Shown: positions 1 through 64,000 of the stretch, piece by piece | How positions within the stretch are numbered: position 1 is the stretch's first letter | How the letters are laid out: each line of letters opens with the position of its first letter | IMG/VR virus record: IMGVR_UViG_3300030376_004823 | Span: 3,917 to 67,916 of that record | Reading direction: 5' to 3' (one strand) | DNA: 64,000 nt | Origin: a virus | Lineage: Duplodnaviria > Caudoviricetes | Position numbers and translations under genes: made by a program | Notes under the pieces: model-generated | What the model saw: the letters and a program-made list of their open reading frames with translations, nothing else | What the model was told of the DNA's origin: nothing | Databases searched by the model: none

Positions 1-2241
1 AGCCTTGATGATCTCAATCTCCTTTCTGTGCTCGTGCTTCAACGTCTCCATCTGAGCTTCCAGCTGAGACTTCATCTGCTCCATCTGACTGTCTATCTGA
101 GCTTTAGCTTGCATCTCTTGCATCTTAGCTTGAGAAGCAGCCTGAGTAGATTGAGCTTGAGCCTGGGCTTGCATCTGCACGTTCTGCTGAGCTATCTGCT
201 GGTTTGCGGCCATACGCTTCTTGCGTCTAACCACCAGCAATCGCTCTGCTTGATTTATGTCTTTAAGCTGTCTTATGGCGATAGCATCCTCGATATCAAG
301 TTCCTTCTGAGAAAGTGAGATCTGGATGTTTTGCTCCAAGTACTGCTTCTCAATATCCTCCATCTCCTTTACTACCTGCACCCCAAAGTTGTACATAGCG
401 AGAGACTCGAACGTATTCAGCACCCCCATGTTCTCTTTACCTATAGCGTTCTCATACGCTCTAAACAAGATGCTGTTGCGGGGGATCACTTGCAGACACT
501 TCACTATGTCCGAGCAAACCTTCTTGAACAACACCATAGAGGAGTTTGTGATATCATAGATAGCGTTGTTGCCAGCGGCTATAGCTTGCTGCCTAACCCC
601 CACCAGCTGCTCACCCTTCGGTGTCGTACCATCCATAGCTTCGTTGATGCCTGTAGCATCACGAATCATTCTCAAGTAGTGGTTGTATAGCGCGATGAAC
701 TCATTGATGTTCCGTACACTATTACCGATTTCCCTGATGGGTGGGTTCTGGAAGCCGCCTTCAGGGTTTTTACTTCTGTAGTAGAAGACCCCCGTCTGCT
801 CGTAGATGTCATGAAGTTCGAGCGGTTGGAGCTCCCCTCCCTTTCCGAGCTGAACGTTTTCCAGGCCCTCGACATCAATGATAATACCATCTGGTTTAGC
901 TTTTGCGATAGCTTGCTGGATCTTCAGGTGAGTCAGCTGAAGCTGGTCAGCAAACCCGATGCAGCTGTCCACCATAGACTTGGGGATCATCTCCTCCATA
1001 TTGGTGGCTACGACAGAGTAAGACAAGTTGGTCTTAGTCAGGTCGTGCATGTTCTTCGGGATGTTGGTCTTTACCCCGTAGTTAAACAGCATATCGCACC
1101 CCATAATGTAGCTGCCCCCGTATACCACGGCGTTGTCCAGCTTTCTTACAGATCGCTCGTAAACAGAGTTGGACGGAGCCTTGTAGTTCTCCCCCTTCTG
1201 GTAAAACCCTACATTACCGTACCTACTCTCCTTTTCCTCGAAGTACATGGTGTCTATAGAGACGAACTCAAAGTCCAGGATCTCAACCATATACTCGTCA
1301 TAACCAAACTTGTATCGCTTCAAGTAGTCGTCATATCTGGACTGACCCATTTTAGATTGGTCATACCCATACTTCCTAGCCGCCTTTTGCGCGATAACCT
1401 TATACTGCTCCTCCGTGAACTGGTCCCCAGCGATTCTTTTCAGTTCATATATGGGGATGCGCCTTACGTGACCAGCGTAAACCAAGTCCCCAAAGTTTGG
1501 GTCTTCGGTGTAGCTATGGACAAACTCAGAAGGATCGACGTAGCTAGTCTTAATCCCTTGATTGGGGTCGTTGTCTCTTTTGACTACGGCCATCCCCAGC
1601 GTTGTGAGGTCATTAACGCAACGCCTGTATGTTGAATCGTTGAAGTCGTTCCACTTCAAGGTCATATTGGTTGCCACCTGAGCGGCTATCTCTGACGAAG
1701 ACTTTATGTTATTCCCGATGAAGATTTCGGCCTCTTCCAGTGTGTCTGGTATCTCCTCCATCTCAGAGATGTTAACCCCAGTCTTTTCTTTTATGGAGTT
1801 TAGCTTCTCTTTGTTGGCTACAGCCATCTCGATCTTCTTTCTCTCAAGGTCTTTTTCGCTTGATGATAGTGGATCGACAGCCTCTAGGTTGGGGTATGGC
1901 TCCGAAGAAAGGATTTTGTTTACTACAATCCTAACAAACTTCGGGAGGATAGGGACTGGCGTAAAGTCCATATTCAAGAAACTCCCATCAGAATTACTGG
2001 GGTCTAGGCTGGTCAGCAACTGCCTATAGATACTCGTGTCTTGAGTTCCATTAGCATACTTCCTGTTCCGCTCAAAAACCGTCCGCCTCTTTTTCATCAA
2101 GGAGCTATCCTGCTCCGATGTCCCCCATTGCGAAGAAATGGCTTTGGCGTACCGCAATCCGTACTCCTTGCCTTCTTTGATTTTCCTGGGCTCCAAGGGG
2201 TCAGGAAAGTTGATACTATTTTTTCCCTGTTTGCCGTACAT
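1..2241 (-). CDS. Portal protein (3'-truncated by the window edge; absent from the ORF track)
   Basis: I translated it by hand from ATG 2241 (MYGKQGKNSINFPDPLEPRKIKEGKEYGLRYAKAISSQWG...LNMDFTPVPILPKFV). Frame spot-checked at 1680, 1620 and 1-60. It lies directly downstream of terL and has a Q/A-rich coiled-coil C-terminus. Confidence 0.8.
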   Translation of the reverse strand, partial: MYGKQGKNSINFPDPLEPRKIKEGKEYGLRYAKAISSQWGTSEQDSSLMKKRRTVFERNRKYANGTQDTSIYRQLLTSLDPSNSDGSFLNMDFTPVPILPKFVRIVVNKILSSEPYPNLEAVDPLSSSEKDLERKKIEMAVANKEKLNSIKEKTGVNISEMEEIPDTLEEAEIFIGNNIKSSSEIAAQVATNMTLKWNDFNDSTYRRCVNDLTTLGMAVVKRDNDPNQGIKTSYVDPSEFVHSYTEDPNFGDLVYAGHVRRIPIYELKRIAGDQFTEEQYKVIAQKAARKYGYDQSKMGQSRYDDYLKRYKFGYDEYMVEILDFEFVSIDTMYFEEKESRYGNVGFYQKGENYKAPSNSVYERSVRKLDNAVVYGGSYIMGCDMLFNYGVKTNIPKNMHDLTKTNLSYSVVATNMEEMIPKSMVDSCIGFADQLQLTHLKIQQAIAKAKPDGIIIDVEGLENVQLGKGGELQPLELHDIYEQTGVFYYRSKNPEGGFQNPPIREIGNSVRNINEFIALYNHYLRMIRDATGINEAMDGTTPKGEQLVGVRQQAIAAGNNAIYDITNSSMVLFKKVCSDIVKCLQVIPRNSILFRAYENAIGKENMGVLNTFESLAMYNFGVQVVKEMEDIEKQYLEQNIQISLSQKELDIEDAIAIRQLKDINQAERLLVVRRKKRMAANQQIAQQNVQMQAQAQAQSTQAASQAKMQEMQAKAQIDSQMEQMKSQLEAQMETLKHEHRKEIEIIKA

Positions 2242-2248
2242 CTAACGG

Positions 2249-2256
2249 CAAATATA
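2249..2256 (-). promoter_or_regulatory. Bacteroidota -7 element TATATTTG, 7 nt before the portal ATG
   Basis: Matches the TAnnTTTG consensus; the motif recurs before many late genes. Confidence 0.65.
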
Positions 2257-2262
2257 ATAAAC

Positions 2263-4368
2263 TCAGCGGTGCCACTCTTTTACTTTGTTCTTTCTGAAAA
2301 ACACCTTGTCGCTTAAATCTGCTTTGGGCTTTTTCTGTACCCCTTTCTGAGCGCCAAGTAGCGCCAACCCTGAGCTAATGGTCAAGTCGTACTTGGTTCT
2401 ATTGCTGATCTTATACCCTATCCAATCCTCTAGAGTGTCGTTGAAATACATATTCCCGAAGTCTGCGGTCTCAGCTCTAACACCAACATGATCATGAATA
2501 TAAGTTTCTATTGCGTGGGCGTGGGCCTGGATTACATCCTGAGAGTTAGACGGGATACCCTTGGTTTTCACGTTTACTTTGGAGTTTGCTGTCTTTAAGT
2601 GCTCTGGCCTATTCATAACATATCCATCGTAACCTCTTGATTCAAAGTACCTTACTATCCCGTACTTATTGTTCTCGATTAACAGTGGGAAGCCGTAATA
2701 GAAAGCAGCCATAAGTACGTCTTCGTAGAATACGCTGGCTAGGTCTGGTCGAGAGGCATACTCCAAAACAAACATGTTGCTCGGAACCTGATCGTTCATA
2801 TTGAACTTGTTGTACAGGTGCATGGCCCCCTTAGACCCTCTCCCGTCCACGGTCTCATCAAGGTCGTAAGAGTCTACCCCACCAACACCATACTGAGCAT
2901 TTGGTGGCACTCTTTTGCCTCTGTTGTCTGCAGTTTTATTCCGCATCTCTGGAGGGGGTTGCCAAGCTATTCGGAACCTACCCCTAGAGTCTGGAGAGAA
3001 AATGACCTCTTTGTCTTTCTCCTTCCACATAAAGTTGCCCCTTACTATAGGGTTGGGGTAGAGGTTGTTGTTCCAGTCTATTTGCTGGTATATTTTGCCA
3101 ATATTGAATATGCTCCCCTCGATACTATCTCGGAAGGCTTCGTCTTCTGTCAGAGGGAACTGTCGTATAACCTCGTTCAGCTCCGAGGGATCGTGCTTGA
3201 GGCTGTCCCTTTCGTTCTTCAGGTAAGTTGTGCTCCCCTGGTCTATGGGTTCGTCGTCAATGCCTTCTACTGGCGACTCTGGGTCTTCCACCACGGGGTT
3301 CCCGTACTTATCGAAGAACCCTTCCAAGGCATGACTAGCGGGTATAAAGATCCTGTATAGTCCGCTTCTAGTTCTCCCGTTCGCGTTCCTTTCTAACGGA
3401 TCTGAATCCCCCCATAGGTTTTTGTACTCCTCCCCACCCTTATCCATGGGGTTTACGGTAGAGCCAACCAGGGCCTTACCTACTATCTTCTTACCAACGA
3501 TGAGACAAGTTCTCTCAATCCGCCAGGCTTCTTTAATATCGACTGGCTTTTCCCACTTACCTGCCTCGTCGAGGTAGAGGATGTGGAGCTTTTCTCCATC
3601 GTAGGCGTTGTTGGTGGTGTTTTTCCAGTTGACGATGGTATTGAGGGCATCACCCTTCTGTGACGTCTTATTCTTCTTGGTGATTCGTTTTGATGGTTCC
3701 CGAAAAGCGAGTTCCATACGTGGGTTCGTCGTTCCATCCTGTATAGGTTTAAAGAAGAATGGGTAGCTCCGAAACATCGGGATTACCTTCTTCATGAATA
3801 TGTTCTCCTGTGCGTCTTTACCAGTCTTAGACTGGATTCCGAGGAGCTTGTCTTTTACTTGCGTAGCTTCGTCAACAAGTACAGCGGCACAGATATTAGT
3901 ATAGCCAGAACGGCGACACTTAGTATATAGCTGACCGATACAACGGGGATCGATCTCGCACGCAGCCATGTGAAGAAAGATCTCACGTTGGAACGCAAGG
4001 TACGAAGGATATCCGATATCAATTTTCGACCACTGGAGAAACATGTAATGTCTCCCTGTAATGTACGTAGGCACACCATTGTTGTAAAACCAAACACCGT
4101 TACGCCTCCGCTCAAACTCTTGCTCGATGTAAGGAGAAAAGGAACGTCGAAACTCGGCAGGTTTCTCGAACCACTCATCCATACTTCTAACCCTCGACAG
4201 TTCTTTAGGCATTGGGGTGCGACTCCACATCTGCATCGCTTTAGGTCTGTCGTGGAAGAGGATATCTTTCTTTGCTGGCTTTTTCGGAAGAACAATGTCA
4301 AGGTCGTGGATCTGTATGACCTCGCCTTGCTTACCTCCGCTGTCCAGCCAAATAGCGTCATCAGTCAT
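2263..4368 (-). CDS. terL: Terminase large subunit
   Basis: 701 aa. ATPase motifs KCRRSGYT and LHILYLDEAGKW; RNase H-like nuclease motifs GVGGVDSY and DLTISSGLAL; adjacent to the portal. Confidence 0.92.
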   Translation of the reverse strand: MTDDAIWLDSGGKQGEVIQIHDLDIVLPKKPAKKDILFHDRPKAMQMWSRTPMPKELSRVRSMDEWFEKPAEFRRSFSPYIEQEFERRRNGVWFYNNGVPTYITGRHYMFLQWSKIDIGYPSYLAFQREIFLHMAACEIDPRCIGQLYTKCRRSGYTNICAAVLVDEATQVKDKLLGIQSKTGKDAQENIFMKKVIPMFRSYPFFFKPIQDGTTNPRMELAFREPSKRITKKNKTSQKGDALNTIVNWKNTTNNAYDGEKLHILYLDEAGKWEKPVDIKEAWRIERTCLIVGKKIVGKALVGSTVNPMDKGGEEYKNLWGDSDPLERNANGRTRSGLYRIFIPASHALEGFFDKYGNPVVEDPESPVEGIDDEPIDQGSTTYLKNERDSLKHDPSELNEVIRQFPLTEDEAFRDSIEGSIFNIGKIYQQIDWNNNLYPNPIVRGNFMWKEKDKEVIFSPDSRGRFRIAWQPPPEMRNKTADNRGKRVPPNAQYGVGGVDSYDLDETVDGRGSKGAMHLYNKFNMNDQVPSNMFVLEYASRPDLASVFYEDVLMAAFYYGFPLLIENNKYGIVRYFESRGYDGYVMNRPEHLKTANSKVNVKTKGIPSNSQDVIQAHAHAIETYIHDHVGVRAETADFGNMYFNDTLEDWIGYKISNRTKYDLTISSGLALLGAQKGVQKKPKADLSDKVFFRKNKVKEWHR

Positions 4369-4369
4369 A

Positions 4370-5638
4370 CTATCTAAATATCTGTACTGACCCCTGGATA
4401 GATAAGTTTCTGCCCCCGTAAGTCCTGGCCTTTATGATCCACGCATACACCCCGTCAGGGACATAGTGGCTTCCAGAACCCCCGTCCCAAGATTGCTCTG
4501 GGTCATCAGTCTGAAAGATCATGTCCCCCCATCTGTTGTATATGCTCATGCTCCACTCCCCCCAACAGCTTGGATCCGCCTGATGAGCTTTAAACCCATC
4601 GTTCAGCCCGTCATTGTTTGGGGTAAATACATTCGGGACGAACACAACCATCTCGTCGCATTCATCAAACCCTGGCTGATCGTCACACGGGAGACCTGTA
4701 TTGCAGTCCAGCCATAGCTCTTGCACTATATACTCTTGCAAGGTATCTGTAACATACTCAGTTACATACAAAGTATCGGTAAAGTAATACTCTATAACTT
4801 CTGGGGGAAGTTGCTGATATACAGTATCATACTCAGTTATATACAGCGTGTCGGTAAGGTATACGTATGTAGTGTCATAGAAATACCAGTTGATTGGTAT
4901 GGGGATGGTGTCGTTGATCACTACGGTGTCAACCTCTACAACCACAATGGTATCTGGAGGAATCTCTACATACACAGTGTCTACTATAACCTCTGGTATC
5001 GGTTCCCCACAGGGACCTACTACAACCCAGTTGTCCAAGAAGTTAGCGTCTTCATACAGCCCAACCCCTGTTGATGTTCCGTCTCCATTCGGCCCTACCT
5101 CAGCCCAGCCCCCGTCAGCAGCATACATAGTAACCCCATAGCTTATCTGCCATACCACCACTTGAACGCTCAGCCCTTGGTCAACCCAGTGTTCTATAAC
5201 TGGCTCAACCTGACAATACATACCATAAGCAAACTGACCGTTTACACAGTCGCTCTGATATTGGTTGTATATAGGGAAGACAACGGTGTCCCCAGTATAG
5301 TAAGGGGGGTCTATGGATTCATCATATAGATTGGTCCAGTTGTTGCCAGTGTCTGTGCTGGTAGCGGAATATATCCACCCTGGGTGATTAGACTCTGGAG
5401 AGAGAGAAAAACCAGACGGGAACTCCCACCCCTGGTTCATTGCATTGCAATCCCCATCTAAAGCCTGAAACCCAAACTGTATTTCAGAAATGCCGTCAGG
5501 GCCACTGGCACCCCCGCAATTCTCTGTGTTGTTGAAGGCCACTGTGACGTAACCCTGATTAAGGTCTACGTCTATTATCTCTAGGTCGCACTGCGCAGAG
5601 CACAGAAGCGGGAAGAACAAGGGGAGGAAGCGCTTCAT
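4370..5638 (-). CDS. Secreted protein with T9SS type-B (CHU_C / gliding-motility-associated) C-terminal domain and DT(V/I/L/T)-repeat stalk
   Basis: Signal peptide MKRFLPLFFPLLCSAQ. C-terminus VFVPNVFTPNNDGLND...IYNRWGDMIFQT...WDG...PDGVY...GSVQIFR is a typical type-B CTD. Confidence 0.85.
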   Translation of the reverse strand: MKRFLPLFFPLLCSAQCDLEIIDVDLNQGYVTVAFNNTENCGGASGPDGISEIQFGFQALDGDCNAMNQGWEFPSGFSLSPESNHPGWIYSATSTDTGNNWTNLYDESIDPPYYTGDTVVFPIYNQYQSDCVNGQFAYGMYCQVEPVIEHWVDQGLSVQVVVWQISYGVTMYAADGGWAEVGPNGDGTSTGVGLYEDANFLDNWVVVGPCGEPIPEVIVDTVYVEIPPDTIVVVEVDTVVINDTIPIPINWYFYDTTYVYLTDTLYITEYDTVYQQLPPEVIEYYFTDTLYVTEYVTDTLQEYIVQELWLDCNTGLPCDDQPGFDECDEMVVFVPNVFTPNNDGLNDGFKAHQADPSCWGEWSMSIYNRWGDMIFQTDDPEQSWDGGSGSHYVPDGVYAWIIKARTYGGRNLSIQGSVQIFR

Positions 5639-5766
5639 CTCCCTTGCCCTCTATACGCCTTAGCGTAGTTTTTGGAACCCTTGTGCTTCGACGTCTTCGT
5701 CTTGGCGTGGACGCCAGGCCTATTGACCTTGTTTTTTTGCTTGTAGCTGTCTACTTGTTTTGCCAT
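5635..5766 (-). CDS. Small basic protein (43 aa, not in the ORF track)
   Basis: MAKQVDSYKQKNKVNRPGVHAKTKTSKHKGSKNYAKAYRGQGR; ATGA overlap with the next gene. Confidence 0.6.
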   Translation of the reverse strand: MAKQVDSYKQKNKVNRPGVHAKTKTSKHKGSKNYAKAYRGQGR

Positions 5767-5783
5767 GGTATTTAATTTATGTG

Positions 5784-5857
5784 TTGGGGCGGAGGGGCTC
5801 GAACCCTCGACTTCCTGCGTATAAGACAGACGCTCTAACCAACTGAACTACGCCCCA
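5784..5857 (-). tRNA. tRNA-Ile (anticodon UAU)
   Basis: Cloverleaf: acceptor TGGGGCG/CGCCCCA, D arm GTTC/GAGC, anticodon loop CT-TAT-AC, T arm GAGGG-TTCGAGC-CCCTC, discriminator A. No encoded CCA. Confidence 0.85.
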
Positions 5858-5901
5858 GTTTGATTCGCCCCGTATACGTAGGGGGCCGTCGTGTCGAAAA
5901 T

Positions 5902-6120
5902 TTATTTGCTGGCTCTTTTCTTTGGCCTATTGTTAGCTCGGTTTATTGCAGCTTTTATGAATCTACGGATTTTGCCACCCTCATGAGCGGCGTCCAAGCC
6001 ATCACCGTTACCATACGTCCCTTTTTTACGGTTGTACTTATTGAGCTCGGCACGGTATTTTTTGGCCGCTTTGGTTTTGCCGTACTTTCCATACTCTTTT
6101 TTGTAATCTCTAGCTTTCAT
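5902..6120 (-). CDS. Small basic protein, degenerate HNH-like
   Basis: MKARDYKKEY...RAELNKYNR...GDGLDAAH...INRANN resembles small HNH-like podophage proteins. Start moved to ATG 6120. Confidence 0.5.
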   Translation of the reverse strand: MKARDYKKEYGKYGKTKAAKKYRAELNKYNRKKGTYGNGDGLDAAHEGGKIRRFIKAAINRANNRPKKRASK

Positions 6121-6203
6121 ACTCTCCGTTCCACTCTTCGTTGAAGTAGATGTGGTTGTTATGCGAAGATACCCATTTATAATCTCCCCTTCTAAAGGTG
6201 TGA

Positions 6204-6527
6204 TCACTTGCTGAACTTCTCTGCGAATCCGCCTGAGTAGTCTTTGTCTTCTTGGACTTCTCCATTTTCTTGTAGCTCTTTAACCATAATTTCTAGCGAC
6301 TGCCGCTCCCGAAGCAGCTCCTTGCAATCCACTGCGGTTTGCTTAACAGATTGAAGCTCTGCTTTCCTAGCGCTGCCATTGACTTCCTGATCGACAGGCT
6401 TTTTTACCTCTTCGATCATGTTATCTATAGCGATAGACATTGCGTCCATCAACCTAGTGGCGGCGCTAAGCGTACTAAACTTTGTAGAGGAGCTCCGTGA
6501 CCGCGACCCTGTAGTATTCCGTCCCAT
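6204..6527 (-). CDS. Helical hypothetical protein, candidate terminase small subunit
   Basis: Coiled-coil-like sequence in the packaging operon upstream of terL. Start is uncertain; function inferred from position only. Confidence 0.45.
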   Translation of the reverse strand: MGRNTTGSRSRSSSTKFSTLSAATRLMDAMSIAIDNMIEEVKKPVDQEVNGSARKAELQSVKQTAVDCKELLRERQSLEIMVKELQENGEVQEDKDYSGGFAEKFSK

Positions 6528-7050
6528 TGATTTTAATTCTGTAGTCTCTGTCCTTTTTGAAGCCAACCACGTCGCCATGGGATACTCCAAGCTCTTCAAG
6601 CTCTGGGGTGTCAAAGGATACCACACCCTGGGTTACGGGTTTCTTTTGTAAGGAAACCACTTCAATGAGTCCAGAAGGTCCAGAGTCATCTTCATCAACA
6701 GGCTCAAGCAAACACCAGCCCTTGATAGGATAAACCACGCCTTCACTCTGATACGCAATAGCCTGATTAGCCGCCGCATGCTCTTCATTGTATTGGACAA
6801 TGTATTGATTGTCTTCTTTACAAAGTGGCGAACCACCATGGATAACCACATGATGATGGAAGTAAAGAGTGTCACCAGCTTTTGCGCCAGTGTCATACTT
6901 GAGCGGCGCAGCCAAGACTTTGCCTTCTGTAGTTCTGTGTTCAAACTCATTGTACTTAGTGCTTATATATAGCTCCAGTCCCGAATCGGTTGTTATGGTG
7001 TCCTGAAGTTCTTTCTCTATCTCTACAATAAATTTATCTAGTGATTTCAT
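6475..7050 (-). CDS. Tandem GroES-like co-chaperonin
   Basis: Two Cpn10-like halves: EGKVLAAP...KAGDTLYF and SGLI...QGVV...GVSHGDVVGF...YRIKINGTEY. Confidence 0.65.
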   Translation of the reverse strand: MKSLDKFIVEIEKELQDTITTDSGLELYISTKYNEFEHRTTEGKVLAAPLKYDTGAKAGDTLYFHHHVVIHGGSPLCKEDNQYIVQYNEEHAAANQAIAYQSEGVVYPIKGWCLLEPVDEDDSGPSGLIEVVSLQKKPVTQGVVSFDTPELEELGVSHGDVVGFKKDRDYRIKINGTEYYRVAVTELLYKV

Positions 7051-7054
7051 TTCA

Positions 7055-7291
7055 TTAAAAGTTCAAGTCAAATTCTAGTAGGCAAGGCATGTCGTCTATC
7101 GCCTTCCAAAGGTCGGTTCCGTCAGGCCCCTCGGTGTAAACCAAGTACCTGCACTTACCAAACTTATGCAGGTAAGAGTCGTCTTGAATAATAGCAGATA
7201 CATTGCTATTCCCTGCACGCATACCTACAAAGTACGCCATCCCATTCTTGGGGTCTTTTCCGACCACAAGCTTCCTTATCAATCCATCCAT
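7055..7291 (-). CDS. Conserved hypothetical protein of crAss-like phages
   Basis: IRKLVVGKDPKNGMAYFVG...WK pattern resembles a small conserved gene found next to GroES in this phage group (recognition from memory). Confidence 0.55.
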   Translation of the reverse strand: MDGLIRKLVVGKDPKNGMAYFVGMRAGNSNVSAIIQDDSYLHKFGKCRYLVYTEGPDGTDLWKAIDDMPCLLEFDLNF

Positions 7292-7596
7292 CAGTTAAGT
7301 GATATTCCGAGGTCCCCCAGTATATCGTCTATATCTCCGTCGGGGTCCTCAAACTGCTGGTCCATTATTCCTTTAACCATTTCTAGCTCCAGCCTACTGT
7401 CAAGGTTGTAACTGAATACGCTTTTTAGTTGAACCTGATCCTCCTCCCCTGGGGAAAGAATCTCGTCTATATCGAGAACGCCTAGCATTATGGCGGACAT
7501 CACCCTATCTTCGTAATTGTAGCTCTTTATGAGCTCTTCTATTTGAACGATGAGCGAGTACACTTCGGCGATAAACTCTTTGTCTCTCGTATTCAT
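7291..7596 (-). CDS. Acidic hypothetical protein
   Basis: 101-aa ORF translationally coupled in the late operon and preceded by TATCTTTG. Confidence 0.6.
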   Translation of the reverse strand: MNTRDKEFIAEVYSLIVQIEELIKSYNYEDRVMSAIMLGVLDIDEILSPGEEDQVQLKSVFSYNLDSRLELEMVKGIMDQQFEDPDGDIDDILGDLGISLN

Positions 7597-7610
7597 TATC
7601 TCAAAGATAA
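7596..7610. promoter_or_regulatory. Inverted repeat TTATCT-CAA-AGATAA overlapping a -7 element (TATCTTTG on the - strand, 7602-7609)
   Basis: Perfect 6-bp inverted repeat in the 20-nt gap between divergent genes. Confidence 0.55.
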
Positions 7611-7616
7611 GTAATC

Positions 7617-8033
7617 ATGCCTAAGTCAAGGGTTTCTAAAACCAAGATGTTCAGGGACTTCTCTAGGATGAAAGGGAAGTACTTGAACAACAACCACCTC
7701 AAAAACTTGCATTCGGCAAGAAAGAAGTTCTGTAAAGACAGTGGGGTGGGGTGGAAGCACTTGGAGTTTATGCTCTGGGCCTACGACCTAGAGTTCTTTA
7801 CTATAGACTACGCCTCAGAGGAGTACGAATACAATAGAACCAATATGGCGAACAGGATTATATACCCACTGCAGTCCGACGGGTATATATACAAGCACTT
7901 TGAGAGGCTAACCCCCTCAAAGACTTTAGAAGATCACATATTCAGAGAAGAAACCAAGTACAACTACAGGGTGCGATACGCCCTCTCTCAACGCGCTAGG
8001 CTGTTGGTGCAGCGGTTTTACCAGAGCTTGTAG
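7617..8033 (+). CDS. Winged-helix (MarR-like) putative regulator
   Basis: The only + strand gene in the left late block. Helix-helix-wing pattern ...RIIYPLQSDGYIYK...YRVRYALSQRARLLVQRFY. Confidence 0.5.
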   Translation: MPKSRVSKTKMFRDFSRMKGKYLNNNHLKNLHSARKKFCKDSGVGWKHLEFMLWAYDLEFFTIDYASEEYEYNRTNMANRIIYPLQSDGYIYKHFERLTPSKTLEDHIFREETKYNYRVRYALSQRARLLVQRFYQSL

Positions 8034-8485
8034 GTCGTGCCTGGGTACTTGGGGTCTTTATATGCCTTCAATACCCTCCCTTTGTTTTCTGTAGGGGAGT
8101 TGTAGCTTACGTGAACCCAATCGGGGTTGGAGTCGTCACCAAACTCCCAGATCAGCTGATCGAAATCCAAGCAGTCTTTGATATAGTGAAATATCTCTCC
8201 GTTGGTGACCTTACCGAATACATCGGCGTCAAGATCCAGCGCTCTCCCCTGGCAGTGCTGTGACGTGGTGCTCCCCCCTATCGCGGTGTTCAGCTTGGGG
8301 GATCTATACCCAGAAGAAATGTATATCGGGACACCGAAGTGCTCTCTAACAGGCTGAAAGATGTGCTCGGCAACCAGCTTCAGGTTGGTTATCTGCGGGT
8401 CGTCAGGCTGATTTTTTAAACCAAGTCGGCTGGCCGTTAAACTTTTGGTACACTCTTTTAGAGTCAGGTTTTCTGATAAATTCAT
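8018..8485 (-). CDS. Endolysin, peptidase M15A (Zn D-Ala-D-Ala peptidase fold)
   Basis: Motifs SGYRS..LN..IGGS.TSQHC.GRALDLD and WVHVSY. Confidence 0.9.
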   Translation of the reverse strand: MNLSENLTLKECTKSLTASRLGLKNQPDDPQITNLKLVAEHIFQPVREHFGVPIYISSGYRSPKLNTAIGGSTTSQHCQGRALDLDADVFGKVTNGEIFHYIKDCLDFDQLIWEFGDDSNPDWVHVSYNSPTENKGRVLKAYKDPKYPGTTYKLW

Positions 8486-8545
8486 TTCTCTTCCTGTTGA
8501 AGTCTTTAAGTTTCATCCTGGGGTTGAAGTAACCCTTGCTACCCA

Positions 8546-8800
8546 TCAGTTGCGACAAGACTTAGAAGTCCTTCTACCCTTTCCAAATCCGCACTTGATA
8601 ACCTTGATGCCCTTACCTCTAGTGTTGTAGTTTACGGTTTTTGTCTTCTTGGGCTTCTTAGACTTTTTTGCCTTGGCTGGGGCGGGGTTGGTAGATTTCT
8701 CCCCAACCATCTGAGATGACGGGAGGAACCTAGGGGATTGAGGCGCTACGTTGCGTCTCTTGTTGCTTTTTTTTGGTCTTCTAGGCTTCTTGTCTGTCAT
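8546..8800 (-). CDS. K/R/P-rich basic hypothetical protein
   Basis: Low-complexity basic ORF in operon position. Confidence 0.45.
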   Translation of the reverse strand: MTDKKPRRPKKSNKRRNVAPQSPRFLPSSQMVGEKSTNPAPAKAKKSKKPKKTKTVNYNTRGKGIKVIKCGFGKGRRTSKSCRN

Positions 8801-8810
8801 GGATTGCGCT

Positions 8811-9317
8811 TTAGTATCGGATGATTCTCCCTCCCCCTGGCATCTTTCTTCCTGGGGCGGGTTGACCGCCTTGTCCGCGCATACCCCCGAGCTTTTCCAT
8901 CAGGTCTTGCATCTGTGACTCTCCCTGTCCCCCCAATCCTTGTGCCGCCTCTTCGCCTCTAGACTTTCCGTCCATAGTAGACTCGTCAAGAGTAAAGTCC
9001 CCCTCAGAGTTCCTTACGTATGGGAAGTCTTCGTCAGGGAGAAACATATTCCCGTCTTGGTCCTGGCCCTGGGCGTACTCGTTCCAGTTACCATAGACCT
9101 TGAAAGAACCTGGAGTCTGTTGCCATTGCTCGTCAGGGGCGCCCATATCCAGCTCCTCCCCCTTGTTCACCCATACGAACTCCTTCATCTCCCCGCTATC
9201 GGACTGCTCTCTACGTACAGTAGAAGCAAACTGCCCGATCAAAGTGCCAGAATCCTCTCTCCCCTTGTTCTCCATCGCCTCTCTAAGACGATCGGACATG
9301 GTTCCAGAGTTCATCAT
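8811..9317 (-). CDS. Hypothetical protein with G/Q-rich C-terminus ending KMPGGGRIIRY
   Basis: 168-aa ORF coupled to the upstream gene. Confidence 0.55.
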   Translation of the reverse strand: MMNSGTMSDRLREAMENKGREDSGTLIGQFASTVRREQSDSGEMKEFVWVNKGEELDMGAPDEQWQQTPGSFKVYGNWNEYAQGQDQDGNMFLPDEDFPYVRNSEGDFTLDESTMDGKSRGEEAAQGLGGQGESQMQDLMEKLGGMRGQGGQPAPGRKMPGGGRIIRY

Positions 9318-9613
9318 GACTTCTTCTTCTTCATGAGGCGAACCATCTTCTTCTCTCTGCGGACGTCCTTCTTGTCAGCGCCCTGAGCGACGACCTTACC
9401 GCCCTTCTTGTACTTCCTCTTCCTAAGAGAATCCGAAGGTTTTTCGTCCTTACCAGCCATCTGAGCAGAACCTCTCATGTGCTCAGCGGCTCTACCCCTT
9501 GCTTTCATGAAGTTCTTTCTAGCCATTCCGTCCACAGATCCGCCTTTTGCGGTTGCCGTGGTTTTGGGTTTCATCTTACCGCCCTTCTTGTATGTCTTCT
9601 TAGCTTTCACCAT
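9314..9613 (-). CDS. Small basic protein with two YKKGG motifs
   Basis: TYKKGGKM and KYKKGGKV; TATATTTG lies 4 nt before the ATG. Confidence 0.65.
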   Translation of the reverse strand: MVKAKKTYKKGGKMKPKTTATAKGGSVDGMARKNFMKARGRAAEHMRGSAQMAGKDEKPSDSLRKRKYKKGGKVVAQGADKKDVRREKKMVRLMKKKKS

Positions 9614-9617
9614 ATCG

Positions 9618-9625
9618 CAAATATA
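9618..9625 (-). promoter_or_regulatory. -7 element TATATTTG, 4 nt before ATG 9613
   Basis: Sequence TATATTTG-CGAT-ATG. Confidence 0.65.
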
Positions 9626-9630
9626 AGTGT

Positions 9631-10134
9631 TTAGATGTAGTGGTATAAAAGGATGTTTTTAAAGAAAACAGAGCTACCCATACCAGAGCTCAATCCCTGA
9701 AAGCTTATTGTGAGTGTAGAAGGGTCTGACGCTAAAACAGATCCAGAAATGACGGTTGTGGTGTCCGCAGTAGCGGTTATCGGACTCGTTATTGCGCTAC
9801 CAACTTTAAGTCTAAACGAGTGATCCTGACCAGAAACATCTACCTCCACATCAAACCCATACCTAATCGTACCAGAAGGGAAATTAACGCTAAAACGATT
9901 ATTTATGTTTCTGCCTCCTGTAGTTTGCAGTATAACCGTGTGCTCTAAAGAGTCAGTAAGACCAGAAGGCGAGGTTTGGCCATACTCTAGACTATTAAGT
10001 GAATCGTATCCAGGATCCAGAGACCAACCGTCAAGACCAGAACTGAAGTCACTTTGGTATAAAACAACCTTGTGTAACCCCACCCCAGCAGACGGGGTTA
10101 AACCATCACCATTCCCATTTCCTAGTCCTAGCAT
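9631..10134 (-). CDS. Putative virion beta-sandwich protein
   Basis: MLGLG N-terminus and beta-rich S/T/G composition, typical of tail-associated proteins of marine phages. Confidence 0.5.
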   Translation of the reverse strand: MLGLGNGNGDGLTPSAGVGLHKVVLYQSDFSSGLDGWSLDPGYDSLNSLEYGQTSPSGLTDSLEHTVILQTTGGRNINNRFSVNFPSGTIRYGFDVEVDVSGQDHSFRLKVGSAITSPITATADTTTVISGSVLASDPSTLTISFQGLSSGMGSSVFFKNILLYHYI

Positions 10135-10346
10135 TACTTGTACTTAGTCTGTTTCTTATCCTTCTTCACCATACCCGACTTGCTGACCTTCAGCTTGTCC
10201 TTGATCTTCACCCCCGCACCCTTGGCGACAAACTTAGTGACCCTTCCGCCACGCTTCTCTACACGCTTCCCCTCTACTATACGAGTCTTACCATCAACCT
10301 CTACGTCGAAACCACCCTTGGTGACCTTCCTTTTCTTAGCTCTCAT
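10134..10346 (-). CDS. Small basic protein (MRAKK...)
   Basis: 70 aa, K/R-rich, coupled to its neighbours. Confidence 0.6.
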   Translation of the reverse strand: MRAKKRKVTKGGFDVEVDGKTRIVEGKRVEKRGGRVTKFVAKGAGVKIKDKLKVSKSGMVKKDKKQTKYK

Positions 10347-10543
10347 TTCTTACCCGCGTATTTCCTGGCCTTCTGTGTAACCAGATTCTTGTACTTGTGC
10401 GGCTTGTGAGTGTTCTTCCTCGCTACCGCCTTGAGAGCTCGCATGGCCCCCATGTACGCAGGTTCGATCCCCTTGGTCTTGTGCTTCCCGCTCTCCAGCT
10501 CCTTCAAAAGCTGCTTTACACTAGGTCCTTTCTTAGCTCTCAT
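10343..10543 (-). CDS. Small basic protein (MRAKK...), first gene of the leftward late block
   Basis: 66 aa; preceded by TATATTTG-CAGT-ATG. Confidence 0.6.
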   Translation of the reverse strand: MRAKKGPSVKQLLKELESGKHKTKGIEPAYMGAMRALKAVARKNTHKPHKYKNLVTQKARKYAGKK

Positions 10544-10547
10544 ACTG

Positions 10548-10555
10548 CAAATATA
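10548..10555 (-). promoter_or_regulatory. -7 element TATATTTG, 4 nt before ATG 10543
   Basis: Consensus match. Confidence 0.65.
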
Positions 10556-11275
10556 AGAGAACAGTTTTTGCGCCTCTCACAGTAGTAAAGCTTCCTGATT
10601 ACCCCTCAACACCCAAAAACCCTTCTTGGAAGCTTTTGGCACTCTAAAAGTCTCCTTTATCGCTGAGCACCGAGGCGAAGTTACAGTATATTTTTGACAA
10701 AGTCAAGCCTTGACGGAGATTCTTGCGAATACACGCTAATTGGTTGCCTTAGAACAGACTACCAGCCAAAAAAAGAGGTGAGTAATACAGATCCTGGGGA
10801 TTCTACGTACTACATGACGCCCACTCGCGCGCACCCAAACGCATCTGCGTACCCCGACCCCTCGCATTATGCGCACCGTCGGCAAAACATTCAGCGTTTT
10901 TGCTAATCGACTGAGTGCCACAGGGTTAGACTATAGGTGAAGCAGCACCGAATCACCTGATTCTCAGGGCGTTGACACTTGCGACACACAGACAATCCCA
11001 CCCCAAACTCTTCACACACAGAACCCTGCGCCATTCCGCATGCATTATACACGCCGAATCACACGGTTCTACACAGGAAGCTTTGCTTCGCGAGGGCTTC
11101 GTTGGTTGACGTTTGCTGTGGTCTGCCTCGTGCGAATCTTCGCGTGTTTCCCCGTGCATAATGCGCAGGAGAAATCGCGCACCAGATTGTCCTCTGAATT
11201 TTCCTCATTTATCGAGAAGTTGTCCATACCTTTGTGGTCCTCAGCAACGCCGCTGGGTTCAAAGATTCTCTCGTC
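10556..11275. other. Longest apparently non-coding interval, between the divergent late and early blocks (candidate genome terminus or origin region)
   Basis: About 720 nt with no convincing ORF. Short palindromes at 10694-10714 and 10950-10963. Confidence 0.55.
11227..11234 (+). promoter_or_regulatory. Early promoter -7 element TACCTTTG
   Basis: Consensus match about 40 nt upstream of the first early gene; no canonical -33 TTTG. Confidence 0.55.
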
Positions 11276-11890
11276 ATGACCATGACATACACACTCTCCG
11301 AGTCGCAGAAGGCGACACTCACCCTCCAAGGCCGTAAGGCCGCCAACCGCCAACTGTGGGCTGCCGAGAAGGCTGACCGTAAGGCGCTGTCTGTGTGGGA
11401 GGCTAAGAAGCCTCGCAAGGCGAAGAAGGTCGCCAAGAAGATGGACAAGCTCAAGGCGGCTTCCATCCAAGCGGTCTACGACTCCGTGTCACAGACACAC
11501 ACCAGGACCGTCAAGGTCCTCCCCACGAAGCCTGTGGACAGCAAGGCTGTTTCGGCTTCTGCCAAGTCCCTCAAGCGGAAGGCAAACAAGGGTCCCAAGG
11601 ACTCGAACGGGAAGCTTGAGGCTCAGGCACAGAAGCAGAGCTTGAGACAGGCACAGACACGAGCCGCGAAAGCCGTCAAGACGGAGGTCGTGGAGGACAT
11701 CACGGGACACCGCACAGAGGTTGAGGTGACCCCGAAGAACCCCACCAAGGCACACACAATCACGAAGATGTGGTGCGACTTCTCCGAAGTTCCTGAGGGT
11801 CTTGACATGGGTGACGCTGTTCGTTGGGCCGCTCTTCAGGATGGCTACGGCCAAGCCGCTGACGAGGTGTCGATGGACGACTGCCTCTGA
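11276..11890 (+). CDS. First early gene, K/A-rich basic protein
   Basis: Start at ATG 11276 or 11282; strongly biased C/G-ending codons. Confidence 0.7.
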   Translation: MTMTYTLSESQKATLTLQGRKAANRQLWAAEKADRKALSVWEAKKPRKAKKVAKKMDKLKAASIQAVYDSVSQTHTRTVKVLPTKPVDSKAVSASAKSLKRKANKGPKDSNGKLEAQAQKQSLRQAQTRAAKAVKTEVVEDITGHRTEVEVTPKNPTKAHTITKMWCDFSEVPEGLDMGDAVRWAALQDGYGQAADEVSMDDCL

Positions 11891-11914
11891 TTCACACACA
11901 CAAAACACAGACAC

Positions 11915-12229
11915 ATGATGATTTTTTCTCTCCCCTCCCCGACTCCTATGGAGTTCACGTCCCCTGCCGCTGACTTCCTCTACGGCTTCTTCCACGAATC
12001 CTCCTCTGTGTGTAGCAACTGCCTGTTGCTTGCCGCAGACAAGGTGGAGCAACTCGAACGGAAGCAACGCTTCACAGACATGACGGTTGGCGCCCGATGG
12101 AACACACAGGCAGAACTGCGGCAGATGCGAAAGCTGTTGGATGCGATGCTGTCCTACGCCACTGAGGTCTACCCACACACACTGGGTTGCACGATGGACC
12201 CTGCCTTCAATCGCCACGTCAAGGCGTGA
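11915..12229 (+). CDS. Early hypothetical protein
   Basis: AC-rich leader CACACACACAAAACACAGACAC-ATG and early codon bias. Confidence 0.65.
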   Translation: MMIFSLPSPTPMEFTSPAADFLYGFFHESSSVCSNCLLLAADKVEQLERKQRFTDMTVGARWNTQAELRQMRKLLDAMLSYATEVYPHTLGCTMDPAFNRHVKA

Positions 12230-12239
12230 CACACAGACA

Positions 12240-12282
12240 AGCGCACACGGTGCTTGGGGAGGTTCGATTCCTCCCTGCGCTC
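12240..12282 (+). ncRNA. tRNA-like minihelix (acceptor-like stem plus T arm)
   Basis: Intergenic. AGCGCA(12240-45)/TGCGCT(12276-81) encloses GGGAGG-TTCGATT-CCTCCC. Confidence 0.55.
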
Positions 12283-12310
12283 AAATACACACACACAAGA
12301 TCGACCACAC

Positions 12311-12508
12311 ATGATGAGACGACTCTCCAACCGCTCCCTCAATGCCCTCCACTTCATCTGCCTGATGGGTGTGTGTGGCTTCTTCCTCCCCTTCGGCTAC
12401 TTCGGTGAATGGGCTATGGTCCTCGCCTTCGGAGTGTCCTTCTACCTTTGGGTGGAGACAGACATCGAACAGGCAAAGCGCGGCATTCACCCGAACGGCA
12501 ACGTTTGA
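12311..12508 (+). CDS. Small early membrane protein (2 TM)
   Basis: Hydrophobic segments ALHFICLMGVCGFFLPF and WAMVLAFGVSFYLWV. Confidence 0.6.
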   Translation: MMRRLSNRSLNALHFICLMGVCGFFLPFGYFGEWAMVLAFGVSFYLWVETDIEQAKRGIHPNGNV

Positions 12509-12525
12509 CTCTAACAGACACACAC

Positions 12526-12753
12526 ATGACAGACATGACTCACATCCTCGACGAGAGCGGCCCCTACGCCGCCACCATCCTGAACGCCGCTGACTACCTC
12601 AACGCAGAGGTGAAGGTGTTTGAAGACAGACACGGGAGGCTTTACCCCGTATTCAAGCTACCCTGCGGTATGTGTGAGGTGTACACAGACGATGAGGTGC
12701 AGGACATGGCCCAAAAGCAGTCGATGTTCAGGGCAATCTACCCTAAAGGGTAA
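12526..12753 (+). CDS. Early hypothetical protein
   Basis: ATG follows ACAGACACACAC; in frame with track ORF 12409..12753. Confidence 0.6.
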   Translation: MTDMTHILDESGPYAATILNAADYLNAEVKVFEDRHGRLYPVFKLPCGMCEVYTDDEVQDMAQKQSMFRAIYPKG

Positions 12754-12754
12754 G

Positions 12755-12795
12755 AAAATAAATTTGGAAATGTGGAATCGATGTGCTTAACTTAG
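12755..12795 (+). promoter_or_regulatory. Early sigma-A promoter (AAAATAAA-TTTG -33 ... TAACTTAG -7 variant, 21-nt spacer)
   Basis: Shares AAAATAAATTTGG with the promoters at 14881 and 16232. Confidence 0.7.
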
Positions 12796-12842
12796 CGGTC
12801 CGATTCAACACCGAATCAACATCACATTCAAAACACACTCAC

Positions 12843-13109
12843 ATGAGCAACGCAAAACTCACCGCCTATCTCGACGAAGTGGACTACTTCATCACAGACA
12901 TCACCCGTGACATCATGAAGGGTGAAGCCCACTACCCCATCTGCATCACAGACGAGGAGGGTCTCTTCCACCGCTTCATCCCACTCCCATCCCCACAGAG
13001 GGCAGGGACGGAGACACAGAAGCGTGACTACGCCAAGATGAAGGCAAGGGAGATTGTCGAAGAAATCAAAGGCTATGGGGCGGCGGGACCGCTCTCCTAC
13101 AAGGCCTGA
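12843..13109 (+). CDS. Early hypothetical protein
   Basis: ATG 12843 follows an AC-rich leader. Confidence 0.6.
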   Translation: MSNAKLTAYLDEVDYFITDITRDIMKGEAHYPICITDEEGLFHRFIPLPSPQRAGTETQKRDYAKMKAREIVEEIKGYGAAGPLSYKA

Positions 13110-13130
13110 CACACACACCCATAAAGTCCC

Positions 13131-13287
13131 ATCGGAGGCTGTATCCGATAGCAGAGGGGGGACGCTCCTAACTGCGAAACAGGTAGACCCTGTTTAGACA
13201 CACACTGGTGGATGTGACCATCATAGGCAAGCCGTGTTGAGGCAACCCTATATGCGACCATCGGAGGTTCGATTCCTCCTGTGTCTC
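13131..13287 (+). ncRNA. Structured ncRNA candidate: three hairpins plus a tRNA-like domain
   Basis: Hairpins ATCGGA/TCCGAT, GCAG-AGGGG/CTCCT-CTGC and AAACAGG/CCTGTTT. Then AGACACA(13196)/TGTGTCT(13280) encloses an extended central arm and GGAGG-TTCGATT-CCTCC. Confidence 0.65.
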
Positions 13288-13308
13288 TGACATTCAAATC
13301 TCACAGAC

Positions 13309-13800
13309 ATGAAGACATACGAATACCCCCACTTCAGCCTCATCGCTGAGTCCTATGGCCGCACCCTTGCTGACGGCGGTGACACCATCCTGCTCACACC
13401 AGGCCACACACGCTTCACCTTCCCTGCGGGGCGGCTCAACTACGACGACCTCCCGACCGACCCATGGCGTCCCTGTTGGGGTCACGCAGTCGGTGGCTGT
13501 GTGCCTGAGGTCCGTACCTCCATGGTGTGGACGGCTGACAACGGCGTGATTCACTCGCACCACCCACAGGTGATGTGGAAGAAGTTCAAGGCTTGCTTCG
13601 AGAAGACTTGGCACGCCGCCTACGAACACGGATGGATGCCTGACCACCCCTTGTGTGTCGGCACATGGGTGGACGGTGAGGACATCGTCTTCGACGTGGT
13701 TACCCTCGTGGATGACTTCTCCGAAGCGTGCCGCCTCGGTGACGTGCGTGGTGAGAAGGCCATCTACAGCATCGAGAACAGCAAAGAAATCACCCTCTAA
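13309..13800 (+). CDS. SAM lyase (SAMase)-like early protein
   Basis: Pattern GG.T...GHAVGG...VGTWVD...FDVV...EACRLG...GEKAIY resembles the phage SAM lyase family. Confidence 0.6.
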   Translation: MKTYEYPHFSLIAESYGRTLADGGDTILLTPGHTRFTFPAGRLNYDDLPTDPWRPCWGHAVGGCVPEVRTSMVWTADNGVIHSHHPQVMWKKFKACFEKTWHAAYEHGWMPDHPLCVGTWVDGEDIVFDVVTLVDDFSEACRLGDVRGEKAIYSIENSKEITL

Positions 13801-13811
13801 CACAGACACAC

Positions 13812-13985
13812 ATGACAATGACAGATTTCGTCGGTATTTGCACTGAGTGCGAAGTCAACCCGAACCTCGTGGTGGAGGTCCCCGAAGTGCGGGACCTGCT
13901 CAAGCGAGACAAGGCCAACGCCAAGATTGAGAACCAACTCCTCCTGCATACCCTCATCCACAAACACCTGACACATGACGTATGA
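13812..13985 (+). CDS. Small early protein (57 aa, CxxC; not in the track)
   Basis: MTMTDFVGICTECEVNP...; AC-rich leader; overlaps the next start. Confidence 0.55.
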   Translation: MTMTDFVGICTECEVNPNLVVEVPEVRDLLKRDKANAKIENQLLLHTLIHKHLTHDV

Positions 13986-14244
13986 AGACTACAAGCGTGA
14001 CCTCGCTGTCCGCATCCTCCGCCGCCTCGGATACAAGGCCGACGACTCCCTGCACACCGCCGTTGACTCTGTTATGCAGAGCCTCGACGAGTTTCTCCCC
14101 AAGGACGAGTCAGACAAGCGCGGCCCTACAGAGTTCACGGATCTTGTGTGCGTGTACGAGGTCGATTGCCCTGACTGCGATGCAAGTCCTGAATACACTG
14201 ACGTTCACCCCTTCTGCCCTGAGTGCGGATACAGCTTCAACTGA
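13975..14244 (+). CDS. Early protein with C-terminal Zn ribbon
   Basis: CPDC...CPECG. Confidence 0.65.
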   Translation: MTYEDYKRDLAVRILRRLGYKADDSLHTAVDSVMQSLDEFLPKDESDKRGPTEFTDLVCVYEVDCPDCDASPEYTDVHPFCPECGYSFN

Positions 14245-14251
14245 CACAGAC

Positions 14252-14413
14252 ATGACACAAGACGAAATCCAAAAGGTGCAACAGGCACTCATGATGGCGG
14301 AGATGTTCTTCATCGCCACCCCTATCGAAACCATCGAGAAGATGGGGAACCCGCTCGGCAAGGTGCTGAGTGAGGCTGTCGGTATCACCCTCAAGTACAC
14401 AGACAATGAGTAA
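14252..14413 (+). CDS. Small early protein
   Basis: MTQDEIQKVQQ... follows TGACACAGAC. Confidence 0.55.
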   Translation: MTQDEIQKVQQALMMAEMFFIATPIETIEKMGNPLGKVLSEAVGITLKYTDNE

Positions 14414-14882
14414 TTCAATGACACACCAAGTAGACTTGGCCGTAGGCTACTCCAAGGTCAACCCGCTTCAGCGGCTCCCCACCTATGACGCAACTCACCC
14501 TCCAAAGGGATACGACGAGGATTGTCGGATGTTTATGTGTGAGGGCATCTACCCTGTGGACAGGGACACCAAGTCAGGCAGACGCCTGTGGGAAGAGGGG
14601 TGCAAGCTTGTCCGTGTTGTCGGGCAGACCCACCACTTCATTACCTTCGAGAAGGTGTGGCAAGTGGAATTAAAACCAGACACGAACACGGTGTATGCGT
14701 TTGGTGACACGTTCCGCGTCAAGATTTACGGACGAGGTGGAGGCATCGAGTGGGTAGGGGGCAACAGCCTCAGCAAGGCCTTCACCACTTGTCGCAGACT
14801 ACTTAATTGGGACAAGCCCACAGGCCTGATCAGTTGGTCCGTGCGACCCAATCCAAGCCAAGACTTCCCCTTTGGGGAGTAA
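14406..14882 (+). CDS. Early hypothetical protein
   Basis: Overlapping start; beta-rich sequence. Confidence 0.6.
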   Translation: MSNSMTHQVDLAVGYSKVNPLQRLPTYDATHPPKGYDEDCRMFMCEGIYPVDRDTKSGRRLWEEGCKLVRVVGQTHHFITFEKVWQVELKPDTNTVYAFGDTFRVKIYGRGGGIEWVGGNSLSKAFTTCRRLLNWDKPTGLISWSVRPNPSQDFPFGE

Positions 14883-14920
14883 AATAAATTTGGTAGATAC
14901 AAACATTTGACTTACCTTTG
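14881..14920 (+). promoter_or_regulatory. Early sigma-A promoter: TTTG (14889-92), 20-nt spacer, TACCTTTG (14913-20)
   Basis: Canonical Bacteroidota -33/-7 architecture. Confidence 0.85.
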
Positions 14921-14960
14921 TCCACGGCAATTCAGCCAACGACATTCAAATCTCACACTC

Positions 14961-15659
14961 ATGAACACTGCACTACGCATTGCCCCTCACTACTTCATCA
15001 TCGACTCCATCGGAGGCATGAACGAGGGCTACTCAGATACCACCTGCCGCCGCGTCGAGGACGTGGTGACCCCCGAACTTGGCAAGGCTCTTGTCGAGGA
15101 GTACATCGACCAGTGGATGCACGACATCCATGAGCATTGGGAGTCTGAGCATGGCATCGACGTCAAGTTCGGCCACGAAGAGTGTCCGCATGGAGGATGG
15201 CACAGGGTCTACACCAACCTTGACCACTTCTCCCCTGACATGGCGGATGTGGACATTGACGAGGGACACACGCTCTTCATCCAAGTGTATGACGGGGTCA
15301 TGCTCGGCGATGGTGTCGTGGTATACGACCAAATGGACGACAAGGTTCGCACTATCACGAACAAGTCCACCGCCATCCGCATGGCAGAGGAGGGCATCTC
15401 CATCGAGGTGGAGCGCCTCAAGCGTAAGATTTACGAGGGTGAGGGTGTCCTTGTACAGGACCTCAAGTACTACAACACCAGCCTCTTCTACTGCTACGAC
15501 TGCCTCGCTGAGGTGGTGCGTGACCTTGAGTGGCCCGCAGAATCTGTCATGGTGGACATCGACGACACCTGCACCCACTACTTCCCCACCCAAAAGGTTC
15601 GCCGTCTCATCTACCTGAACGGAAGCCGCATTGAAACTGAAACGATTTACTCAGCATGA
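14961..15659 (+). CDS. Acidic early hypothetical protein
   Basis: ATG 14961 lies downstream of the promoter; strong early codon bias. Confidence 0.7.
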   Translation: MNTALRIAPHYFIIDSIGGMNEGYSDTTCRRVEDVVTPELGKALVEEYIDQWMHDIHEHWESEHGIDVKFGHEECPHGGWHRVYTNLDHFSPDMADVDIDEGHTLFIQVYDGVMLGDGVVVYDQMDDKVRTITNKSTAIRMAEEGISIEVERLKRKIYEGEGVLVQDLKYYNTSLFYCYDCLAEVVRDLEWPAESVMVDIDDTCTHYFPTQKVRRLIYLNGSRIETETIYSA

Positions 15660-15877
15660 ACAAGTACACAGAATCAGACTACCTACGTACACACAAGGGT
15701 ATCGTAGACGACATCATCGACAGCCTCATCAGTGATTGGCACAACCCGCAGATGGATCCGCTCAGAGCGCGTGTCTGCCGCAACTTGGCCTCCACCTTGG
15801 AGGAACTGAGGGACGAGACTGGAAACGTCAACGTTTGGGTGAGCGCCGCCAACCTTGAAAAAGAACAGAAAGCATGA
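15656..15877 (+). CDS. Early hypothetical protein
   Basis: ATGA-coupled. Confidence 0.65.
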   Translation: MNKYTESDYLRTHKGIVDDIIDSLISDWHNPQMDPLRARVCRNLASTLEELRDETGNVNVWVSAANLEKEQKA

Positions 15878-16218
15878 ACATCACTTACGAAATCTTTGAC
15901 CCTATCCGCAAGGAGTTCTACATCCGCGACGAGGAGAACGTCCTCGATGACCTCTTCGATATGCTTGAGGAGGCGGTAGAGAAACACCCCCGTAGCTATG
16001 CCTACACCCAGTTCGGCCTGAAGGGGTACGTTGGTAACCACTGCAACGACGACACCCACCTTGGTACAGCCACAGGTGTGAGATTGGTGCTTGCATGGGT
16101 GTGTTCCCCACACTTCCAAGCAGACGGGGACACGGGTCGATACGAATCTCTGCTCAAGCGAATCCAAGAAAAGGAACGAAAGGGAGGCGTGTGGTGTGAT
16201 GACTACTCTTCCCTGTAA
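15874..16218 (+). CDS. Early hypothetical protein
   Basis: ATGA-coupled. Confidence 0.65.
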   Translation: MNITYEIFDPIRKEFYIRDEENVLDDLFDMLEEAVEKHPRSYAYTQFGLKGYVGNHCNDDTHLGTATGVRLVLAWVCSPHFQADGDTGRYESLLKRIQEKERKGGVWCDDYSSL

Positions 16219-16231
16219 ATCAGCAACTTAG

Positions 16232-16271
16232 AAAATAAATTTGGTGGATACGAACATTTGTTGTATCTTTG
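16232..16271 (+). promoter_or_regulatory. Early sigma-A promoter: TTTG (16240-43), 20-nt spacer, TATCTTTG (16264-71)
   Basis: Canonical spacing; near-copy of the promoter at 14881. Confidence 0.85.
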
Positions 16272-16298
16272 TCCACGTCAATTCAAACCTCACACCCC

Positions 16299-16532
16299 AT
16301 GAAACACCTCATGAAGAAACCCAGTGTCGCCGAAACATACGTGGCACAACAATACCAAGACACGGTACACCCCAACGTTGCCATCTCTACACACGTTGCC
16401 TTCATGGGCATAGTCCGAGATTGGCTTGAAGAAATCGACCCATTCGTGAAATGGCAGGACTACACCCGCCAAGACTTCATGGATGTCATGGGTGACCTCC
16501 TCGACCTATACGAAGAAAAGAAAAATGACTAA
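16299..16532 (+). CDS. Early hypothetical protein
   Basis: First ATG downstream of the promoter. Confidence 0.6.
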   Translation: MKHLMKKPSVAETYVAQQYQDTVHPNVAISTHVAFMGIVRDWLEEIDPFVKWQDYTRQDFMDVMGDLLDLYEEKKND

Positions 16533-16734
16533 GCCTAAACTCACCACGATGAGGAAGCGTGACGCTGAAGACCATTATCAGACAGCCGTCACAGCCCTCT
16601 CGGAAGAACTTCAGAAGAAGCTGGTAACAAACAAAGTCCCATCGTCACACCTCAGGGAGTGTGCAAGGGCGCTCTCCGCAATGCGAGAGTTCTTCATCCC
16701 TGAAAGCGCAAAACTTGAAAAGAAAGAAGATTAA
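16525..16734 (+). CDS. Early hypothetical protein
   Basis: Overlapping start. Confidence 0.6.
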   Translation: MTKPKLTTMRKRDAEDHYQTAVTALSEELQKKLVTNKVPSSHLRECARALSAMREFFIPESAKLEKKED

Positions 16735-16737
16735 GAT

Positions 16738-17361
16738 ATGTTGAACGATAACACCAACACCCGCGCCTTCGCCGAGTCTCTTGGCCGCGCCATCTGCCAC
16801 GGGCAGAACATCGTCACCTGTGACGCTCTCCTCAACCCGCAATCCTACGGGTTCTTCTACTACGCTAACGATTCGATAGCCACGGTTGTCTCCCCCACGG
16901 ACCCCAAGGGCGCATACTCGTACTGGGCTGGAGAACTTCGTGAGGCACAGGCTCTCGCCGAGCGGTACGGACAAGACCCCGCAACATACGGCATCATGAT
17001 GACTTACGACCACGGACGTGGGTGTATATACCTGAACCTGGTCCGTGTCGAGTACATGAAGAGCCGCGCCTTGGACATGGCGGAGAACGATGGGGTGCAA
17101 TGCCCCTCTACCATCACGGAGTTCGGACGCAACCAAGAGAACAAGCGCATCTCTCTCGACGAGGAGGGTCGATCCCCGTACCCACAGCCCGACGATCCTG
17201 CGGGGCGTGCTGAGGTGGAGGCGGGGCGCAACCGCGAAGACGTAGAGGACGCGGCGATGCTGTTCCAAAACCTCGGCTTCACATCCGAGAAGGGTACAGA
17301 CCCTACGGAAAAGAAGGACTCACTCGACGAATGGTTGGATGACAACGTAAGTTTCGGGTAA
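16738..17361 (+). CDS. Early hypothetical protein, possibly a diverged SAM-lyase-fold protein with an acidic tail
   Basis: GIMMTYDHGRGCIYLNLVRV...RALDMAENDG weakly parallels the 13309 protein. Confidence 0.55.
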   Translation: MLNDNTNTRAFAESLGRAICHGQNIVTCDALLNPQSYGFFYYANDSIATVVSPTDPKGAYSYWAGELREAQALAERYGQDPATYGIMMTYDHGRGCIYLNLVRVEYMKSRALDMAENDGVQCPSTITEFGRNQENKRISLDEEGRSPYPQPDDPAGRAEVEAGRNREDVEDAAMLFQNLGFTSEKGTDPTEKKDSLDEWLDDNVSFG

Positions 17362-17367
17362 CAATCT

Positions 17368-17433
17368 CCTGTTCAGAGGTTTGAATTGGTGTAGATGGAT
17401 TCTATGCCCGACCTCACCACGAAAGGGAACAGG
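17368..17433 (+). ncRNA. Structured ncRNA candidate (multi-stem junction) upstream of tRNA-Arg
   Basis: Nested stems CCTGTTC/GAACAGG, GAGGT/ACCTC and GGTGTAGA/TCTATGCC, plus a C-GAAA-G loop. Confidence 0.55.
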
Positions 17434-17495
17434 TGCGGAACGCCCCATCCGATAAGCGACAGGGGGAAGTCGTCGAACTGCAGTCGGCGCACACA

Positions 17496-17568
17496 GCCCA
17501 CGTAGCTCAGGGGATAGAGCAACTGCCTTCTAAGCAGTCGGTCGCAGGTTCGATTCCTGCCGTGGGTA
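17496..17568 (+). tRNA. tRNA-Arg (anticodon UCU)
   Basis: GCCCACG/CGTGGGT acceptor, GCTC/GAGC D arm, ACTGC-CT-TCT-AA-GCAGT anticodon arm, GCAGG-TTCGATT-CCTGC T arm. Confidence 0.95.
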
Positions 17569-17583
17569 CAAACACATAAACAC

Positions 17584-17850
17584 ATGAGTGCATTTTTAGG
17601 AGTATGCGTAGGGTTGGTAGCCGTGATGTCATCGTACATCATCATCCGCCTTGCCATAGACATGGAGCCTACACAGGGTATGATGCTCGTGCAGATTGGA
17701 TTTCTTCTCAAGCTGTCCTTGAGTGCCATCTTCACTATCATCATCGTGCGCTCCTTCCCTCACTTAGACGCTATTAACTACGGACTGGGATTTGGATTGC
17801 TGGTGTGTATAGCACTCCCTACTCTCGCCATAACACAGACAAGAAAATGA
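17584..17850 (+). CDS. Small membrane protein (3 TM)
   Basis: Three hydrophobic helices in 88 aa. Confidence 0.7.
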   Translation: MSAFLGVCVGLVAVMSSYIIIRLAIDMEPTQGMMLVQIGFLLKLSLSAIFTIIIVRSFPHLDAINYGLGFGLLVCIALPTLAITQTRK

Positions 17851-18173
17851 TTGAAGGACACGAAAACAAAAACATCCCCGTTATGCAGACCACGATCGAA
17901 GGGGCGCAGAAGCGCATTGAATTGCTCATTGACTGGGCCACAGCCGTACACAATGGCAAGACGGAAGGCATGAGAAGAGCGGCTGCCCTCGAATACATCG
18001 GGGTCTTTCTCGACTCCGTGGAGGACGAGATGGCCGCCATTACCTCCTCATGCAACTCCCTGCACGACAGGTATGTTGCGGCTGTTGCCGAAATTGACCA
18101 ACTCCGTGAGGAAAACGAATCCCTTCGCAAGGGAAACCTCAACAACCTACACGCCGCAGATGATAACCGATAA
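17847..18173 (+). CDS. Coiled-coil hypothetical protein
   Basis: ATGA-coupled; heptad-like C-terminus. Confidence 0.6.
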   Translation: MIEGHENKNIPVMQTTIEGAQKRIELLIDWATAVHNGKTEGMRRAAALEYIGVFLDSVEDEMAAITSSCNSLHDRYVAAVAEIDQLREENESLRKGNLNNLHAADDNR

Positions 18174-18339
18174 GTACATGAAGGGGATGGAAGAGATGAT
18201 TGAACACCTCTCCACTCGCCTCGACGAAACAACAGGGGCAGAGAATCGCCTGTACCAAATAATGCTGGAGGCTACGATCAACAGCTACGAAGCAAAACTC
18301 AAACTCAAGATGCAAGATGACAAGCAAGCAACTACATAA
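18160..18339 (+). CDS. Small hypothetical protein
   Basis: Start at ATG 18160. Confidence 0.55.
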   Translation: MITDKYMKGMEEMIEHLSTRLDETTGAENRLYQIMLEATINSYEAKLKLKMQDDKQATT

Positions 18340-18343
18340 GCTG

Positions 18344-18463
18344 ATGTCTCTTACTGACAAGGCAATCGAAAGGCTCAAGCAAGAAAACTACAGAGCCTCT
18401 GTCCTTATCAGGAAGGAGTTTGAAGAACTACAAGACGAGCTATACGGAAAAGAAATAGGATGA
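18344..18463 (+). CDS. Small hypothetical protein (39 aa, not in the track)
   Basis: MSLTDKAIERLKQENY...; fills the gap and is ATGA-coupled to the next ORF. Confidence 0.5.
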   Translation: MSLTDKAIERLKQENYRASVLIRKEFEELQDELYGKEIG

Positions 18464-18606
18464 GCATAGTAATTAACCCCCAAGACGAGACCATCTGGTC
18501 TTACAAGCTTAACAACGGCCAGGTCTGCCACACACCAGACTGGGACCTCGCAAACCACAGAGGCGTGGGTTCCCCCGCCCTCGTATACCACAGACCAAAT
18601 GACTAA
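18460..18606 (+). CDS. Small hypothetical protein (48 aa, not in the track)
   Basis: MSIVINPQDETIWSY...; overlaps both neighbours. Confidence 0.5.
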   Translation: MSIVINPQDETIWSYKLNNGQVCHTPDWDLANHRGVGSPALVYHRPND

Positions 18607-18940
18607 CCGAAGAGCAATTCAAATTATCGGGGCTATTACAGCCGACAACACCAAGGAGGACGCCGTAGCTAAGGTGTTCGCTTGCGAAGACGTAATCGAG
18701 AACGATGTATTGGACTGGGTGGATATGCCACTCCCGATACTCATGAACCAATTTATTGACCACAACAACAACATTGCATCGAAGTTTATCGACGAGCGTT
18801 GCGAGATGTTCGGTTATGACGAAGGAGTCAAGATCGAAATGCACAACCTCAGAGATAAGATGGAGAGCGTTCTGATTGCCATGATTAAGTACGCCGCCTG
18901 TTACGGTGCAGTATCCAAGGAAATAGAGTCAGAACGCTGA
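18599..18940 (+). CDS. Hypothetical protein
   Basis: 113-aa ORF in operon position. Confidence 0.6.
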   Translation: MTNRRAIQIIGAITADNTKEDAVAKVFACEDVIENDVLDWVDMPLPILMNQFIDHNNNIASKFIDERCEMFGYDEGVKIEMHNLRDKMESVLIAMIKYAACYGAVSKEIESER

Positions 18941-18943
18941 CCT

Positions 18944-19019
18944 AGGGGCGGACGCATGGTGCATGGGGAGATCCCATGACAGGCGTGTGAGAATGCCCGA
19001 AGAAACAAAGTCCGCCTTT
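18944..19019 (+). ncRNA. Structured RNA candidate (closing stem plus two internal hairpins)
   Basis: AGGGGCGGAC/GTCCGCCTTT (10 bp) encloses CATGGG/CCCATG and GGCGT/ATGCC. Confidence 0.55.
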
Positions 19020-19061
19020 TCCTTGCGGATAACAGAAAACCACACTAAATTCACAGTCCAA

Positions 19062-19520
19062 ATGAAATTCAATCCACAAAATAGAAAGCTCTTGATGCTA
19101 TCAGCAGTCGAGACATACTATGCCTCAATAGGTATGGTTCCTAATAATTCAAGGTGTGCCAACCAAGTAAGAGCGCGTAATGCGATCGGGGTGGCTTTAT
19201 CACAATGGTCAACTAGTCAACAGGAAGTTGCCGATATCCTGAAGCGAGACCGATCTACGATAGCGCACATGACAATCAACCACATGGACAACCTTGAATT
19301 CTGGAAAGGGTACAAGGAGATGTACGAGAAAGCAAGGCTAATTGTAGATAGCAGGTTGTCTGCTACCAGTAAAGCCGACAGACTCGCCGACCTCACCAAT
19401 CAAATCTACATCCTCGAACAAGAGTGCGCCATCCTTCGCAACGAGCTGGATACAATCCAAGTCTCAAAGGATATCCAAGTAGCAACCGCAAAATTAAATG
19501 AACTAAAAGCTACAGCATAA
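19062..19520 (+). CDS. DnaA domain IV-like HTH protein with coiled-coil tail
   Basis: RCANQVRARNAI...SQQEVADILKRDRSTIAH matches the DnaA-C pattern. Start moved to ATG 19062. Confidence 0.6.
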   Translation: MKFNPQNRKLLMLSAVETYYASIGMVPNNSRCANQVRARNAIGVALSQWSTSQQEVADILKRDRSTIAHMTINHMDNLEFWKGYKEMYEKARLIVDSRLSATSKADRLADLTNQIYILEQECAILRNELDTIQVSKDIQVATAKLNELKATA

Positions 19521-20053
19521 TGAGTAACTACAAATTCAAGACCACGAACATCCGTGGCAAGCAGTACGTCGAAGTCAACGAGCGCATCAAGTTTTTTCGT
19601 CAAGAAGAACAGTACAAGAACTGGGGGATCAATACTGAGTTTCCCATGCTCACCCCTGAAGAGTGCTTGTGCCGCGCCTCGATCACTAACGTTGACGGGG
19701 AGGTTGTTGCAGTGGGGCATGCCCACGAAGTGAAGGCGGCAAGCAACATCAACAAGACGAGCTACGTAGAGAACTGCGAGACGTCTGCCGTTGGTCGTGC
19801 CTTGGCTATGTTGGGCATTGGTATCGACGCCTCTATCGCCTCGGCTAACGAGGTCAAGGATGCTATCGCAAAGCAAGATGCCGCCCCCAAGAGAGAGCCT
19901 AAGTCTAAGGACGAGTCCACGATCATGGACAAGGCCGTGAACTACATCAAGGGCCAGTCCGACAAGCAGAAAGCCTACGACAATATCATGTCCAAGTACG
20001 GGGATGAGTTGACCGATAAGCAAAAGGCTGGATTGAAGAAATTTGTACGATGA
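19520..20053 (+). CDS. Rad52/Sak-like single-strand annealing protein
   Basis: GKQYVEVNERI...GHAHE...ENCETSAVGRAL; adjacent to an exonuclease. Confidence 0.7.
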   Translation: MSNYKFKTTNIRGKQYVEVNERIKFFRQEEQYKNWGINTEFPMLTPEECLCRASITNVDGEVVAVGHAHEVKAASNINKTSYVENCETSAVGRALAMLGIGIDASIASANEVKDAIAKQDAAPKREPKSKDESTIMDKAVNYIKGQSDKQKAYDNIMSKYGDELTDKQKAGLKKFVR

Positions 20054-20838
20054 TTGATATCCCTAAAGCCCTCGAAGAGAGGTACGGCAAGTCACACTTG
20101 TCGTACTCCTCTCTGAAGGTCGCACTCGACGATATGGCGAAGTTCGACCTGTACATGAAGAAAGAGCTGAAGTTCGAGTCTCCTGCTCTGGACTTCGGTA
20201 CGCTCTACGACATGCTACTATTCGAGCGCGACAAGGCTATGAATCTGTACACTATTGTGTCTGACGACAGGATCCTGGACCTCTGCTCTGAGTCTGTCAA
20301 GAAGATGAAGCGACCAAGCATGTCTGCTGAGTTTAAGAAACTCAAGGCAGAGATGATTGCGGAGGCTGAGTCCAACGACAAGAAGCTGGTGTCCCCTGAA
20401 GACTGGAAGATGGCGAACGATATGATTGACAGGCTCGAAGAATGCGGGCTTGCCGACCAATATCTATCGAGCGGCAACTACCAAGTCGAGTTCAATGAGA
20501 TGCTCGGACCCATCAAGGTCAAGGGTTTTCTCGACTGCCTCGGTGACGGATACATCGTAGATTCCAAGTCTACCAAGTCCGTGTCCAAGTTCAGGTACAG
20601 CGTTCGTGACTTCAGTTACGACATCCAAGCATATATCTACACTAAGGTCTTCGGTGTAGACGAGTTCTACTGGCTCGTGCAGGAGAAGACGTATCCTTAC
20701 CTGCCAGCAATCGTAGAATGCTCGGAAGAGACACTCTTCGCTGGCGAAATGAAATTCAATGACGCTATTGAACGAATTGAAAAATTCCTTAGAGAGGGAA
20801 GTAGCCCCGTTCAAGACTACCTTCGCTTCAAGGTCTAA
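20050..20838 (+). CDS. PD-(D/E)XK exonuclease (RecE/DUF3799-like)
   Basis: SYSSLK, FGT..D, KGFLD...IVDSKST and YDIQAYIY motifs. Confidence 0.8.
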   Translation: MIDIPKALEERYGKSHLSYSSLKVALDDMAKFDLYMKKELKFESPALDFGTLYDMLLFERDKAMNLYTIVSDDRILDLCSESVKKMKRPSMSAEFKKLKAEMIAEAESNDKKLVSPEDWKMANDMIDRLEECGLADQYLSSGNYQVEFNEMLGPIKVKGFLDCLGDGYIVDSKSTKSVSKFRYSVRDFSYDIQAYIYTKVFGVDEFYWLVQEKTYPYLPAIVECSEETLFAGEMKFNDAIERIEKFLREGSSPVQDYLRFKV

Positions 20839-20950
20839 GTGGGTCCCCTACTTAGTCTGCGGAGTTTCTCTAATGACTCTATACATCGTAGTAATCTGCC
20901 TTGTAGCCGCATTCATAAACCTAATTCTTTACCCCTAAACACAAATAAAA

Positions 20951-21256
20951 ATGAGCGATACTAAGTATGACTCCGTTCTCGTCGGGTGGGCCGACGAACC
21001 CAAGTACAATGACAATAACGAGCTGATGAGCTGGCAAGTCCGATTGAAGGACAACGAGCTCAAGGACATGCTCGATCAGTACGTCACACGCCGTGACGCA
21101 GAAGGCAAAGGCGGCAACGTCTACCTTACCTTGTTCATGAGCAAGAATGGTAAGGCTTGTGCCCGTGTCTTCAATCCTAACAGCGAAGCCGCTAAGGAGA
21201 AGCGAGAGGCTAAGGCCGCAAGCAAGCAGGTCGTCCAAGATGACATGCCTTTCTAA
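20951..21256 (+). CDS. Putative single-stranded DNA-binding protein
   Basis: OB-like beta pattern, acidic DDMPF C-terminal tip, and position in the recombination module. Confidence 0.65.
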   Translation: MSDTKYDSVLVGWADEPKYNDNNELMSWQVRLKDNELKDMLDQYVTRRDAEGKGGNVYLTLFMSKNGKACARVFNPNSEAAKEKREAKAASKQVVQDDMPF

Positions 21257-21275
21257 GAGCTTCGGCATATACGCC

Positions 21276-21593
21276 ATGATGGAATGGGGGTTGAGAGACG
21301 TAAAGTTTCTTAGCCCCCAAACTTTCTCAGGCAAAAAAGGCGGGAGGACAATGACCTTTACCGCCGCAATGAGGAGCTACGACAAGGACTTCATGGTTCC
21401 TATCCCAAACTTTGAAACCAACTACCTCATCCTATTCATACCGAACAAGGAGGGAGACAACTGCATCATCCTCGAAGAAAGAGACGGGATGGTGTGGAAT
21501 GAAGACAAGGTATCTTTGAATTGGATAGCCCTTAACCTGAAAAGAAAGTGGAATGCAAAACTCAAGACCACTGATATACTCGATGACGCTTGA
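21276..21593 (+). CDS. Hypothetical protein
   Basis: Start moved to ATG 21276. Confidence 0.55.
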   Translation: MMEWGLRDVKFLSPQTFSGKKGGRTMTFTAAMRSYDKDFMVPIPNFETNYLILFIPNKEGDNCIILEERDGMVWNEDKVSLNWIALNLKRKWNAKLKTTDILDDA

Positions 21594-21810
21594 CGTAGCG
21601 TACAAGAAGAATAAGAGAACCACCAAGAGGGAGTCTTGGGCCGTGTCCAGATACAACACGCCAGAGTCTATAATGGCCAACTGCACCAGGACCATGAACA
21701 GACTCCGTAAGGAGTGCTACGGTAAGACCTACAAAGGCAAGAAGCACATCATAGTGAGAGGCGTAAGGGACATCAAAACACACGGGTACGTAAACAGCAA
21801 CGCGATATGA
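21583..21810 (+). CDS. Basic hypothetical protein
   Basis: Coupled ORF. Confidence 0.55.
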   Translation: MTLDVAYKKNKRTTKRESWAVSRYNTPESIMANCTRTMNRLRKECYGKTYKGKKHIIVRGVRDIKTHGYVNSNAI

Positions 21811-22094
21811 AGCCAAAGCATTACGACATGAAGATTCCCCCAGTGGAATTTATTGTAGCCAACCAAATACCCTTCTTGGAGGCTAACGTCATAAAGTATG
21901 TGTGCAGACACAAAATGAAAGGGGGGAAGCAGGATATCCTGAAAGCAATCGAATACCTGCAATTCATAATTAAAGATCAATACAATGAAAGTAACGTTCT
22001 TCAAGAACCTCTACGACAAGAACAGCCCACACCACGTAGACATACATACGGCTTTGGAGCGAATCCGACAGGGCCAATCGAAAACCACGATTGA
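21807..22094 (+). CDS. DUF3310-family protein
   Basis: PKHY...PVEFI...F...NVIKYVCR...KGGKQDILKAIEY. Confidence 0.8.
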   Translation: MKPKHYDMKIPPVEFIVANQIPFLEANVIKYVCRHKMKGGKQDILKAIEYLQFIIKDQYNESNVLQEPLRQEQPTPRRHTYGFGANPTGPIENHD

Positions 22095-23790
22095 AGATGT
22101 CAGGAGTGGAGACAAAGACGCGAAAAAGAAGCTACCGATTGTATGCTTCAGCGGGGAGTTTGCGGACCGCAGTGACGAAGGCCTCTTTGATCACAGCGGA
22201 CTTATTGTTTTGGACTTCGATCATATCGACGTTGAGAAATCCAAGGCGGTACTGGCTACTGACGCTTACGTCTATTCCTGTTGGGTTTCTCCATCGGGTG
22301 ATGGGCTCAAGGCGCTCGTTCGTGTTACCAACCCAGAAAGGCATAGGGACCACTTCCGTGCGCTCAAGAACTACTTCCACAAGCAGTACGACCTTGAGGT
22401 AGATGAGTCAGGAGTAAACGAGTCTCGCGCTTGCTTTGAGTCATACGACCCTGAACTTATCCTGAACCCTGCGGCGCAGAAGTTTGGGGCTTTCACCTCA
22501 GAGAGAAGCGAACAGGTTCAAGAGGCCAAGAAGGGGGAGTTTACGGACTACATGAAGCTCAACCTTGCATGCAGGATTATCAGGCAAGCCGAAGACGGGG
22601 AGAAGCACACAGCACTGCGCAATGCCGCTAGACTTCTCGGTGGGTTCGTGTCTGCTGGACGCATCGAGGAGGAGGAGGCTGTTCGTGTACTGTTCAGGGA
22701 GATTTCTAAGCGAGACATCGACAGCGAAGAACACGCAAGGAAAACCATCCGAGAAGGGTTGGAGAAGGGTAAGCAAGACCCTATCGTAGACGTAATCGGA
22801 GCAGAGCAGAACGCCAAACGAGAACTCCTGATTAATGACGGGGACATGTCCTTCATATCCTCTGACGACGAGGACTTCAGGTGGATCGACGACTACGCCA
22901 ACGGGCGCATCCAAGTTGGTTTAGATACAGGTGACGAGAAACTGGACGAACACTTCAGGTACAAGAAGGAGTTCACTATCATCAACGGGCACAGCAACGT
23001 AGGTAAAACCACCATGATGCTCTACCTGATGGTCAACGCCGCTCGTCGCCACGGATGGAAGTGGGTGGTGTACTCCTCAGAGAACCGAACGGCCTCGCTC
23101 AAGATGACGCTGATGCAGTTTGCGACCAACAGAAAGATCGGGGACGCTACATACGAGCAACGTAAGCTGGCCTACAAGTGGGTTAATGAACACTTCACTG
23201 TTATCAGCAACAACCAAGTGTACAGCTATGGTGACATCCTGGTCTTCCTTGAGAAGATTTACAGACAGCAGAAGTTTGACGCTGTGCTGGTGGACCCATA
23301 CAACAGCCTCAAGCTGGAGCTGTCAGGGCAGGGCAATAGCCATGACTACCACTACCAAGCCGCGTCAGAGTTCCTTACGTTCTCTAATGCCAATGATGTA
23401 GCGGTGTGGTTGAACATGCACGCTGTAACCGAGGCACAACGCCGTAAGGGTGACGATGGCCTACCAGTGGCCCCGTATGCTGAGGACACCGAGGGTGGAG
23501 GCAAGTTCGTAAACCGAGCAGACTGCTTCCTTACCATACACAGAAAGGTTCAAGCACCTGACAACAACATCAAGAAAACCACAGAACTCCATGTTCGGAA
23601 AGTTCGAGATGTCGAGACTGGGGGTATGCCAACGTCGATCGACGAGCCGCTAACCTTCACCATGGACACCTCTATGACGTCCTTTAGGTCGAATTACACA
23701 CAGGAGAAGCTGTTCCAACCTATTGGAAATGAGTTCAAAAACTATAAAACTTTTAAGATGTCCCCAAATGAAGCCTTTGCATCGATTTAA
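21985..23790 (+). CDS. Primase-helicase: BT4734/VirE-N-like AEP primase domain fused to a DnaB-like helicase
   Basis: N-terminus LP..CFSGEF...SGLIVLDFDH...SPSGDGLK; Walker A GHSNVGKT; Walker B VLVDPYN. Confidence 0.85.
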   Translation: MKVTFFKNLYDKNSPHHVDIHTALERIRQGQSKTTIEDVRSGDKDAKKKLPIVCFSGEFADRSDEGLFDHSGLIVLDFDHIDVEKSKAVLATDAYVYSCWVSPSGDGLKALVRVTNPERHRDHFRALKNYFHKQYDLEVDESGVNESRACFESYDPELILNPAAQKFGAFTSERSEQVQEAKKGEFTDYMKLNLACRIIRQAEDGEKHTALRNAARLLGGFVSAGRIEEEEAVRVLFREISKRDIDSEEHARKTIREGLEKGKQDPIVDVIGAEQNAKRELLINDGDMSFISSDDEDFRWIDDYANGRIQVGLDTGDEKLDEHFRYKKEFTIINGHSNVGKTTMMLYLMVNAARRHGWKWVVYSSENRTASLKMTLMQFATNRKIGDATYEQRKLAYKWVNEHFTVISNNQVYSYGDILVFLEKIYRQQKFDAVLVDPYNSLKLELSGQGNSHDYHYQAASEFLTFSNANDVAVWLNMHAVTEAQRRKGDDGLPVAPYAEDTEGGGKFVNRADCFLTIHRKVQAPDNNIKKTTELHVRKVRDVETGGMPTSIDEPLTFTMDTSMTSFRSNYTQEKLFQPIGNEFKNYKTFKMSPNEAFASI

Positions 23791-23806
23791 GCTGTAACTT
23801 CCCCAT

Positions 23807-24325
23807 GTGAAGCGAAAGAAAGGACAGACTACCAAGCGCAAGTCTGCCAAGAAGAGGGAGTTAGGGAGGTATAAGAGTGGACTCGAAAAGTGCTGCGCTG
23901 ACCTTCTAGCTGAATCTGGGATACCTTTCTCCTACGAGGAACACGAGTACACCCTTATGGACAAGTTCCGATACGAGGGTACGTACTGGAAAATGACCTC
24001 CAAGAAGAAAGAGATGACAGATCGGAGCAATAGCGTTGCGCTCCCGATACGCTACAAACCCGACTTCGTAGCTAAAGACGAAAGTTGGATAATAGAGACG
24101 AAGGGGTTCCTTCACTCCCATCATGACTTTCCTATGAGATGGAAGCTGTTCATGAAATACTTAGCCGAGCTTGGAAAACCGCTTCCAATGCTCTTTATTT
24201 GTAAAAATCGACAACAGGTCGAAAAGGCTATAAGTATTATCAAGGGCAATGAACCAGATAACAAAGGAGGACGTAGGAAGAAGCTACGGCGTGGCATGCG
24301 AGAGGATGCACCGCTTGATAGCTAA
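23807..24325 (+). CDS. T7 endonuclease I-like nuclease / resolvase
   Basis: YKSGLE...FSYE...YKPDF...IIETKG. Confidence 0.8.
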   Translation: MKRKKGQTTKRKSAKKRELGRYKSGLEKCCADLLAESGIPFSYEEHEYTLMDKFRYEGTYWKMTSKKKEMTDRSNSVALPIRYKPDFVAKDESWIIETKGFLHSHHDFPMRWKLFMKYLAELGKPLPMLFICKNRQQVEKAISIIKGNEPDNKGGRRKKLRRGMREDAPLDS

Positions 24326-24521
24326 CTTCCACGAAGACCTATTCAATAGGGAGGGGGACCCCAAGAGGCACCCAGGTTACGTGATCGAGCTTACCCAAAA
24401 GCTACGTCAGCAAGTCAACTACGAACTCGACTTAGTTCGTGAGGCTTCTAACCAATTTTACGAAGACCATGCTGAATCAAAAACGGAGGGCCTATTCGGG
24501 TTCGACGGGAAGAGTAGCTGA
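24249..24521 (+). CDS. Hypothetical protein
   Basis: Helical ORF overlapping both neighbours. Confidence 0.5.
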   Translation: MNQITKEDVGRSYGVACERMHRLIANFHEDLFNREGDPKRHPGYVIELTQKLRQQVNYELDLVREASNQFYEDHAESKTEGLFGFDGKSS

Positions 24522-24966
24522 GGTCAGGTTCGTAAGGGCGGCGGAAGAGCTAGGCCTTGACGTAAAGAAGTCCACCCGTAGGGAGGACATGACTGAACAC
24601 GTAGACTACTGGCTGGCCTTCAATGATAAAGGTAAGTGGGGAGTAGACGTAAAAGGTAACAATCTGCCAGACGAAATATGGGTAGAATTGATGAACGTAG
24701 GGGGTAACCCAGGTTGGTTGCATGGATCGGCTAAAATAATAGCTTTTGACATGCCCGAAGAAGGCGGGTTCTCAGTGGTAGACAGGGCAGAACTGAAGTA
24801 TTACGTAGATGAAAACGTTGACCTAGACGTGGTAAGCGATAAGTCGAAAGCATACAGAAGGCTATACCGAAGAAAAGACAGAAAAGATTTAATTACGAGA
24901 CTTAACTTATACGATATCAAGTCTTTAGATACTTACAGGGTGTGGCGATATTCCAAGAGCTATTGA
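24469..24966 (+). CDS. PD-(D/E)XK-family nuclease
   Basis: AE..F...HVD...VDVK...WVE..NV.G.PGWL.G. Confidence 0.65.
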   Translation: MLNQKRRAYSGSTGRVAEVRFVRAAEELGLDVKKSTRREDMTEHVDYWLAFNDKGKWGVDVKGNNLPDEIWVELMNVGGNPGWLHGSAKIIAFDMPEEGGFSVVDRAELKYYVDENVDLDVVSDKSKAYRRLYRRKDRKDLITRLNLYDIKSLDTYRVWRYSKSY

Positions 24967-24994
24967 CTATCTTGTAGGCCTTTCCGAAAAAATT

Positions 24995-26899
24995 ATGAGC
25001 AAAGAAAAACTTACTCCATGGGGTGAGGTAGGATACCCCACGTTCAAGCGAACGTACTCTAGACCTACCGTAGATGGCAAAACTGAGGAGTGGCCCGAAA
25101 CCGTAGATCGGGTAGTAGAAGCATGCAACAATCAGCTTGGCTGTGGCTTTTCAGACATAGAGAAGCTTGAGCTTAGAGAGATAATGCTTGACCTCAAGGG
25201 TACTGTAGCTGGTAGGTTTCTGTGGCAACTAGGAACCAAGACCGTGGATCGCCTTGGACTGCCGTCACTTCAGAACTGCTCGTTTGTGGTGGTGGATGAG
25301 CCAATAAGACCCTTTACTTGGGCGTTCGAGATGCTCATGCTCGGTAGCGGCGTTGGGTTTAACATCCAGAGAGAGCACATTTACCAGCTCCCAAAGGTGG
25401 GGAAGAGGGTAACGATCGAGAGAAAGGACGAGAACGATGCTGACTTTATTGTCCCTGACTCTCGTGAAGGATGGGTAGAGCTGCTCGAAAGACTCCTTGA
25501 GTCGCACTTCTATCAAGACGGTTACGACGACAATGGGTTTACGTTTGCTACGCACCTGATCCGACCCAAGGGAGCTAAGATCGAAGGGTTCGGGGGTACG
25601 GCCAGCGGTAGTGAAGACCTAGTGTGGGGCATGATGGAGATCAATAAGATCCTGAACGCCAAGTCTGGACGTAGACTCTCTAGTGTCGATTGCCTTGACA
25701 TCATGAACATCATCGGTAAGATCGTGGTAGCTGGCAACGTTCGCAGATCTGCGCAGATTGCCCTAGGTGACTACGATGATATTGAGTACTTGAGGGCTAA
25801 GCGCTGGGACCTTGGAAACATTCCAAACTGGAGAGCTATGTCCAATAACTCAGTGGTTTGCAACGATGTATCTATGCTCCCAGACGAGTTTTGGGATGGG
25901 TATAAAGGTAACGGGGAGCCATACGGGCTCATCAACCTTGACGCTTCCAGAGCAATGGGGAGGACAGGAGAGACTGAGTACCCAGACCCAGACGTCATGG
26001 GGTTCAACCCATGTGCTGAGCAAAGCCTAGCCAACTACGAAACCTGCTGTCTTGCAGAAATCTATCTCCCCAACATAGAAAGCTACAGGGAATTGAGGAA
26101 GGTGTTGAGGTATCTGTATAGAGTCAACAAGCACAGCCTCTCGATCCCCTGCTCTCTAAAGGAGACTGAGGATATCGTGCATCAAAATATGCGGATGGGC
26201 ATAGGAGTTACTGGCTATCTTCAGGCAACAGAAGAGCAAAAGCTCTGGCTCTCTGACGCTTACACGTATATCAGGGCCTACGACGAAGAATATTCAAAGA
26301 CCCATGGCTTCCCTTGTTCCATTAAGATTACTACAGTTAAACCCTCTGGAACGCTGTCTCTACTTGCTGGTGTTACACCAGGAGCTCACCCTGGATATTC
26401 CCAATACTACATTAGACGAATCCGCATGGCGGCAGATAGCGAACTTGCACGAGTGGCTAGGTCTAATGGGTACCACGTAGAGTATGTACGCAACTTCGAT
26501 GGGACTGACGATCACAGCACAGTGGTAGTTAGCTTCCCTTGCTCTTTCCCTGAAACAACCAAGTTTGGAACGAATATGTCTGCTATAGATCAGCTTGAAG
26601 TCATTAAGAGGCTTCAGGCAGAATGGTCAGACAACTCGGTTTCTGTTACGATATACTACAGAAAGGAAGAGCTTGATGAGATTCGCATGTGGCTGGACAA
26701 CAACTACATGAATACTAAGTCTGTTTCCTTCCTCTTGCACAGCGATCATGGTTTCGATCAAGCGCCGATGGAGGAGATTACGAAAGAGAAGTATGATGAG
26801 ATGAAAGCTAGTGTCACCCCGATCACATCCTTGGACAGCATCTCGCTAGATGAGGTAGAGATCGACAGCTGCGACTCTGGAGCATGTCCCGTCCGATAA
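24995..26899 (+). CDS. nrdJ: Class II (adenosylcobalamin) monomeric ribonucleoside-triphosphate reductase
   Basis: LQNC, GFNPCAEQ, ETCCLAE, TVKPSGT and C-terminal CDSGACPVR; no R2 or NrdG partner gene. Confidence 0.92.
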   Translation: MSKEKLTPWGEVGYPTFKRTYSRPTVDGKTEEWPETVDRVVEACNNQLGCGFSDIEKLELREIMLDLKGTVAGRFLWQLGTKTVDRLGLPSLQNCSFVVVDEPIRPFTWAFEMLMLGSGVGFNIQREHIYQLPKVGKRVTIERKDENDADFIVPDSREGWVELLERLLESHFYQDGYDDNGFTFATHLIRPKGAKIEGFGGTASGSEDLVWGMMEINKILNAKSGRRLSSVDCLDIMNIIGKIVVAGNVRRSAQIALGDYDDIEYLRAKRWDLGNIPNWRAMSNNSVVCNDVSMLPDEFWDGYKGNGEPYGLINLDASRAMGRTGETEYPDPDVMGFNPCAEQSLANYETCCLAEIYLPNIESYRELRKVLRYLYRVNKHSLSIPCSLKETEDIVHQNMRMGIGVTGYLQATEEQKLWLSDAYTYIRAYDEEYSKTHGFPCSIKITTVKPSGTLSLLAGVTPGAHPGYSQYYIRRIRMAADSELARVARSNGYHVEYVRNFDGTDDHSTVVVSFPCSFPETTKFGTNMSAIDQLEVIKRLQAEWSDNSVSVTIYYRKEELDEIRMWLDNNYMNTKSVSFLLHSDHGFDQAPMEEITKEKYDEMKASVTPITSLDSISLDEVEIDSCDSGACPVR

Positions 26900-26934
26900 G
26901 CCAATGCTGGATTAGCCAGCTGTACTACTTTGAT

Positions 26935-26961
26935 AAGAGGGGCCCTTCGGGGCCCTTCTTT
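26935..26961. terminator. Bidirectional intrinsic terminator between the convergent blocks
   Basis: AAGAGGGGCCC-TTCG-GGGCCCTTCTT: 11-bp stem with a C(UUCG)G loop. Confidence 0.9.
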
Positions 26962-26962
26962 G

Positions 26963-27328
26963 TTAGAAGTCGCTCATAAGGGCTTCGTCAACAGCCTCTT
27001 GCACATCCTTTTTGGTGGCCTCCATAGACATCATAATGTTAGCCTGAAACCTGGTCACCTCGTCGCCGTTGTTAAACACCACGATGGTTGGGACCACTAC
27101 GATCTTATGCTTCTTCTGAAGGTCTGGATCAGTGACTATATCTACGCGAGACGTAACACAGTCGTTCAAAGACTCTATCCACTCAACGCTATTAGCGGAG
27201 TTAAAGCTGGCGTTAAACTCGACTACGCAAACGCCTTGGTTACAAACTGCTTTATCAGCAGGAGCGGCCACATAGGCAGCTCCCGACAATAGAACAAAGA
27301 ACGCAGCAAGGGCAAGAACAGTTTTCAT
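26963..27328 (-). CDS. Exported thioredoxin-fold protein lacking CxxC
   Basis: Signal peptide. VVEFNASFNSAN sits where WCxxC would be; cis-Pro motif VVPTIVVF retained. Confidence 0.7.
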   Translation of the reverse strand: MKTVLALAAFFVLLSGAAYVAAPADKAVCNQGVCVVEFNASFNSANSVEWIESLNDCVTSRVDIVTDPDLQKKHKIVVVPTIVVFNNGDEVTRFQANIMMSMEATKKDVQEAVDEALMSDF

Positions 27329-27336
27329 AATTCATA

Positions 27337-27621
27337 TCACTTCAGGTTATCTATTTTCTCTTCTATCCGTTTCATGTCTTCCTTTATCTCGGCGACATCT
27401 TCTTGGGTAGTCATAATAGTTTGACGCACGAGCTGGTCCTTCATATCAAACTCCATTCTGGTAATCTCTGGATCGGGGGGTAAGGGTAGAACCTTTGCTT
27501 CAGCTATGTCTGCCTGTAAAGCAAACCACATGGCGATAATTGATCCAAGCCCCGCTGTAGCCATCCCTATTGTCTTCAAGTCTACTGTGACTTTTGTGTC
27601 CTCCCCGATTTGATTCGCCAT
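27337..27621 (-). CDS. Single-TM protein with C-terminal coiled coil
   Basis: TM segment IGMATAGLGSIIAMWFAL; heptads QEDVAEIKEDMKRIEEKIDNLK. Confidence 0.7.
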   Translation of the reverse strand: MANQIGEDTKVTVDLKTIGMATAGLGSIIAMWFALQADIAEAKVLPLPPDPEITRMEFDMKDQLVRQTIMTTQEDVAEIKEDMKRIEEKIDNLK

Positions 27622-27622
27622 C

Positions 27623-28660
27623 TCAAAGTATTACGTAGTTTATGCCTACGGAGAAGTCGTGCCAAACCCTATCCCAATACTTGTTGTATTTACCCTCTAG
27701 GAAGACACCAAAACTCCTGCTGAAGCGTCTCCCAAAGATAAGGCCCCCAGAGTAATCAATCCATTGGTCGTCATTAACGAACCGCTGGTATGCGTATTCG
27801 CTCTGTGAGTCAAGGTGGACGGGCATTACGTTACCCCAGCTGTGCATCCAGAAGTCATCTGTGTAGTGATAGAAATCAAATCCGATAACTAAAGAATGGT
27901 TCCATTGGTCGGGTAGTTCAGACCTTTTTCTATTTACATAATCGCTCAAGACCTCAGGTATAATAACCTCCTCCCAAACCTCAGAGCTGGTTGCTACGAC
28001 ATCGCCGCTGGGAGAAAAGAACTCCCCTGTGTTTACGTTCACCTCATACCCTTCTTGGATGGCAAGGAAAGTATAGTGAAGCTGATCATTATTAAGAAGC
28101 CACTCGTTGAGCGGATCGTAGCCATAAGGCTCAGAAACCCTCTGTACGGCCCCTACATTCAATGAAAGTTTGCCCCCCAGGTTTACACGAAGTCTTTGCG
28201 ACCCCTCAAAATACCTTACATCAGCAAACCCATCTTGAAGAAACTCTACTTTGGCGATCCAGTTGTTGCTCACGTACCTCAAGAAGTAGTCTTGATCTAG
28301 GTAATTGACCCCCTGCTGGCGCCTGTAGTCGCCCTCAAACAGAAACTCGAAACCCTTTACCTTCCCTATCGTAGCGGCATCCCCATAAGACTTCTCTGTC
28401 CCGTCATAGAATACGTTGGCTCGGTTCTCGTATCCAAACCTAGCGATCTTCCTTATCCCTGCGGTGAATGAGTAGTCAAATGGAGTTTTAGTTATGTCTG
28501 TCTGCAATCCGTTATTGAGGGAGAACACTTCAGAATCTGACAATGAGTTTCCCCCGCTAAATGCAGTGTAGAATGTCGCAAACTTGAGCGCCTTCTTGAA
28601 CGTCTGACCCTGACAACCAAATGAAAGGAGGATCAGTATTAGTGCTATAATCTGTTTCAT
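27623..28660 (-). CDS. Putative outer-membrane beta-barrel protein
   Basis: Signal or lipoprotein-like leader (LLSFGC); many alternating amphipathic strands; ends DFSVGINYVIL. Confidence 0.65.
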   Translation of the reverse strand: MKQIIALILILLSFGCQGQTFKKALKFATFYTAFSGGNSLSDSEVFSLNNGLQTDITKTPFDYSFTAGIRKIARFGYENRANVFYDGTEKSYGDAATIGKVKGFEFLFEGDYRRQQGVNYLDQDYFLRYVSNNWIAKVEFLQDGFADVRYFEGSQRLRVNLGGKLSLNVGAVQRVSEPYGYDPLNEWLLNNDQLHYTFLAIQEGYEVNVNTGEFFSPSGDVVATSSEVWEEVIIPEVLSDYVNRKRSELPDQWNHSLVIGFDFYHYTDDFWMHSWGNVMPVHLDSQSEYAYQRFVNDDQWIDYSGGLIFGRRFSRSFGVFLEGKYNKYWDRVWHDFSVGINYVIL

Positions 28661-31065
28661 TGCTTCACTATTCTTTTTCTTGTAACCCTACCTCCGTGAC
28701 GAATGACAATCTGGTAGGTAGAGCTTGGAAGGTGAGTAAGGTCAATCCCGTAACTTGTGATTACCGCATCAACTCTTTGACCTGTAAGGGAGTAAACCTC
28801 CGCCTCAAACCCCTGTGGAGAGTGGACTATAACCTGTCCGCTTGTTGGGTTGGGTAAAACCCTTATTGAGTACTCGCTTTCCGATACATCGGTAACCCCC
28901 ATCTCGCAGTAAGAGTACATCTCCTGACACACCCCATCCCACTCCTGATTGCAGCAGTAGGGGTCCACGTCGATTACCCATAGATAGCAATAGTCGTTAG
29001 CCCAATAAGGGTCTCCAGGATCTCCAATGCACCCAGCGTCATACAAGCAAGACTCGTTGTCTGGTGTGTTGGCCTCTGAGTCGTAGTTGAATGCGTCTAT
29101 GTCCATGCACCCAACAACCACTGGGATGCAGCTACCGTTATCTACGTTGGCCTCCTCCTGGAAGTTAAGCGCCTCAGGATCAGTGCACCCGAACAAAGCA
29201 AGAGTAGAACAGCTTCCGTCATCATAGTCAGCCTCGTATCCCTGAGTGTAGTATTCCAAGTATCCAGCCTGAGTGCATCCTGCAGCGTAGTAACAACTCT
29301 CGTCTTCAGTGTTAGCTAACTCACTGTAGTTCTGTGCGTTAGAGTCCATACACCCATATACAAACTCTTCACAAAGGTTTCCGCAGTATGTTGTGGCTGT
29401 GTAGATATATGGGAATGGAATTACGCTCCATTGAGAAACGTCTAGAATCTCATCCCCAGACGGTCCGTCAAGCGTAAACCCGCACTGAGCTACAGTAAAT
29501 AGAGACTGCGGGGTAGAGAAAAAATAAAGCTCAACTTCTTCATTGGAAGCCAAGTAGAGGTCAAAGGATTTGCTTATCCCGTCTTCTGGACCCATCTGGT
29601 ATTGTGGCGATAGCCAGTCCCCTTGCTTCAATCCTACCCAACTACCAAACCATCCGTCACCAACTCCGTCAGTAAGGGTTAGCGTGTAAACACAAGAGTC
29701 TGGTTGCTCCTCTACGTTAGCCTCTGGGCTGTAGTTGTAGTACGCCGTGTCTATACATCCGTACACCACTGGGGTTTCGCAAAGCAAATCAACAAACACG
29801 GTGGCATCTGGGTTGTACTCCAGATAGTCTGGATCTCCGCACCCCACCAAGTCCTCTATGTTTTGACACACAGGAGCAGGGAAAGAAGCCTCTATGTTGT
29901 AGCCAAAGTTTGTGCTTTCTGTTGGTAGTGACCATATCTCTTCACCACAGGCTTCCACTATCACTGTTCCATCCTCTCCGCCCCACTGAGATCCATTCAT
30001 CCCGTCACCATACGAGTCTAAGACAAGGATTTGAATTTCACTCCCTATAGATACGCAAGTGTTTGTTACAATCGGTATCCCCATGGGGGCGCCAGATAGG
30101 TCTCCTGTGTTGACTGAGGTTATAATTCCCCCTTGAGTTAGGTCTACTAGACCCCAAGCGGTTTCTGCTGGGTAGTTGTCTGGAATTACAGTTACAGAAA
30201 CCTCCGTCTCGGTTACGCTGCAGTTAGCGGACTCCACTACGTTGCACCCTTGATTAAAGTTAGCCCAGGGATTGTAGTTCGTGGCTGTAGAGTCGGTACA
30301 CCCAACTACAGATCCACAAGGAAAACAGCTCTCCCAACAAAATGTAGGGAGCGTCATTGCCCCCTCTACATTTAAGGTTCTGTTTACGAACCCCCATTCA
30401 TCAAACAGGAAGCAAGGGGAGTTTATTACTCCTGCTGGCATTTCTTGATACGTCCAATCATCCGCAGAAAACTTCCAGAGGTGATTGCCTAGCGGCATGT
30501 CAATGGTAACCTCCCATATCTCATCCCCGTCTAAGTCTTGCATTTGATTGCATCCACCGCACCACCCGTTCCAGCTTGTGTTTACCTCTGGGGTGACGAT
30601 ATCCTCTGGGTGCGGACCATTTAAATCCAACCTAAACCTTACGCTATATAGGCAGAAGTCATCAATAATCGCTAAAGGGTCGAAGTTGCTTGCCTCTTCA
30701 TCCATGCACCCAACAACTGGAGGGGGGCAAGGGAGTAGGTTGAACGGGACTTCCATTTGAGCAGAAGCGAAGTCATACACTCCGATGTCTAACCCGCAGC
30801 TGTTAGTCAGGGTAAAGAACCCCTCCCCGTACTGGCAGCATATTCCGTCACCAAACTCGTCGTATGCTACGAATGTATACTCACCAGCAGGTAGGTTAAT
30901 CAAAACCTCTTCTGCCACCCCTGAGGCCACAACGTTAGTGTCAGACAGTATCTCCCATGAGCTTTCGTCAGCGTATTGATCGGAAACAAAGTTTACGTTC
31001 ACCCAGCTCCCCTGAGCCATCATAGAAAAAGGGAGTAGTAGAAGTAGAGTTAGGAGTCTGTTCAT
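28657..31065 (-). CDS. T9SS type-A cargo: D..GDG beta domains, CBM48/20-like module, eight GCxD..A.NY repeats, Por-secretion tail
   Basis: Signal peptide. C-terminus IRVLPNPTSG...VYSLTGQ...IDLTHLPSSTY...KRIVKQ is a typical type-A CTD. Confidence 0.88.
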   Translation of the reverse strand: MNRLLTLLLLLPFSMMAQGSWVNVNFVSDQYADESSWEILSDTNVVASGVAEEVLINLPAGEYTFVAYDEFGDGICCQYGEGFFTLTNSCGLDIGVYDFASAQMEVPFNLLPCPPPVVGCMDEEASNFDPLAIIDDFCLYSVRFRLDLNGPHPEDIVTPEVNTSWNGWCGGCNQMQDLDGDEIWEVTIDMPLGNHLWKFSADDWTYQEMPAGVINSPCFLFDEWGFVNRTLNVEGAMTLPTFCWESCFPCGSVVGCTDSTATNYNPWANFNQGCNVVESANCSVTETEVSVTVIPDNYPAETAWGLVDLTQGGIITSVNTGDLSGAPMGIPIVTNTCVSIGSEIQILVLDSYGDGMNGSQWGGEDGTVIVEACGEEIWSLPTESTNFGYNIEASFPAPVCQNIEDLVGCGDPDYLEYNPDATVFVDLLCETPVVYGCIDTAYYNYSPEANVEEQPDSCVYTLTLTDGVGDGWFGSWVGLKQGDWLSPQYQMGPEDGISKSFDLYLASNEEVELYFFSTPQSLFTVAQCGFTLDGPSGDEILDVSQWSVIPFPYIYTATTYCGNLCEEFVYGCMDSNAQNYSELANTEDESCYYAAGCTQAGYLEYYTQGYEADYDDGSCSTLALFGCTDPEALNFQEEANVDNGSCIPVVVGCMDIDAFNYDSEANTPDNESCLYDAGCIGDPGDPYWANDYCYLWVIDVDPYCCNQEWDGVCQEMYSYCEMGVTDVSESEYSIRVLPNPTSGQVIVHSPQGFEAEVYSLTGQRVDAVITSYGIDLTHLPSSTYQIVIRHGGRVTRKRIVKQ

Positions 31066-31508
31066 TTTTTGGACTTTTCTATAGTTCTTCCTGCGAAGTA
31101 TGCACCAAATGCAGTGAGCATAAGTATCTGAAGCAGATCTACATAGCTGTCCTTTACGTTGAAGGGCCAGTTGTCCATGCTGTCAGCAACCATCGTAAGC
31201 ATAAACATCACCATAAGTGAGATTAGAGTGATGGGGCGAATTAGCTTAGCGAGCTTTACGTCACTCCCCATATCCGCTTTCCATCGCTCGGTCACTTGCT
31301 TTTGGGCCTCCACTTCTTGCTGCTGCTTTAGCTTCTCAAACTCCAACTTGTCCTCCATGGATACGTCTGGCTCCTTGTCCACTAGGTTTTTTACCACCCC
31401 CAGAACTCCTTTTTCTGGAAGTAAATCCCCAACCTTCTCTGCCAGCGCGGGAACCTTAGTGCTCAACCAGGCCCCTAGCGCCGTGTCTTTAATCTTCTTT
31501 CCGCTCAT
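31062..31508 (-). CDS. Putative holin
   Basis: Two C-terminal TM helices ending FGAYFAGRTIEKSKK. Start moved to ATG 31508. Confidence 0.65.
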   Translation of the reverse strand: MSGKKIKDTALGAWLSTKVPALAEKVGDLLPEKGVLGVVKNLVDKEPDVSMEDKLEFEKLKQQQEVEAQKQVTERWKADMGSDVKLAKLIRPITLISLMVMFMLTMVADSMDNWPFNVKDSYVDLLQILMLTAFGAYFAGRTIEKSKK

Positions 31509-34500
31509 TGTCGTATATCTCTTGTAGTATGTCAAGCAAAACCTTTGTGTGGTTTCTAAACTGCCCTCTGCTTATCTCTATGGCGCTGTTGTAGTTTCCA
31601 GCTATGTCGTTGAGCGCTTCTATCTTCTCTTCATCGTCCATCTTCGCGTACTTTTCCGTGGCCATAAAAGCCTCCACTTCCTTGTACCGCTCTTTGCCCG
31701 ATGCCGCCATTAGCCTGTTCATCTGCTCTGTATTCAGATAAACTCTCTCGGCCATAAAGTCATTGTCTTTAGTCCAAGTGTAGTCCTTGTTCATTCTGGA
31801 TATCATAGCGAGATGCTTCTTCTTAATGTTCGGGACATTCATCTTTCTCTTCTCTGCATACCCAGGAGTTCCTACCACCTTGGTCAAGTCTTCGGTCTGC
31901 TCGTAAAGCCTGTATATTTCGTTGGACACTGAGTCCGCCTCACCCTGACGAGACTTAGTGATATCGAAGAGCTGATATGCAATTCCGTTGTTGCCTCTGG
32001 GGGTCTGCTTAATTGGCTCTCCCTTCCAGTTGACTCTAACTGGGACGTCACCCAAACCAAAGGTTCTGTCCTTGATGGTGTATGCCATCCTCTCAACAAG
32101 CCTTTCTCCAAGGCTCATGTCCTTTGTGATCCTTGTGTCTGGCAGATACTCTCTCGTGCCCCTGTATATCGCACTAAGCGTGTTGGGGAAGGCGGTAGCA
32201 GAAACAGCTTGGAATGTGGTTCTAAACCAGTTCTCGAAGTTCTTCTCGAAGTCAGTAGCGTCAGCAGAAGAGATAACATCTACGAGCGTGTTCATTCCTT
32301 GCATGAAGCTCTGGTCCATCATATATGCAATGGAGGAGAACGCACCCACGCCGAACGAATCTTGCAGTGCGTGGATCGGGAAGTCGAGACCGCTGTAGTC
32401 TCTCTTCTTCAGCTCCTCCTTATCTGCACCCTTTATGATTGCACCCATGATGGCCCCCATCACGCCCAGCTTTGTATACGAAATAAACCTGTCGTCGGGC
32501 TGCTTAGTAGCATCTCCTCCAGACATAAATCTTTGAAGCCCAGTTACATTGATGCTGTTCGGTGGGAACTGATCGTAAGCTAGGTTCTTTTCTTCATCCT
32601 CATCCCACTCTATAGCACCAGAGATCAACCCCTCTTTTAGGAGCATTACTGCCGTCTGAGACACCATGCTTCCAACGACCAGCTTACCGAAGTTTTGAGC
32701 AGCCTCACGAGCGTCTCCATTCTGGAGGTTCTTCATGATTCTCGGACCAGCGATGTACGGAGACACGTAGGTAAGGGTATCGATCAGAATGTTCGCAGGA
32801 GTCCTTACGTAAGGTAAGTTGGATCTAATCAAGAACTTAGCCATAGCCCTGCCGTCCGCTCCAGGAATCCAGTCAAACGCCTTGGTAAACATTCTCTCAA
32901 AGAATGAAACCGCATCCTCTGCAGCCTTAGATGCTCCAGTCTGCTCCTGATAAGTGAGCTTTCTGCCCTCTCTTGCGGCTGCTTCCTGAGCCCTCTTAGT
33001 TGGATGCTTAATAAACTGAGCAAGGGATTCTCCTTCAAGGCCCTGTGCGACACCAGCTTGATAAAGCTCAATGCCCTCAACCCCCCTCCTGAAAGGAACG
33101 TCACCCAAAGACAGGAATCGGAACATGACTTCAGCTGGAATGCCAAGAGTACCTTGAACCAATAGCTTTAGCCTTTGACTTAAAGGCGCTTTTCCATCTG
33201 GCCCCATAGGTAGGTCTCCCTTACCCATGGCTGAAGCAAGAGATCTAAAGGGGGCAAAACCCCTGTGTACTCTCCACTCTGAAACATCTTTTTCTTGACC
33301 CGTAACGATGCCGTCCAGGGCTTCAACAAAACCAGAACCGAACTTTCTTATGCCGTACATATAAGCATTAATAGAATAGTTCCTTTTCATCGGAGACTCG
33401 ATACCAAACATGTTGATCAGCCTTTCTATTGGAAGAGCTATTGCGTCTACACCAATCTTTCCGATCGCATTGATCATGTTTGCCCCTACGTTCGTAATCT
33501 GAGACATCGGAGTAAGAAGGTTGCCCTGAATAAGCATGGTTCCGATCTGGCCCCACCCCCTTTCAATAACCCCGTTTGCAAATGTGTCTAACCTGCGTTC
33601 AGCGTCCTTTACCTCTTCCGTTTTGTTTTTAAGCTCAACGTCAACGTCTTCACCAGAGATCGCCCTCCTCACGAGGTCTTCGTGTTCGGCCTGAAGTCGA
33701 AACAAGTCTCCAGACATGTCTTGTAGCCTAGCTTGTTGTTCTGAGCTTAGGCTGTTCCCCCTTCTTTCTACCTCTCTTTTTATAATAGCCTCAATTCCAG
33801 CTGGAGACGCGGACTTTAGTTCTCTAAAGTGCCTAAGAAGTCTACCAGCGGTAGTTCCGATTGCGGCAGCCTCAGCAATGATATCGGGAATAGCGTCGAG
33901 TTCCCCCCTCGCTACCGCCCTGCTTATCATTTCCGCAGAAGCCAATACACCGAGATCGTCGTTTCTTTCTTGTAGTCTTCCTAAACCATCCCCCGTCATA
34001 ATGTGGATCAACTCTGCATCAGTCATATCCTTTAGGTCCGCTTTCAGGTCTTTTAAAATCTGAGGGGAGAAGTAATTCCTTGGGTTTTCAAGTATCTGCT
34101 TTTTTACAGTGGTAAACCTTCTCGCATTACGACCAGCAGTTCTTCTCAGTTTAAGCATACCAGATGCCATTTCGTCTGCCCGAAGCATGTTCTCCGCAAC
34201 CTCGCTTTCGTTGAGAGCAACCCTGGATTCTATGGGCATGTTGTCGTAGGCCTCCTCTAGGTCACGTCTGTTTTGAAACTCGATTCCATTTCTCTTGGAG
34301 AAAGCCTCAAACCTAGAAACAGCCCTGTCGTACTTCGGGCCTCGCTTTACCCTTTTCCCTCTTTGCTCCTCAGTCTCCATTCTACCTCTATCCAAAATCG
34401 GATCGTCGAAGGCGTAGTACTCGATATCGCCCCTCAAGTAAACCACACTCCCCACTATAGTCGCTTCAGAAGCAGACTTTATTGCACGACCAGATGCGTC

Positions 34501-37500
34501 AACAAATACGTTGTGCTTGAATGGATTGAAGAACGCCTTAACCCCATCAAAGTTCATTGCGCCAAGGTCGTCGGATAAGAACTCCCCATTTACGCTTGCC
34601 ATAGGAAACTTGTTTTCCTGGAACGTAACAATTTTTTGTCTTGCGTTCTGGTTAACAAACAGATCTGGGTTCTTGACCATTACTGCAGCAGCATACCTAA
34701 GGGCTTCCCCAGAGGCTGTCTTATCATGCATAGTCTGAACAGGAACCTTTTTGCTCTTCATGACGTTTAGGTTTAGCCTTACGCCGACCCTTTGACCTTG
34801 GTTAACAACCGCGTCCTTAGCCATGATCCTTCTGGAGGTAGCGTCAGTCATCAAGGCCTCTTCAACCATCTCTTTGTTTATGACCATGTTAGGCCTTACA
34901 GTCAGTCCTTCGATTTTATTTCTGTATCTATTGAGCCTTGAGTCTTCAGAGTTTACGGTATTGCTGTGCGGGAAATCGAGCTTAAGCTGTTCGCTTGCCA
35001 TCTCGTTGTCTTCGGTTAAGACCTCCGCGTAAGTAACGTAGGGTTTTCTAGTGTCTGAGTCATCAACACCCTCGAAGAATTCAAACCCATACTCCGTAAC
35101 TACCTCCCCTGTTTTCTGATCAAGGCTTTGACTCGTCCCGAAAATCATTTTAGCAATAGCAGCATCAGATATTTTGTCCGACGTTTGAGCGTCTGCAAAC
35201 ACAAGCTGCCCGAACTGAGCTGGAGAAATACCCATTGCGGATGCCCCCATATTTATTGCACGGGTAGCCGTTCTTCTTATCCTTTCATCACTAGCGAAGT
35301 CAGGATTCGTGAACTCCCCGCTAAGTTTCTTTAGGTTGTCCTTATACCCCTTAGTCGTTTTTTCGTCTGCAGCAACAGCCTCGGTAAGCTTATCTAGATA
35401 GCTAATTACAGTTTTTGCTTTGGCTAAAGCTCCCTCCCTGTTTACATCTATGTCAGCATCAAGAAGGGCGGTCCTAATCATAGGTCCAAGTGCTTCCCAC
35501 CCTTTTATGTTGTAGTCTTTTAATTTTCCTGATTTATTAGCGTCTTCAAGCTTGTTATATGCCTTTTTCATGCTCTTCAGCAGTTGTCTTTCTATGCTAA
35601 AGATTCTTTCAGATCTTGGAGAAAGAAGAGACATTGTTCTAAATATGTGACTGTCAACTGTAATTACGTCACTGAGTCTTGTGCCTTCTATGTTTTTAAA
35701 CCCTGGGTAAAACTCGCTGTTTAGGTTTAGTATCCAAGCACCAATCTTGTCACCGAATATTTCTTGAGACATTACCCTAGAATGCTTTCGTATTCCCTTG
35801 CCAGAGTACGGGGTCATAAGGACGGTAAGAAGAGATTGCATGTCTATGTTACCATCGGCGTCCAAAAAAGATGCGCCTTGCATTTGCTCCCTCAAAATCC
35901 TCTCTCCAGTTTTAGTCAGGTCAGAAAGTTGAATTAAACTATCTATGTCTCCAGCAAGTAGGGCCTCTACCTTTTTTAAGTTTCTTGCAATGTTGCCTCT
36001 GGATTGATACGATAGGCCCTTGACTTTACCCTTTTCAATAGCCTTTATGATGTCCGAACCAACTATTTCGTGGCCCCCTCTTCTTTTCTTGTTCTTTTCA
36101 GCCTCTTTAAGAATAGTAAGAGACTCTGATACGTTTACATTGCTTTTTATCTGCTGAGAGGTAATCCCGATAATAAGATTAGCTCTCGCTATGTTTTGAT
36201 CTGTAGATCCAGAAAGGTCTTGAGAATCAACCATTTGCTGAATCTTATCTCTAAGGGCGCCAGCGTAATTTTCAAAGAAGTCAACTGGATCCTTTCCAGA
36301 ACCGAAAATCAGTTCCCTGTCTTTCTTGCTCCCGTAAGTCCCAGCCATGAGACCTACAAGCTTTTGGCTTGGCTCCCCTTCAAGGGTGGATGCATACTGA
36401 GCAAGCATTTGTCTAGTAATAGACGCGCTACTAGGTTTTTTACCAGTAAGGCTGCCAAGCAAGGTTTTGGATAGATATCCTTCTGTAAGGAACCTAGAGA
36501 CTGTCTCAATATTATCTGAAAGAAAAAGTCCCCTTAAAGCGGAAGATTCCATCTCGTCCTTAATGCTGGACATCTCTACGCCGTTCTCTTTTGCTGATCT
36601 TTCTACAACTTCAGAGACCTTATCCATAAACATCTCTGCTTTGGCAATGTCCCTCTGTACGTAATTTGCGTTAAACCCCTTGTCTTCGTAATTCTTCAGT
36701 TTACCGTAAATCCTTCTAAGCTTAGACCTTATTCTATTGTATACTGGAGCCGTTATCGCACCGTCCTCGTAGGCTTTGTTTACTCTTTTGCCGAATTCCG
36801 CAACCCTTCCAGATGGAACAAGGGAGTCTGAGGCCATTTCGTCATCGTTAAATCTCTTGATTTTATCGACATTGATGTCGTTGCCATTCATGTCTTCAAA
36901 CCCGTAGAAGTGAAGGTCCTTACCTTCCTTTGTCACCTTTCTCCACCAGTTTATGAAATGGAATGAGTCGTTAAACGTCTTGGTTATGGTTTCGCTTCCA
37001 ATGTCTTTTTTAAATCCTAGATCGTACTTGTAGAAAGTTTTCTCCATTGTGATCTCAACCTTTCCGTCCTCGTTGGTTGGAATCCTATACGGGGAGGTCA
37101 GTTTTTTTGAGGCCATTTCCTGGTCTACCTTGGAGTCCTCCGTAAGGTTGAACTCTCCATTTTCCATCACCCTATTAAAGTTCTTGGCGATGTTAATTAG
37201 CTGCTTGGCGTCGTTAAGTGAGATTACACTAGAGTCCTTTCCGAACGCCTTCATGACCACATCGTTTACGATGGACATAAAGGAATTCATAACACTCATC
37301 TTAACTTTTGGGCCATCGCCCATCTCTCCGTCAGCTATGGCAGACATGATTTCAACAATCACCTCTTCAATAACCTTAGCCTCCTTTTGAGACTCTGTAA
37401 GGTTTTTGCTTCCCTTGTAGTTTTCTGTGTATTGATTTTCTTTTGAAGCAACCCTTTCCATAAGGGCCTTGTCTTTAGATACAAGTGCCTGTAAAGCCTT

Positions 37501-40500
37501 TCTGGTGGCCCGAATGGTCTTCATTCCAGCCTCAGATTCTGCAAGCTTTCCTACTGAATCACCAAGAAAAGCGTGGAATATCTCTTCTGATACAGTGGCT
37601 CCAAACGATTTAGTTCTTTTAAATCCTTGTTCGGCCTCATTTTCTATGTTTTGGTTTATTTGATCTATGTTAATGTGGATGACCTTAGTCCTCCTGTTAC
37701 AAAGACCACCCCATTCGCCCCGATTGTAGGCCTTAGCGGCGTCAGTATTGGTGTAGAATATGACCGAATACCCCAGTTTGTTCGCCCACTTTACAAGTCT
37801 ATTAGACCACTTAGTGTCCGTAGCAGAAAGGCCAAGGTCCTCTTTCCGCATGCTTGAGCTTCCATCCTTATTGACCCTGCCTCTAACCGCTCCTTCTGGA
37901 AGAGCTCCTTCAGGCCCGTACATGCCCTCATATTCACGCTTGGGCTCTACCTTTTCTGTTGGCTTTGCAGCCTCGGCCTCAATGTCTTCAGTTTCAAACG
38001 CCTGTGCTTCACCCCTTTCTGTGAACTCGTCTGATGTTATTTCGTTTCCATCAGCGTCTTCGTACTTCTCAGAAGGCATGAAAGAGAACGCAATCAGGTC
38101 TCCGTTCTCATCCCTTATAACGGACATGAAGTCAGGGTTATCTCCGACCTCACCAATAAATGTAGGTCCTTCCCCGTCAAACAGATTAATACTCCCGTCC
38201 CCTCTGACCAATCCGTCCTTGTGTGCGACAGTGTCCTGGCCAAACTCTTTAGCAAAAGCTGCGGCTTGCTCCCTGGTCATGCCCTCTACAAGGAAGCTGT
38301 TCTCGCCGTTTCCGTCATACCTCCCCGAAATTCTGTGGTACTTCAGACCCCTGCTTTTTAGCCAAGCCTCTGCACGTCTGTTTGCTGCAGCGTTGGACAT
38401 CTCTCCGTCAGCCTGAGCGAACGGGTTCTCAGCCGTAAGCATTGCGAAATTGTCCGAGTTTAATATCTCGTCAATAGATGTAGCCAGTAGAGTGGACTCC
38501 CCTTTAAGTATTTTAGATATAGGTAGGGCCCTTACTGCGTCAAGAAACCACTGCACAGACTTTCTGGCTTCCACTTGGGCCTCAACCCTCTGATTAACGT
38601 CAGTAGAAGTAATGCCTTGGTTAGCCCCAGTGAGGTCCGCAATCTGATTTCTTATTGCGGTGGCCTTTTCCGTTGCCGCCTCAACCGCAGAGCTTCCCTG
38701 AACTTCAGCGTCAGATATGGCGTCCTTGGCTTTCTGGTAGTCAGCAACAAGAGACGAAAGCTTTTCCCTTTTACCCTTTAGCTCTTCCAGCCTGTTTTTT
38801 GTATTGTCATGCTTTCTTTTGTTGTAGGCATCGGAATCCTTAGCCCCCTCCATTCTCTTGTCTGTCCGCTCAAGGTCTGAGATCTCTCGATCAATCTCGC
38901 TAATCGCCTTCTGACCATCCTCAGCGAAGGCTTGGTTTTCTTGTTCTTGAGTGGGGGTCTTAGCCTCCTCCCTTACTTTGGTCTCCAGAGCAAACCTCTC
39001 TCTAACCATCTCCGTCATGGTAGATCTTAGGTCAGATTTTGCTTGATTGGACAGACCTTCCTTTGTTAGCTCCGATTTTATTCTTTCTATGCTGATGTCC
39101 AGCTCCCGCATCCTTTTTGTCTCTTCGGGGTTTGTTATGGATGCGTTTCTGTAGAACCCCTTTCTGGACTCTCTAATTTTTCTGGCTTCTTTCTCTATGG
39201 ATTCTGCAGTCTCTATGAGAGACTTTTTTTGGCCGTCAGACTCAGCCGTCTTGGCTGCAGCCCTAGACCTATTGGCTCTGGCATCAAGATCAGACGCCAC
39301 CGCGCCCCTGGAGTCAGATGATGACTCTGAAAGGGCAGCAACTGAGTCATCTCTTCTCTCAGAGTCCAGATCTATAGAGGAAGCTTTGTTCTTAGATATT
39401 TTTCTGTCTACAGCTCTGTTTACTGCAGCGGAAAGAGCTGACTCGTCGTTATTAGACATAGCCAATGTGCCATCTTGAAATGCGTCAGTTACCGCGTCGT
39501 CAATCTGTTCGTTTACAGCAGTGTACCCTCTTTTTCTAAATGCGCCTACAACCCTTGATCTAATGTCTTCAAATGGAACGACTTGATTAGTAGTAACCTC
39601 ACCTAGTCTGTTTTCCATCTCAACGTCGTTGTTTATCTCCACGTTGTTTATGAGCTGACCACTATTAAGGTGGTCGATCATCTCTCTCGAAGAAACAGCT
39701 TGGCCGTTGATTTTGTATTCGGGTCTTTTGTATCCAGCAAGAGAAGCGAACTCAGGGGCAAACACGTTAAACGATCCAGCACCCGCTTCTCCTATTGCTT
39801 CTGCATAAACCTCGAATCCGTCAACATGACCATCAGTAACAAGCTGCGCTGCGGTTTCTCCGATAGCGGCACCCGTCATCTCAACACCGAGCGAGGTTGC
39901 TTTTCTTCCGACCCTAGATGCCATTCCGACTCCGCCCTTGAGAGCCGCACTCCCAGCCTTTCCAGCTATTCCCCCCGTAATTCCGTCGATAACACCAATA
40001 GTAATGCCTCTCGCAAGAGCCTTAGCCCTGACAGAAGACATGATCGACTCGTCGTTAAGTATTCTTTTTACGTTCTCTTCTGTAGCTGGTTGATCGCCAA
40101 GATTGTCAAGTATGGCTTCTGTAATTACGTTGTTCGCTTCCACAGAAGCTCCAACTCCACCCATGAACCCAGGAAAAAACCCAAGTATACCTCCAACAGC
40201 AGCTCCTGGTGCGGCTCCCACTCCAGCGCCAGCCACAGCTCCTATGCCTCCACCTGTGGCCGCTCCAGCTGCCGCAGAAACCGCAGCGCCAGCTAATCCA
40301 GACGCAATAGCAGACCTCTCTAACCCAAAGATTGCGCCAGCTTGCTGAGCAAAAGAATTTACGATAGTTTCAACGGCAGCTTGATTGCTAGAGAAAAGCT
40401 TCATTTTCTCCCAGCTGCTCATGTCCTTCATCTTCTCGTTGAGGGCACGAGCTTCATCAGACATGCCGATTCCAGACTGCCTGTCGCTAAGCATTCCCAC

Positions 40501-40980
40501 GAGCTGGTCCATGTTGGTGTCAGAAAGCTCTCCACCAAAACCAGCAACCGTAGTTTCAGTGGTCATTTGCCCCGTCTCGAATCCCTCGCTTGCAGCCCTA
40601 CGCATGTCTCCAAAAAAGTCCATGGCGTTATACATAAAGGACTGCTCATCAGCCTCTGGGTCATAGAACATGTCCTCAAGACTCATAAAGAGCTGACTTT
40701 CCCCATCAGCTTGAAGGGACGGCTCTGGCTCTGTAGGAGATGGTTCCTTCGACTCTCCAGAACTTGAAATTACACTGCTTGGATTGGTTGGGTCCTGAGC
40801 AAAAACGAATGTAGAATCTTCTTTTTTTTTATTCTCTTCAGAAGCCATGCCCAAGACCGCCCTAGCAGTGTTTGGGTTCATGTTAATTCTATAATCGTTT
40901 ACAAGGACATTATAAATAAAATTATCGTCCTTTCCAGCAGCCCTGAACTGGGCTATTATGTCGTTATACTTTTCGTCCAT
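31489..40980 (-). CDS. Giant (3163 aa) ejection / polyvalent virion protein
   Basis: Last of three cargo-position genes. Has a Gly/Ala zipper, a DUF3293-like LTAENP domain, a zincin-like EEIFH, a FGDKIG...TVDSH HhH-like domain and an LPD38-like PYVRTP.NI C-terminus. Confidence 0.75.
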   Translation of the reverse strand: MDEKYNDIIAQFRAAGKDDNFIYNVLVNDYRINMNPNTARAVLGMASEENKKKEDSTFVFAQDPTNPSSVISSSGESKEPSPTEPEPSLQADGESQLFMSLEDMFYDPEADEQSFMYNAMDFFGDMRRAASEGFETGQMTTETTVAGFGGELSDTNMDQLVGMLSDRQSGIGMSDEARALNEKMKDMSSWEKMKLFSSNQAAVETIVNSFAQQAGAIFGLERSAIASGLAGAAVSAAAGAATGGGIGAVAGAGVGAAPGAAVGGILGFFPGFMGGVGASVEANNVITEAILDNLGDQPATEENVKRILNDESIMSSVRAKALARGITIGVIDGITGGIAGKAGSAALKGGVGMASRVGRKATSLGVEMTGAAIGETAAQLVTDGHVDGFEVYAEAIGEAGAGSFNVFAPEFASLAGYKRPEYKINGQAVSSREMIDHLNSGQLINNVEINNDVEMENRLGEVTTNQVVPFEDIRSRVVGAFRKRGYTAVNEQIDDAVTDAFQDGTLAMSNNDESALSAAVNRAVDRKISKNKASSIDLDSERRDDSVAALSESSSDSRGAVASDLDARANRSRAAAKTAESDGQKKSLIETAESIEKEARKIRESRKGFYRNASITNPEETKRMRELDISIERIKSELTKEGLSNQAKSDLRSTMTEMVRERFALETKVREEAKTPTQEQENQAFAEDGQKAISEIDREISDLERTDKRMEGAKDSDAYNKRKHDNTKNRLEELKGKREKLSSLVADYQKAKDAISDAEVQGSSAVEAATEKATAIRNQIADLTGANQGITSTDVNQRVEAQVEARKSVQWFLDAVRALPISKILKGESTLLATSIDEILNSDNFAMLTAENPFAQADGEMSNAAANRRAEAWLKSRGLKYHRISGRYDGNGENSFLVEGMTREQAAAFAKEFGQDTVAHKDGLVRGDGSINLFDGEGPTFIGEVGDNPDFMSVIRDENGDLIAFSFMPSEKYEDADGNEITSDEFTERGEAQAFETEDIEAEAAKPTEKVEPKREYEGMYGPEGALPEGAVRGRVNKDGSSSMRKEDLGLSATDTKWSNRLVKWANKLGYSVIFYTNTDAAKAYNRGEWGGLCNRRTKVIHINIDQINQNIENEAEQGFKRTKSFGATVSEEIFHAFLGDSVGKLAESEAGMKTIRATRKALQALVSKDKALMERVASKENQYTENYKGSKNLTESQKEAKVIEEVIVEIMSAIADGEMGDGPKVKMSVMNSFMSIVNDVVMKAFGKDSSVISLNDAKQLINIAKNFNRVMENGEFNLTEDSKVDQEMASKKLTSPYRIPTNEDGKVEITMEKTFYKYDLGFKKDIGSETITKTFNDSFHFINWWRKVTKEGKDLHFYGFEDMNGNDINVDKIKRFNDDEMASDSLVPSGRVAEFGKRVNKAYEDGAITAPVYNRIRSKLRRIYGKLKNYEDKGFNANYVQRDIAKAEMFMDKVSEVVERSAKENGVEMSSIKDEMESSALRGLFLSDNIETVSRFLTEGYLSKTLLGSLTGKKPSSASITRQMLAQYASTLEGEPSQKLVGLMAGTYGSKKDRELIFGSGKDPVDFFENYAGALRDKIQQMVDSQDLSGSTDQNIARANLIIGITSQQIKSNVNVSESLTILKEAEKNKKRRGGHEIVGSDIIKAIEKGKVKGLSYQSRGNIARNLKKVEALLAGDIDSLIQLSDLTKTGERILREQMQGASFLDADGNIDMQSLLTVLMTPYSGKGIRKHSRVMSQEIFGDKIGAWILNLNSEFYPGFKNIEGTRLSDVITVDSHIFRTMSLLSPRSERIFSIERQLLKSMKKAYNKLEDANKSGKLKDYNIKGWEALGPMIRTALLDADIDVNREGALAKAKTVISYLDKLTEAVAADEKTTKGYKDNLKKLSGEFTNPDFASDERIRRTATRAINMGASAMGISPAQFGQLVFADAQTSDKISDAAIAKMIFGTSQSLDQKTGEVVTEYGFEFFEGVDDSDTRKPYVTYAEVLTEDNEMASEQLKLDFPHSNTVNSEDSRLNRYRNKIEGLTVRPNMVINKEMVEEALMTDATSRRIMAKDAVVNQGQRVGVRLNLNVMKSKKVPVQTMHDKTASGEALRYAAAVMVKNPDLFVNQNARQKIVTFQENKFPMASVNGEFLSDDLGAMNFDGVKAFFNPFKHNVFVDASGRAIKSASEATIVGSVVYLRGDIEYYAFDDPILDRGRMETEEQRGKRVKRGPKYDRAVSRFEAFSKRNGIEFQNRRDLEEAYDNMPIESRVALNESEVAENMLRADEMASGMLKLRRTAGRNARRFTTVKKQILENPRNYFSPQILKDLKADLKDMTDAELIHIMTGDGLGRLQERNDDLGVLASAEMISRAVARGELDAIPDIIAEAAAIGTTAGRLLRHFRELKSASPAGIEAIIKREVERRGNSLSSEQQARLQDMSGDLFRLQAEHEDLVRRAISGEDVDVELKNKTEEVKDAERRLDTFANGVIERGWGQIGTMLIQGNLLTPMSQITNVGANMINAIGKIGVDAIALPIERLINMFGIESPMKRNYSINAYMYGIRKFGSGFVEALDGIVTGQEKDVSEWRVHRGFAPFRSLASAMGKGDLPMGPDGKAPLSQRLKLLVQGTLGIPAEVMFRFLSLGDVPFRRGVEGIELYQAGVAQGLEGESLAQFIKHPTKRAQEAAAREGRKLTYQEQTGASKAAEDAVSFFERMFTKAFDWIPGADGRAMAKFLIRSNLPYVRTPANILIDTLTYVSPYIAGPRIMKNLQNGDAREAAQNFGKLVVGSMVSQTAVMLLKEGLISGAIEWDEDEEKNLAYDQFPPNSINVTGLQRFMSGGDATKQPDDRFISYTKLGVMGAIMGAIIKGADKEELKKRDYSGLDFPIHALQDSFGVGAFSSIAYMMDQSFMQGMNTLVDVISSADATDFEKNFENWFRTTFQAVSATAFPNTLSAIYRGTREYLPDTRITKDMSLGERLVERMAYTIKDRTFGLGDVPVRVNWKGEPIKQTPRGNNGIAYQLFDITKSRQGEADSVSNEIYRLYEQTEDLTKVVGTPGYAEKRKMNVPNIKKKHLAMISRMNKDYTWTKDNDFMAERVYLNTEQMNRLMAASGKERYKEVEAFMATEKYAKMDDEEKIEALNDIAGNYNSAIEISRGQFRNHTKVLLDILQEIYDNERKED

Positions 40981-40981
40981 A

Positions 40982-41007
40982 TCCTGCGGGGTGCAGGAAC
41001 AAATATA
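40982..41007 (-). promoter_or_regulatory. TATATTTG (41000-07) followed by a 6-bp hairpin abutting the giant-gene ATG
   Basis: TCCTGC/GCAGGA stem ends 1 nt before the start codon. Confidence 0.55.
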
Positions 41008-41036
41008 ACAAATAAAGGAGTCAGGATGCTTTTAGA

Positions 41037-42431
41037 TTATTCCTCACCAAAATACTCAAGCTCCTCCGACTCGTCATAATAATCATAGTCAGTCTGGGGT
41101 TGAGGAGCGTTGCTTTCAGGAGAGCCCTGCGACAAGTATGATCCAACTATGTCTTCTCCTCTAGCGTCTGTAAGCGCCTTCTGAATGTCATAAAGACTCA
41201 TGCCGAGCTCATTACGAAGATATTGATCCATCAAGTTGTAGTCTTGAGTTTCCCGAAGCAATGGTTGAACTCCAGCCTCACCTTGAACCTCAAGGTTCAT
41301 GACGAACTGTCCGTTTTCATTTATAGAGAATCCTGTGACAGATGCGTTATTTACTGCGCTTACATCTCCGTCATCGTCGGTCACCACAAAGTCACCTGCA
41401 AAACTAGTGTTTGTAATCGGAACTGTAACTCCACTAGGGACAGCAACATCAGTGGTGTTGTCAGTTGAAAGCTTTATGTTGTCTACGTTTTTCTGAAAAT
41501 CAGATCTTACTATATCCGCTGCGGAAGGGCGTGAGCCCCTTGGGGAGGTAGTGTCTTTCTTTTTTCTAAACCTTTTAGCCCCCTCCATTGCCCAAGCGTC
41601 TATTGCATCATCCATTGAGCCAGGCATATCTAAGAGCATTTCGTATGCTTTGTCCCCGTGCTTTTCTTTCAGGCCCTGAACAAGAGCTCTCTGTTCTTCG
41701 TCTTTGATGTCGGAATCTACGTACCACCTTGCTACATCGATCTTAACCCTGTCATCTACACTTGCCATAGCCTCCATGGCCTCCTTGGCTTCCCCGCTAG
41801 AATCAAGGTCTCTGGTTTTAATCTGAGAGGTAAAGTAAAACCCTGGGTCTCTGACATCGTCAAGAACCAGCTCCTCGTCAAATATGTTGGTTCTCATGAT
41901 TCTAGGGTCGTTTACGGACACCCATCCGTCTTTCCCGTTGTTCATGATAAGCCTTCCGTCATCATCAAACTTGACACTAAACATGTCAGAGTCAAGCTCT
42001 TGCATTTTATCTACATAATACTGCTCGTCATGGGCATCATGCTTACCCATGTTTATCCACTGCTCATTCTTCTTTCCTCTAGAGTAATCCAGATTGTCCT
42101 GAAGTTTAGCGTGAGTTTGAGTGTAGTATGCCTCTGCTTCTTTTATACCAAAAGCAATCTCCTCTATTCCCTTTTGATACTTGGCCCGACCTTCTTCGGT
42201 CTTCATTAGCTCGTTCTTCTGACCCTGAAGATCCATAGCGGCCTTCTCAAACGCTTTCGCGTGAGCATCCCACATATTGGCGTAGCTAACCCTTTCTGGG
42301 TCGGTGGTGTTTGCTGAAGTCTTCTGCAGGGCGTGATCAGCCAAGACCTTAGCCTCAAGCTGTTTGTTCAGCTCTCCAAGGTAATCTGTTTTTGCTGGCT
42401 TTCCTCCAAGGTCTACGGCTCCGTATATCAT
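41037..42431 (-). CDS. Putative ejection (cargo) protein
   Basis: Helical, acidic, 464 aa; lies between the tail-stabilisation gene and the giant gene. Confidence 0.55.
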   Translation of the reverse strand: MIYGAVDLGGKPAKTDYLGELNKQLEAKVLADHALQKTSANTTDPERVSYANMWDAHAKAFEKAAMDLQGQKNELMKTEEGRAKYQKGIEEIAFGIKEAEAYYTQTHAKLQDNLDYSRGKKNEQWINMGKHDAHDEQYYVDKMQELDSDMFSVKFDDDGRLIMNNGKDGWVSVNDPRIMRTNIFDEELVLDDVRDPGFYFTSQIKTRDLDSSGEAKEAMEAMASVDDRVKIDVARWYVDSDIKDEEQRALVQGLKEKHGDKAYEMLLDMPGSMDDAIDAWAMEGAKRFRKKKDTTSPRGSRPSAADIVRSDFQKNVDNIKLSTDNTTDVAVPSGVTVPITNTSFAGDFVVTDDDGDVSAVNNASVTGFSINENGQFVMNLEVQGEAGVQPLLRETQDYNLMDQYLRNELGMSLYDIQKALTDARGEDIVGSYLSQGSPESNAPQPQTDYDYYDESEELEYFGEE

Positions 42432-43345
42432 CAGGCTTCTCTGTCAAATTTGTTGAACAGCTTACGAGCGATGTCACTTTGCCTAGCAATAGCAGCAGCT
42501 TGCTCAGGATTAAGGACGTACTCGCCCCCAGTAAGTTCGCCGATCTTTGCGCCCCTTTGCATGACATCTATCGGATTTTTTCTGTGAGAGAACTCCCCAG
42601 GGGTCTTCTTTACCTTGCCACCCTTTTCGTTTCTACGAAACCCTCCAGTGGGATCTTGCTGATAGCCCAATATGCTCGAAAGGACAGCGTCGCCCTCGCC
42701 TGATTCAGCCAACTTAGCAAAGTAATCTGACGCCGTATCCGAATTCCCAAGGTCTCCAAACTCTGTCCCAGCTATATTCCCCGCAGTGACGGCCAGCTGA
42801 GAGAACAAATCCGTCCCCGCTTGAGCTTTGTCTTGACCCGCCTGAAACTTACCCTCAAGCGCACTTGCTGCTTGTTGTCTAGCCAAGCTCAAGTCAGAGC
42901 TCACGTCTCTTCTCCTTGCCGACCGAAGCATTTGCTCCTGCTGACCAACGTTTAGCATCGCCCCAGTTTTTCTTGCGTACTCGTCAGCGGCTATTTTAGC
43001 CATATTCGATGCCGCCATCTGCTGCTGAGCCCCAAGCCCTCCCAGGATTGCTCTGGCCCCACCAGCCTTTAAGGCTCCTACAGCCGTACCAGAAGACCGC
43101 AAGGCCTCCTGCCTTTGCATGTCAGAGGTAGGGTCTTGCATGGCATACTGCATATACTTACGCATAGTGGGCCCCATGCTGTAAAGACCCTCTCTTTGTT
43201 TTTCAAGCCTAGCTGAGTCAGCCTTGCCTTGATTTAACAGCTTGCCGTACTGATCCATTCGATCGTCGGCTCTCTTTCGATCACCTAAGAAGTTGACTCC
43301 AGCGCCAACCGCCTTGCCGATCATCATCATAGTAAGTGGATCCAT
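42431..43345 (-). CDS. Putative ejection (cargo) protein
   Basis: MDPLTMMMIGKAVGAG N-terminus, A/Q/G-rich helices, C-terminal KGGKV...ELTGGEYVLNP. Confidence 0.6.
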   Translation of the reverse strand: MDPLTMMMIGKAVGAGVNFLGDRKRADDRMDQYGKLLNQGKADSARLEKQREGLYSMGPTMRKYMQYAMQDPTSDMQRQEALRSSGTAVGALKAGGARAILGGLGAQQQMAASNMAKIAADEYARKTGAMLNVGQQEQMLRSARRRDVSSDLSLARQQAASALEGKFQAGQDKAQAGTDLFSQLAVTAGNIAGTEFGDLGNSDTASDYFAKLAESGEGDAVLSSILGYQQDPTGGFRRNEKGGKVKKTPGEFSHRKNPIDVMQRGAKIGELTGGEYVLNPEQAAAIARQSDIARKLFNKFDREA

Positions 43346-43349
43346 GTTA

Positions 43350-43357
43350 CAAATATA
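43350..43357 (-). promoter_or_regulatory. -7 element TATATTTG, 4 nt before ATG 43345
   Basis: TATATTTG-TAAC-ATG. Confidence 0.65.
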
Positions 43358-43358
43358 G

Positions 43359-46300
43359 TTATTGCTGGCCTAACGAGTGGTTTTGCTTAGACTCCACGAA
43401 GTGGGTGTTTACACAAAACATCTCAAAAGGAGCGGTTTGGTTATTAGTTAATGTTATGTCTGCCCAGTGACCCCGAACAGGATCGCCATCTACAGAGGCG
43501 TCGGATACAGCGACTATACGAGAACCCTCCCAACCTTCAAAAACAATGTTGACCGCTCCATCAACGTTTATTGTGTTGGCAGAGGCAAAGCTATTAAAAG
43601 TTACATATCCAGTGGTTGTGGTAAAGTCGTACTCGTCGTTGTCTACGTCCACAATCCTAAGCTGAGCCCCATACGGAATTGGGTTTCTGTTCACTCTGTT
43701 TACGAAGGTTATTGTGTTCGCAGTTACGCTCTCTACGGTTCCAACACCCATTATGTGCTTGGTTCCGTTTTCGTCTCTGGTGAACTCAGAGTAGTAGCTA
43801 CCCTCTTTCTCTACAAACTGCTTTGATTGAGCGTTGCTGTCTAGGTCTGTGACTACTGGATCTGCAACCCACCCTCCGCTATCTCCCTCAATAGAAATTG
43901 CATTGAAGACCTTAACCATACTGGGATTGTAATTGCTTGCCACCCGAACTATAGAGGGCGCTGCAGTACCGTAGAAGGTGTTTCTGTTAGCGTTGTCAGA
44001 GTGCGAGTGAAAGACAATGGCGTTGTCATCTCCGTCTGGATCGACATACAGGGCGCTGTACATAGTCCCGTTTTGATCAGAATACATGTTTGGTACGAAG
44101 CTGTATCTGCTTTGCCATACCCCAGACCCTACGTTATACCCAAGAGTCAATCCATTGTATGTGCCTGAAGGCCTTATGGTTACGTAATACTGATCGTCCT
44201 CAGGGTCGTATCCGCTTACTATTCTGTTTCCGTTTTGAGCTTCAAATAAGTCAATGTTGGTTTTAAACAGAGAGTCGGCACCATTCTCTGATATTGCAGA
44301 CATACCCTCAGAGCTAAGCCTAACAACCTTTTTTCTAGAAGTGTCTACGAAAAAGGCGTTGCCGTCCCTAATCAAAACAGACTCAGGGTTATCCCCGCAC
44401 CCAAAGTCACCAGAGTAGTACACTGGAGAGTTAAGTACGTTTGTGCTAAGAGACACAATTCCCCCCGTGCTTGGAGACGTAATAATGTCTTTGTTTACTG
44501 GAACCCTGGAAACCCTGTTTTCTTGAAAGGCAAGAAGGTAGTCATCCCTAAACGTTCCAATGTAGTTGCAAGCACCGTTAGCAGAGTCTAAGCTAAAGAA
44601 GTTGGCAAGGCTCGGATTAAATGATGATAGTGACAGGTTGGCGACATCTTCGGCGTAGGCATCGCTATATGTAATTCCGTTTTGTCTTCTTACGGTTGCG
44701 GCGTTTTCAAACACCACATGGGGTCTTCCTTTGTGCCACGAAGTTCCTTGAACCCTGTCTGATGCTGAATTAGACTCAAGGTAAAACGTCCTATACTGGT
44801 AGTTGAATTCATCGTATATGTTTCCCTCAGTAGCATCAGGAGAGGTCTTACATGCAACTGGTCTAAAGAATACGTTACCGTTAGTCACTTCTATAGGGTT
44901 ACCGTGACCCCCGTTGGAAATAACACCCCCTTCACCTATCTCAAAAAACACCCTTTCAGAAGTGGTTTTTCTTGGACTATAAATTTCAACAACGGTTCCT
45001 TGGCCCCACCTTGAGTTTGTTGTCGGCGCATTCCCGTCTGGATAGTTTTGCCCTGTTACAGAAAACCAGTCATACCCATTGAATTTTAGGTCGTTTCCAT
45101 CCTTTCCTGCTGCCCCACCATTTACCGCTGAGGACTCTAGAATCAAAAAGTCCCCGTGGTCGTTGGAGTCGATTATAGTGCTTGCACCGCCACCGTGTTT
45201 GTGAGCCAATATATTGTTATTAGCGCCTATTGTCACAACTCCGACAACATCAAACTCAATAGCAGTTCCATCAGAGGCGCTGTCATAAACTCTACCTGGA
45301 GTAGCAGCCGCGTGATCATATCTGCTTACTAGTCTAAGCTTATCGCCCTTTGTAAAAGAATATGACCTTTCGGTTTTCTTTTCTTCGTTATAGATCTTCA
45401 AAGAGTTTAATGACACATATATCTCTTGTGTGTGGATGTCAGGGTCATTGCTTCCATTTCCTGAAAGATCTCTTTTGTAGTAAGCCCCACCAGATGTGTA
45501 CCCCACAAAGTCTTGGATTGAATCTGGCCCTGGATATACAATCTGATAAGAAGTAGCCCAGTCTGGAGGCGTGGTCGCTGAAAGATCTATGGTTACAGAC
45601 GACGGCCCATAGTTACTAGACCGTGTGGAAATGTCGTCTACATATACAGTCCCTATCTCGTTTACGTTTCCAGACCTGTTGAACTTATCATAGTATACGA
45701 CACCAAAAGTATGAGAGCTTCCAGCCTTAAAGCCTTTTTTGTAAGAGTCGTTAGATGCTGAAAATACTGGAGACGATAAAAACGATGCGTAACCAGAATA
45801 ACTTATTTCTGACTGAGCCTGTCCTGTCTCATTTAGGATGTCGGTTCCAACAAGATCGTAACTCTCAGTAGAGTTAGAGCTGCTTAAATCATACCCTGAT
45901 CCATCATGACTGTAATAGTTTACGCTTCCGTTTCCAACAATGAACCCCTTGATGTAAGGCTTCATAGTAAATGCAGTAGACGTAGCCCCAGAAGCGTAGT
46001 CATTAAAACCCCATTCCACCTCGACATAATTTCCATTAGAGCCAAGGTCGATACTTAAATAGTCTGGGTTAGTAGGATCAGAATCGTCATAAAATCTAAT
46101 TCTATAACGATTAGATCCGTCCCAAGAAGATGCTCCGTACTTAATTCTAGCCGTATAACTAGAAAGTCTAGATTGTACTTCAGAAACAACCTGACCTATA
46201 CTAGTGTCTTCTTCAAGAAGAAGTGTAATGTTAAATATGTGGGGCACAAGGTCTCCGTCAGATTGCGCTCCACCTGAATGACCCAGTGGTTTAGGGCCAG

Positions 46301-47732
46301 CTAGTCTTATTGTAGCTTCGTCGCTATCCTGAAATTCATCATCAGAAGTTACGTTTCTCCACGTCTTTGAGTTGTATTCAAACTCTAAAGAAATATTGTC
46401 TAGAACAAAAACAGAACTAAAGTCAAAACTTAGGGTTATTACGGTTCCTGATGGCACCACAGTATTTGTGGTCGGCGAGGCATCAAGAGCCGTCCAAGAG
46501 CCAGAAGCGAGGGCGTTAAAATCAATAGACAGACCAGTGCCTATGGATACATGAGACGAGAAGTTTCCTGGAGAAATGTAATTTGAGCTTTTGTCATATA
46601 TAACCTTGTTGTTTACTGACAAGGTTGCGTTAATAGGGGTGTTTGATCTGCCTTCCTCATAGTTAGAAAACATTAGCCTGTTTCCTGATACGGACTGCCC
46701 AGCCGCAATCAAAGGGACATTGTCGTAAGATTTATTGACAGTGTCGGTAGACACCGCCCTTCCCAACACGTTGTTGTAAAACCTATATCTTCTTGCAGAC
46801 GCATCATAGATTTGCTTTTGTTCTCCGAAAAAGTTCTTGTACAGATCGACATCTGGATTAAACTCATCTACCACGAAAAACGCTCCGTCGTTTCCGTCTC
46901 TAGCAATGATTCTTATCTTTTCTAGGTCTGGTTTTTGAAAGTCTACAGGGATAATAACTTCGCAAACATTATCTATGTGGTTTGCGATTCCATACCCTTC
47001 TCCTTCTTGAGCGCCAAAAACAGCGTGATTGCTCACTGCAAGCTCAGAGTACCCAGAAATAGCGGACTCCTCTCCATCAATGTATATCTGCTGAACAGCA
47101 AATTGAAAAAAACTTGTCTTAAAGTTGTTTTGCTCAAAAGACTGGTCAGTAGCAAACCTTACAGAAGGAAAGCCATTCATCGCTGGCTTGCAAGCCGATA
47201 TAACGGTGTCAAAGGTGCTTTGAGTAGCGTCATACACAGAAGAGCTCATGGCCCTTTCTACGTTGATCTTACGGGGTGGGTTCCTATTATCCGTAAAGTA
47301 CAGAGCGGTTTGGATAACTCCGTCCTGCTGGAACTCCGCATTGACCACGTCAGCCTTTACAAACCCGTCTGGATCAAAGTTAAGACCACTGGCCTTGAGC
47401 ACTAGCTCATAGCTGTTATCACTGGTGTCAAGCCTATAGATGGAGTGCTGAGTTGACCCTTCGGTGTCGGCAACAAAAAAGTATACAAACCCCCTCTGAT
47501 GGTCAGAAACACTACCTATAACCGTTACGGGGTCTCCGTCAACAATTCTGTTTATAGCGTTAGCCGTAGCCGCTACTGTGCCCCTTGCGTTCTTTATTAT
47601 CCCAGCGCTGTTCGCCCCGTTCTCCGCTATCGTGACATTCAGGGCGTCCATCATTTCCCCAACCTCAGGCCTAACAAGCCTTTGATCAGCGTCCGTCTGG
47701 AGTCTGTTCGGTATGGTCTTATCTATAGCCAT
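43359..47732 (-). CDS. Tail stabilisation / nozzle (muzzle) protein
   Basis: 1457-aa beta-propeller-like protein (YFTDNRNPPRKINV, GDFGCGDNPES, SGYDPEDDQY) after the ring proteins. Confidence 0.7.
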   Translation of the reverse strand: MAIDKTIPNRLQTDADQRLVRPEVGEMMDALNVTIAENGANSAGIIKNARGTVAATANAINRIVDGDPVTVIGSVSDHQRGFVYFFVADTEGSTQHSIYRLDTSDNSYELVLKASGLNFDPDGFVKADVVNAEFQQDGVIQTALYFTDNRNPPRKINVERAMSSSVYDATQSTFDTVISACKPAMNGFPSVRFATDQSFEQNNFKTSFFQFAVQQIYIDGEESAISGYSELAVSNHAVFGAQEGEGYGIANHIDNVCEVIIPVDFQKPDLEKIRIIARDGNDGAFFVVDEFNPDVDLYKNFFGEQKQIYDASARRYRFYNNVLGRAVSTDTVNKSYDNVPLIAAGQSVSGNRLMFSNYEEGRSNTPINATLSVNNKVIYDKSSNYISPGNFSSHVSIGTGLSIDFNALASGSWTALDASPTTNTVVPSGTVITLSFDFSSVFVLDNISLEFEYNSKTWRNVTSDDEFQDSDEATIRLAGPKPLGHSGGAQSDGDLVPHIFNITLLLEEDTSIGQVVSEVQSRLSSYTARIKYGASSWDGSNRYRIRFYDDSDPTNPDYLSIDLGSNGNYVEVEWGFNDYASGATSTAFTMKPYIKGFIVGNGSVNYYSHDGSGYDLSSSNSTESYDLVGTDILNETGQAQSEISYSGYASFLSSPVFSASNDSYKKGFKAGSSHTFGVVYYDKFNRSGNVNEIGTVYVDDISTRSSNYGPSSVTIDLSATTPPDWATSYQIVYPGPDSIQDFVGYTSGGAYYKRDLSGNGSNDPDIHTQEIYVSLNSLKIYNEEKKTERSYSFTKGDKLRLVSRYDHAAATPGRVYDSASDGTAIEFDVVGVVTIGANNNILAHKHGGGASTIIDSNDHGDFLILESSAVNGGAAGKDGNDLKFNGYDWFSVTGQNYPDGNAPTTNSRWGQGTVVEIYSPRKTTSERVFFEIGEGGVISNGGHGNPIEVTNGNVFFRPVACKTSPDATEGNIYDEFNYQYRTFYLESNSASDRVQGTSWHKGRPHVVFENAATVRRQNGITYSDAYAEDVANLSLSSFNPSLANFFSLDSANGACNYIGTFRDDYLLAFQENRVSRVPVNKDIITSPSTGGIVSLSTNVLNSPVYYSGDFGCGDNPESVLIRDGNAFFVDTSRKKVVRLSSEGMSAISENGADSLFKTNIDLFEAQNGNRIVSGYDPEDDQYYVTIRPSGTYNGLTLGYNVGSGVWQSRYSFVPNMYSDQNGTMYSALYVDPDGDDNAIVFHSHSDNANRNTFYGTAAPSIVRVASNYNPSMVKVFNAISIEGDSGGWVADPVVTDLDSNAQSKQFVEKEGSYYSEFTRDENGTKHIMGVGTVESVTANTITFVNRVNRNPIPYGAQLRIVDVDNDEYDFTTTTGYVTFNSFASANTINVDGAVNIVFEGWEGSRIVAVSDASVDGDPVRGHWADITLTNNQTAPFEMFCVNTHFVESKQNHSLGQQ

Positions 47733-48556
47733 TAGCGCTTAGGTGCTTGCTTAAAGTTCTTACGAATAGTCTTGAGCAACTCTTCTTTCGTGAAGGACTT
47801 CATACGAGCATTAGCTTTGCGCCTTTCGTTGTAGTACTCTTGCCTAGCCCTGGCCTTTTCGTTGGAGGGCACAGAAGACTTCCGCTCAATGAGCTTGTAG
47901 TACATAAATGACCTGAGGGCCTCCTCAGCATAAACGTGAACCCTTGGGTTTGTGGATCGAGCCTCGTCAGCTACGTATTCTATTACGACCTCACTGATGT
48001 CGCCGTTGGACTTCAGTTCGAGTCTGTTCTGGTCCATGTTGACCCTGAACTCCCCATAGTAGTGGCCTCCACCCACCCCATACAACCTACCGTGGTTGTT
48101 CTCGTGGACGAAGTTTCTAAAGATGTAAGAGTTCATCCCCTGGTCTATACCGTCATCTACGGCAGGTGACCCGCTACTTGTAGCACTCTTGCTGTCTTCC
48201 CTGTCGTAAAGCCCGTCACCATCAGTGTCGTAGAAGTATCCTCCAGAGGTAGAGTACTTCTGGGACTGATTGATATTCTTGTTCTCCCCAAGGACGTAAA
48301 CCAGTCCGTCGCTACCTACCACCCCGACCTTAGTCCAATCTACATAGTCATCAGGAAGGGTTACCGTGCCATTGCTAGAAACGGACAGCTTCAAAGATCT
48401 TACGACCTTCAGCATATCAAACCCCATTTCTCTAATGCCACGAAGCGCAAAAGCCCTGATCGTGGTGTCAGGGGCTGAGCTTACGTAGTCATCAGTATCT
48501 AAGGTTAAGACAAAGTCATTAACTACCTGATTTAATGGTATATAGTTCCTTGCCAT
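47732..48556 (-). CDS. Tail ring / adaptor protein
   Basis: LPDDYVDWTKVG motif; position between capsid and nozzle genes. Confidence 0.6.
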   Translation of the reverse strand: MARNYIPLNQVVNDFVLTLDTDDYVSSAPDTTIRAFALRGIREMGFDMLKVVRSLKLSVSSNGTVTLPDDYVDWTKVGVVGSDGLVYVLGENKNINQSQKYSTSGGYFYDTDGDGLYDREDSKSATSSGSPAVDDGIDQGMNSYIFRNFVHENNHGRLYGVGGGHYYGEFRVNMDQNRLELKSNGDISEVVIEYVADEARSTNPRVHVYAEEALRSFMYYKLIERKSSVPSNEKARARQEYYNERRKANARMKSFTKEELLKTIRKNFKQAPKR

Positions 48557-49302
48557 CAGTAGGTGCTTTCTTGTTTACGTTCGTTCTGCTCCCCTTGAGC
48601 GACTTGAGCAACAAACTGATCTCGTAGGTTCACCCCTATAAGCTGAGCAATCTCTATTACCAACTCCTCCAAGTAGTGATCGGGGAGCTCAAAGTCATAG
48701 CTATTGGCAGAGTTAAACGACTCTACACCCCCAACAACGTTAACTGCGTAGGTAGGGGGTTGCACGGAGTCGGTACCGTCTTCTGCAGTGCTTTCTGGGT
48801 ATTTATAGTACCTCAGCCTGATTCTATTGATGCTGTCTGGGAAGACTTCAATATCATTGCTTACAAGGGCTACAGGGGCCATCTCTGTCGGTCTGCTGAT
48901 GTCGCTCAACAACAACCTTTCAATCTTGTCTTCATCGTAGCACAGGTCTATAATCGTCCTTGTGCTTTCCCCCATCAGAAGGCTCCCATCTGTGGTTGCA
49001 GAAATAATTCTAGACAAGTTGTTTGGCTTAGCAAATAAACCCCCAGTTCTGTCAATAGTTTGAGTCCTAGCAAAGAATGCCAAGTCCTCTTCTATTTGCT
49101 TGAACTTAGACTTGTCCCTCCCAGGATTAAATCCAGCCCTACTGACCCGCTTAGCGTCCTTTAGCTTGTCAAAGAGTCTGTTGAATATTCTCAGCTGTGC
49201 GACCTGAGCGAAATTATTGAACACACTAGGCGTAACAAACCCATTCTGGTCCTTGTTGACCATGTCCTTCAGTGCGTCATATACAGCGGATACGCTTGCC
49301 AT
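48556..49302 (-). CDS. Tail ring / adaptor protein
   Basis: True start MASVSAVY at 49302. NKDQNGFVTPSVFN and FELP motifs resemble crAss-like ring proteins. Confidence 0.6.
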   Translation of the reverse strand: MASVSAVYDALKDMVNKDQNGFVTPSVFNNFAQVAQLRIFNRLFDKLKDAKRVSRAGFNPGRDKSKFKQIEEDLAFFARTQTIDRTGGLFAKPNNLSRIISATTDGSLLMGESTRTIIDLCYDEDKIERLLLSDISRPTEMAPVALVSNDIEVFPDSINRIRLRYYKYPESTAEDGTDSVQPPTYAVNVVGGVESFNSANSYDFELPDHYLEELVIEIAQLIGVNLRDQFVAQVAQGEQNERKQESTY

Positions 49303-49306
49303 GAGA

Positions 49307-49314
49307 CAAATATA
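49307..49314 (-). promoter_or_regulatory. -7 element TATATTTG, 4 nt before ATG 49302
   Basis: TATATTTG-TCTC-ATG, directly after a terminator. Confidence 0.65.
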
Positions 49315-49315
49315 C

Positions 49316-49347
49316 AAAAAGAAAAAGCCGCACTATGGCGGCTCTTT
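49316..49347 (-). terminator. Intrinsic terminator
   Basis: AGCCGC/GCGGCT stem followed by TTTTCTTTTT on the - strand. Confidence 0.8.
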
Positions 49348-49365
49348 CCAGTGTATTCAGTACGC

Positions 49366-50181
49366 TCAGCTCTGCATTTGTCTTTCTATCTCCTCTACTA
49401 CTGATACCGCAGATTCTGTAAGGCAATACCTAACAAAAACATCCAGCGGATCTTGACCAGCAGGTACGGATACGATTAGCTTTCCGCTGTCAAACCAGTT
49501 TACTCCAGTAGGAGACATCTTGATGATTTGATACTTGTCAGCCATCTTGAGCTTCGTCTTCATTTCAACAACAGGGTTGTTAAACGAGTCGATGAACTTC
49601 TGCGGAGATTTCTTGGCGTAGATGAGTAGGTCGTGCTTGATCTCAGCGACTGGACGATCGACATTGATTCCAACGGACACGGCTACACTGAGCAACTCAT
49701 CAAGCTCTTTGTCCCTGACCATGGTCACGGCATCAGCCAATAGGAACTCGGTATCGACGTGAATCTCAGCCTTCTTCTCCTTGTTGACCAGCTCAAATAG
49801 AGAACCTCCGTTGGCTTTATTGCCTGGGTGCAAATCCATAAACTCCCCAAGGTTTGGCTGGTCTGGACGCACAAAGATTCTACCTTCTTGAAAAACAACG
49901 GATTTCCTAACTGCGCTGTCAGACTGTTCGTCTCTCCATACGCTTGGTTCGTTGGGGCAGTACCTTAGCTCCCTGATTCCGTTTTGATCTTTGTCAAATA
50001 CAGTAGTCCCCTTTTGTTGCATCATGAAAGTAGCCCCCATGGGTTTCATGGTCTTGTACTCTCTTACAGTATCCTTAGGAATTTCTCTTTTGATCTTGAC
50101 AGCAGCCTTAGGCTCTGCCTTCTTGGTCGTTGTTTTTGTAGCGGGACGACCAGGTCCCCGCTTTGCGGTTGTAGTAGGCAT
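49366..50181 (-). CDS. Conserved hypothetical protein downstream of the capsid genes
   Basis: 271 aa; RELRYCPNEPS...L..HP.N motif and a K/T/P-rich N-tail. Confidence 0.65.
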   Translation of the reverse strand: MPTTTAKRGPGRPATKTTTKKAEPKAAVKIKREIPKDTVREYKTMKPMGATFMMQQKGTTVFDKDQNGIRELRYCPNEPSVWRDEQSDSAVRKSVVFQEGRIFVRPDQPNLGEFMDLHPGNKANGGSLFELVNKEKKAEIHVDTEFLLADAVTMVRDKELDELLSVAVSVGINVDRPVAEIKHDLLIYAKKSPQKFIDSFNNPVVEMKTKLKMADKYQIIKMSPTGVNWFDSGKLIVSVPAGQDPLDVFVRYCLTESAVSVVEEIERQMQS

Positions 50182-50206
50182 TGAATTAAAATTTAAAAGT
50201 GAGTGG

Positions 50207-50236
50207 TAAAAGAGAGGGAGGCGATTCCTCCCCCTC
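50207..50236 (-). terminator. Intrinsic terminator
   Basis: GAGGGGGAGG/CCTCCCTCTC stem followed by TTTT on the - strand. Confidence 0.75.
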
Positions 50237-50250
50237 AGTTACCTGTTGTT

Positions 50251-50604
50251 TTATTCTACAGCGACTCCACCTCCAGCTCCAAGGTAGATCCAGTTGCTTC
50301 CCGTCCACATGGCGGTAGCAAATTCTCCAGTAGCATTTAGAGTAAGTTGGTCAAGTTCGCCGTCGTCTCCCATAGGGCCCGTAGTAAAAGTAATAGCGCA
50401 GTTGTGCGTATTGGTAGAACCACGGTCGTCCATAATCGTAAGAATAGTGCCAGGAATAGTGGCGTCTCCGATTGTAATAGCACTAGCCTCGTTCACGGTT
50501 ACGTGAATTCTGCTAGTCTTTCCGTCCCACGTTGTACTTGCAGTGCTTGCGACTTGAATCGCGTCATCCAAGTAAAGTGGGAAAACATTAGTGTCAACAG
50601 CCAT
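50251..50604 (-). CDS. Putative capsid auxiliary / decoration protein
   Basis: Small beta-rich protein directly after the MCP. Confidence 0.5.
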   Translation of the reverse strand: MAVDTNVFPLYLDDAIQVASTASTTWDGKTSRIHVTVNEASAITIGDATIPGTILTIMDDRGSTNTHNCAITFTTGPMGDDGELDQLTLNATGEFATAMWTGSNWIYLGAGGGVAVE

Positions 50605-50626
50605 ATTTATATATGTTGCGAAGATT

Positions 50627-50650
50627 AGGAAGGGGCCGAAGCCCCCTCCT
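50627..50650 (-). terminator. UUCG hairpin after the major capsid gene (leaky terminator or stabiliser)
   Basis: GGGGC-TTCG-GCCCC core on the - strand; weak U tract. Confidence 0.6.
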
Positions 50651-50664
50651 TCACTTCAGGTTAA

Positions 50665-52044
50665 TCAGGTAAGCAAGACGTGCTGGTTAGCAGCGCGAGT
50701 GATCAGGTTGCACTCAGAACGGTAGTGGAACTTAGCCTCGTCCACATCGTTCGTAGCGTAACCAAGAACACCGCCACCTTCCATCCAGTGGTCGAGCTCA
50801 CGGCTGTAGCCATTCACTTCCTTGTAGTTCATCTCCAAAGCAGGGGAGTGATTGCCAGACTTGGCATCAGCAACCGTGCGGAGCGGAACCATAGCACCCT
50901 TAAACGGCTTAGTGTCAAAGAGACCGAGCAAAGTAGGATCGCTCAGCAACTTCCAACCGTGCTTGTGGAAGGTGTAGCTACCTCTGGTGAAGCTCTTGAA
51001 GCCCAGCTTGACAGCCATATCAGAGCTGTTTTGGAAGGCTCCGAACTGACCAGGAAGACCAGCGGTGGTCTGCGTAGCGATACCAGCAGCAAGCATGTCG
51101 TCGATATTCAACGACGTAGCCGTGTCAACGTACATAGCGTACTCTTGCGGAGCACCCTGCTTATCGAGAGTAAAGATCAACTCGTCGATATCAGCAAACC
51201 CAGCACCGTCACCGAAGCTACCAGAAGTAGTAATACCTCTGTCCTGAATTGCAGCGAAGTAGCCCTCAGATCCAGCGATACCATCAGCAGCAGTAGCTCC
51301 CAGCTGAATGTCTGCCTCTCCAGCATTAGCGTTCGCGGCAACAGCCTTCTGTCCGAGGAGCATCATCATCTCTCTCTGGTTCATGAAGCGCTTACGAACG
51401 TCCATCTCGCCCTTCACGTACCAGCGGTACTCACCTCCACCGAGGTTGATCCAACCGATGTTCGTGGCTTGAGAACCAGTCACGCGGAAGGACTCCTTAG
51501 TAATGAAGTACGGGTTGACACGCTTGACAACCTCTGTCTGGTAGAACTCGGAAGGCTGACCTGTTCCTTGAGCGTATACGTTACCGATAATTGCAACCTC
51601 CTGCTCAGCAAAAGTGGCGGCAGTACCTCCGTCCATTTTAACAGCAGTGGTGGCGCTCTTAACAATGATTCTGGTCCCGTCCGCAAGAAGAAGAACGTCG
51701 TTTGGACGAGCAGCCTCGCCAGATGCAAACGCAATAGTATACGTAGCACCACTCGCAGCCGTTGCCTCAACAGTAGCGGTTTTGTGCAGACGACCCTCCT
51801 CCCAGTACTGAACTTCGTCAGAAGTACCGCCAGAGCGAGTAGCGCCAGTCAGTTGGAGAAAGCCAGTGATGCCTTGATCACCGTAAGTGTTAACCAAGAG
51901 GTCCCTGTTGTCGGGCTTGGTAACGTCGATAAGGTCTCCGAGGGAGACGTATTTTGAGGGGTCGGTTTTAAGCGTAGCCTTCAAGTTAGATGGCGTAACG
52001 TTTGCACCAACACCCATACTAGAATCAATCTGTATAGCAGACAT
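50665..52044 (-). CDS. Major capsid protein (HK97 fold, crAss-like)
   Basis: 459 aa; follows an acidic scaffold; strongly biased codons; QYWEEGRLH and HYRSECNL...ANQHVL motifs. Confidence 0.8.
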   Translation of the reverse strand: MSAIQIDSSMGVGANVTPSNLKATLKTDPSKYVSLGDLIDVTKPDNRDLLVNTYGDQGITGFLQLTGATRSGGTSDEVQYWEEGRLHKTATVEATAASGATYTIAFASGEAARPNDVLLLADGTRIIVKSATTAVKMDGGTAATFAEQEVAIIGNVYAQGTGQPSEFYQTEVVKRVNPYFITKESFRVTGSQATNIGWINLGGGEYRWYVKGEMDVRKRFMNQREMMMLLGQKAVAANANAGEADIQLGATAADGIAGSEGYFAAIQDRGITTSGSFGDGAGFADIDELIFTLDKQGAPQEYAMYVDTATSLNIDDMLAAGIATQTTAGLPGQFGAFQNSSDMAVKLGFKSFTRGSYTFHKHGWKLLSDPTLLGLFDTKPFKGAMVPLRTVADAKSGNHSPALEMNYKEVNGYSRELDHWMEGGGVLGYATNDVDEAKFHYRSECNLITRAANQHVLLT

Positions 52045-52072
52045 GATATTGTGTTGTTGTTGTTGTTATTGT

Positions 52073-53140
52073 TTAAAAAGACCAAGTGGATCCTCCTCCC
52101 AGCGCTTGTTTGAGTTGTGCTGTAAGATTATCCTCTTGCGATTGTTGCCCACCTTGATTTGGAGACTGAGCACTAACGTTAGCTGCTTGGTTCACAATAC
52201 CTCTTTGACCGTCCGCCATACCTTGCTTGTATACGGATTGAACAATCTGTTCCATGTTGTCGATCACGGCCCTGTGAACGTTCAGCGTGTCGTAGTCCCA
52301 CTCCCCATCCTGTCGGACGTAAGGATCAAAGAACTCGTCAAGTCGAGCGTTTCTCTCTACTAGGTCTGATCTGTAGTTTTCATCCAGTCCAAACGTAAAC
52401 TTTTTTCCATTGCCAAGGTCAAATTCAACCCCGTCAAAAGCTTCGGTTTCGTTTATCATGGACGACATCCACTGATCGTCAAATAGAGACTGATCACTTT
52501 CGCTCTCACTTACTTCAGGTGCGGCGTACTTCTCTCGAATTCCGTCGATAGCCTGACGTGCGTTTTGAGCGTCTATTTTCAGTTGCAACTGCGAGAGTTT
52601 CACCTCATCTTCTGTGTGCAGATCAGTATCGAGCTTGTACTTGCTGCTAAGCAGCGTGGAGATCTCATCTTGAGACAGGTTTGGGTACTCAGAGTTCATT
52701 TGAACCTGAATGGCAGTCATGTCATCCATTTCGGATGGGTTAAGCTGCTGGTACACAAACCAGTCCTGCGGTGAACGTCCAGTCTCTTGAACAAACTCCG
52801 CAATAGCAGATATCCGTTCGTCAAGCTCGCTCTCTTGTTGCGGTTGTCCTAGGAGTTGATCAAAGGATTCGATCTGAGAACCAAGCCTTTCGCTTAGGTA
52901 TTCCAGAACTGCACCCTCTACATCCTCTTCGGACTCGTTTTCTATATTTTCAGTTTGAGTTTCTTCCGTTGAAGTCTCTCCCTCTTGAATCTGTTCTGGC
53001 ATGGCCGAAACAGCTTCTTCGGGTTGTGTTTCCTGAACCTGAGGTTCTGGTTGCATAGCAGCCTGAACTTCTGACTCGTCTACAAAAGTGAAGCCAGTTG
53101 ACTCCTGACCTTCAGTAGGGTTAACTTGTTGATCTTCCAT
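52073..53140 (-). CDS. Putative capsid scaffolding protein
   Basis: Very acidic E/Q-rich helical protein directly upstream of the MCP. Confidence 0.65.
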   Translation of the reverse strand: MEDQQVNPTEGQESTGFTFVDESEVQAAMQPEPQVQETQPEEAVSAMPEQIQEGETSTEETQTENIENESEEDVEGAVLEYLSERLGSQIESFDQLLGQPQQESELDERISAIAEFVQETGRSPQDWFVYQQLNPSEMDDMTAIQVQMNSEYPNLSQDEISTLLSSKYKLDTDLHTEDEVKLSQLQLKIDAQNARQAIDGIREKYAAPEVSESESDQSLFDDQWMSSMINETEAFDGVEFDLGNGKKFTFGLDENYRSDLVERNARLDEFFDPYVRQDGEWDYDTLNVHRAVIDNMEQIVQSVYKQGMADGQRGIVNQAANVSAQSPNQGGQQSQEDNLTAQLKQALGGGSTWSF

Positions 53141-53154
53141 GAATTGAATTTTAG

Positions 53155-53162
53155 CAAATATA
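53155..53162 (-). promoter_or_regulatory. -7 element TATATTTG upstream of the scaffold/MCP operon
   Basis: 14 nt before the ATG; leader AAAATTCAATTC. Confidence 0.65.
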
Positions 53163-53170
53163 ATACGGGA

Positions 53171-53413
53171 TTACTTCCGTTTTTTTACCTTATACCTAGA
53201 GACTCTGCCCTTGGTTCTTTTCTCTTTAGCGGCCCTGGCTTTTTCCGACGGAGACAGCTCTGACCACGTTGAAGGCGTGTCTTTTGACACCTTAACTGTA
53301 GGCCTAAACGTCCTGTCCCCTTTGCTGTAGCCCTTTTTACCCTTCGGGGTGGTCCACTTTTCTTTAAACCACCTTTTTAAAGCAAGCCCCTTTTCGGTCT
53401 TTCTTACTGCCAT
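53171..53413 (-). CDS. Small basic protein (DUF5872-like)
   Basis: LKRWFKEKW...RPTVKVSKDTP.T pattern; family label from memory. Confidence 0.6.
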   Translation of the reverse strand: MAVRKTEKGLALKRWFKEKWTTPKGKKGYSKGDRTFRPTVKVSKDTPSTWSELSPSEKARAAKEKRTKGRVSRYKVKKRK

Positions 53414-53589
53414 TACTTTTTGGACTTGTTGCCCCAGTTCTTAGCCCCAACTTTTCTGCACTTAGCGAGAGCCCCAGACGCATAAGCCGAAGGCCATACG
53501 CTATACCTAGACTTTACCTTGCTGTAGCAAGCGTCCTTGACGGCGCCCCCTTTTTTGTACTTCTTGTACTTCTTAATTGCTTTTGCCAT
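53413..53589 (-). CDS. Small basic protein (58 aa, not in the track)
   Basis: MAKAIKKYKKYKKGGAVKDACYSKVKSRYSVWPSAYASGALAKCRKVGAKNWGNKSKK; coupled on both sides. Confidence 0.7.
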   Translation of the reverse strand: MAKAIKKYKKYKKGGAVKDACYSKVKSRYSVWPSAYASGALAKCRKVGAKNWGNKSKK

Positions 53590-53767
53590 GGGTCACGGTT
53601 TTAAACTGTGCTTTTGCTACGGCCCCAGGGTGTGGCTTGTATTCTCCAGCCATGAGATAGTACCGTCCAGACTCCTCCATCCAGTGATAACCTTTTGGAG
53701 GATCGATGCCAACCTTCTTGTTGAGCACCTTTAGCTTACCGCCCTTCTGGTACTTAACTGCCTTCAT
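53573..53767 (-). CDS. Small basic protein with KYQKGGK and PKGYHWM motifs
   Basis: 64-aa coupled ORF. Confidence 0.65.
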   Translation of the reverse strand: MKAVKYQKGGKLKVLNKKVGIDPPKGYHWMEESGRYYLMAGEYKPHPGAVAKAQFKTVTHGKSN

Positions 53768-54021
53768 TACCCGTAATAAACTATTGCGGCAGCGGTGGCT
53801 GGAGTTACGGAAGTATATCTTCCATAAATGGTAGTCCCAGCTGGAACTACGGCGTCATCAAGATTAGGCCAGATAGCGGCGTTTTCACTAGTTGCGTCTA
53901 ATGTGCCAGTTGCTGTAAATGTGATCGCCACAATAGTCTTACCAGTGGGCGTGTGAGCAGAACCTGCTGAAACGTAGGCGTTACCCATCTGTCCGAATGC
54001 GACTTGACTAGTATTATTCAT
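53767..54021 (-). CDS. Small putative virion protein
   Basis: FGQMG...GTTIYGRYT...IVYYG pattern; A/T-rich beta composition. Confidence 0.6.
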   Translation of the reverse strand: MNNTSQVAFGQMGNAYVSAGSAHTPTGKTIVAITFTATGTLDATSENAAIWPNLDDAVVPAGTTIYGRYTSVTPATAAAIVYYG

Positions 54022-54033
54022 ATAGTTTTCTTT

Positions 54034-54327
54034 TTAGCAGTTCCACTTTCTAAGAGCAAGAGCCTTTCTTGTGGGCTTTCCGTTTGGTTTTTTCATTGGG
54101 CCTTTGACCCCGCTCATTCTAGCGCAAAAGCTTTTTCTTCTCTTCGCTGCTTTGCTCCCAGCCTTCAGTTTAGACGGCTTGGTAGTAACAGCCATCTTTA
54201 GGTTGCTACCAGTTTCCCTGTTGTACTTATCGACACCAGCTTGGGTAAGACCTCCCTTTGGGTCTTTATGCTTACCCATCTTGAGCTTTACTCTCCCTCC
54301 TTTTTTATATGACTTGCAAGCCTTCAC
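54034..54327 (-). CDS. Small basic protein (DUF6321-like)
   Basis: PKGGLT..G...NLK...RRKSFCARM...LRKWNC; GTG start; family label from memory. Confidence 0.65.
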   Translation of the reverse strand: MKACKSYKKGGRVKLKMGKHKDPKGGLTQAGVDKYNRETGSNLKMAVTTKPSKLKAGSKAAKRRKSFCARMSGVKGPMKKPNGKPTRKALALRKWNC

Positions 54328-54332
54328 GAATG

Positions 54333-54340
54333 CAAATATA
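54333..54340 (-). promoter_or_regulatory. -7 element TATATTTG, 5 nt before GTG 54327
   Basis: Consensus match. Confidence 0.6.
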
Positions 54341-54349
54341 AATAATAAA

Positions 54350-54601
54350 TCAAGGCTTTATTCCGTACTCCCCAGGGTCTAGAGTGTAATCAATTTCCTG
54401 ACCCTTTTCCCCTATATAGGTGTATCCTGTTTTTTCAGTTACCTCCATGCTTTGATACGTAGCCATATATTCCCCGTCTTCAATAACACAGTCTTCTAGG
54501 TCTTGTTGATCAAAACAGAAACAGAAGTTTGGGCATCTGCTGTCCTTCCATTCTTGTTGCAAATCCTCGTTTGAGGTTACTGGTACTTTATAACTCGCCA
54601 T
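54350..54601 (-). CDS. Acidic hypothetical protein
   Basis: 83-aa coupled ORF after the tail genes. Confidence 0.55.
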   Translation of the reverse strand: MASYKVPVTSNEDLQQEWKDSRCPNFCFCFDQQDLEDCVIEDGEYMATYQSMEVTEKTGYTYIGEKGQEIDYTLDPGEYGIKP

Positions 54602-55004
54602 CTTCTAATTTAGGTATCCACCCAGCCGCGTCAGCCTCCTCTTCGGTTAGGCTAACAGAGGTGCTAGGTATTAGTGTTCCAAACTTCACGGTTCCTCCCC
54701 TGTTTGCGTCAATGTATTGCACCAGCTGATCTTTCTCAGACTGAGGCACTTCAGGCAAAAGGGTAAGCATGACCGTGAGGTCTACTTCGCTGTGTATTTT
54801 AATGTCGTCATCCGTATCACCAACAATCGCCACCTGACCAGTTGATGGGTGATCTACATCGCCATAATGATGTTTAGTTACATCGTTGGGAGACTGAACA
54901 GAGCCTGGTCGGGTTAGCCGCCAAAACTCTGCGTTGATGGCGTCAGCCCTTTGCCTACTATTCATCGTGTAGGTTGGTTGTACGGGGAGATATACTGTAG
55001 CCAT
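54588..55004 (-). CDS. Hypothetical protein, possible tail-fibre assembly factor
   Basis: Directly downstream of the receptor-binding gene. Confidence 0.5.
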   Translation of the reverse strand: MATVYLPVQPTYTMNSRQRADAINAEFWRLTRPGSVQSPNDVTKHHYGDVDHPSTGQVAIVGDTDDDIKIHSEVDLTVMLTLLPEVPQSEKDQLVQYIDANRGGTVKFGTLIPSTSVSLTEEEADAAGWIPKLEDGEL

Positions 55005-55022
55005 AACGTATTGAGAATCAGT

Positions 55023-57098
55023 TTAATAGATCGAGTAATAGTTGTTAATGTTCGTTTCTATACCTGTGCGGTTATCGGATTCGTCAGACGGAAAAAATAT
55101 TTGCTCTTGCATATACCCGTCAAATGGGTGGTTGCCGTTGACCATGGTTCTCAAATAGAACCCACCCCATTGGTTTGTTCTAGCGTCCATTATCGATAAA
55201 AGAATGGTATCTCCCGTAGCTACTGCCGTGTACACCTCCCCCATGTTTGACAACGTTACACTTGACCCGTCAACATAGTAAACAGGACTACCATAAAAGC
55301 TTCTCACTATGCTTGTAAAGTTTGTGAGGTTTTGGTAGGCCAAAAGACTGTGCTGGCTATTAGTTGAACCCCCGTATGTAACGAAAGCACTGTCTCCACT
55401 TACTGACTTGTAAACTTCAAAACTTGACCAATCAGCACCAAGGGTTATTCCGCTTACGTCTCCAAAATATCCACCTAAATGCGCTGGCTTTCCGTTAGCA
55501 GTAATTACAGCACTCCCATCATATATCTGTGGTTGATTAGATTGAGTGCTTTGCGTTGCGTTTACTGAGTTGCCAGACTGGTCAAACCAACAGGTCACGT
55601 AACCGTTTGCGCTTCCGCAGTGGTTGGCAATGGCTGAAGTATTGAGGTCTCCGTTAGCGGTAAAGCCAATATTGATCTCACTGTTGTCGCTGTCCCTTCG
55701 GACCGTCATACAGTTACCAGTGTAATTTTTGTCTAACAAGCGCACGGAGAAAGCTGCTGACGCCCCAGAATAATCGTTTAATAGCCTATCAGAACCCCCC
55801 GAAGCTTGTTCTGTAGCAATAAGAACTGTATTCCCCCCATTGGAGCTATTGTTTTTGTACGTAACAAGTATGTCAGAAATTGTAGCGGTTACATCATTAC
55901 CCGTAAGCATTTCATTTACAGTCACCCAGGTGTTGTTTCCAGGAGGCGAACTGGTTCCGCTCCCCATAAACCCATTCTCAAAAGATTCATTCCAGTTAGC
56001 GTACCACTCGTTATTCTTTTTGGCAAATATTAGTTCCCTACCACTGTTTGTGTTGTTTTCAATAAGCCTAATTTCTTGGTAGTCGCTGTCAGTACCTACC
56101 TGACTATAAGTCCTATCTGTTGAACTACCTCTAATTTCGTAGTTACTACTACTGGAAGTAGAAGCATATAAAGTACCATCAGTTTTAATGCAGTACGATA
56201 TTACCCTCCCGTCAATAGGGGTGGCCCAATCTGTATCAGTTCCTACCTGTACAGGATAACTGACATCTGTAGTGTTTCCTTGCCCAAGAGGCCCATAATT
56301 TGCATCCCCTATAGCAAAAAACTTTCCGCTACTAGTAACTACTAGGGTTGCGTTGTACCCAACATCAACCTTAGAGATAGCTTCAGCCCAATCAGTACTG
56401 GCGTCAGACTTTACCCTGGTCCACGGCTTTGTAGTTCCACTAGTGGTGCCCAGGCCCGTTCTTCCGTATGTATTGTACCCGCAAGTGTATAAATATTCAG
56501 ACCCTGAAGATCCTTTTGTGGCAAACATAGTGGTTGGATATCCTGGCCACCCAAAAATATCAACCCAGTCTGTGTCAGACTGAAACTGCTTCCAACCATT
56601 GTTAGATATGGTCGTGCTTTGCCCCGTGTCCCCACTAGCGGCGTATGAGGAAAGCTGTCCGCACCACCATAGCGTTCCATCAGTCTTAATGGCCCAGCAT
56701 CCACCCGCATGTGGCTGAAACTTAGACACTGAAGTCAAACACTCTACTAGCTTATATGGCTCGTTACCGCTACCCGTTGTAGACCTCCCCATATAGCCCT
56801 GGTTTGTATACCCCATGCTATACAGCTTATTGTCGCTGGATAAAGCGTATATATGATATTGACTTGCCTTTAGTCTAACTATGTCTGTTCTAGAAGATAT
56901 CTGAGCCTTATACAAAGAGACTGCTTGTCCAGAAAATATTTCGTCCGCATCGGGCACATTGATGTTAAAACCCCCAGCTTCAAAATACAAAACACCATCT
57001 GCAGACTCAGCTACACCGCCACCTCCTGACGGTACGTCTTGTCCATTTATTGAAGCTATATCAGCCATAAGAATACCATTAATTGAGTTTGTAGACAT
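55023..57098 (-). CDS. Receptor-binding protein: RCC1/BLIP-II-like propeller plus ConA/LamG (arabinofuranosidase-B-like) domain
   Basis: Repeats such as AIKTDGTLW and LYTCGYNTYGRTGLG; then AAFSVRLL...YTG..M.VRR.SDN.E..IGF...WFDQSGN. Confidence 0.75.
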   Translation of the reverse strand: MSTNSINGILMADIASINGQDVPSGGGGVAESADGVLYFEAGGFNINVPDADEIFSGQAVSLYKAQISSRTDIVRLKASQYHIYALSSDNKLYSMGYTNQGYMGRSTTGSGNEPYKLVECLTSVSKFQPHAGGCWAIKTDGTLWWCGQLSSYAASGDTGQSTTISNNGWKQFQSDTDWVDIFGWPGYPTTMFATKGSSGSEYLYTCGYNTYGRTGLGTTSGTTKPWTRVKSDASTDWAEAISKVDVGYNATLVVTSSGKFFAIGDANYGPLGQGNTTDVSYPVQVGTDTDWATPIDGRVISYCIKTDGTLYASTSSSSNYEIRGSSTDRTYSQVGTDSDYQEIRLIENNTNSGRELIFAKKNNEWYANWNESFENGFMGSGTSSPPGNNTWVTVNEMLTGNDVTATISDILVTYKNNSSNGGNTVLIATEQASGGSDRLLNDYSGASAAFSVRLLDKNYTGNCMTVRRDSDNSEINIGFTANGDLNTSAIANHCGSANGYVTCWFDQSGNSVNATQSTQSNQPQIYDGSAVITANGKPAHLGGYFGDVSGITLGADWSSFEVYKSVSGDSAFVTYGGSTNSQHSLLAYQNLTNFTSIVRSFYGSPVYYVDGSSVTLSNMGEVYTAVATGDTILLSIMDARTNQWGGFYLRTMVNGNHPFDGYMQEQIFFPSDESDNRTGIETNINNYYSIY

Positions 57099-59125
57099 TA
57101 CGCAAGAACGATGAAGTCATTTGATGGGTTAAACCAGATCTGTCCATTAGACCCATCTAAACAATAACCTATTACTCTAACCACATTGTTTTGACCATAC
57201 GCAGAAACGTTGCCAGTGACATCCCCAGCAGTAGTTGAAACGTAAAGCTCGTCAGCAAGGGATCCAGGGCTGTGATCTAGAGTGTACATGCCTCTAAGAA
57301 GCATTCCGTCAACATCAGGGTCTGTCCCTAGCGCAATGCCCAATAGGCATCCCCCAGAGGTACTTTCTGCGCTTGCATTAGCAGCAGCCCAAGTTCCATC
57401 AGACTTGTAGTAGCACAGTTCCCCTTGAGTGGTACTGCCAGTGCCTATTTTAACTATCTCTCCGTTAGACGAGTGATCGGTAGTAGATGTTTTAGCGTAA
57501 ACTATGTTTTTGGAGTTTGTGTCAAGATCTCCACCAAGCTGAGGAGTCGTATCCTCTACTACATCAGATATACCAGATCCTCCCCCATCTACAAATTCAA
57601 CTGCATTTCCAGCGGAGTTTACTTTTAAGAACTTACTTGCAGTAAAGCTAGATGGGGTATCTGTAAGCCCTAAGAATGTAGTGCTTCCACTACCTCCTGC
57701 GGAAGCAAAGCTCAAGTTTCCACTCCCGTCCGTTTTTAGAAACTGTCCAGTACTTCCGTCTGCGTCTGGCAGAACGAACGTTACGTCGCTGCCTAAGTTT
57801 GTAGAGGGGCCTTTAAGAACAACCCCATGGGTCCCCCCCATAGAGGGCTCTTGAAACTTTACCTCTCCAGCAGCAACTCCTCCAACGCTGGTTACAAAGT
57901 CCCCTGAAACGTGAAGCCCACCGTGAAACTCAAACCTTGAGTCGTTTGGATCGTACTGAAGCTTTGTTGTACCTGAGTCTTTAAAGTATAAGTAGTTGCC
58001 GTCCATATCGACGGTTCTGGCTCCAGAAAGGGTTTGATTTGTATCGGATAAAGACGTGTCTGTCTGATCGACCCAAGACAACCCTCCGCTACCATCTGTT
58101 TTTAAAACCTGATTACTGGAGCCATCGTCGTCAGGAAGCGTAAGCGTGTATGAAGCTGCAGCCGAGTGAGGGGGTCCTTTTATTGTTATTCCGTGGCTAT
58201 TGTTCTCGCAGTTAAGAATAAACCTACCCGACCCCTGAGTCGCGTTACCTCTAAAAATAACATTTCCACCTCCATCTGGGTCAAAGGTTATATCCCCATG
58301 GGAAACGGAAACTATTTTATTCCCGTTTACATCAAGGTCCCCGCCGAGCTGAGGTGTAGTGTCGCTTACCACGTCACTAATTCCACCACCGCTACCCCCA
58401 CTTTGAGCTACAAACTCCAGGGCGGTCCCCCCAGAGTTTACGGCAAGAACCTGTCCAGACGTGCCAAGAGAGGAAGGAACCTCTGCAAGATCAGTAAGTG
58501 CCAGGGCAGATCCTCCGCCAGTGCCAAAGTATATACCGTCTTCTGCTATAAATCTTCCCTTTACAGTAAAGTGGGGGGACCCAAGACTAGGGTTTCCTCC
58601 TTGAACGGTAAACGCTTCTTGAGTACCGTTAGAAAACGCAACCTTTCCAGTTATGGTTCCGCGATCTGCCCCTGAAAGGGTCTCAGCTTCAACAGTTAAG
58701 GAAGTCTCCCCTTGACCAGAACTCCTGGTTATATCAAGCTTAGCTTTATCGTCGTCTACTCTAAGTCTACCTCCTAGGCCGCTAGTACCAGCCTTATTGT
58801 GAGTGAAGACGGTTTCAGTAGACTTCCGAGACAAGTCGTCACCGATGACGTATGAGTCTACCTCCCTGTTAGACGAAAGGACTGCGTTTAAAGCAAAAGC
58901 TGCTTTTGAGACATTTGACTCAATTACAGTACCAGAAAAGTCTTTTATGTCTGATGGATCTACTCCCTGAAACCTTTTTTCGTCACCAACGTATATATCA
59001 ATTTTACCATTAGACGCCTTAGCATATACGTCTGTAAACTTGTCTACAGTAAGAACAGAATTAATAGAGGTTCCTCTAAGATCTAACTTTTTTTCCTCAC
59101 CGTCTTTGTATACACGTATCTCCAT
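57098..59125 (-). CDS. Tail fibre protein
   Basis: Two DVV.DTTPQLGGDLD and two LP..DG...Q.LKTDGSG.L repeats. Confidence 0.75.
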   Translation of the reverse strand: MEIRVYKDGEEKKLDLRGTSINSVLTVDKFTDVYAKASNGKIDIYVGDEKRFQGVDPSDIKDFSGTVIESNVSKAAFALNAVLSSNREVDSYVIGDDLSRKSTETVFTHNKAGTSGLGGRLRVDDDKAKLDITRSSGQGETSLTVEAETLSGADRGTITGKVAFSNGTQEAFTVQGGNPSLGSPHFTVKGRFIAEDGIYFGTGGGSALALTDLAEVPSSLGTSGQVLAVNSGGTALEFVAQSGGSGGGISDVVSDTTPQLGGDLDVNGNKIVSVSHGDITFDPDGGGNVIFRGNATQGSGRFILNCENNSHGITIKGPPHSAAASYTLTLPDDDGSSNQVLKTDGSGGLSWVDQTDTSLSDTNQTLSGARTVDMDGNYLYFKDSGTTKLQYDPNDSRFEFHGGLHVSGDFVTSVGGVAAGEVKFQEPSMGGTHGVVLKGPSTNLGSDVTFVLPDADGSTGQFLKTDGSGNLSFASAGGSGSTTFLGLTDTPSSFTASKFLKVNSAGNAVEFVDGGGSGISDVVEDTTPQLGGDLDTNSKNIVYAKTSTTDHSSNGEIVKIGTGSTTQGELCYYKSDGTWAAANASAESTSGGCLLGIALGTDPDVDGMLLRGMYTLDHSPGSLADELYVSTTAGDVTGNVSAYGQNNVVRVIGYCLDGSNGQIWFNPSNDFIVLA

Positions 59126-59128
59126 TGC

Positions 59129-59158
59129 AAATCAACCTAACACAAATATAGTTGATTT
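59129..59158 (-). promoter_or_regulatory. TATATTTG (59143-50) bracketed by the 8-bp inverted repeat AAATCAAC/GTTGATTT
   Basis: Intergenic, upstream of the fibre gene. Confidence 0.5.
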
Positions 59159-59903
59159 AAATAGCTTGGGTTGAGAGGTTTCCGCTGTTGCTTACGAGAA
59201 GCTTGTACCTGCTTCCGTTAGGAGATGTAAGTATTACGTCTTCTTCAAACTCAACGTCTTGCGTAAAAGTAGTCGCCCCATACACAGCTATAATTGGGTA
59301 TGTAACTACATTCCCTTGCCTTATGTCAATGGCTTCTGCAGATCCGCCAGATCCATCCGCCTTGTCCAGGTTTATTTGAACCCTTCCATACGGCCTCCCG
59401 TCAACAATATTCTCTGTAGCCTTTACAAAAGTGCCAGCCTGAAATCCGATCAAGGCACTGTTGGAGTCAAGGATTACAGCCCCTCCATTGTCTACATCTC
59501 CGTCGTGTACGAACTCTGTTGTTTCGTTGTGACCTTCAGTTAGATCAGGTTTTACAAAGTCACTGATGTTGAACGCATTGTCAGAAACAACGACGTTGTT
59601 CGATCTGTTTAATACAGCTTGTATCTCTTGAGCAACAAAACCGTCTTGCACAACAACCCATGTAGAGGATCCTAGGGCTTTGGTTTTGTACTTATCTATT
59701 CTGGAGTAGTTGCTTAAATACGACTTGCCTGTTGTTGCGCTTGATATCGTTAGACCGACCCCCACGTCTGACGCCTGAAGGTCTCCTGGGTCGTCCGCCC
59801 TTAACAGCAGAGATTCACTAGCGTCCCCATTGTCGTCTACATACTCTTCAAAAATGTCAAGTTTCCCAGCAACGCAATCTATTTTTAAATAAAAATCACT
59901 CAT
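59157..59903 (-). CDS. Tail-associated protein
   Basis: Acidic beta-rich 248 aa; ends LTSPNGSRYKLLVSNSGNLS. Confidence 0.55.
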   Translation of the reverse strand: MSDFYLKIDCVAGKLDIFEEYVDDNGDASESLLLRADDPGDLQASDVGVGLTISSATTGKSYLSNYSRIDKYKTKALGSSTWVVVQDGFVAQEIQAVLNRSNNVVVSDNAFNISDFVKPDLTEGHNETTEFVHDGDVDNGGAVILDSNSALIGFQAGTFVKATENIVDGRPYGRVQINLDKADGSGGSAEAIDIRQGNVVTYPIIAVYGATTFTQDVEFEEDVILTSPNGSRYKLLVSNSGNLSTQAI

Positions 59904-61312
59904 TATCCAACTGAATTTCCTCCCACAACCCTGATTCTAAAATCCTTTATGGTGAAAGATTGTGAAGCCCCATATTGCGGAAAGATGTAAGCAAGGTAGT
60001 TGTTATCCTCAATTTGCGGGGTAAACCTTATTTCATGAACAACGCTGCTGTTTAGGTTAAGTCCCCACGCCGCATTTATATCACTAATTAAGTTGTGGCT
60101 TGGAAGGCTGTCTGACATGTAAGAAAAAGTACCCGCAGCCTCCTGGGGGGTACTTACAACCTCCCCCATAGTTATTTCAAGATAATTTCCGCCTTGGTTA
60201 CCTACCATTGGAATTACGTTTCCGTTTTCAACAAGAGATATTTTCATTGTAAAAAATATCGGTGGATTAGAGGCAAATCCTGAGCCTGTAGTTACTTCTA
60301 GCACCTCTACGGCGTCGGCTGCCGTGGAGTGGTTAAACGTTATGGAGTTTTGTGTAGGTGTAATACCAGGTCCAGAGGCATCTGGAACGTTAATAGTGGG
60401 TATACTTCCATTGGCGCTTATAAGAAATGGAACCAAGTTGGCTTGAGATCCATCAGCGTTTTGATGCTTAATCGTTATCGTTGGCTCACTATGGTACGGA
60501 CCGTCAACAAAAAGGTTAGAAAATATTATGTCGTCCCCCGCTTGAGTTGGACCTTCGTTAAGATCGTCAATGCTGGTAACAGAAATATTGTTTCCAAAAG
60601 AATCAAGTCCAAAGTCCGATTCAAATTCAGTACTGTAGATGTTGGCGTCGCTTATAGTTCCAACAAGAGGCTGTGATTCACTAGGTACAGGCCAAAACTG
60701 CTGGCCTAAGTTTATGCTATAGTCCCTAGTAAGAGTTTCTGAGTTCGCTCCAAACCCACCCAACATCGTTAGCATGTCGTTAACGGTAACGACTCCGTCG
60801 CCATTGAGGTCTCCAACCAGGCCGCTAGTTGAGTCCGTGTAAAAGGATATATTGTTACCCGTTGTGCTCGAAAGATTTTCCGCTAAAGACTGACCAAAAA
60901 AATGGACTATTATAGATCTCAGAGTCCCTCCCCCAAGCCTTCTAAACTTTTTGTCTTCAAAGTCCCACAGCCCAAAACTATACCTGTCTTCGTCCACATT
61001 CGTGTCTGATATAAACTGACTCGCATAGTTTGTTGAGTTTGCTTCAGTGCCGTTTTCTAACTCTATCGGATCGTAATCTTCAAATCTTTGAGCTATCCTA
61101 GCCCAATTTGTAGGGTCATCCCAATTATCTCCGCTATAAACTTCCAGGCTTCCATCTATAATTGAAACATACCCTGAGGACTGAAAATCAGCCCCCAGGG
61201 TATCTCTAGCTCCCGTATTTTCAAACCTACCTATTCCCTTGACCTTGTTTCCTGAAAGGTCAAGTATCGGCCCACCACACGATTCTAGTACGTCGCCGAT
61301 AAATACTGGCAT
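59903..61312 (-). CDS. Tail/fibre protein with a dockerin-like EF-hand motif
   Basis: GDLNGDGVVTVNDMLTMLGGFG. Confidence 0.6.
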   Translation of the reverse strand: MPVFIGDVLESCGGPILDLSGNKVKGIGRFENTGARDTLGADFQSSGYVSIIDGSLEVYSGDNWDDPTNWARIAQRFEDYDPIELENGTEANSTNYASQFISDTNVDEDRYSFGLWDFEDKKFRRLGGGTLRSIIVHFFGQSLAENLSSTTGNNISFYTDSTSGLVGDLNGDGVVTVNDMLTMLGGFGANSETLTRDYSINLGQQFWPVPSESQPLVGTISDANIYSTEFESDFGLDSFGNNISVTSIDDLNEGPTQAGDDIIFSNLFVDGPYHSEPTITIKHQNADGSQANLVPFLISANGSIPTINVPDASGPGITPTQNSITFNHSTAADAVEVLEVTTGSGFASNPPIFFTMKISLVENGNVIPMVGNQGGNYLEITMGEVVSTPQEAAGTFSYMSDSLPSHNLISDINAAWGLNLNSSVVHEIRFTPQIEDNNYLAYIFPQYGASQSFTIKDFRIRVVGGNSVG

Positions 61313-61677
61313 TACTCTACGTTGATATAGTCAATGCATCCCTTGATATCACTTGCAGTCAAGTCGCTGCAGTCTTCTTCTTTCAGGTTGATCGTTTCAA
61401 TATCTACCTTATACTTCTTGTCCAGCAAAGCCCTAACGTCCTCTCTAAACTTCTCGGCTGCCTCGTCTGGCACGACCTGCTTCCCGTCCTCATCGTAAGA
61501 AGCTGTCTTTAGGTCTTCGATGTATTCATTTCGCTTAGCCTCAAACGGAGCTACTATAGACTCTAACGATTTGATGTTCTTCGCGATCATATACGTCTGC
61601 TTAAACGGGAGCTTTGCACTAGCAACCTTATTGAAGCCTTGCAGGGCCTCAATACACTTTTCCATGGTAATCGTCAT
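61312..61677 (-). CDS. Helical hypothetical protein in the tail cluster
   Basis: KLPFKQTYMIAKNIK...; preceded by a TATCTTAG -7 variant (61697-61704). Confidence 0.6.
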   Translation of the reverse strand: MTITMEKCIEALQGFNKVASAKLPFKQTYMIAKNIKSLESIVAPFEAKRNEYIEDLKTASYDEDGKQVVPDEAAEKFREDVRALLDKKYKVDIETINLKEEDCSDLTASDIKGCIDYINVE

Positions 61678-61711
61678 CTTAATTGAATTAGTTCAGCTAA
61701 GATACGAAACC

Positions 61712-63778
61712 TTATCCTATAACGAAAACCGTAGCTTGGTGGCCGTTGGCCGCTCCTTGGATTTTAAGCTCTATGCTATTATCGTCAACAACCTTGTACT
61801 TCGTGTGTATGGCGGAGTTTTCAGGAACTCCAGTCCACTGAGATCCAGCCAAGGCAATGACATAAACCTCGCTAGTGTTCAATCCGTGGTACACCTTGAT
61901 GTCTCCAGCGGAGACCATTGCGTTCGTGTACGTGACAGCGTTCTTAGACACCCTCCCAAACTTTCTAGTATACCCCTGTCCCGTAGCGTCCGTCACGTAG
62001 TCTCCAGCACCCGCAGCAACGGCGTAGGGCTCCAGAAGTCCATACGGAGTAGCGGTTTGAGTTAGGTTGTTGTCATCGCCGTCAGTAAGTACCGTTCCAT
62101 CAGCTTGCTCGTGATACCTTTGAGCACTAGCAACCTTAGCTACATCGAGGTCAGTAAGTATGAGACCTTTGTTTGCCGTGACTGTATCCGCATCGGAACC
62201 AGATCCGCCAGGATTATTATCGTCGCCGTAGTCAACGGTATAGTCGTTGGCAAGGTACCATTTTCCGTATCCATCTCCAGCTACGTACTCATACTGAATG
62301 AATGGCCTAGCGTAAAGAGAGGCGTTTTGATCAGCCGTTCCGTATCCGTGCCAAGCTTCTATTTTAGCGACTCCAGAACCGTGCGAACCCGCCACACTTG
62401 GAGTTCCGTCTGTTTCTCTGGGGAACCTCAGGGTAATCGAAGAGTCCTCAACGGTGATGTCTTCAACCGTATTTGTCGTAAGCGTACCTTGAACATCAAG
62501 GTCACCCTTAATGGTGGTATTACCTTGTACCAAAAGGACATCAGTCAATGCTCCCTGATACTGAGCGTCCGTAAGTGCTGAAGGACCTATCGTGACCGTA
62601 TCGGTCCATGCTGCCGTACCCGATGTATTCGGGGCGAGGTGAAGCGTACCTTCGAGGTCAATCTGTACATTCGCACCACCCGAACCTACAATATTAACGT
62701 TGCTGTCGTTATTGGTTACGTTTACGACACCAGTGTCAGCAGAAAAAGCAGACGCATCTAAGGTCTTTGTAACCAGCGTTCCGTCAGACTTCCTGATGAG
62801 AGTCGCCAAACCATCTCCAGCTGCGTGAGCTGCTGGGGCTGTGGCTCCTGAACCCGCTCCAAAAACAAATGAAGTTGCGTCAAGAACGTTCACCGCCGCA
62901 GACGCCGTCATGGCTCCTGCTGCGGTAAGGGTCTGAACGGAAGTAGCCCCGTCTACAGTAAGGTCTCCGTTTCCATCGCCGCTATCGTCTACAACAACCT
63001 CCCCGACAGTAAGTGTAGAGGCTGCGTTTATCGTGGCTTTTATCCTATGCTGGTTGTCAGCATCAACACTCGCATCAAACTCTATGTTTGTTCCGTCTTG
63101 GAAGACGTCCAGTATATCAGCATTCGTAGGGAAGGTGATAGAAAGGGTATCGTTAGCAAAAGAGGCAGCACCTATAACGTGTTGTTCTGGACCATTTGTA
63201 AGATCCCCGTCAGTGTTCGTGCTTACACCAAAGTTTTCAAGACCCGTAGAAGCCCCCCCTACAGTTTCTGACAAGCTCTCCCAGAACGTCGGGACTGCAG
63301 TAGCCGTGTTTGCAGACTCACCCTCTGTAACGGTAAACTGACTTACGCTGCCTCCAAGTACGTTGTTGTTTCCGTCAAGTTGAGCCGCGTCGTACTTATA
63401 TACAAAGAACCCTCTCTGAGCGTTGGTTGGAGCACCTCCTGCAACTTCAAAATATCTATCTGTACCATCTACATCAATGGTTATGGTGCTGGCACTAGAG
63501 GAAAGCGTCTCAACAAGAGGTCTGGTGTCTTCAATGTATAGGAACGTTCCCCAGGGTTTATACTTTCCGAGGATAGATCCGTCGGTTGTGTACGTCGTAA
63601 AGTCGTCTAAGTTCCACCCAGGCCCAGGGAGTCCAAAGGTTTGGTGCGCCCCGTTGAAACCGTGTATGGCCCTGAAGTCAGATATGTAGTTTTTAATAGA
63701 ACCATATATCTGTTCTGAATCGACAATGCCTAGGTTGGCATTACCATGTACCTGTATGTCTGACCTAAACTGTGCCAT
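61712..63778 (-). CDS. Tail fibre / structural protein
   Basis: 688 aa, G/A/T/D-rich; C-terminal HGLNT...DDNSIEL. Confidence 0.6.
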   Translation of the reverse strand: MAQFRSDIQVHGNANLGIVDSEQIYGSIKNYISDFRAIHGFNGAHQTFGLPGPGWNLDDFTTYTTDGSILGKYKPWGTFLYIEDTRPLVETLSSSASTITIDVDGTDRYFEVAGGAPTNAQRGFFVYKYDAAQLDGNNNVLGGSVSQFTVTEGESANTATAVPTFWESLSETVGGASTGLENFGVSTNTDGDLTNGPEQHVIGAASFANDTLSITFPTNADILDVFQDGTNIEFDASVDADNQHRIKATINAASTLTVGEVVVDDSGDGNGDLTVDGATSVQTLTAAGAMTASAAVNVLDATSFVFGAGSGATAPAAHAAGDGLATLIRKSDGTLVTKTLDASAFSADTGVVNVTNNDSNVNIVGSGGANVQIDLEGTLHLAPNTSGTAAWTDTVTIGPSALTDAQYQGALTDVLLVQGNTTIKGDLDVQGTLTTNTVEDITVEDSSITLRFPRETDGTPSVAGSHGSGVAKIEAWHGYGTADQNASLYARPFIQYEYVAGDGYGKWYLANDYTVDYGDDNNPGGSGSDADTVTANKGLILTDLDVAKVASAQRYHEQADGTVLTDGDDNNLTQTATPYGLLEPYAVAAGAGDYVTDATGQGYTRKFGRVSKNAVTYTNAMVSAGDIKVYHGLNTSEVYVIALAGSQWTGVPENSAIHTKYKVVDDNSIELKIQGAANGHQATVFVIG

Positions 63779-63781
63779 TTT

Positions 63782-64000
63782 TTATGATATCGTGTAGAAG
63801 TTTCCTGCAAACGACTCTGGTGCTGCGTTTGCAAAAATGTAGTACTCGTGTGTTGCCCCGTAAGCATTCGTCACTTCGGCTGTAGTGAACTTAGCGTCAC
63901 CACTACTGTCAGTAAAGAGAGCCGTTATGTCTTCTGCTCCACCCTCCTTTATGACAGGTATTTGTATCTCTTGAAGATCGGACCCTTGTCTTCTCGGAAT
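63782..64000 (-). CDS. C-terminal part of a tail-cluster protein (5'-truncated by the window edge)
   Basis: Open frame IPRRQGSDLQ...YIFANAAPESFAGNFYTIS* from the edge to TAA 63782. Confidence 0.6.
   Translation of the reverse strand: MPRRQGSDLQEIQIPVIKEGGAEDITALFTDSSGDAKFTTAEVTNAYGATHEYYIFANAAPESFAGNFYTIS

What the first reader, a model, noticed from the sequence alone, without database searches (positions are those of the whole stretch)
26963..31508. Phage-encoded T9SS surface-display / envelope cassette co-transcribed with the holin
Seen: five tightly packed late genes directly after the giant cargo gene, ending at the convergent terminator. They encode a holin-like protein; an 802-aa signal-peptide protein with three D..GDG beta modules, a CBM48/20-like module, eight GCxD..A.NY repeats, a Cys-rich DPYCC...WD..C module and a T9SS type-A CTD; a 345-aa beta-barrel-like protein; a single-TM coiled coil; and an exported thioredoxin fold. 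Known: type-A CTDs route cargo through the Bacteroidota T9SS to the cell surface. Inference: a lytic phage uses host Sec and T9SS to build an envelope-spanning complex late in infection. It could drive adhesion of infected cells to particles or neighbours, block superinfection, or disrupt the outer membrane in place of spanins (none recognised here).
Basis: partly seen in the sequence, partly recalled or inferred. Interest (0 to 1): 0.88.

Follow-up and report, generated by a model that had tools for sequence, protein, structure and literature searches.

The report
Phage envelope trio with T9SS cargo
An uncultured marine phage of Bacteroidota carries, next to its holin, a protein tagged for the host's type IX secretion system plus a phage-only trio (outer-membrane barrel, inner-membrane helix protein, inactive periplasmic thioredoxin); the set is in every related phage genome examined, and in a second phage group the trio lies inside the lysis genes, yet I found no description of the trio in the papers searched.

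Summary
On the minus strand, 26963-31508 encodes five tightly packed genes. They are a holin (phrog_3427, 1.7e-23) and an 802-aa signal-peptide protein with a T9SS type-A CTD (TIGR04183, 31.9 bits against a cut-off of 23). Then come a 345-aa outer-membrane beta-barrel (AF2 pLDDT 80), a 94-aa one-TM helical protein and a thioredoxin-like protein lacking CxxC.

Cargo, barrel, TM protein and Trx form a phage-only module. Each of 22 related genomes has one barrel, one holin and one type-A cargo. In 52 of 52 loci with adequate flanks the cargo lies beside the trio, through three gene orders. Among 185,579 species genomes only five MAG contigs of implausible taxa match the barrel.

The holin link is not conserved in this family (11 of 52). 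The trio also occurs in a second phage group without a type-A cargo. There it lies directly beside an M15 endolysin and the holin (17 of 17 in one subgroup).

I read the trio as an envelope arm of lysis, a spanin analogue without a lipoprotein, and the cargo as its lineage-specific surface partner (confidence 0.4). Surface display or exclusion is the main rival.

Phage T9SS cargo is published (Bellas 2020). I found no description of the trio. This scan noted the same module before on other DNA.

The parts
31062..31508 (-). Holin-like protein (P0001). The ORF opens at a TTG at 31535; the likely ATG start is at 31508.
   Evidence: phrog_3427 holin 1.7e-23. Pfam GTA_holin_3TM 3e-4, below cut-off. 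Hydrophobic segment at about residues 93-120. One homologue in each of 22 related genomes.
28657..31065 (-). 802-aa Sec/T9SS cargo (P0002). It has a signal peptide, three GDG beta-sandwich modules, a CBM48-like module, eight short Cys repeats, a Cys-rich stalk and a type-A CTD.
   Evidence: No enzyme domain was found.
30310..30651 (-). CBM48/20-like module of the cargo (residues 139-252).
   Evidence: The top PDB hits of the module profile are CBM48 domains: SEX4/DSP4 0.023, pullulanase 0.065, GlgB 0.64. AMPK1_CBM, CBM_48 or X25 appear in 1-2 of 25 relatives. Nearest ESM Atlas clusters carry CBM48/CBM20. The support is moderate.
29371..30228 (-). GDG beta-sandwich modules 2 and 3 of the cargo (about residues 280-400 and 460-565), with repeats R3 and R4 between them.
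   Evidence: AF2 pLDDT 88. Best fold matches are only generic: PLAT/C2 Z 6.6 and the Ca-dependent CBM 2xhh Z 6.2. The D-x-x-GDG residues are invariant in 25 relatives.
28900..29355 (-). Repeats R5-R8 plus the invariant Cys-rich stalk (residues 571-722).
   Evidence: Repeat positions. Invariant columns in 25 relatives are densest between residues 626 and 720.
28660..28857 (-). T9SS type-A C-terminal sorting domain (residues 737-802).
   Evidence: TIGR04183 31.9 bits against 23. 25 of 25 relatives match. The family profile hits solved CTDs: 7pzj 4.6e-9, NucA CTD 8glk_D 1.3e-7, 8glj_D 2.8e-5, RgpB CTD 0.011.
27623..28660 (-). 345-aa outer-membrane beta-barrel (P0003) with a signal peptide, a conserved low-confidence loop at residues 74-101 and a helical insert at 183-248.
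   Evidence: AF2 pLDDT 80, pTM 0.72. Generic barrel matches: OmpG Z 10.3, TamA 10.1, PorV 7.9. No Pfam family in 40 members. 3026 homologues, none with a Pfam domain among the 120 listed. BFVD viral homologue A0A516LKJ4, TM 0.70.
27337..27621 (-). 94-aa bitopic membrane protein (P0004): one TM segment, a Pro-rich linker and a very conserved C-terminal helical region of about 42 aa.
   Evidence: Hydropathy. 61-sequence alignment. Always found with the barrel and Trx.
26963..27328 (-). 121-aa exported thioredoxin-fold protein lacking CxxC (P0005).
   Evidence: Trx hits 2.8e-4, below cut-off, and PDB thioredoxins at 0.004. Homologue L124:9040-9429 passes Pfam Thioredoxin at 37.4 bits. SFNSxN replaces the active site in the window's family.
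26939..26958 (.). GC-rich hairpin between the converging operons (probable terminator).
   Evidence: Read directly: GGGGCCC-TTCG-GGGCCC followed by a T-rich run. The consensus scan did not call it.
4370..5638 (-). Second T9SS cargo elsewhere in the genome (P0126): signal peptide, DT-repeat stalk and a type-B CHU_C CTD.
   Evidence: PF13585 6.5e-18. Present in only 4 of 21 related genomes. Its stalk resembles the protein that follows the barrel in the second phage group.
8018..8485 (-). Candidate endolysin (Peptidase_M15_3), 23 kb from the holin.
   Evidence: PF08291 2.4e-18. Homologues in 6 of the 21 other related genomes.

Best explanation
The block is a late, translationally coupled operon. 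Four of its five products leave the cytoplasm.

Shown:
- The cargo has a Sec signal peptide and a genuine T9SS type-A CTD.
- The 345-aa protein is an outer-membrane beta-barrel.
- The 94-aa protein has a single hydrophobic segment.
- The 121-aa protein is a thioredoxin fold without its catalytic cysteines.
- These four genes are a phage-only module. Each of 22 related genomes has one barrel and one type-A cargo, and the cargo lies beside the trio in 52 of 52 loci.
- The barrel/TM/Trx trio is the older core. It recurs in a second phage group beside an M15 endolysin and the holin.

Inferred:
- The trio is the periplasm and outer-membrane arm of the lysis programme. The TM protein sits in the inner membrane with its helix in the periplasm. 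The barrel is inserted in the outer membrane by the host BAM machinery. The inactive Trx acts as a periplasmic adaptor or chaperone.
- Once holin and endolysin have removed the cell wall, this inner-membrane-to-outer-membrane set breaks or permeabilises the outer membrane. It would do the job of spanins without an outer-membrane lipoprotein.
- The cargo is exported earlier, by Sec and then by the host T9SS while the proton-motive force lasts. It is the lineage-specific surface partner. Its invariant Cys-rich C-terminal stalk would contact the conserved parts. Its swappable N-terminal glycan-binding modules face outwards, perhaps masking receptors or holding debris at release.
For: - Export signals. 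A small residue followed by Gln near the predicted cleavage site, as in the Bacteroidetes Q-rule, occurs in 45 of 46 cargo and 42 of 42 barrel homologues with a signal-peptide-like N-terminus.
- CTD.
- Barrel.
- Module conservation: one barrel, one holin and one type-A cargo per genome in 22 of 22. The cargo lies within 3.5 kb of the trio in 52 of 52 loci, through three gene orders.
- Phage-only.
- Lysis link: the holin overlaps the cargo start in the window. The holin is adjacent in 11 of 22 genomes. In G009 a 2-TM protein lies between the TM and Trx genes, and an M15 endolysin lies just downstream of the cargo.
- Second phage group (barrel about 32% identical): the order is barrel, secreted stalk protein, 2-TM protein, TM-helix protein, Trx, Peptidase_M15_3 (2.5e-17), holin. 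The holin is within 3.5 kb in 17 of 17 loci and the endolysin in 16 of 17.
- No lipobox ORF on a coding strand of the window.
- The most conserved stretch of the barrel is the loop modelled with low confidence (residues 74-101). This is what a partner-binding surface would look like.
Against: - In about four fifths of the window's own family, and in most of subgroup 2a, the module is not near the holin or an M15 endolysin.
- Lysis-gene adjacency is clustered by lineage, so the number of independent events is small.
- No beta-barrel is known to act as a membrane-fusing or disrupting spanin partner.
- The 94-aa protein has only about 55 periplasmic residues, short for spanning the periplasm on its own.
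- The trio is far more conserved than spanins usually are.
- The reading gives the cargo no necessary role in lysis.
- The topology of P0004 and any contact among the four proteins are untested.
Confidence: 0.4

Rival explanations
1. Surface display, superinfection exclusion or protection against re-adsorption, independent of lysis. The cargo is put on the infected cell's surface by the host T9SS. The phage barrel holds or handles it, as PorV or PorP/SprF barrels do for host cargo. The outward glycan-binding modules mask the phage receptor, so that later phages, or the progeny themselves, do not adsorb to infected cells and debris.
For: - Cargo and barrel are paired in 52 of 52 loci, with overlapping stop and start.
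- In the second group the barrel is followed at once by another secreted Cys-rich stalk protein.
- The cargo's N-terminal modules are variable and shuffled, while its stalk and CTD are invariant.
- The window's cargo, holin and type-B cargo are closest to G019/G020, as are parts of the tail-fibre-like genes. The core genes are closest to G001. That fits host-linked exchange.
- Phage-encoded outer-membrane proteins used for exclusion are a known kind (lambda Lom, T5 Llp; from my own knowledge). Pfam Phage_OMP appears among the nearest Atlas clusters.
Against: - It does not explain the inner-membrane helix protein or the inactive Trx.
- Type-A cargo is not known to need a private barrel.
- The barrel has no PorP_SprF HMM match in 40 family members, and its likeness to PorV is only generic (Z 7.9).
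- The trio exists without a type-A cargo and inside a holin-endolysin cassette in the second group.
- No PADLOC match.
Confidence: 0.33
2. Auxiliary nutrient-capture or adhesion factor. The CBM48-like and other beta-sandwich modules let the infected cell bind alpha-glucans or particles, to fuel or position phage production.
For: CBM48-type leads. No catalytic domain, only binding-type folds. Bellas et al. 2020 proposed added enzymatic or competitive capability for the T9SS cargo of 'Cryophage' (PMC7468147).
Against: - The module behaves as a core gene set (22 of 22 genomes), not an optional island.
- The CBM48-like module is missing or replaced in many relatives, while the stalk, CTD and trio stay.
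- It does not explain the trio or the lysis context.
Confidence: 0.1
3. Unrelated genes that merely lie together, or a recent capture of a host operon.
For: The end of a late operon is a common place for added genes. The genomes are mosaic.
Against: - The four genes stay together through three rearrangements in more than 80 contigs.
- The barrel family is absent from 185,579 species genomes except five MAG contigs assigned to Parvibaculum, Nitrosopelagicus, Rickettsiales and Maricaulis. I take these to be mis-binned phage DNA.
- No match in cultured phages.
Confidence: 0.03

Closest known systems
Phage-encoded T9SS type-A cargo of 'Cryophage' (Bellas et al. 2020, Nat Commun, PMC7468147)
   Same: A phage gene with a T9SS type-A sorting domain, presumed to use the host's secretion system. 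The cargo varies between phage variants.
   Different: The Cryophage cargoes are enzymes or a PA14 protein lying in variable islands. Here the cargo has no enzyme domain and is present once in every related genome examined. It is always paired with a phage-only barrel/TM/Trx trio, which that paper does not describe.
Two-component spanins (lambda Rz/Rz1 type)
   Same: An inner-membrane protein with one N-terminal TM segment and a helical periplasmic part, plus an outer-membrane partner. The genes lie beside the holin, and in the second phage group beside the endolysin too. The window has no canonical spanin.
   Different: The outer-membrane partner is a 345-aa beta-barrel, not a small lipoprotein, and its Cys16 is not conserved. 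A third, Trx-fold periplasmic protein is present. Sequence conservation is far higher than is usual for spanins. Fusion or disruption activity is untested.
T9SS cargo-handling barrels PorV and PorP/SprF of Bacteroidota
   Same: An outer-membrane barrel of about 340 aa encoded next to a T9SS cargo gene. PorV appears among the fold matches (8gl6_F E 6e-4; 6h3i_F Z 7.9).
   Different: No PF11751 match in 40 family members. The likeness to PorV is no better than to OmpG, TamA or autotransporter barrels. PorP/SprF partners go with type-B cargo, whereas the adjacent cargo here is type A. Type-B cargo occurs in only 4 of 21 related genomes.
Phage-encoded outer-membrane proteins (lambda Lom, T5 Llp, cyanophage Phage_OMP PF24653)
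   Same: A phage makes a protein that is inserted into the host's outer membrane during infection.
   Different: No sequence relation was found (PF24653 is only an Atlas neighbour). Those proteins are stand-alone. This barrel always comes with an inner-membrane and a periplasmic partner.
CxxC-less thioredoxin-fold periplasmic proteins of envelope machines (F-plasmid TraF; recalled from my own knowledge, plus a weak TrbC_Ftype hit)
   Same: An exported Trx fold without catalytic cysteines, serving as a structural part of an envelope-spanning apparatus.
   Different: Only a weak similarity, below cut-off (PF09673, 0.0045). The context is phage lysis, not conjugation.

Membership tests
T9SS type-A CTD cargo (TIGR04183 / PF18962) | C-terminal domain of about 70 aa matching the family HMM above its curated cut-off | tested here: met
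   TIGR04183 31.9 bits against a cut-off of 23. PF18962 23.9 against 27, just below. 25 of 25 relatives hit TIGR04183 and 24 of 25 hit PF18962.
T9SS type-A CTD cargo (TIGR04183 / PF18962) | Homology to CTDs whose secretion was shown experimentally | tested here: met
   The family profile hits the NucA CTD caught in the translocon (8glk_D, 1.3e-7), 8glj_D, 7pzj and the RgpB CTD.
T9SS type-A CTD cargo (TIGR04183 / PF18962) | N-terminal Sec signal peptide | tested here: met
   Read from the sequence: charged n-region, Leu-rich core, then Ala followed by Gln. A small residue followed by Gln occurs in 45 of 46 homologues with a signal-peptide-like N-terminus. This is a heuristic; no SignalP was available.
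T9SS type-A CTD cargo (TIGR04183 / PF18962) | T9SS-dependent export and CTD removal in a host that has a T9SS | not testable with these tools
   The host is unknown. Bacteroidota is inferred from the CTDs, the Gln pattern, and capsid similarity to Flavobacterium and Cellulophaga phages.
Two-component spanin (Rz/Rz1) | i-spanin: N-terminal TM segment with a periplasmic coiled coil | tested here: inconclusive
   P0004 has one hydrophobic segment starting at about residue 17 and a conserved C-terminal region. Its topology and the coiled coil were not modelled. The periplasmic part is only about 55 aa.
Two-component spanin (Rz/Rz1) | o-spanin: small outer-membrane lipoprotein with a lipobox Cys | tested here: not met
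   The outer-membrane partner is a 345-aa barrel, and its Cys16 is not conserved. No lipobox ORF lies on a coding strand of the window.
Two-component spanin (Rz/Rz1) | Position in the lysis cassette beside holin and endolysin | tested here: inconclusive
   The holin is adjacent in the window. In the window's family it is adjacent in 11 of 52 loci. In subgroup 2b the holin is adjacent in 17 of 17 loci and the endolysin in 16 of 17.
PorP/SprF (PF11751) or PorV cargo-partner barrels | Match to the family HMM | tested here: not met
   No PF11751 hit for P0003, for 40 family members at E 0.05 or below, or in the genome in six frames (that search's control genomes also gave no hit).
PorP/SprF (PF11751) or PorV cargo-partner barrels | Fold specifically like PorV (14-strand FadL-type barrel) | tested here: inconclusive
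   8gl6_F E 6.2e-4 with TM 0.29. 6h3i_F Z 7.9 at rank 27, below OmpG, TamA and autotransporter barrels.
PorP/SprF (PF11751) or PorV cargo-partner barrels | Encoded beside a type-B (CHU_C) cargo | tested here: not met
   The type-B cargo of the window lies 23 kb away. Only 4 of 21 related genomes have one, while all have the barrel.
Thioredoxin (PF00085) | Trx-fold HMM match | tested here: inconclusive
   The window protein scores 21.3 bits against a cut-off of 23.5. The group-2 homologue L124:9040-9429 scores 37.4 bits, 2.7e-9. The fold is thus supported for the family, but the window protein itself stays below the cut-off.
Thioredoxin (PF00085) | CxxC active site | tested here: not met
   SFNSxN stands in its place in the window's family, and WAEWNKAN in the group-2 homologue L124.
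Holin (phrog_3427 / GTA_holin_3TM) | Family HMM match and membrane segments | tested here: met
   phrog_3427 1.7e-23. PF11351 scores 21.7 against 24.8, below cut-off. One strong hydrophobic segment was scored. A second, weaker segment at about residues 131-150 was read by eye and not scored. Hole formation is untested.
CBM48 / CBM20 starch-binding modules | Family HMM match of residues 139-252 | tested here: inconclusive
   No Pfam hit for P0002 itself. 1-2 of 25 relatives hit AMPK1_CBM, CBM_48 or X25. The module profile's top PDB hits are CBM48 domains at E 0.023-0.64.

The most novel reading that the evidence does not exclude
The barrel / TM-helix / inactive-Trx trio is a previously unrecognised, widespread device of Bacteroidota phages for breaching the outer membrane. 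It would be a third solution beside spanins and disruptins. In this family it is coupled to a T9SS-delivered surface partner, so that a phage lysis step depends on a host secretion system.
Probability: 0.3. Interest if true: 0.88.

Novelty: new variant of a known kind. Interest (0 to 1): 0.72.

Why it matters
How phages of Bacteroidota get through the outer membrane is poorly understood, and canonical spanins are seldom annotated in them. This module is abundant. The barrel family has 3026 proteins in public metagenomes, and the two viral scans confirmed 171 and 96 matching stretches in viral contigs. Every related genome examined carries it. No Pfam, PHROG or NCBIfam family matches the barrel, and the TM protein has only insignificant hits. 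If the trio is a lysis device, it defines a new route for the last step of phage release in a major group of marine bacteria. If it is a display system, it shows that phages routinely use the host T9SS to repaint the infected cell. Either way it gives a concrete four-gene target for experiments in Flavobacterium johnsoniae, a model in which T9SS mutants exist.

Tried and rejected
- **Cultured phages.** blastn and tblastn of the block, the cargo and the barrel against 50,697 phage records gave no match. The cultured relatives (Flavobacterium 'elemo' and Cellulophaga phages, 31% capsid identity) therefore lack the module at this sensitivity.
- **PorP/SprF idea for the barrel.** It was prompted by the type-B cargo in the same genome. 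I rejected membership: no HMM match, and type-B cargo occurs in only 4 of 21 genomes. I could not run a profile-profile comparison, because no Bacteroidota genome handle was available.
- **Lipoprotein reading of the barrel's LSFGC.** Rejected, because the Cys is not conserved.
- **Canonical o-spanin.** The lipobox scan found hits only on antisense strands.
- **Fold search of the GDG modules.** Only generic beta-sandwich matches, all with Z below 8.
- **PADLOC.** Nothing.
- **Contexts of two distant barrel homologues.** Both lie on contigs under 1.5 kb.
- **P0131 relatives in viral contigs.** None found.
- **Group-2 protein after the barrel as a type-B cargo.** No CHU_C or Por_Secre_tail hit. 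Only its DT-repeat stalk resembles P0126. Its last 30 or so residues look like the final two CTD motifs, but that is unproven.
- **An enzymatic barrel (OMPLA, LpxR or PagP type).** Suggested by those entries. The conserved Ser256 and His273 do not sit as a dyad in the strand register I could infer, and I had no model coordinates, so I left it as speculation.

Full report
**What is there**

The window is 64 kb of a 67,916-bp IMG/VR viral contig rated 100% complete by CheckV. Its late genes hit virion-protein PHROGs. Its capsid-region protein is about 31% identical to proteins of Flavobacterium 'elemo' phages and Cellulophaga podophages.

On the minus strand, directly after a 3163-aa gene, lie five packed ORFs:

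| Protein | Coordinates | Size | Reading |
|---|---|---|---|
| P0001 | 31062-31508 | about 148 aa from the ATG | holin |
| P0002 | 28657-31065 | 802 aa | T9SS cargo |
| P0003 | 27623-28660 | 345 aa | outer-membrane barrel |
| P0004 | 27337-27621 | 94 aa | TM helix protein |
| P0005 | 26963-27328 | 121 aa | inactive thioredoxin fold |

Stop and start overlap by 4 nt at holin/cargo and at cargo/barrel. The block ends at a GC hairpin (26939-26958), which faces a convergent ribonucleotide reductase gene.

**The parts**

*Holin.* P0001 matches the holin family phrog_3427 at 1.7e-23.

*Cargo.* P0002 has a typical signal peptide.
- Its last 66 residues match TIGR04183 above the curated cut-off: 31.9 bits against 23.
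- A profile of 25 homologues hits solved T9SS CTDs. One is the NucA CTD captured in the F. johnsoniae translocon, at 1.3e-7.
- The eight GCxD..A.NY repeats, three GDG sites and 39 cysteines are all present.
- GDG modules 2 and 3 fold as beta-sandwiches (pLDDT 88). Their fold matches are only generic, to PLAT, C2 and Ca-dependent CBM domains, with Z at most 6.6.
- Residues 139-252 look like a CBM48. A profile of this module ranks the CBM48 domains of SEX4, a pullulanase and GlgB first, but weakly. A few relatives hit AMPK1_CBM or CBM_48.
- No enzyme domain was found.

*Barrel.* P0003 models as a barrel of about 14 strands (pLDDT 80).
- It resembles OmpG, TamA, autotransporter barrels and, less well, PorV.
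- No Pfam family matches any of 40 diverse members.

*TM protein.* P0004 has one TM segment and a very conserved C-terminal region.

*Thioredoxin fold.* P0005 is a Trx fold with SFNSxN in place of CxxC. A homologue from another phage group passes Pfam Thioredoxin at 37.4 bits.

*Signal peptides.* Cargo and barrel homologues almost always have a small residue followed by Gln near the predicted cleavage site (45 of 46 and 42 of 42). This is the 'Bacteroidetes Q-rule', which I met through PMC10367356.

**Is it a unit?**

The barrel family is large: 3026 proteins, none with a Pfam domain among the 120 listed, and 310 clusters at 50% identity. The viral-contig scan confirmed 171 matching stretches.

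In the 80 loci fetched, cargo, barrel, TM protein and Trx stay together. They do so through three gene orders: 2-3-4-5, 3-4-5-2 and 4-5-x-2-3. Among 52 loci with adequate flanks, a P0002-like cargo lies within 3.5 kb of the trio in all 52.

In 22 related genomes there is one type-A CTD gene, one barrel and one holin each. The one genome with two copies of cargo and barrel has them at both contig ends, which I read as a terminal redundancy.

The barrel is absent from cultured phages. Among 185,579 species genomes it matches only five MAG contigs, assigned to Parvibaculum, Nitrosopelagicus, Rickettsiales and Maricaulis. I take these to be mis-binned phage DNA. So the block is not a recent host insertion.

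**What is and is not conserved**

The holin is next to the module in only 11 of the 22 genomes. In ten of the others it is 25-35 kb from the barrel, and in one (G009) about 7 kb. 'Co-transcribed with the holin' therefore describes this genome, not the family.

The cargo is the variable member. Its N-terminal modules are swapped or missing in relatives, while the repeats, the Cys-rich stalk and the CTD are invariant.

The window is a mosaic. Its core genes are closest to G001 (75-79%). Its cargo (78%), holin (87%) and second T9SS cargo (65%) are closest to G020/G019, as are parts of the tail-fibre-like genes.

That second cargo lies at 4370-5638 and has a type-B CHU_C CTD at 6.5e-18. Only 4 of 21 relatives have one. 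The barrel is therefore not a PorP/SprF-style partner for type-B cargo.

**A second phage group**

A barrel about 32% identical to P0003 (P0143) marks at least 96 further viral contigs. The trio is again conserved there, but no P0002-like cargo lies within 3.5 kb.

In subgroup 2b the gene order is:
1. barrel
2. a 166-256-aa secreted Cys-rich protein with an LDLa-like motif and a DT-repeat stalk like that of P0126 (no Pfam CTD)
3. a 2-TM protein of 60-78 aa
4. the TM-helix protein
5. the Trx
6. a Peptidase_M15_3 endolysin (2.5e-17)
7. the holin

. The holin is within 3.5 kb in 17 of 17 loci and the endolysin in 16 of 17. In subgroup 2a the holin is close in only 2 of 16.

In the window's own family, G009 also has a 2-TM protein between the TM and Trx genes, and an M15 endolysin just beyond the cargo. 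The window has no lipobox ORF on a coding strand.

**Reading**

Shown:
- Four exported proteins form a phage-only module found in every related genome examined.
- Its core is the trio.
- In this family the secreted partner is a real T9SS type-A cargo.

Inferred:
- The trio links the inner and outer membrane and belongs to the lysis programme, as a functional analogue of spanins without a lipoprotein.
- The cargo is exported earlier through Sec and the host T9SS, and acts as a lineage-specific surface partner.

I give this 0.4.

The main rival, at 0.33, is surface display for exclusion or for protection against re-adsorption, with the barrel as cargo handler. It explains the strict cargo-barrel pairing and the host-linked variability. 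It does not explain the inner-membrane and Trx parts, or the lysis context. The two readings are not mutually exclusive.

A nutrient-capture role (0.1) fits the CBM but not the module's presence in every related genome. Chance co-location is contradicted.

**Known or new**

Phage-encoded T9SS cargo was reported once, for 'Cryophage', where it was called a unique occurrence (Bellas et al. 2020, PMC7468147). Four full-text searches found no description of the trio or of its pairing with a cargo.

Earlier notes of this scan describe the same trio plus cargo on other DNA. I used them as a lead to look at distant relatives, and checked the lysis context myself.

**Limits**

No SignalP, multimer modelling or model coordinates were available. 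The topology of P0004, the strand count of the barrel and every protein contact are unverified. Lysis-gene adjacency is clustered by lineage, so the counts overstate the number of independent events.

Noticed in passing
window 4370-5638 (-): A second T9SS cargo (P0126, 422 aa) with a signal peptide, a stalk of DT[VIL] repeats and a type-B CHU_C CTD (6.5e-18). It occurs in only 4 of 21 related genomes. Its stalk is similar (blastp about 1e-15, composition correction off) to the small secreted protein encoded right after the barrel in the second phage group.
   Followed up: partly
L169:7554-8234, L199:8011-8781, L124:8017-8706 (+): The secreted proteins after the barrel in the second group carry an LDL-receptor class-A-like motif (weak Pfam hit, 7e-4) and a DT-repeat stalk. 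Their tail of about 30 aa resembles the last two motifs of a type-A CTD, although no CTD HMM hits. This might be a minimal sorting signal.
   Followed up: partly
L199:8784-9020, L169:8237-8419, L021:2278-2496 (+): A conserved 2-TM protein of 60-78 aa is inserted between the barrel or stalk gene and the TM-helix gene. It appears in subgroup 2b and in one genome of the window's family. It may be a second holin or an antiholin.
   Followed up: no
window 26963-31535 compared with G001, G019 and G020: There is mosaicism inside the block. Barrel and TM protein are closest to G001/G003 (75% and 81-86%). Holin, cargo and, less clearly, Trx are closest to G020 (87%, 78%, 75%). This suggests that barrel and TM protein are inherited as a pair while the cargo is exchanged.
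   Followed up: partly
L014:7805-7990, L017:7750-7935, L079:3683-3865, L163:9572-9757 (+): A conserved 60-62-aa ORF with a CPC...C motif (zinc-ribbon-like, no signal peptide) recurs between the cargo and the barrel, or near the holin, in many relatives of both phage groups. The window lacks it at this position.
   Followed up: no
L081:465-656 (+): One distant relative has a 63-aa ORF with a clear lipobox (IVGC) that overlaps the barrel start. It is the only o-spanin-like lipoprotein seen next to the module.
   Followed up: no
window 8018-8485 (-): The Peptidase_M15_3 endolysin candidate lies 23 kb from the holin. Only 6 of the 21 other related genomes have a homologue, so endolysins are exchanged within the family.
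   Followed up: partly
L008 and L009 (contig IMGVR_UViG_3300030330_003594, 59,691 bp): The module appears at both ends of one contig. I read this as a terminal redundancy or a circular permutation of the assembly.
   Followed up: no
P0003 model against BFVD: The UniProt viral protein A0A516LKJ4 (342 aa, 23% identity) has the same fold (TM 0.70, E 7e-27). The barrel family is therefore already in UniProt, with no name in the tables at hand.
   Followed up: no

What the first reader, a model, noticed from the sequence alone, without database searches (positions are those of the whole stretch)
31489..40980. 3163-aa ejection protein is a mosaic of enzyme-like domains where crAss-like phages carry virion RNA polymerase subunits
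Seen in order: a Gly/Ala zipper (about 40150-40310); an LTAENP...G.Y...E.SF...A..FA..F.Q domain (about 38180-38450); a zincin-like SEEIFHAF with downstream EE (about 37320-37800); FGDKIGAW..NL...TVDSHIFR, resembling HhH-GPD glycosylases (about 35620-36200); an RVGVRLN...FNPFK..F domain resembling a widespread small stand-alone phage protein (about 34430-34800); and an LPD38-like C-terminus. No G-x-D-x-D-x-D polymerase motif in a DPBB-like context. Known: polyvalent proteins are injected early and carry counter-defence domains. Inference: the RNAP payload has been replaced by an injected anti-defence toolkit, consistent with host sigma-A promoters on the early genes.
Basis: partly seen in the sequence, partly recalled or inferred. 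Interest (0 to 1): 0.75.

Follow-up and report, generated by a model that had tools for sequence, protein, structure and literature searches.

The report
Giant modular phage ejection polyprotein
A 3163-residue virion protein of an uncultured marine Bacteroidota phage is a chain of exchangeable enzyme-like modules, not an RNA polymerase, and conserved short motifs at the module borders look like cutting sites for its own unusual metalloprotease-like domain.

Summary
The ORF (31489-40980, minus strand, 3163 aa) is intact.
- a Gly/Ala zipper;
- DUF3293 (Pfam, E 4e-12);
- a zincin-like module;
- a cassette with the HhH-GPD glycosylase fold;
- a Phage_L5_gp82 domain (E 2e-8).

The 'LPD38-like' C-terminus is not supported. 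It is an unclassified, all-helical module of about 890 aa.

There is no RNA polymerase. I found no DFDxD motif, no beta-barrels in models of residues 1030-3163, and no RNAP family in six frames. The single DxDxD is not conserved.

New observations:
- The zincin module aligns with canonical HExxH...E modules of other giant phage proteins, but this clade carries an invariant EExxH.
- A motif, [RKM]-[AS]-S-x-x-[LIV] (exactly EMAS-xx-L four times here), sits in the low-confidence linkers between modules. It also marks the borders of swapped cassettes.
- The motif is enriched 4.3-fold in EExxH-bearing giants and is not enriched in HExxH-bearing ones.
- Short relatives consist of the N-terminal module plus the C-terminal module alone.

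Best reading: a virion-borne polyvalent ejection protein in which a conserved N+C scaffold carries exchangeable cargo. It is probably cut into separate proteins. The 'anti-defence' role and the 'replaced RNAP' idea remain untested.

The parts
31489..40980 (-). Giant ORF, 3163 aa (P0001), stop codon included
   Evidence: It has 1 Cys and 0.7% His.
39595..40650 (-). N-terminal module (aa 111-462), matching phrog_32588. It is retained in the short-form relatives.
   Evidence: E 2.4e-24; P0240, P0241 and P0245 align to aa 121-484.
40126..40338 (-). Gly/Ala zipper (aa 215-285), the only hydrophobic and possibly membrane-active stretch
38491..39363 (-). Highly charged region that looks like coiled coil (about aa 540-830). 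It was not folded.
   Evidence: composition. The coiled-coil reading is inference.
38227..38439 (-). DUF3293 domain (aa 848-918), shared with the 3694-aa Elemovirus structural protein
37159..37845 (-). Zincin-like module (aa 1046-1274): one helix, three strands, then helices. EExxH lies at aa 1132-1136 (window 37573-37587) and the distal Glu at aa 1206 (window 37363-37365).
37099..37119 (-). Linker motif 1: EMASKKL (aa 1288-1294), in a stretch with pLDDT below 50
36853..37059 (-). Small beta domain (aa 1308-1376) with invariant F..HFINWW
36820..36840 (-). Linker motif 2: EMASDSL (aa 1381-1387), pLDDT below 50. It marks the upstream border of the swappable cassette.
36535..36552 (-). Variant motif MESSAL (aa 1477-1482). 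In 59 relatives this position reads [RKM][AS]S..[LI].
35029..36393 (-). Cassette with the HhH-GPD fold (aa 1530-1984). Invariant K1745 is at window 35746-35748 and invariant D1776 at 35653-35655.
34984..35004 (-). Linker motif 3: EMASEQL (aa 1993-1999), pLDDT below 50. It marks the downstream border of the swappable cassette.
34441..34803 (-). Phage_L5_gp82-like beta domain (aa 2060-2180)
34153..34173 (-). Linker motif 4: EMASGML (aa 2270-2276). It sits at the edge of a low-pLDDT stretch, and homology to the short forms starts 4-6 residues later.
31492..34152 (-). Conserved all-alpha C-terminal module (aa 2277-3163). It is present in almost all relatives and stands alone or fused to the N module in short forms.
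43359..47732 (-). Upstream muzzle-like virion protein (1457 aa). It places the giant gene in the tail and cargo block.
41037..43345 (-). Two unclassified genes (304 and 464 aa) between the muzzle-like gene and the giant gene
31062..31535 (-). Holin-like gene. Its start overlaps the giant ORF's 3' end by 47 nt.

Best explanation
This is a virion-packaged, ejected 'polyvalent' protein of an uncultured marine Bacteroidota podophage. It is not an RNA polymerase.

Its conserved scaffold has two parts: an N-terminal module with a Gly/Ala zipper and an all-helical C-terminal module of about 890 aa. By analogy with the N- and C-terminal domains of N4 gp50 and with podophage ejection proteins, these would act in membrane insertion, ejection or packaging.

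Accessory cargo modules lie between the two parts:
- DUF3293;
- a zincin-like module with EExxH...E in place of HExxH...E;
- a small beta domain;
- an exchangeable cassette, which here has the HhH-GPD glycosylase fold with a conserved Lys and Asp;
- an L5_gp82-like domain.

The modules are joined by flexible linkers that carry a conserved [RKM]-[AS]-S-x-x-[LIV] motif.

I infer that the precursor is cut at these motifs, most likely by its own zincin-like module. Cutting would take place in the head or after ejection. It would release a fragment of about 1290 aa that holds the N module, DUF3293 and the zincin module, then the small beta domain, the glycosylase-like enzyme, the gp82-like domain and the C module as separate proteins.

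My odds:
- modular virion or ejection protein without RNAP: about 0.8;
- zincin homology: about 0.85;
- HhH-GPD fold: about 0.7;
- active glycosylase: about 0.35;
- the motif is a processing site: about 0.45;
- the zincin module does the cutting: about 0.35.
For: Context:
- The gene lies in the late minus-strand block after a muzzle-like gene (Pfam crAss_MUZ_C, phrog_14478) and before a holin-like gene.
- Elemovirus has a syntenic 3694-aa 'structural protein' that shares the DUF3293 region.
- The protein has one Cys in 3163 aa.

Modularity:
- BLAST coverage over 112 relatives shows blocks shared by about 25, 65, 100, 68 and 104 of them.
- Residues about 1400-1990 are replaced by unrelated sequence in half of the loci. 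The breakpoints lie at about aa 1354-1430 and 1998-2009.

Zincin module:
- The model shows one helix, three strands and then helices, with EExxH on the first following helix and E1206 on a later one.
- In 193 aligned modules, position 1132 is E in 135 and H in 52, position 1133 is E in 186, position 1136 is H in 192, and position 1206 is E in 190.
- Distant carriers of the module also hold LPD38, RadC, GNAT and DUF7178 domains.

HhH-GPD cassette:
- VIA-align gives Z 10.4 to 3n0u (203 of 209 residues aligned), 10.1 to 7u07, 9.1 to NTHL1, 8.8 to MagIII, and 7.5-8.4 to AGOG, MutYX, EndoIII and MutY.
- hhalign puts DVITVDSHIFRTM on EndoIII residues 133-145, which include D138.

Polyvalent kinship by fold:
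- Foldseek against BFVD gives hits at E 1e-6 to 1e-4 to proteins named ART-PolyVal, Zeta toxin, RelA/SpoT and LPD-containing.

Linker motif:
- EMAS occurs four times; none of 2000 shuffles gives as many matches to E[RKM]AS.
- All four copies are followed by xxL.
- Their codons differ at synonymous sites.
- Three copies lie inside stretches of pLDDT below 50 and the fourth sits at the edge of one.
- Aligned columns are strongly conserved, for example [R40 K12 M6][A48 S9][S58]xx[L42 I14] of 59 sequences.
- The motif is seen 288 times against 67 expected in 126 EExxH giants, and 7 times against 14.7 expected in 41 HExxH giants.
- It is absent from the phage's other ORFs.

Scaffold:
- Short forms consist of the N module plus the C module, and the C-module homology begins at aa 2277-2279, just after the fourth motif.

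Literature:
- Iyer et al. 2017 (PMC5512222) proposed that zincin peptidase domains cut polyvalent proteins into functional units.
Against: - There is no proteomic or biochemical evidence that this protein is in virions or is cleaved.
- The first zinc-binding His is a Glu, so the module may bind another metal or be inactive.
- No structural database match was obtained for the zincin module. It was only folded as part of a 1200-residue model, and other domains filled the hit lists.
- The Pfam HhH-GPD model finds nothing in the genome at E<=10, and sequence profiles find no glycosylase in the PDB. A Z of about 10 for a helical domain is only moderately strong.
- The link between the motif and the EExxH variant is confounded by shared ancestry.
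- N4 gp50 also carries a peptidase-like domain but is packaged uncut (PMC5512222).
- Residues 1-1029 were not folded.
Confidence: 0.6

Rival explanations
1. It is a crAss-type virion RNA polymerase, or a carrier of one, that is too divergent to recognise.
For: - The gene sits after a muzzle-like gene, where crassviruses encode cargo and vRNAP proteins.
- Crass vRNAP proteins are also mostly helical.
- Residues 1-1029 were not folded.
- One DxDxD is present at aa 1841.
Against: - There is no DFDxD, the motif that Drobysheva et al. name for all crAss-like vRNAPs.
- DADID at 1841 lies in a non-conserved, gap-rich stretch.
- The models of aa 1030-3163 contain no six-stranded barrels.
- No RNAP appears in the Foldseek or VIA lists or in sequence searches against the PDB.
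- RNA_pol_Rpb1_2 is absent in six frames, while the controls were positive.
- The unfolded N-terminal third has no D.D.D at all.
Confidence: 0.03
2. It is a purely structural ejection or internal-core protein. The enzyme-like motifs are relics or structural features, and the protein works uncut as a single chain.
For: - The most conserved parts are the helical C module and the N module, neither of which has enzyme motifs.
- There are weak BFVD matches to 'internal core protein' entries.
- The zincin motif lacks its first His.
- The alternative cassettes show no known domains.
- N4 gp50 is packaged uncut.
Against: - E1132, E1133, H1136 and E1206, and K1745 and D1776, are invariant in 59 sequences that are only about 35% identical overall. 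This points to selection on active-site-like residues.
- A motif conserved inside otherwise variable linkers is hard to explain for a passive chain.
Confidence: 0.2
3. The [RKM]-[AS]-S-x-x-[LIV] motif is real but is not cut by the zincin module. It could be a site for a separate head-maturation protease, since assemblin-type enzymes cut at Ala|Ser. It could also be a short docking motif for the portal, the capsid interior or a chaperone.
For: - The x-A-S core resembles the herpesvirus assemblin consensus (recalled knowledge). Assemblin-like peptidases occur in polyvalent proteins.
- The tie between the motif and the EExxH clade may reflect ancestry alone.
Against: - No prohead protease family was found among the ORFs that were scanned.
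- The motif is absent from the capsid, portal and other structural ORFs, where a general maturation protease would usually also cut.
- Short forms without the zincin module lack the motif.
Confidence: 0.25

Closest known systems
Phage-type polyvalent proteins (Iyer, Burroughs, Anand, de Souza, Aravind 2017, J Bacteriol; PMC5512222)
   Same: - Many unrelated domains sit in one huge polypeptide encoded among late virion genes.
- A zincin-like peptidase acts as the hub domain.
- Module content varies from mosaic to mosaic.
- There are fold-level matches to ART-PolyVal, Zeta-toxin, RelA/SpoT and LPD-containing proteins.
- Distant carriers of the same zincin module hold LPD38, RadC and GNAT.
   Different: - None of the catalogued polyvalent Pfam domains matches this protein.
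- The peptidase motif is EExxH.
- The cargo includes a module with the HhH-GPD fold; the word 'glycosylase' does not occur in the main text of that survey.
- Module borders carry a conserved short motif.
Bacteriophage N4 gp50 (giant virion RNA polymerase, Schitoviridae)
   Same: - It is an ejected virion protein of about 3500 aa.
[quoted passage not shown]
- It contains a peptidase-like domain.
   Different: - The N4 payload is a T7-like RNAP, and none is present here (one search found nothing, though its controls were uninformative).
- No sequence or fold similarity to N4 proteins was seen.
- N4 gp50 is packaged uncut.
Crassvirus cargo and vRNAP proteins (PhicrAss001 gp45-gp50; phi14:2 gp66)
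   Same: - The genes lie downstream of the muzzle gene.
- They are cargo proteins that must unfold to exit through the tail (PMC10172136).
   Different: - They are several separate genes rather than one.
- They carry a DFDxD two-barrel RNAP, which is absent here.
- This phage's TerL is only marginally similar to those of Crassvirales.
HhH-GPD DNA glycosylases (EndoIII/Nth, MutY, MagIII, AGOG, Tm1821) and the QNG1/DUF2419 queuosine-nucleotide hydrolase
   Same: - The fold matches at Z 7.5-10.4 over nearly the whole target.
- A VDxH element aligns with EndoIII D138.
- An invariant Lys lies in the preceding hairpin-like G.K.GA motif.
   Different: - There is no Pfam or profile-level sequence match.
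- About 200 extra residues are inserted.
- There is no Fe-S cluster.
- The domain is embedded in a virion protein.
Elemovirus 3694-aa and Callevirus (phi38:1 gp101, 1691-aa) 'structural proteins'
   Same: - They are the largest genes in the same place of the late operon in the nearest cultured phages.
- The Elemovirus protein shares the DUF3293-to-zincin region at 29% identity.
   Different: The C module and the N module were not detectable in them.

Membership tests
Polyvalent proteins (Iyer et al. 2017) | Two to fifteen unrelated domains in one polypeptide of a phage or conjugative element | tested here: met
   At least seven modules were delimited by Pfam, models and homology blocks.
Polyvalent proteins (Iyer et al. 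2017) | Encoded among late or virion genes and delivered into the host with the DNA | tested here: inconclusive
   The gene context fits. Packaging and delivery cannot be tested with these tools.
Polyvalent proteins (Iyer et al. 2017) | Carries catalogued polyvalent domains (LPD families, MPTase-PolyVal, ART-PolyVal and others) | tested here: not met
   No such Pfam family matches P0001 at E<=1. Kinship shows only by fold and through distant zincin-module carriers.
LPD38 (PF18857) | Match to the Pfam model | tested here: not met
   No match in P0001 or in 35 C-module sequences at E<=1. The model does work on 2 of 32 distant giants, at E 5e-37.
Zincin-like metallopeptidase (gluzincin type) | HExxH on a helix | tested here: not met
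   The motif here is EExxH (E1132-E1133-x-x-H1136). The homologous position is His in 52 of 193 related modules.
Zincin-like metallopeptidase (gluzincin type) | Catalytic Glu, second His, and a third ligand Glu on a following helix | tested here: met
   E1133, H1136 and E1206 are invariant. They lie on model helices 97-117 and 167-191.
Zincin-like metallopeptidase (gluzincin type) | Core fold: N-terminal helix, three-stranded sheet, two C-terminal helices | tested here: inconclusive
   The DSSP order in the model fits. No structural match was obtained, because the module was only searched as part of a 1200-residue model.
HhH-GPD superfamily | Two-lobed helical fold | tested here: met
   Z 10.4, rmsd 4.0, 203 of 209 residues aligned to 3n0u. 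More than ten family members score Z 7.5-10.1. A Z of about 10 is only moderate for a helical domain.
HhH-GPD superfamily | Match to Pfam PF00730 or to sequence profiles of solved members | tested here: not met
   No match at E<=10 in six frames, with all 14 controls positive. No glycosylase was found in the profile search of PDB sequences.
HhH-GPD superfamily | Helix-hairpin-helix followed by a catalytic Asp (and a Lys in bifunctional enzymes) | tested here: inconclusive
   K1745 and D1776 are invariant. hhalign pairs the D1776 element with EndoIII 133-145, but over only 13 columns and at 2% probability. The 18-residue Lys-Asp spacing seen in compact relatives matches EndoIII only from my memory of K120 and D138.
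Two-barrel virion RNA polymerase of crAss-like phages | DFDxD catalytic motif | tested here: not met
   No DFD or D[FYWL]D.D occurs anywhere. The single DADID is not conserved.
Two-barrel virion RNA polymerase of crAss-like phages | Two double-psi beta-barrels | tested here: not met
   There are no barrels in the models of aa 1030-3163. Residues 1-1029 were not folded.
DUF3293 (PF11697) | Match above Pfam's gathering score | tested here: met
   47 bits against a cut-off of 25, covering the full profile length.
Phage_L5_gp82 (PF25735) | Match above Pfam's gathering score | tested here: met
   34.7 bits against a cut-off of 27. 23 of 35 relatives also match.

The most novel reading that the evidence does not exclude
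The giant protein is a DNA-phage 'polyprotein'. A cis-acting zincin variant, with Glu in place of the first zinc-binding His, would cut at [RKM]-[AS]|S-x-x-[LIV] sites. The cuts would release a set of independently acting injected proteins, one of them a virion-delivered enzyme of the HhH-GPD glycosylase type. The same sites would serve as the joints at which evolution swaps cargo cassettes. If so, this would give the first explicit cleavage-site grammar for polyvalent proteins.
Probability: 0.3. Interest if true: 0.8.

Novelty: new variant of a known kind. Interest (0 to 1): 0.58.

Why it matters
Polyvalent virion proteins are common but almost unstudied experimentally. The idea that their peptidase domains cut them into working units has had no predicted sites to test.

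This family supplies such sites. They are conserved, lie in linkers and coincide with module borders. They come with a matching peptidase variant and natural controls: HExxH relatives, and short forms that lack both the peptidase and the motif.

The family also shows a simple design rule, a fixed N+C ejection scaffold with exchangeable cargo in between. This could guide the search for what abundant marine Bacteroidota phages inject first. Here the candidate cargo includes a glycosylase-like enzyme, which would act on DNA or nucleotides before any phage gene is expressed.

Tried and rejected
**PDB and fold searches**
- phmmer of the whole protein and profile searches of three modules against PDB sequences gave nothing meaningful. 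The only hits were 14-3-3, AcrF2 and Msh3 at E 0.06-1.
- Foldseek of both 1200-residue-scale models against the PDB gave only generic helical repeats.
- VIA-align on the C-terminal model gave only helical hairpins with Z below 7.

**Comparisons with cultured relatives**
- hhalign of the C module against the Elemovirus giant protein found no relation.
- BLAST of the N-terminal 560 aa against phi38:1 gp101 found no relation.

**Family scans**
- Pfam scans of ten alternative cassettes and N-terminal parts from relatives gave no families.
- An NCBIfam scan gave nothing.
- The T7-type RNAP family search found nothing, but its controls were silent, so it is uninformative.

**Stand-alone and split forms**
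- The search for stand-alone zincin modules of 185-650 aa returned one fragment only.
- Apparent split genes such as P0115+P0232 and P0114+P0250 break inside domains. I take them to be assembly frameshifts, not natural splits.

**Technical failures and dead ends**
- Alignment A5 misplaced the last 240 residues and was discarded for A6.
- The ESM Atlas look-ups and the atlas fold library were unavailable.
- I looked for an alternative repeated motif in the HExxH clade. Only a weak 'LSK' signal appeared, and I did not pursue it.
- The DxDxD at 1841 was considered as a polymerase motif and rejected as chance.


Full report
**1. The object**

The minus-strand ORF at 31489-40980 is intact and encodes 3163 aa. 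The source is a single 67,916-bp IMG/VR virus record that CheckV rates as complete.

The gene lies in a long late operon. The order is: putative capsid and tail genes, a 1457-aa muzzle-like protein (Pfam crAss_MUZ_C at 31 bits; phrog_14478 at E 1.7e-110), two unclassified genes, the giant gene, a holin-like gene, and proteins with type IX secretion C-terminal domains. The secretion domains point to a Bacteroidota host.

The large terminase is 35-47% identical to those of Elemovirus, Callevirus (phi38:1), Maribacter phage Panino and an uncultured Caudoviricetes record. It touches Crassvirales terminases over only 17% of its length. The phage is therefore a distant cousin of crassviruses, not a member.

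The nearest cultured phages also carry their largest gene, annotated 'structural protein', at this position: 3694 aa in Elemovirus and 1691 aa in phi38:1.

**2.

Five of the six hold.

- **Gly/Ala zipper.** Residues 215-285 are the only hydrophobic stretch in the protein.
- **DUF3293.** Residues 848-918 match at E 4e-12.
- **L5_gp82.** Residues 2060-2180 match Phage_L5_gp82 at E 1.9e-8 and phrog_586.
- **Zincin-like module.** See section 4.
- **HhH-GPD-like module.** See section 5.
- **'LPD38-like' C-terminus.** This fails. The Pfam model matches neither this protein nor any of 35 family members at E<=1. It does match two distant giants strongly.

**3. No RNA polymerase**

Drobysheva et al. 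name DFDxD as the motif of all crAss-like virion polymerases. The protein has none. Its single D.D.D (DADID, aa 1841) lies in a gap-rich, non-conserved stretch.

I made two AlphaFold2 models:
- aa 2000-3163 from a 35-sequence alignment, mean pLDDT 72;
- aa 1030-2229 from a 59-sequence alignment, mean pLDDT 77.

Neither model contains a six-stranded barrel. Foldseek and VIA-align against the PDB list no polymerase, and the sequence and profile searches of the PDB list none either. The Rpb1 domain-2 family is absent in six frames, with positive controls. Residues 1-1029 were not folded, but they contain no Asp triad.

**4. The zincin-like module**

In 59 relatives that are only about 35% identical overall, E1132, E1133, H1136 and E1206 are invariant. 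The model places a helix, three strands and then helices, with EExxH on the first following helix and E1206 on a later one. This order is what Iyer et al. describe for zincin peptidases of polyvalent proteins.

A profile of the module found 129 representatives among 1.84 billion proteins, and almost all of them are giants of 2000-4500 aa. I aligned 193 modules. The first motif position is Glu in 135 and His in 52, and the other three positions are nearly invariant.

The module is therefore homologous to canonical HExxH...E modules, and this clade has fixed a Glu where the first zinc ligand normally sits. Distant carriers of the module also hold LPD38, RadC, GNAT and DUF7178 domains.

Foldseek against viral models returns proteins named ART-PolyVal, Zeta toxin, RelA/SpoT, PcfJ-like and 'large polyvalent protein associated domain' at E 1e-6 to 1e-4. 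These results place the protein among polyvalent proteins, although no catalogued polyvalent Pfam domain matches it directly.

**5. The HhH-GPD-like cassette**

Q..F..K.GA...N and T.D.H are invariant or nearly so in 59 sequences.

An exhaustive structural comparison puts HhH-GPD enzymes at the top for model residues 501-955, which are aa 1530-1984:

| Target | Z |
|---|---|
| Tm1821 8-oxoguanine glycosylase (203 of 209 residues aligned) | 10.4 |
| QNG1/DUF2419 | 10.1 |
| NTHL1 | 9.1 |
| MagIII | 8.8 |
| AGOG, MutYX, EndoIII, MutY | 7.5-8.4 |

hhalign's only alignment to E. coli endonuclease III pairs DVITVDSHIFRTM with residues 133-145, which include the catalytic Asp138.

Against membership, Pfam's HhH-GPD model finds nothing at E<=10, and the sequence profile finds no solved glycosylase. 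I therefore accept the fold (about 0.7) and treat enzymatic activity as open (about 0.35).

**6. Modularity and the scaffold**

BLAST coverage over 112 full-length relatives shows discrete blocks. In half of 26 viral contigs the HhH-like cassette is replaced by unrelated sequence of about 600 aa. The breakpoints lie near aa 1354-1430 and 1998-2009. None of the alternative cassettes has a Pfam match.

Shorter natural forms of 1430-1660 aa consist of the N-terminal module (aa 121-484) joined by an acidic linker to the C-terminal module, and homology resumes at aa 2277-2279. One such gene sits in the same place after a muzzle-like gene.

A 959-aa protein carries the C module alone.

So N+C is the conserved scaffold and the middle is accessory cargo. 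[quoted passage not shown] The C module is all-helical with many invariant polar residues and has no detectable known fold.

**7. A conserved linker motif**

EMAS occurs four times, at aa 1288, 1381, 1993 and 2270, against 0.35 matches to E[RKM]AS expected by chance. None of 2000 shuffles reaches four.

- Each copy is followed by x-x-Leu.
- The codons differ at synonymous sites, so the repeat is kept at the peptide level.
- Three copies lie in stretches with pLDDT below 50 between folded domains, and the fourth sits at the edge of one.
- The second and third copies flank the swappable cassette.
- The fourth lies 4-6 residues before the start of the C module as defined by the short forms.

In relatives the aligned columns are islands of conservation in otherwise variable linkers. 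One example is [R40 K12 M6][A48 S9][S58]-x-x-[L42 I14] of 59 sequences. At that position this protein reads MESSAL.

The pattern [RKM]AS..[LIM] occurs as follows:

| Set | Observed | Expected |
|---|---|---|
| 16 representative giants | 35 | 8.9 |
| 126 giants with the EExxH module | 288 | 67 |
| 41 giants with the HExxH module | 7 | 14.7 |
| short forms lacking the zincin module | 0 | not computed |

The phage's other ORFs contain no [EDQNST][RKM]AS, and the relaxed pattern [RKM][AS]S..[LIVM] occurs in them only at chance level.

**8. Interpretation**

Shown:
- the protein is a modular giant protein in the virion gene block;
- it has a zincin-homologous module, a module with the HhH-GPD fold, DUF3293 and gp82 domains, and no polymerase;
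- a conserved motif marks the module borders.

Inferred:
- the protein is packaged and ejected;
- the motifs are cleavage sites;
- the zincin variant cuts them, as Iyer et al. proposed in general for polyvalent proteins.

The correlation between the motif and the EExxH variant is confounded by shared ancestry. A separate maturation protease or a docking role remains possible. N4 gp50 shows that a peptidase-like domain does not guarantee cleavage.

**9. Verdict**

This is a new variant of a known kind, the polyvalent virion proteins. Its main value is that it turns the autoprocessing hypothesis into specific experiments with defined sites.

Noticed in passing
window 28657-31065 (-) and 4370-5638 (-): Two phage proteins end in type IX secretion sorting domains: Por_Secre_tail in the 802-aa protein and CHU_C (E 6.5e-18) in the 422-aa protein. 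This implies a Bacteroidota host and host-machinery export of phage proteins.
   Followed up: partly
window 55023-57098 (-): A 691-aa late protein has RCC1-like beta-propeller repeats (WD40_RLD, RCC1) fused to a region that matches virion structural protein phrog_10356. It is probably a tail fibre or receptor-binding protein.
   Followed up: no
window 31489-31535: The start of the holin-like gene (31062-31535, TTG start as listed) overlaps the last 47 nt of the giant ORF. The true start may lie further downstream.
   Followed up: no
L055 10001-13288 and L066 10001-13696: In two related viral contigs the C-module match contains one in-frame stop codon. This could be a sequencing error or stop-codon recoding. 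I left both contigs out of the alignments.
   Followed up: no
P0024, P0233: Close homologues of the giant protein are deposited under a 'Candidatus Bathyarchaeota archaeon' MAG. This looks like a phage contig that was binned into an archaeal genome.
   Followed up: no
L089 10001-14986; L088 10001-12880: Natural short forms exist. One is a 1661-aa protein (charged region plus C module) placed after a muzzle-like gene that has a Laminin_G_3 domain. The other is a 959-aa stand-alone C module. Both could serve as minimal systems for studying the scaffold.
   Followed up: partly
window 21985-23790 (+), 20050-20838 (+), 24995-26899 (+): The early or middle plus-strand block encodes a primase-helicase (BT4734-like N domain plus DnaB_C), a PDDEXK-like DUF3799 nuclease and a ribonucleotide reductase. 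No RNA polymerase of any type was found in the genome.
   Followed up: partly
HExxH-clade giants (P0150-P0228): Giants with the canonical HExxH module lack the [RKM]AS motif, but 10 of 41 carry four or more copies of 'LSK'. This may be a different linker or site motif for that clade.
   Followed up: no
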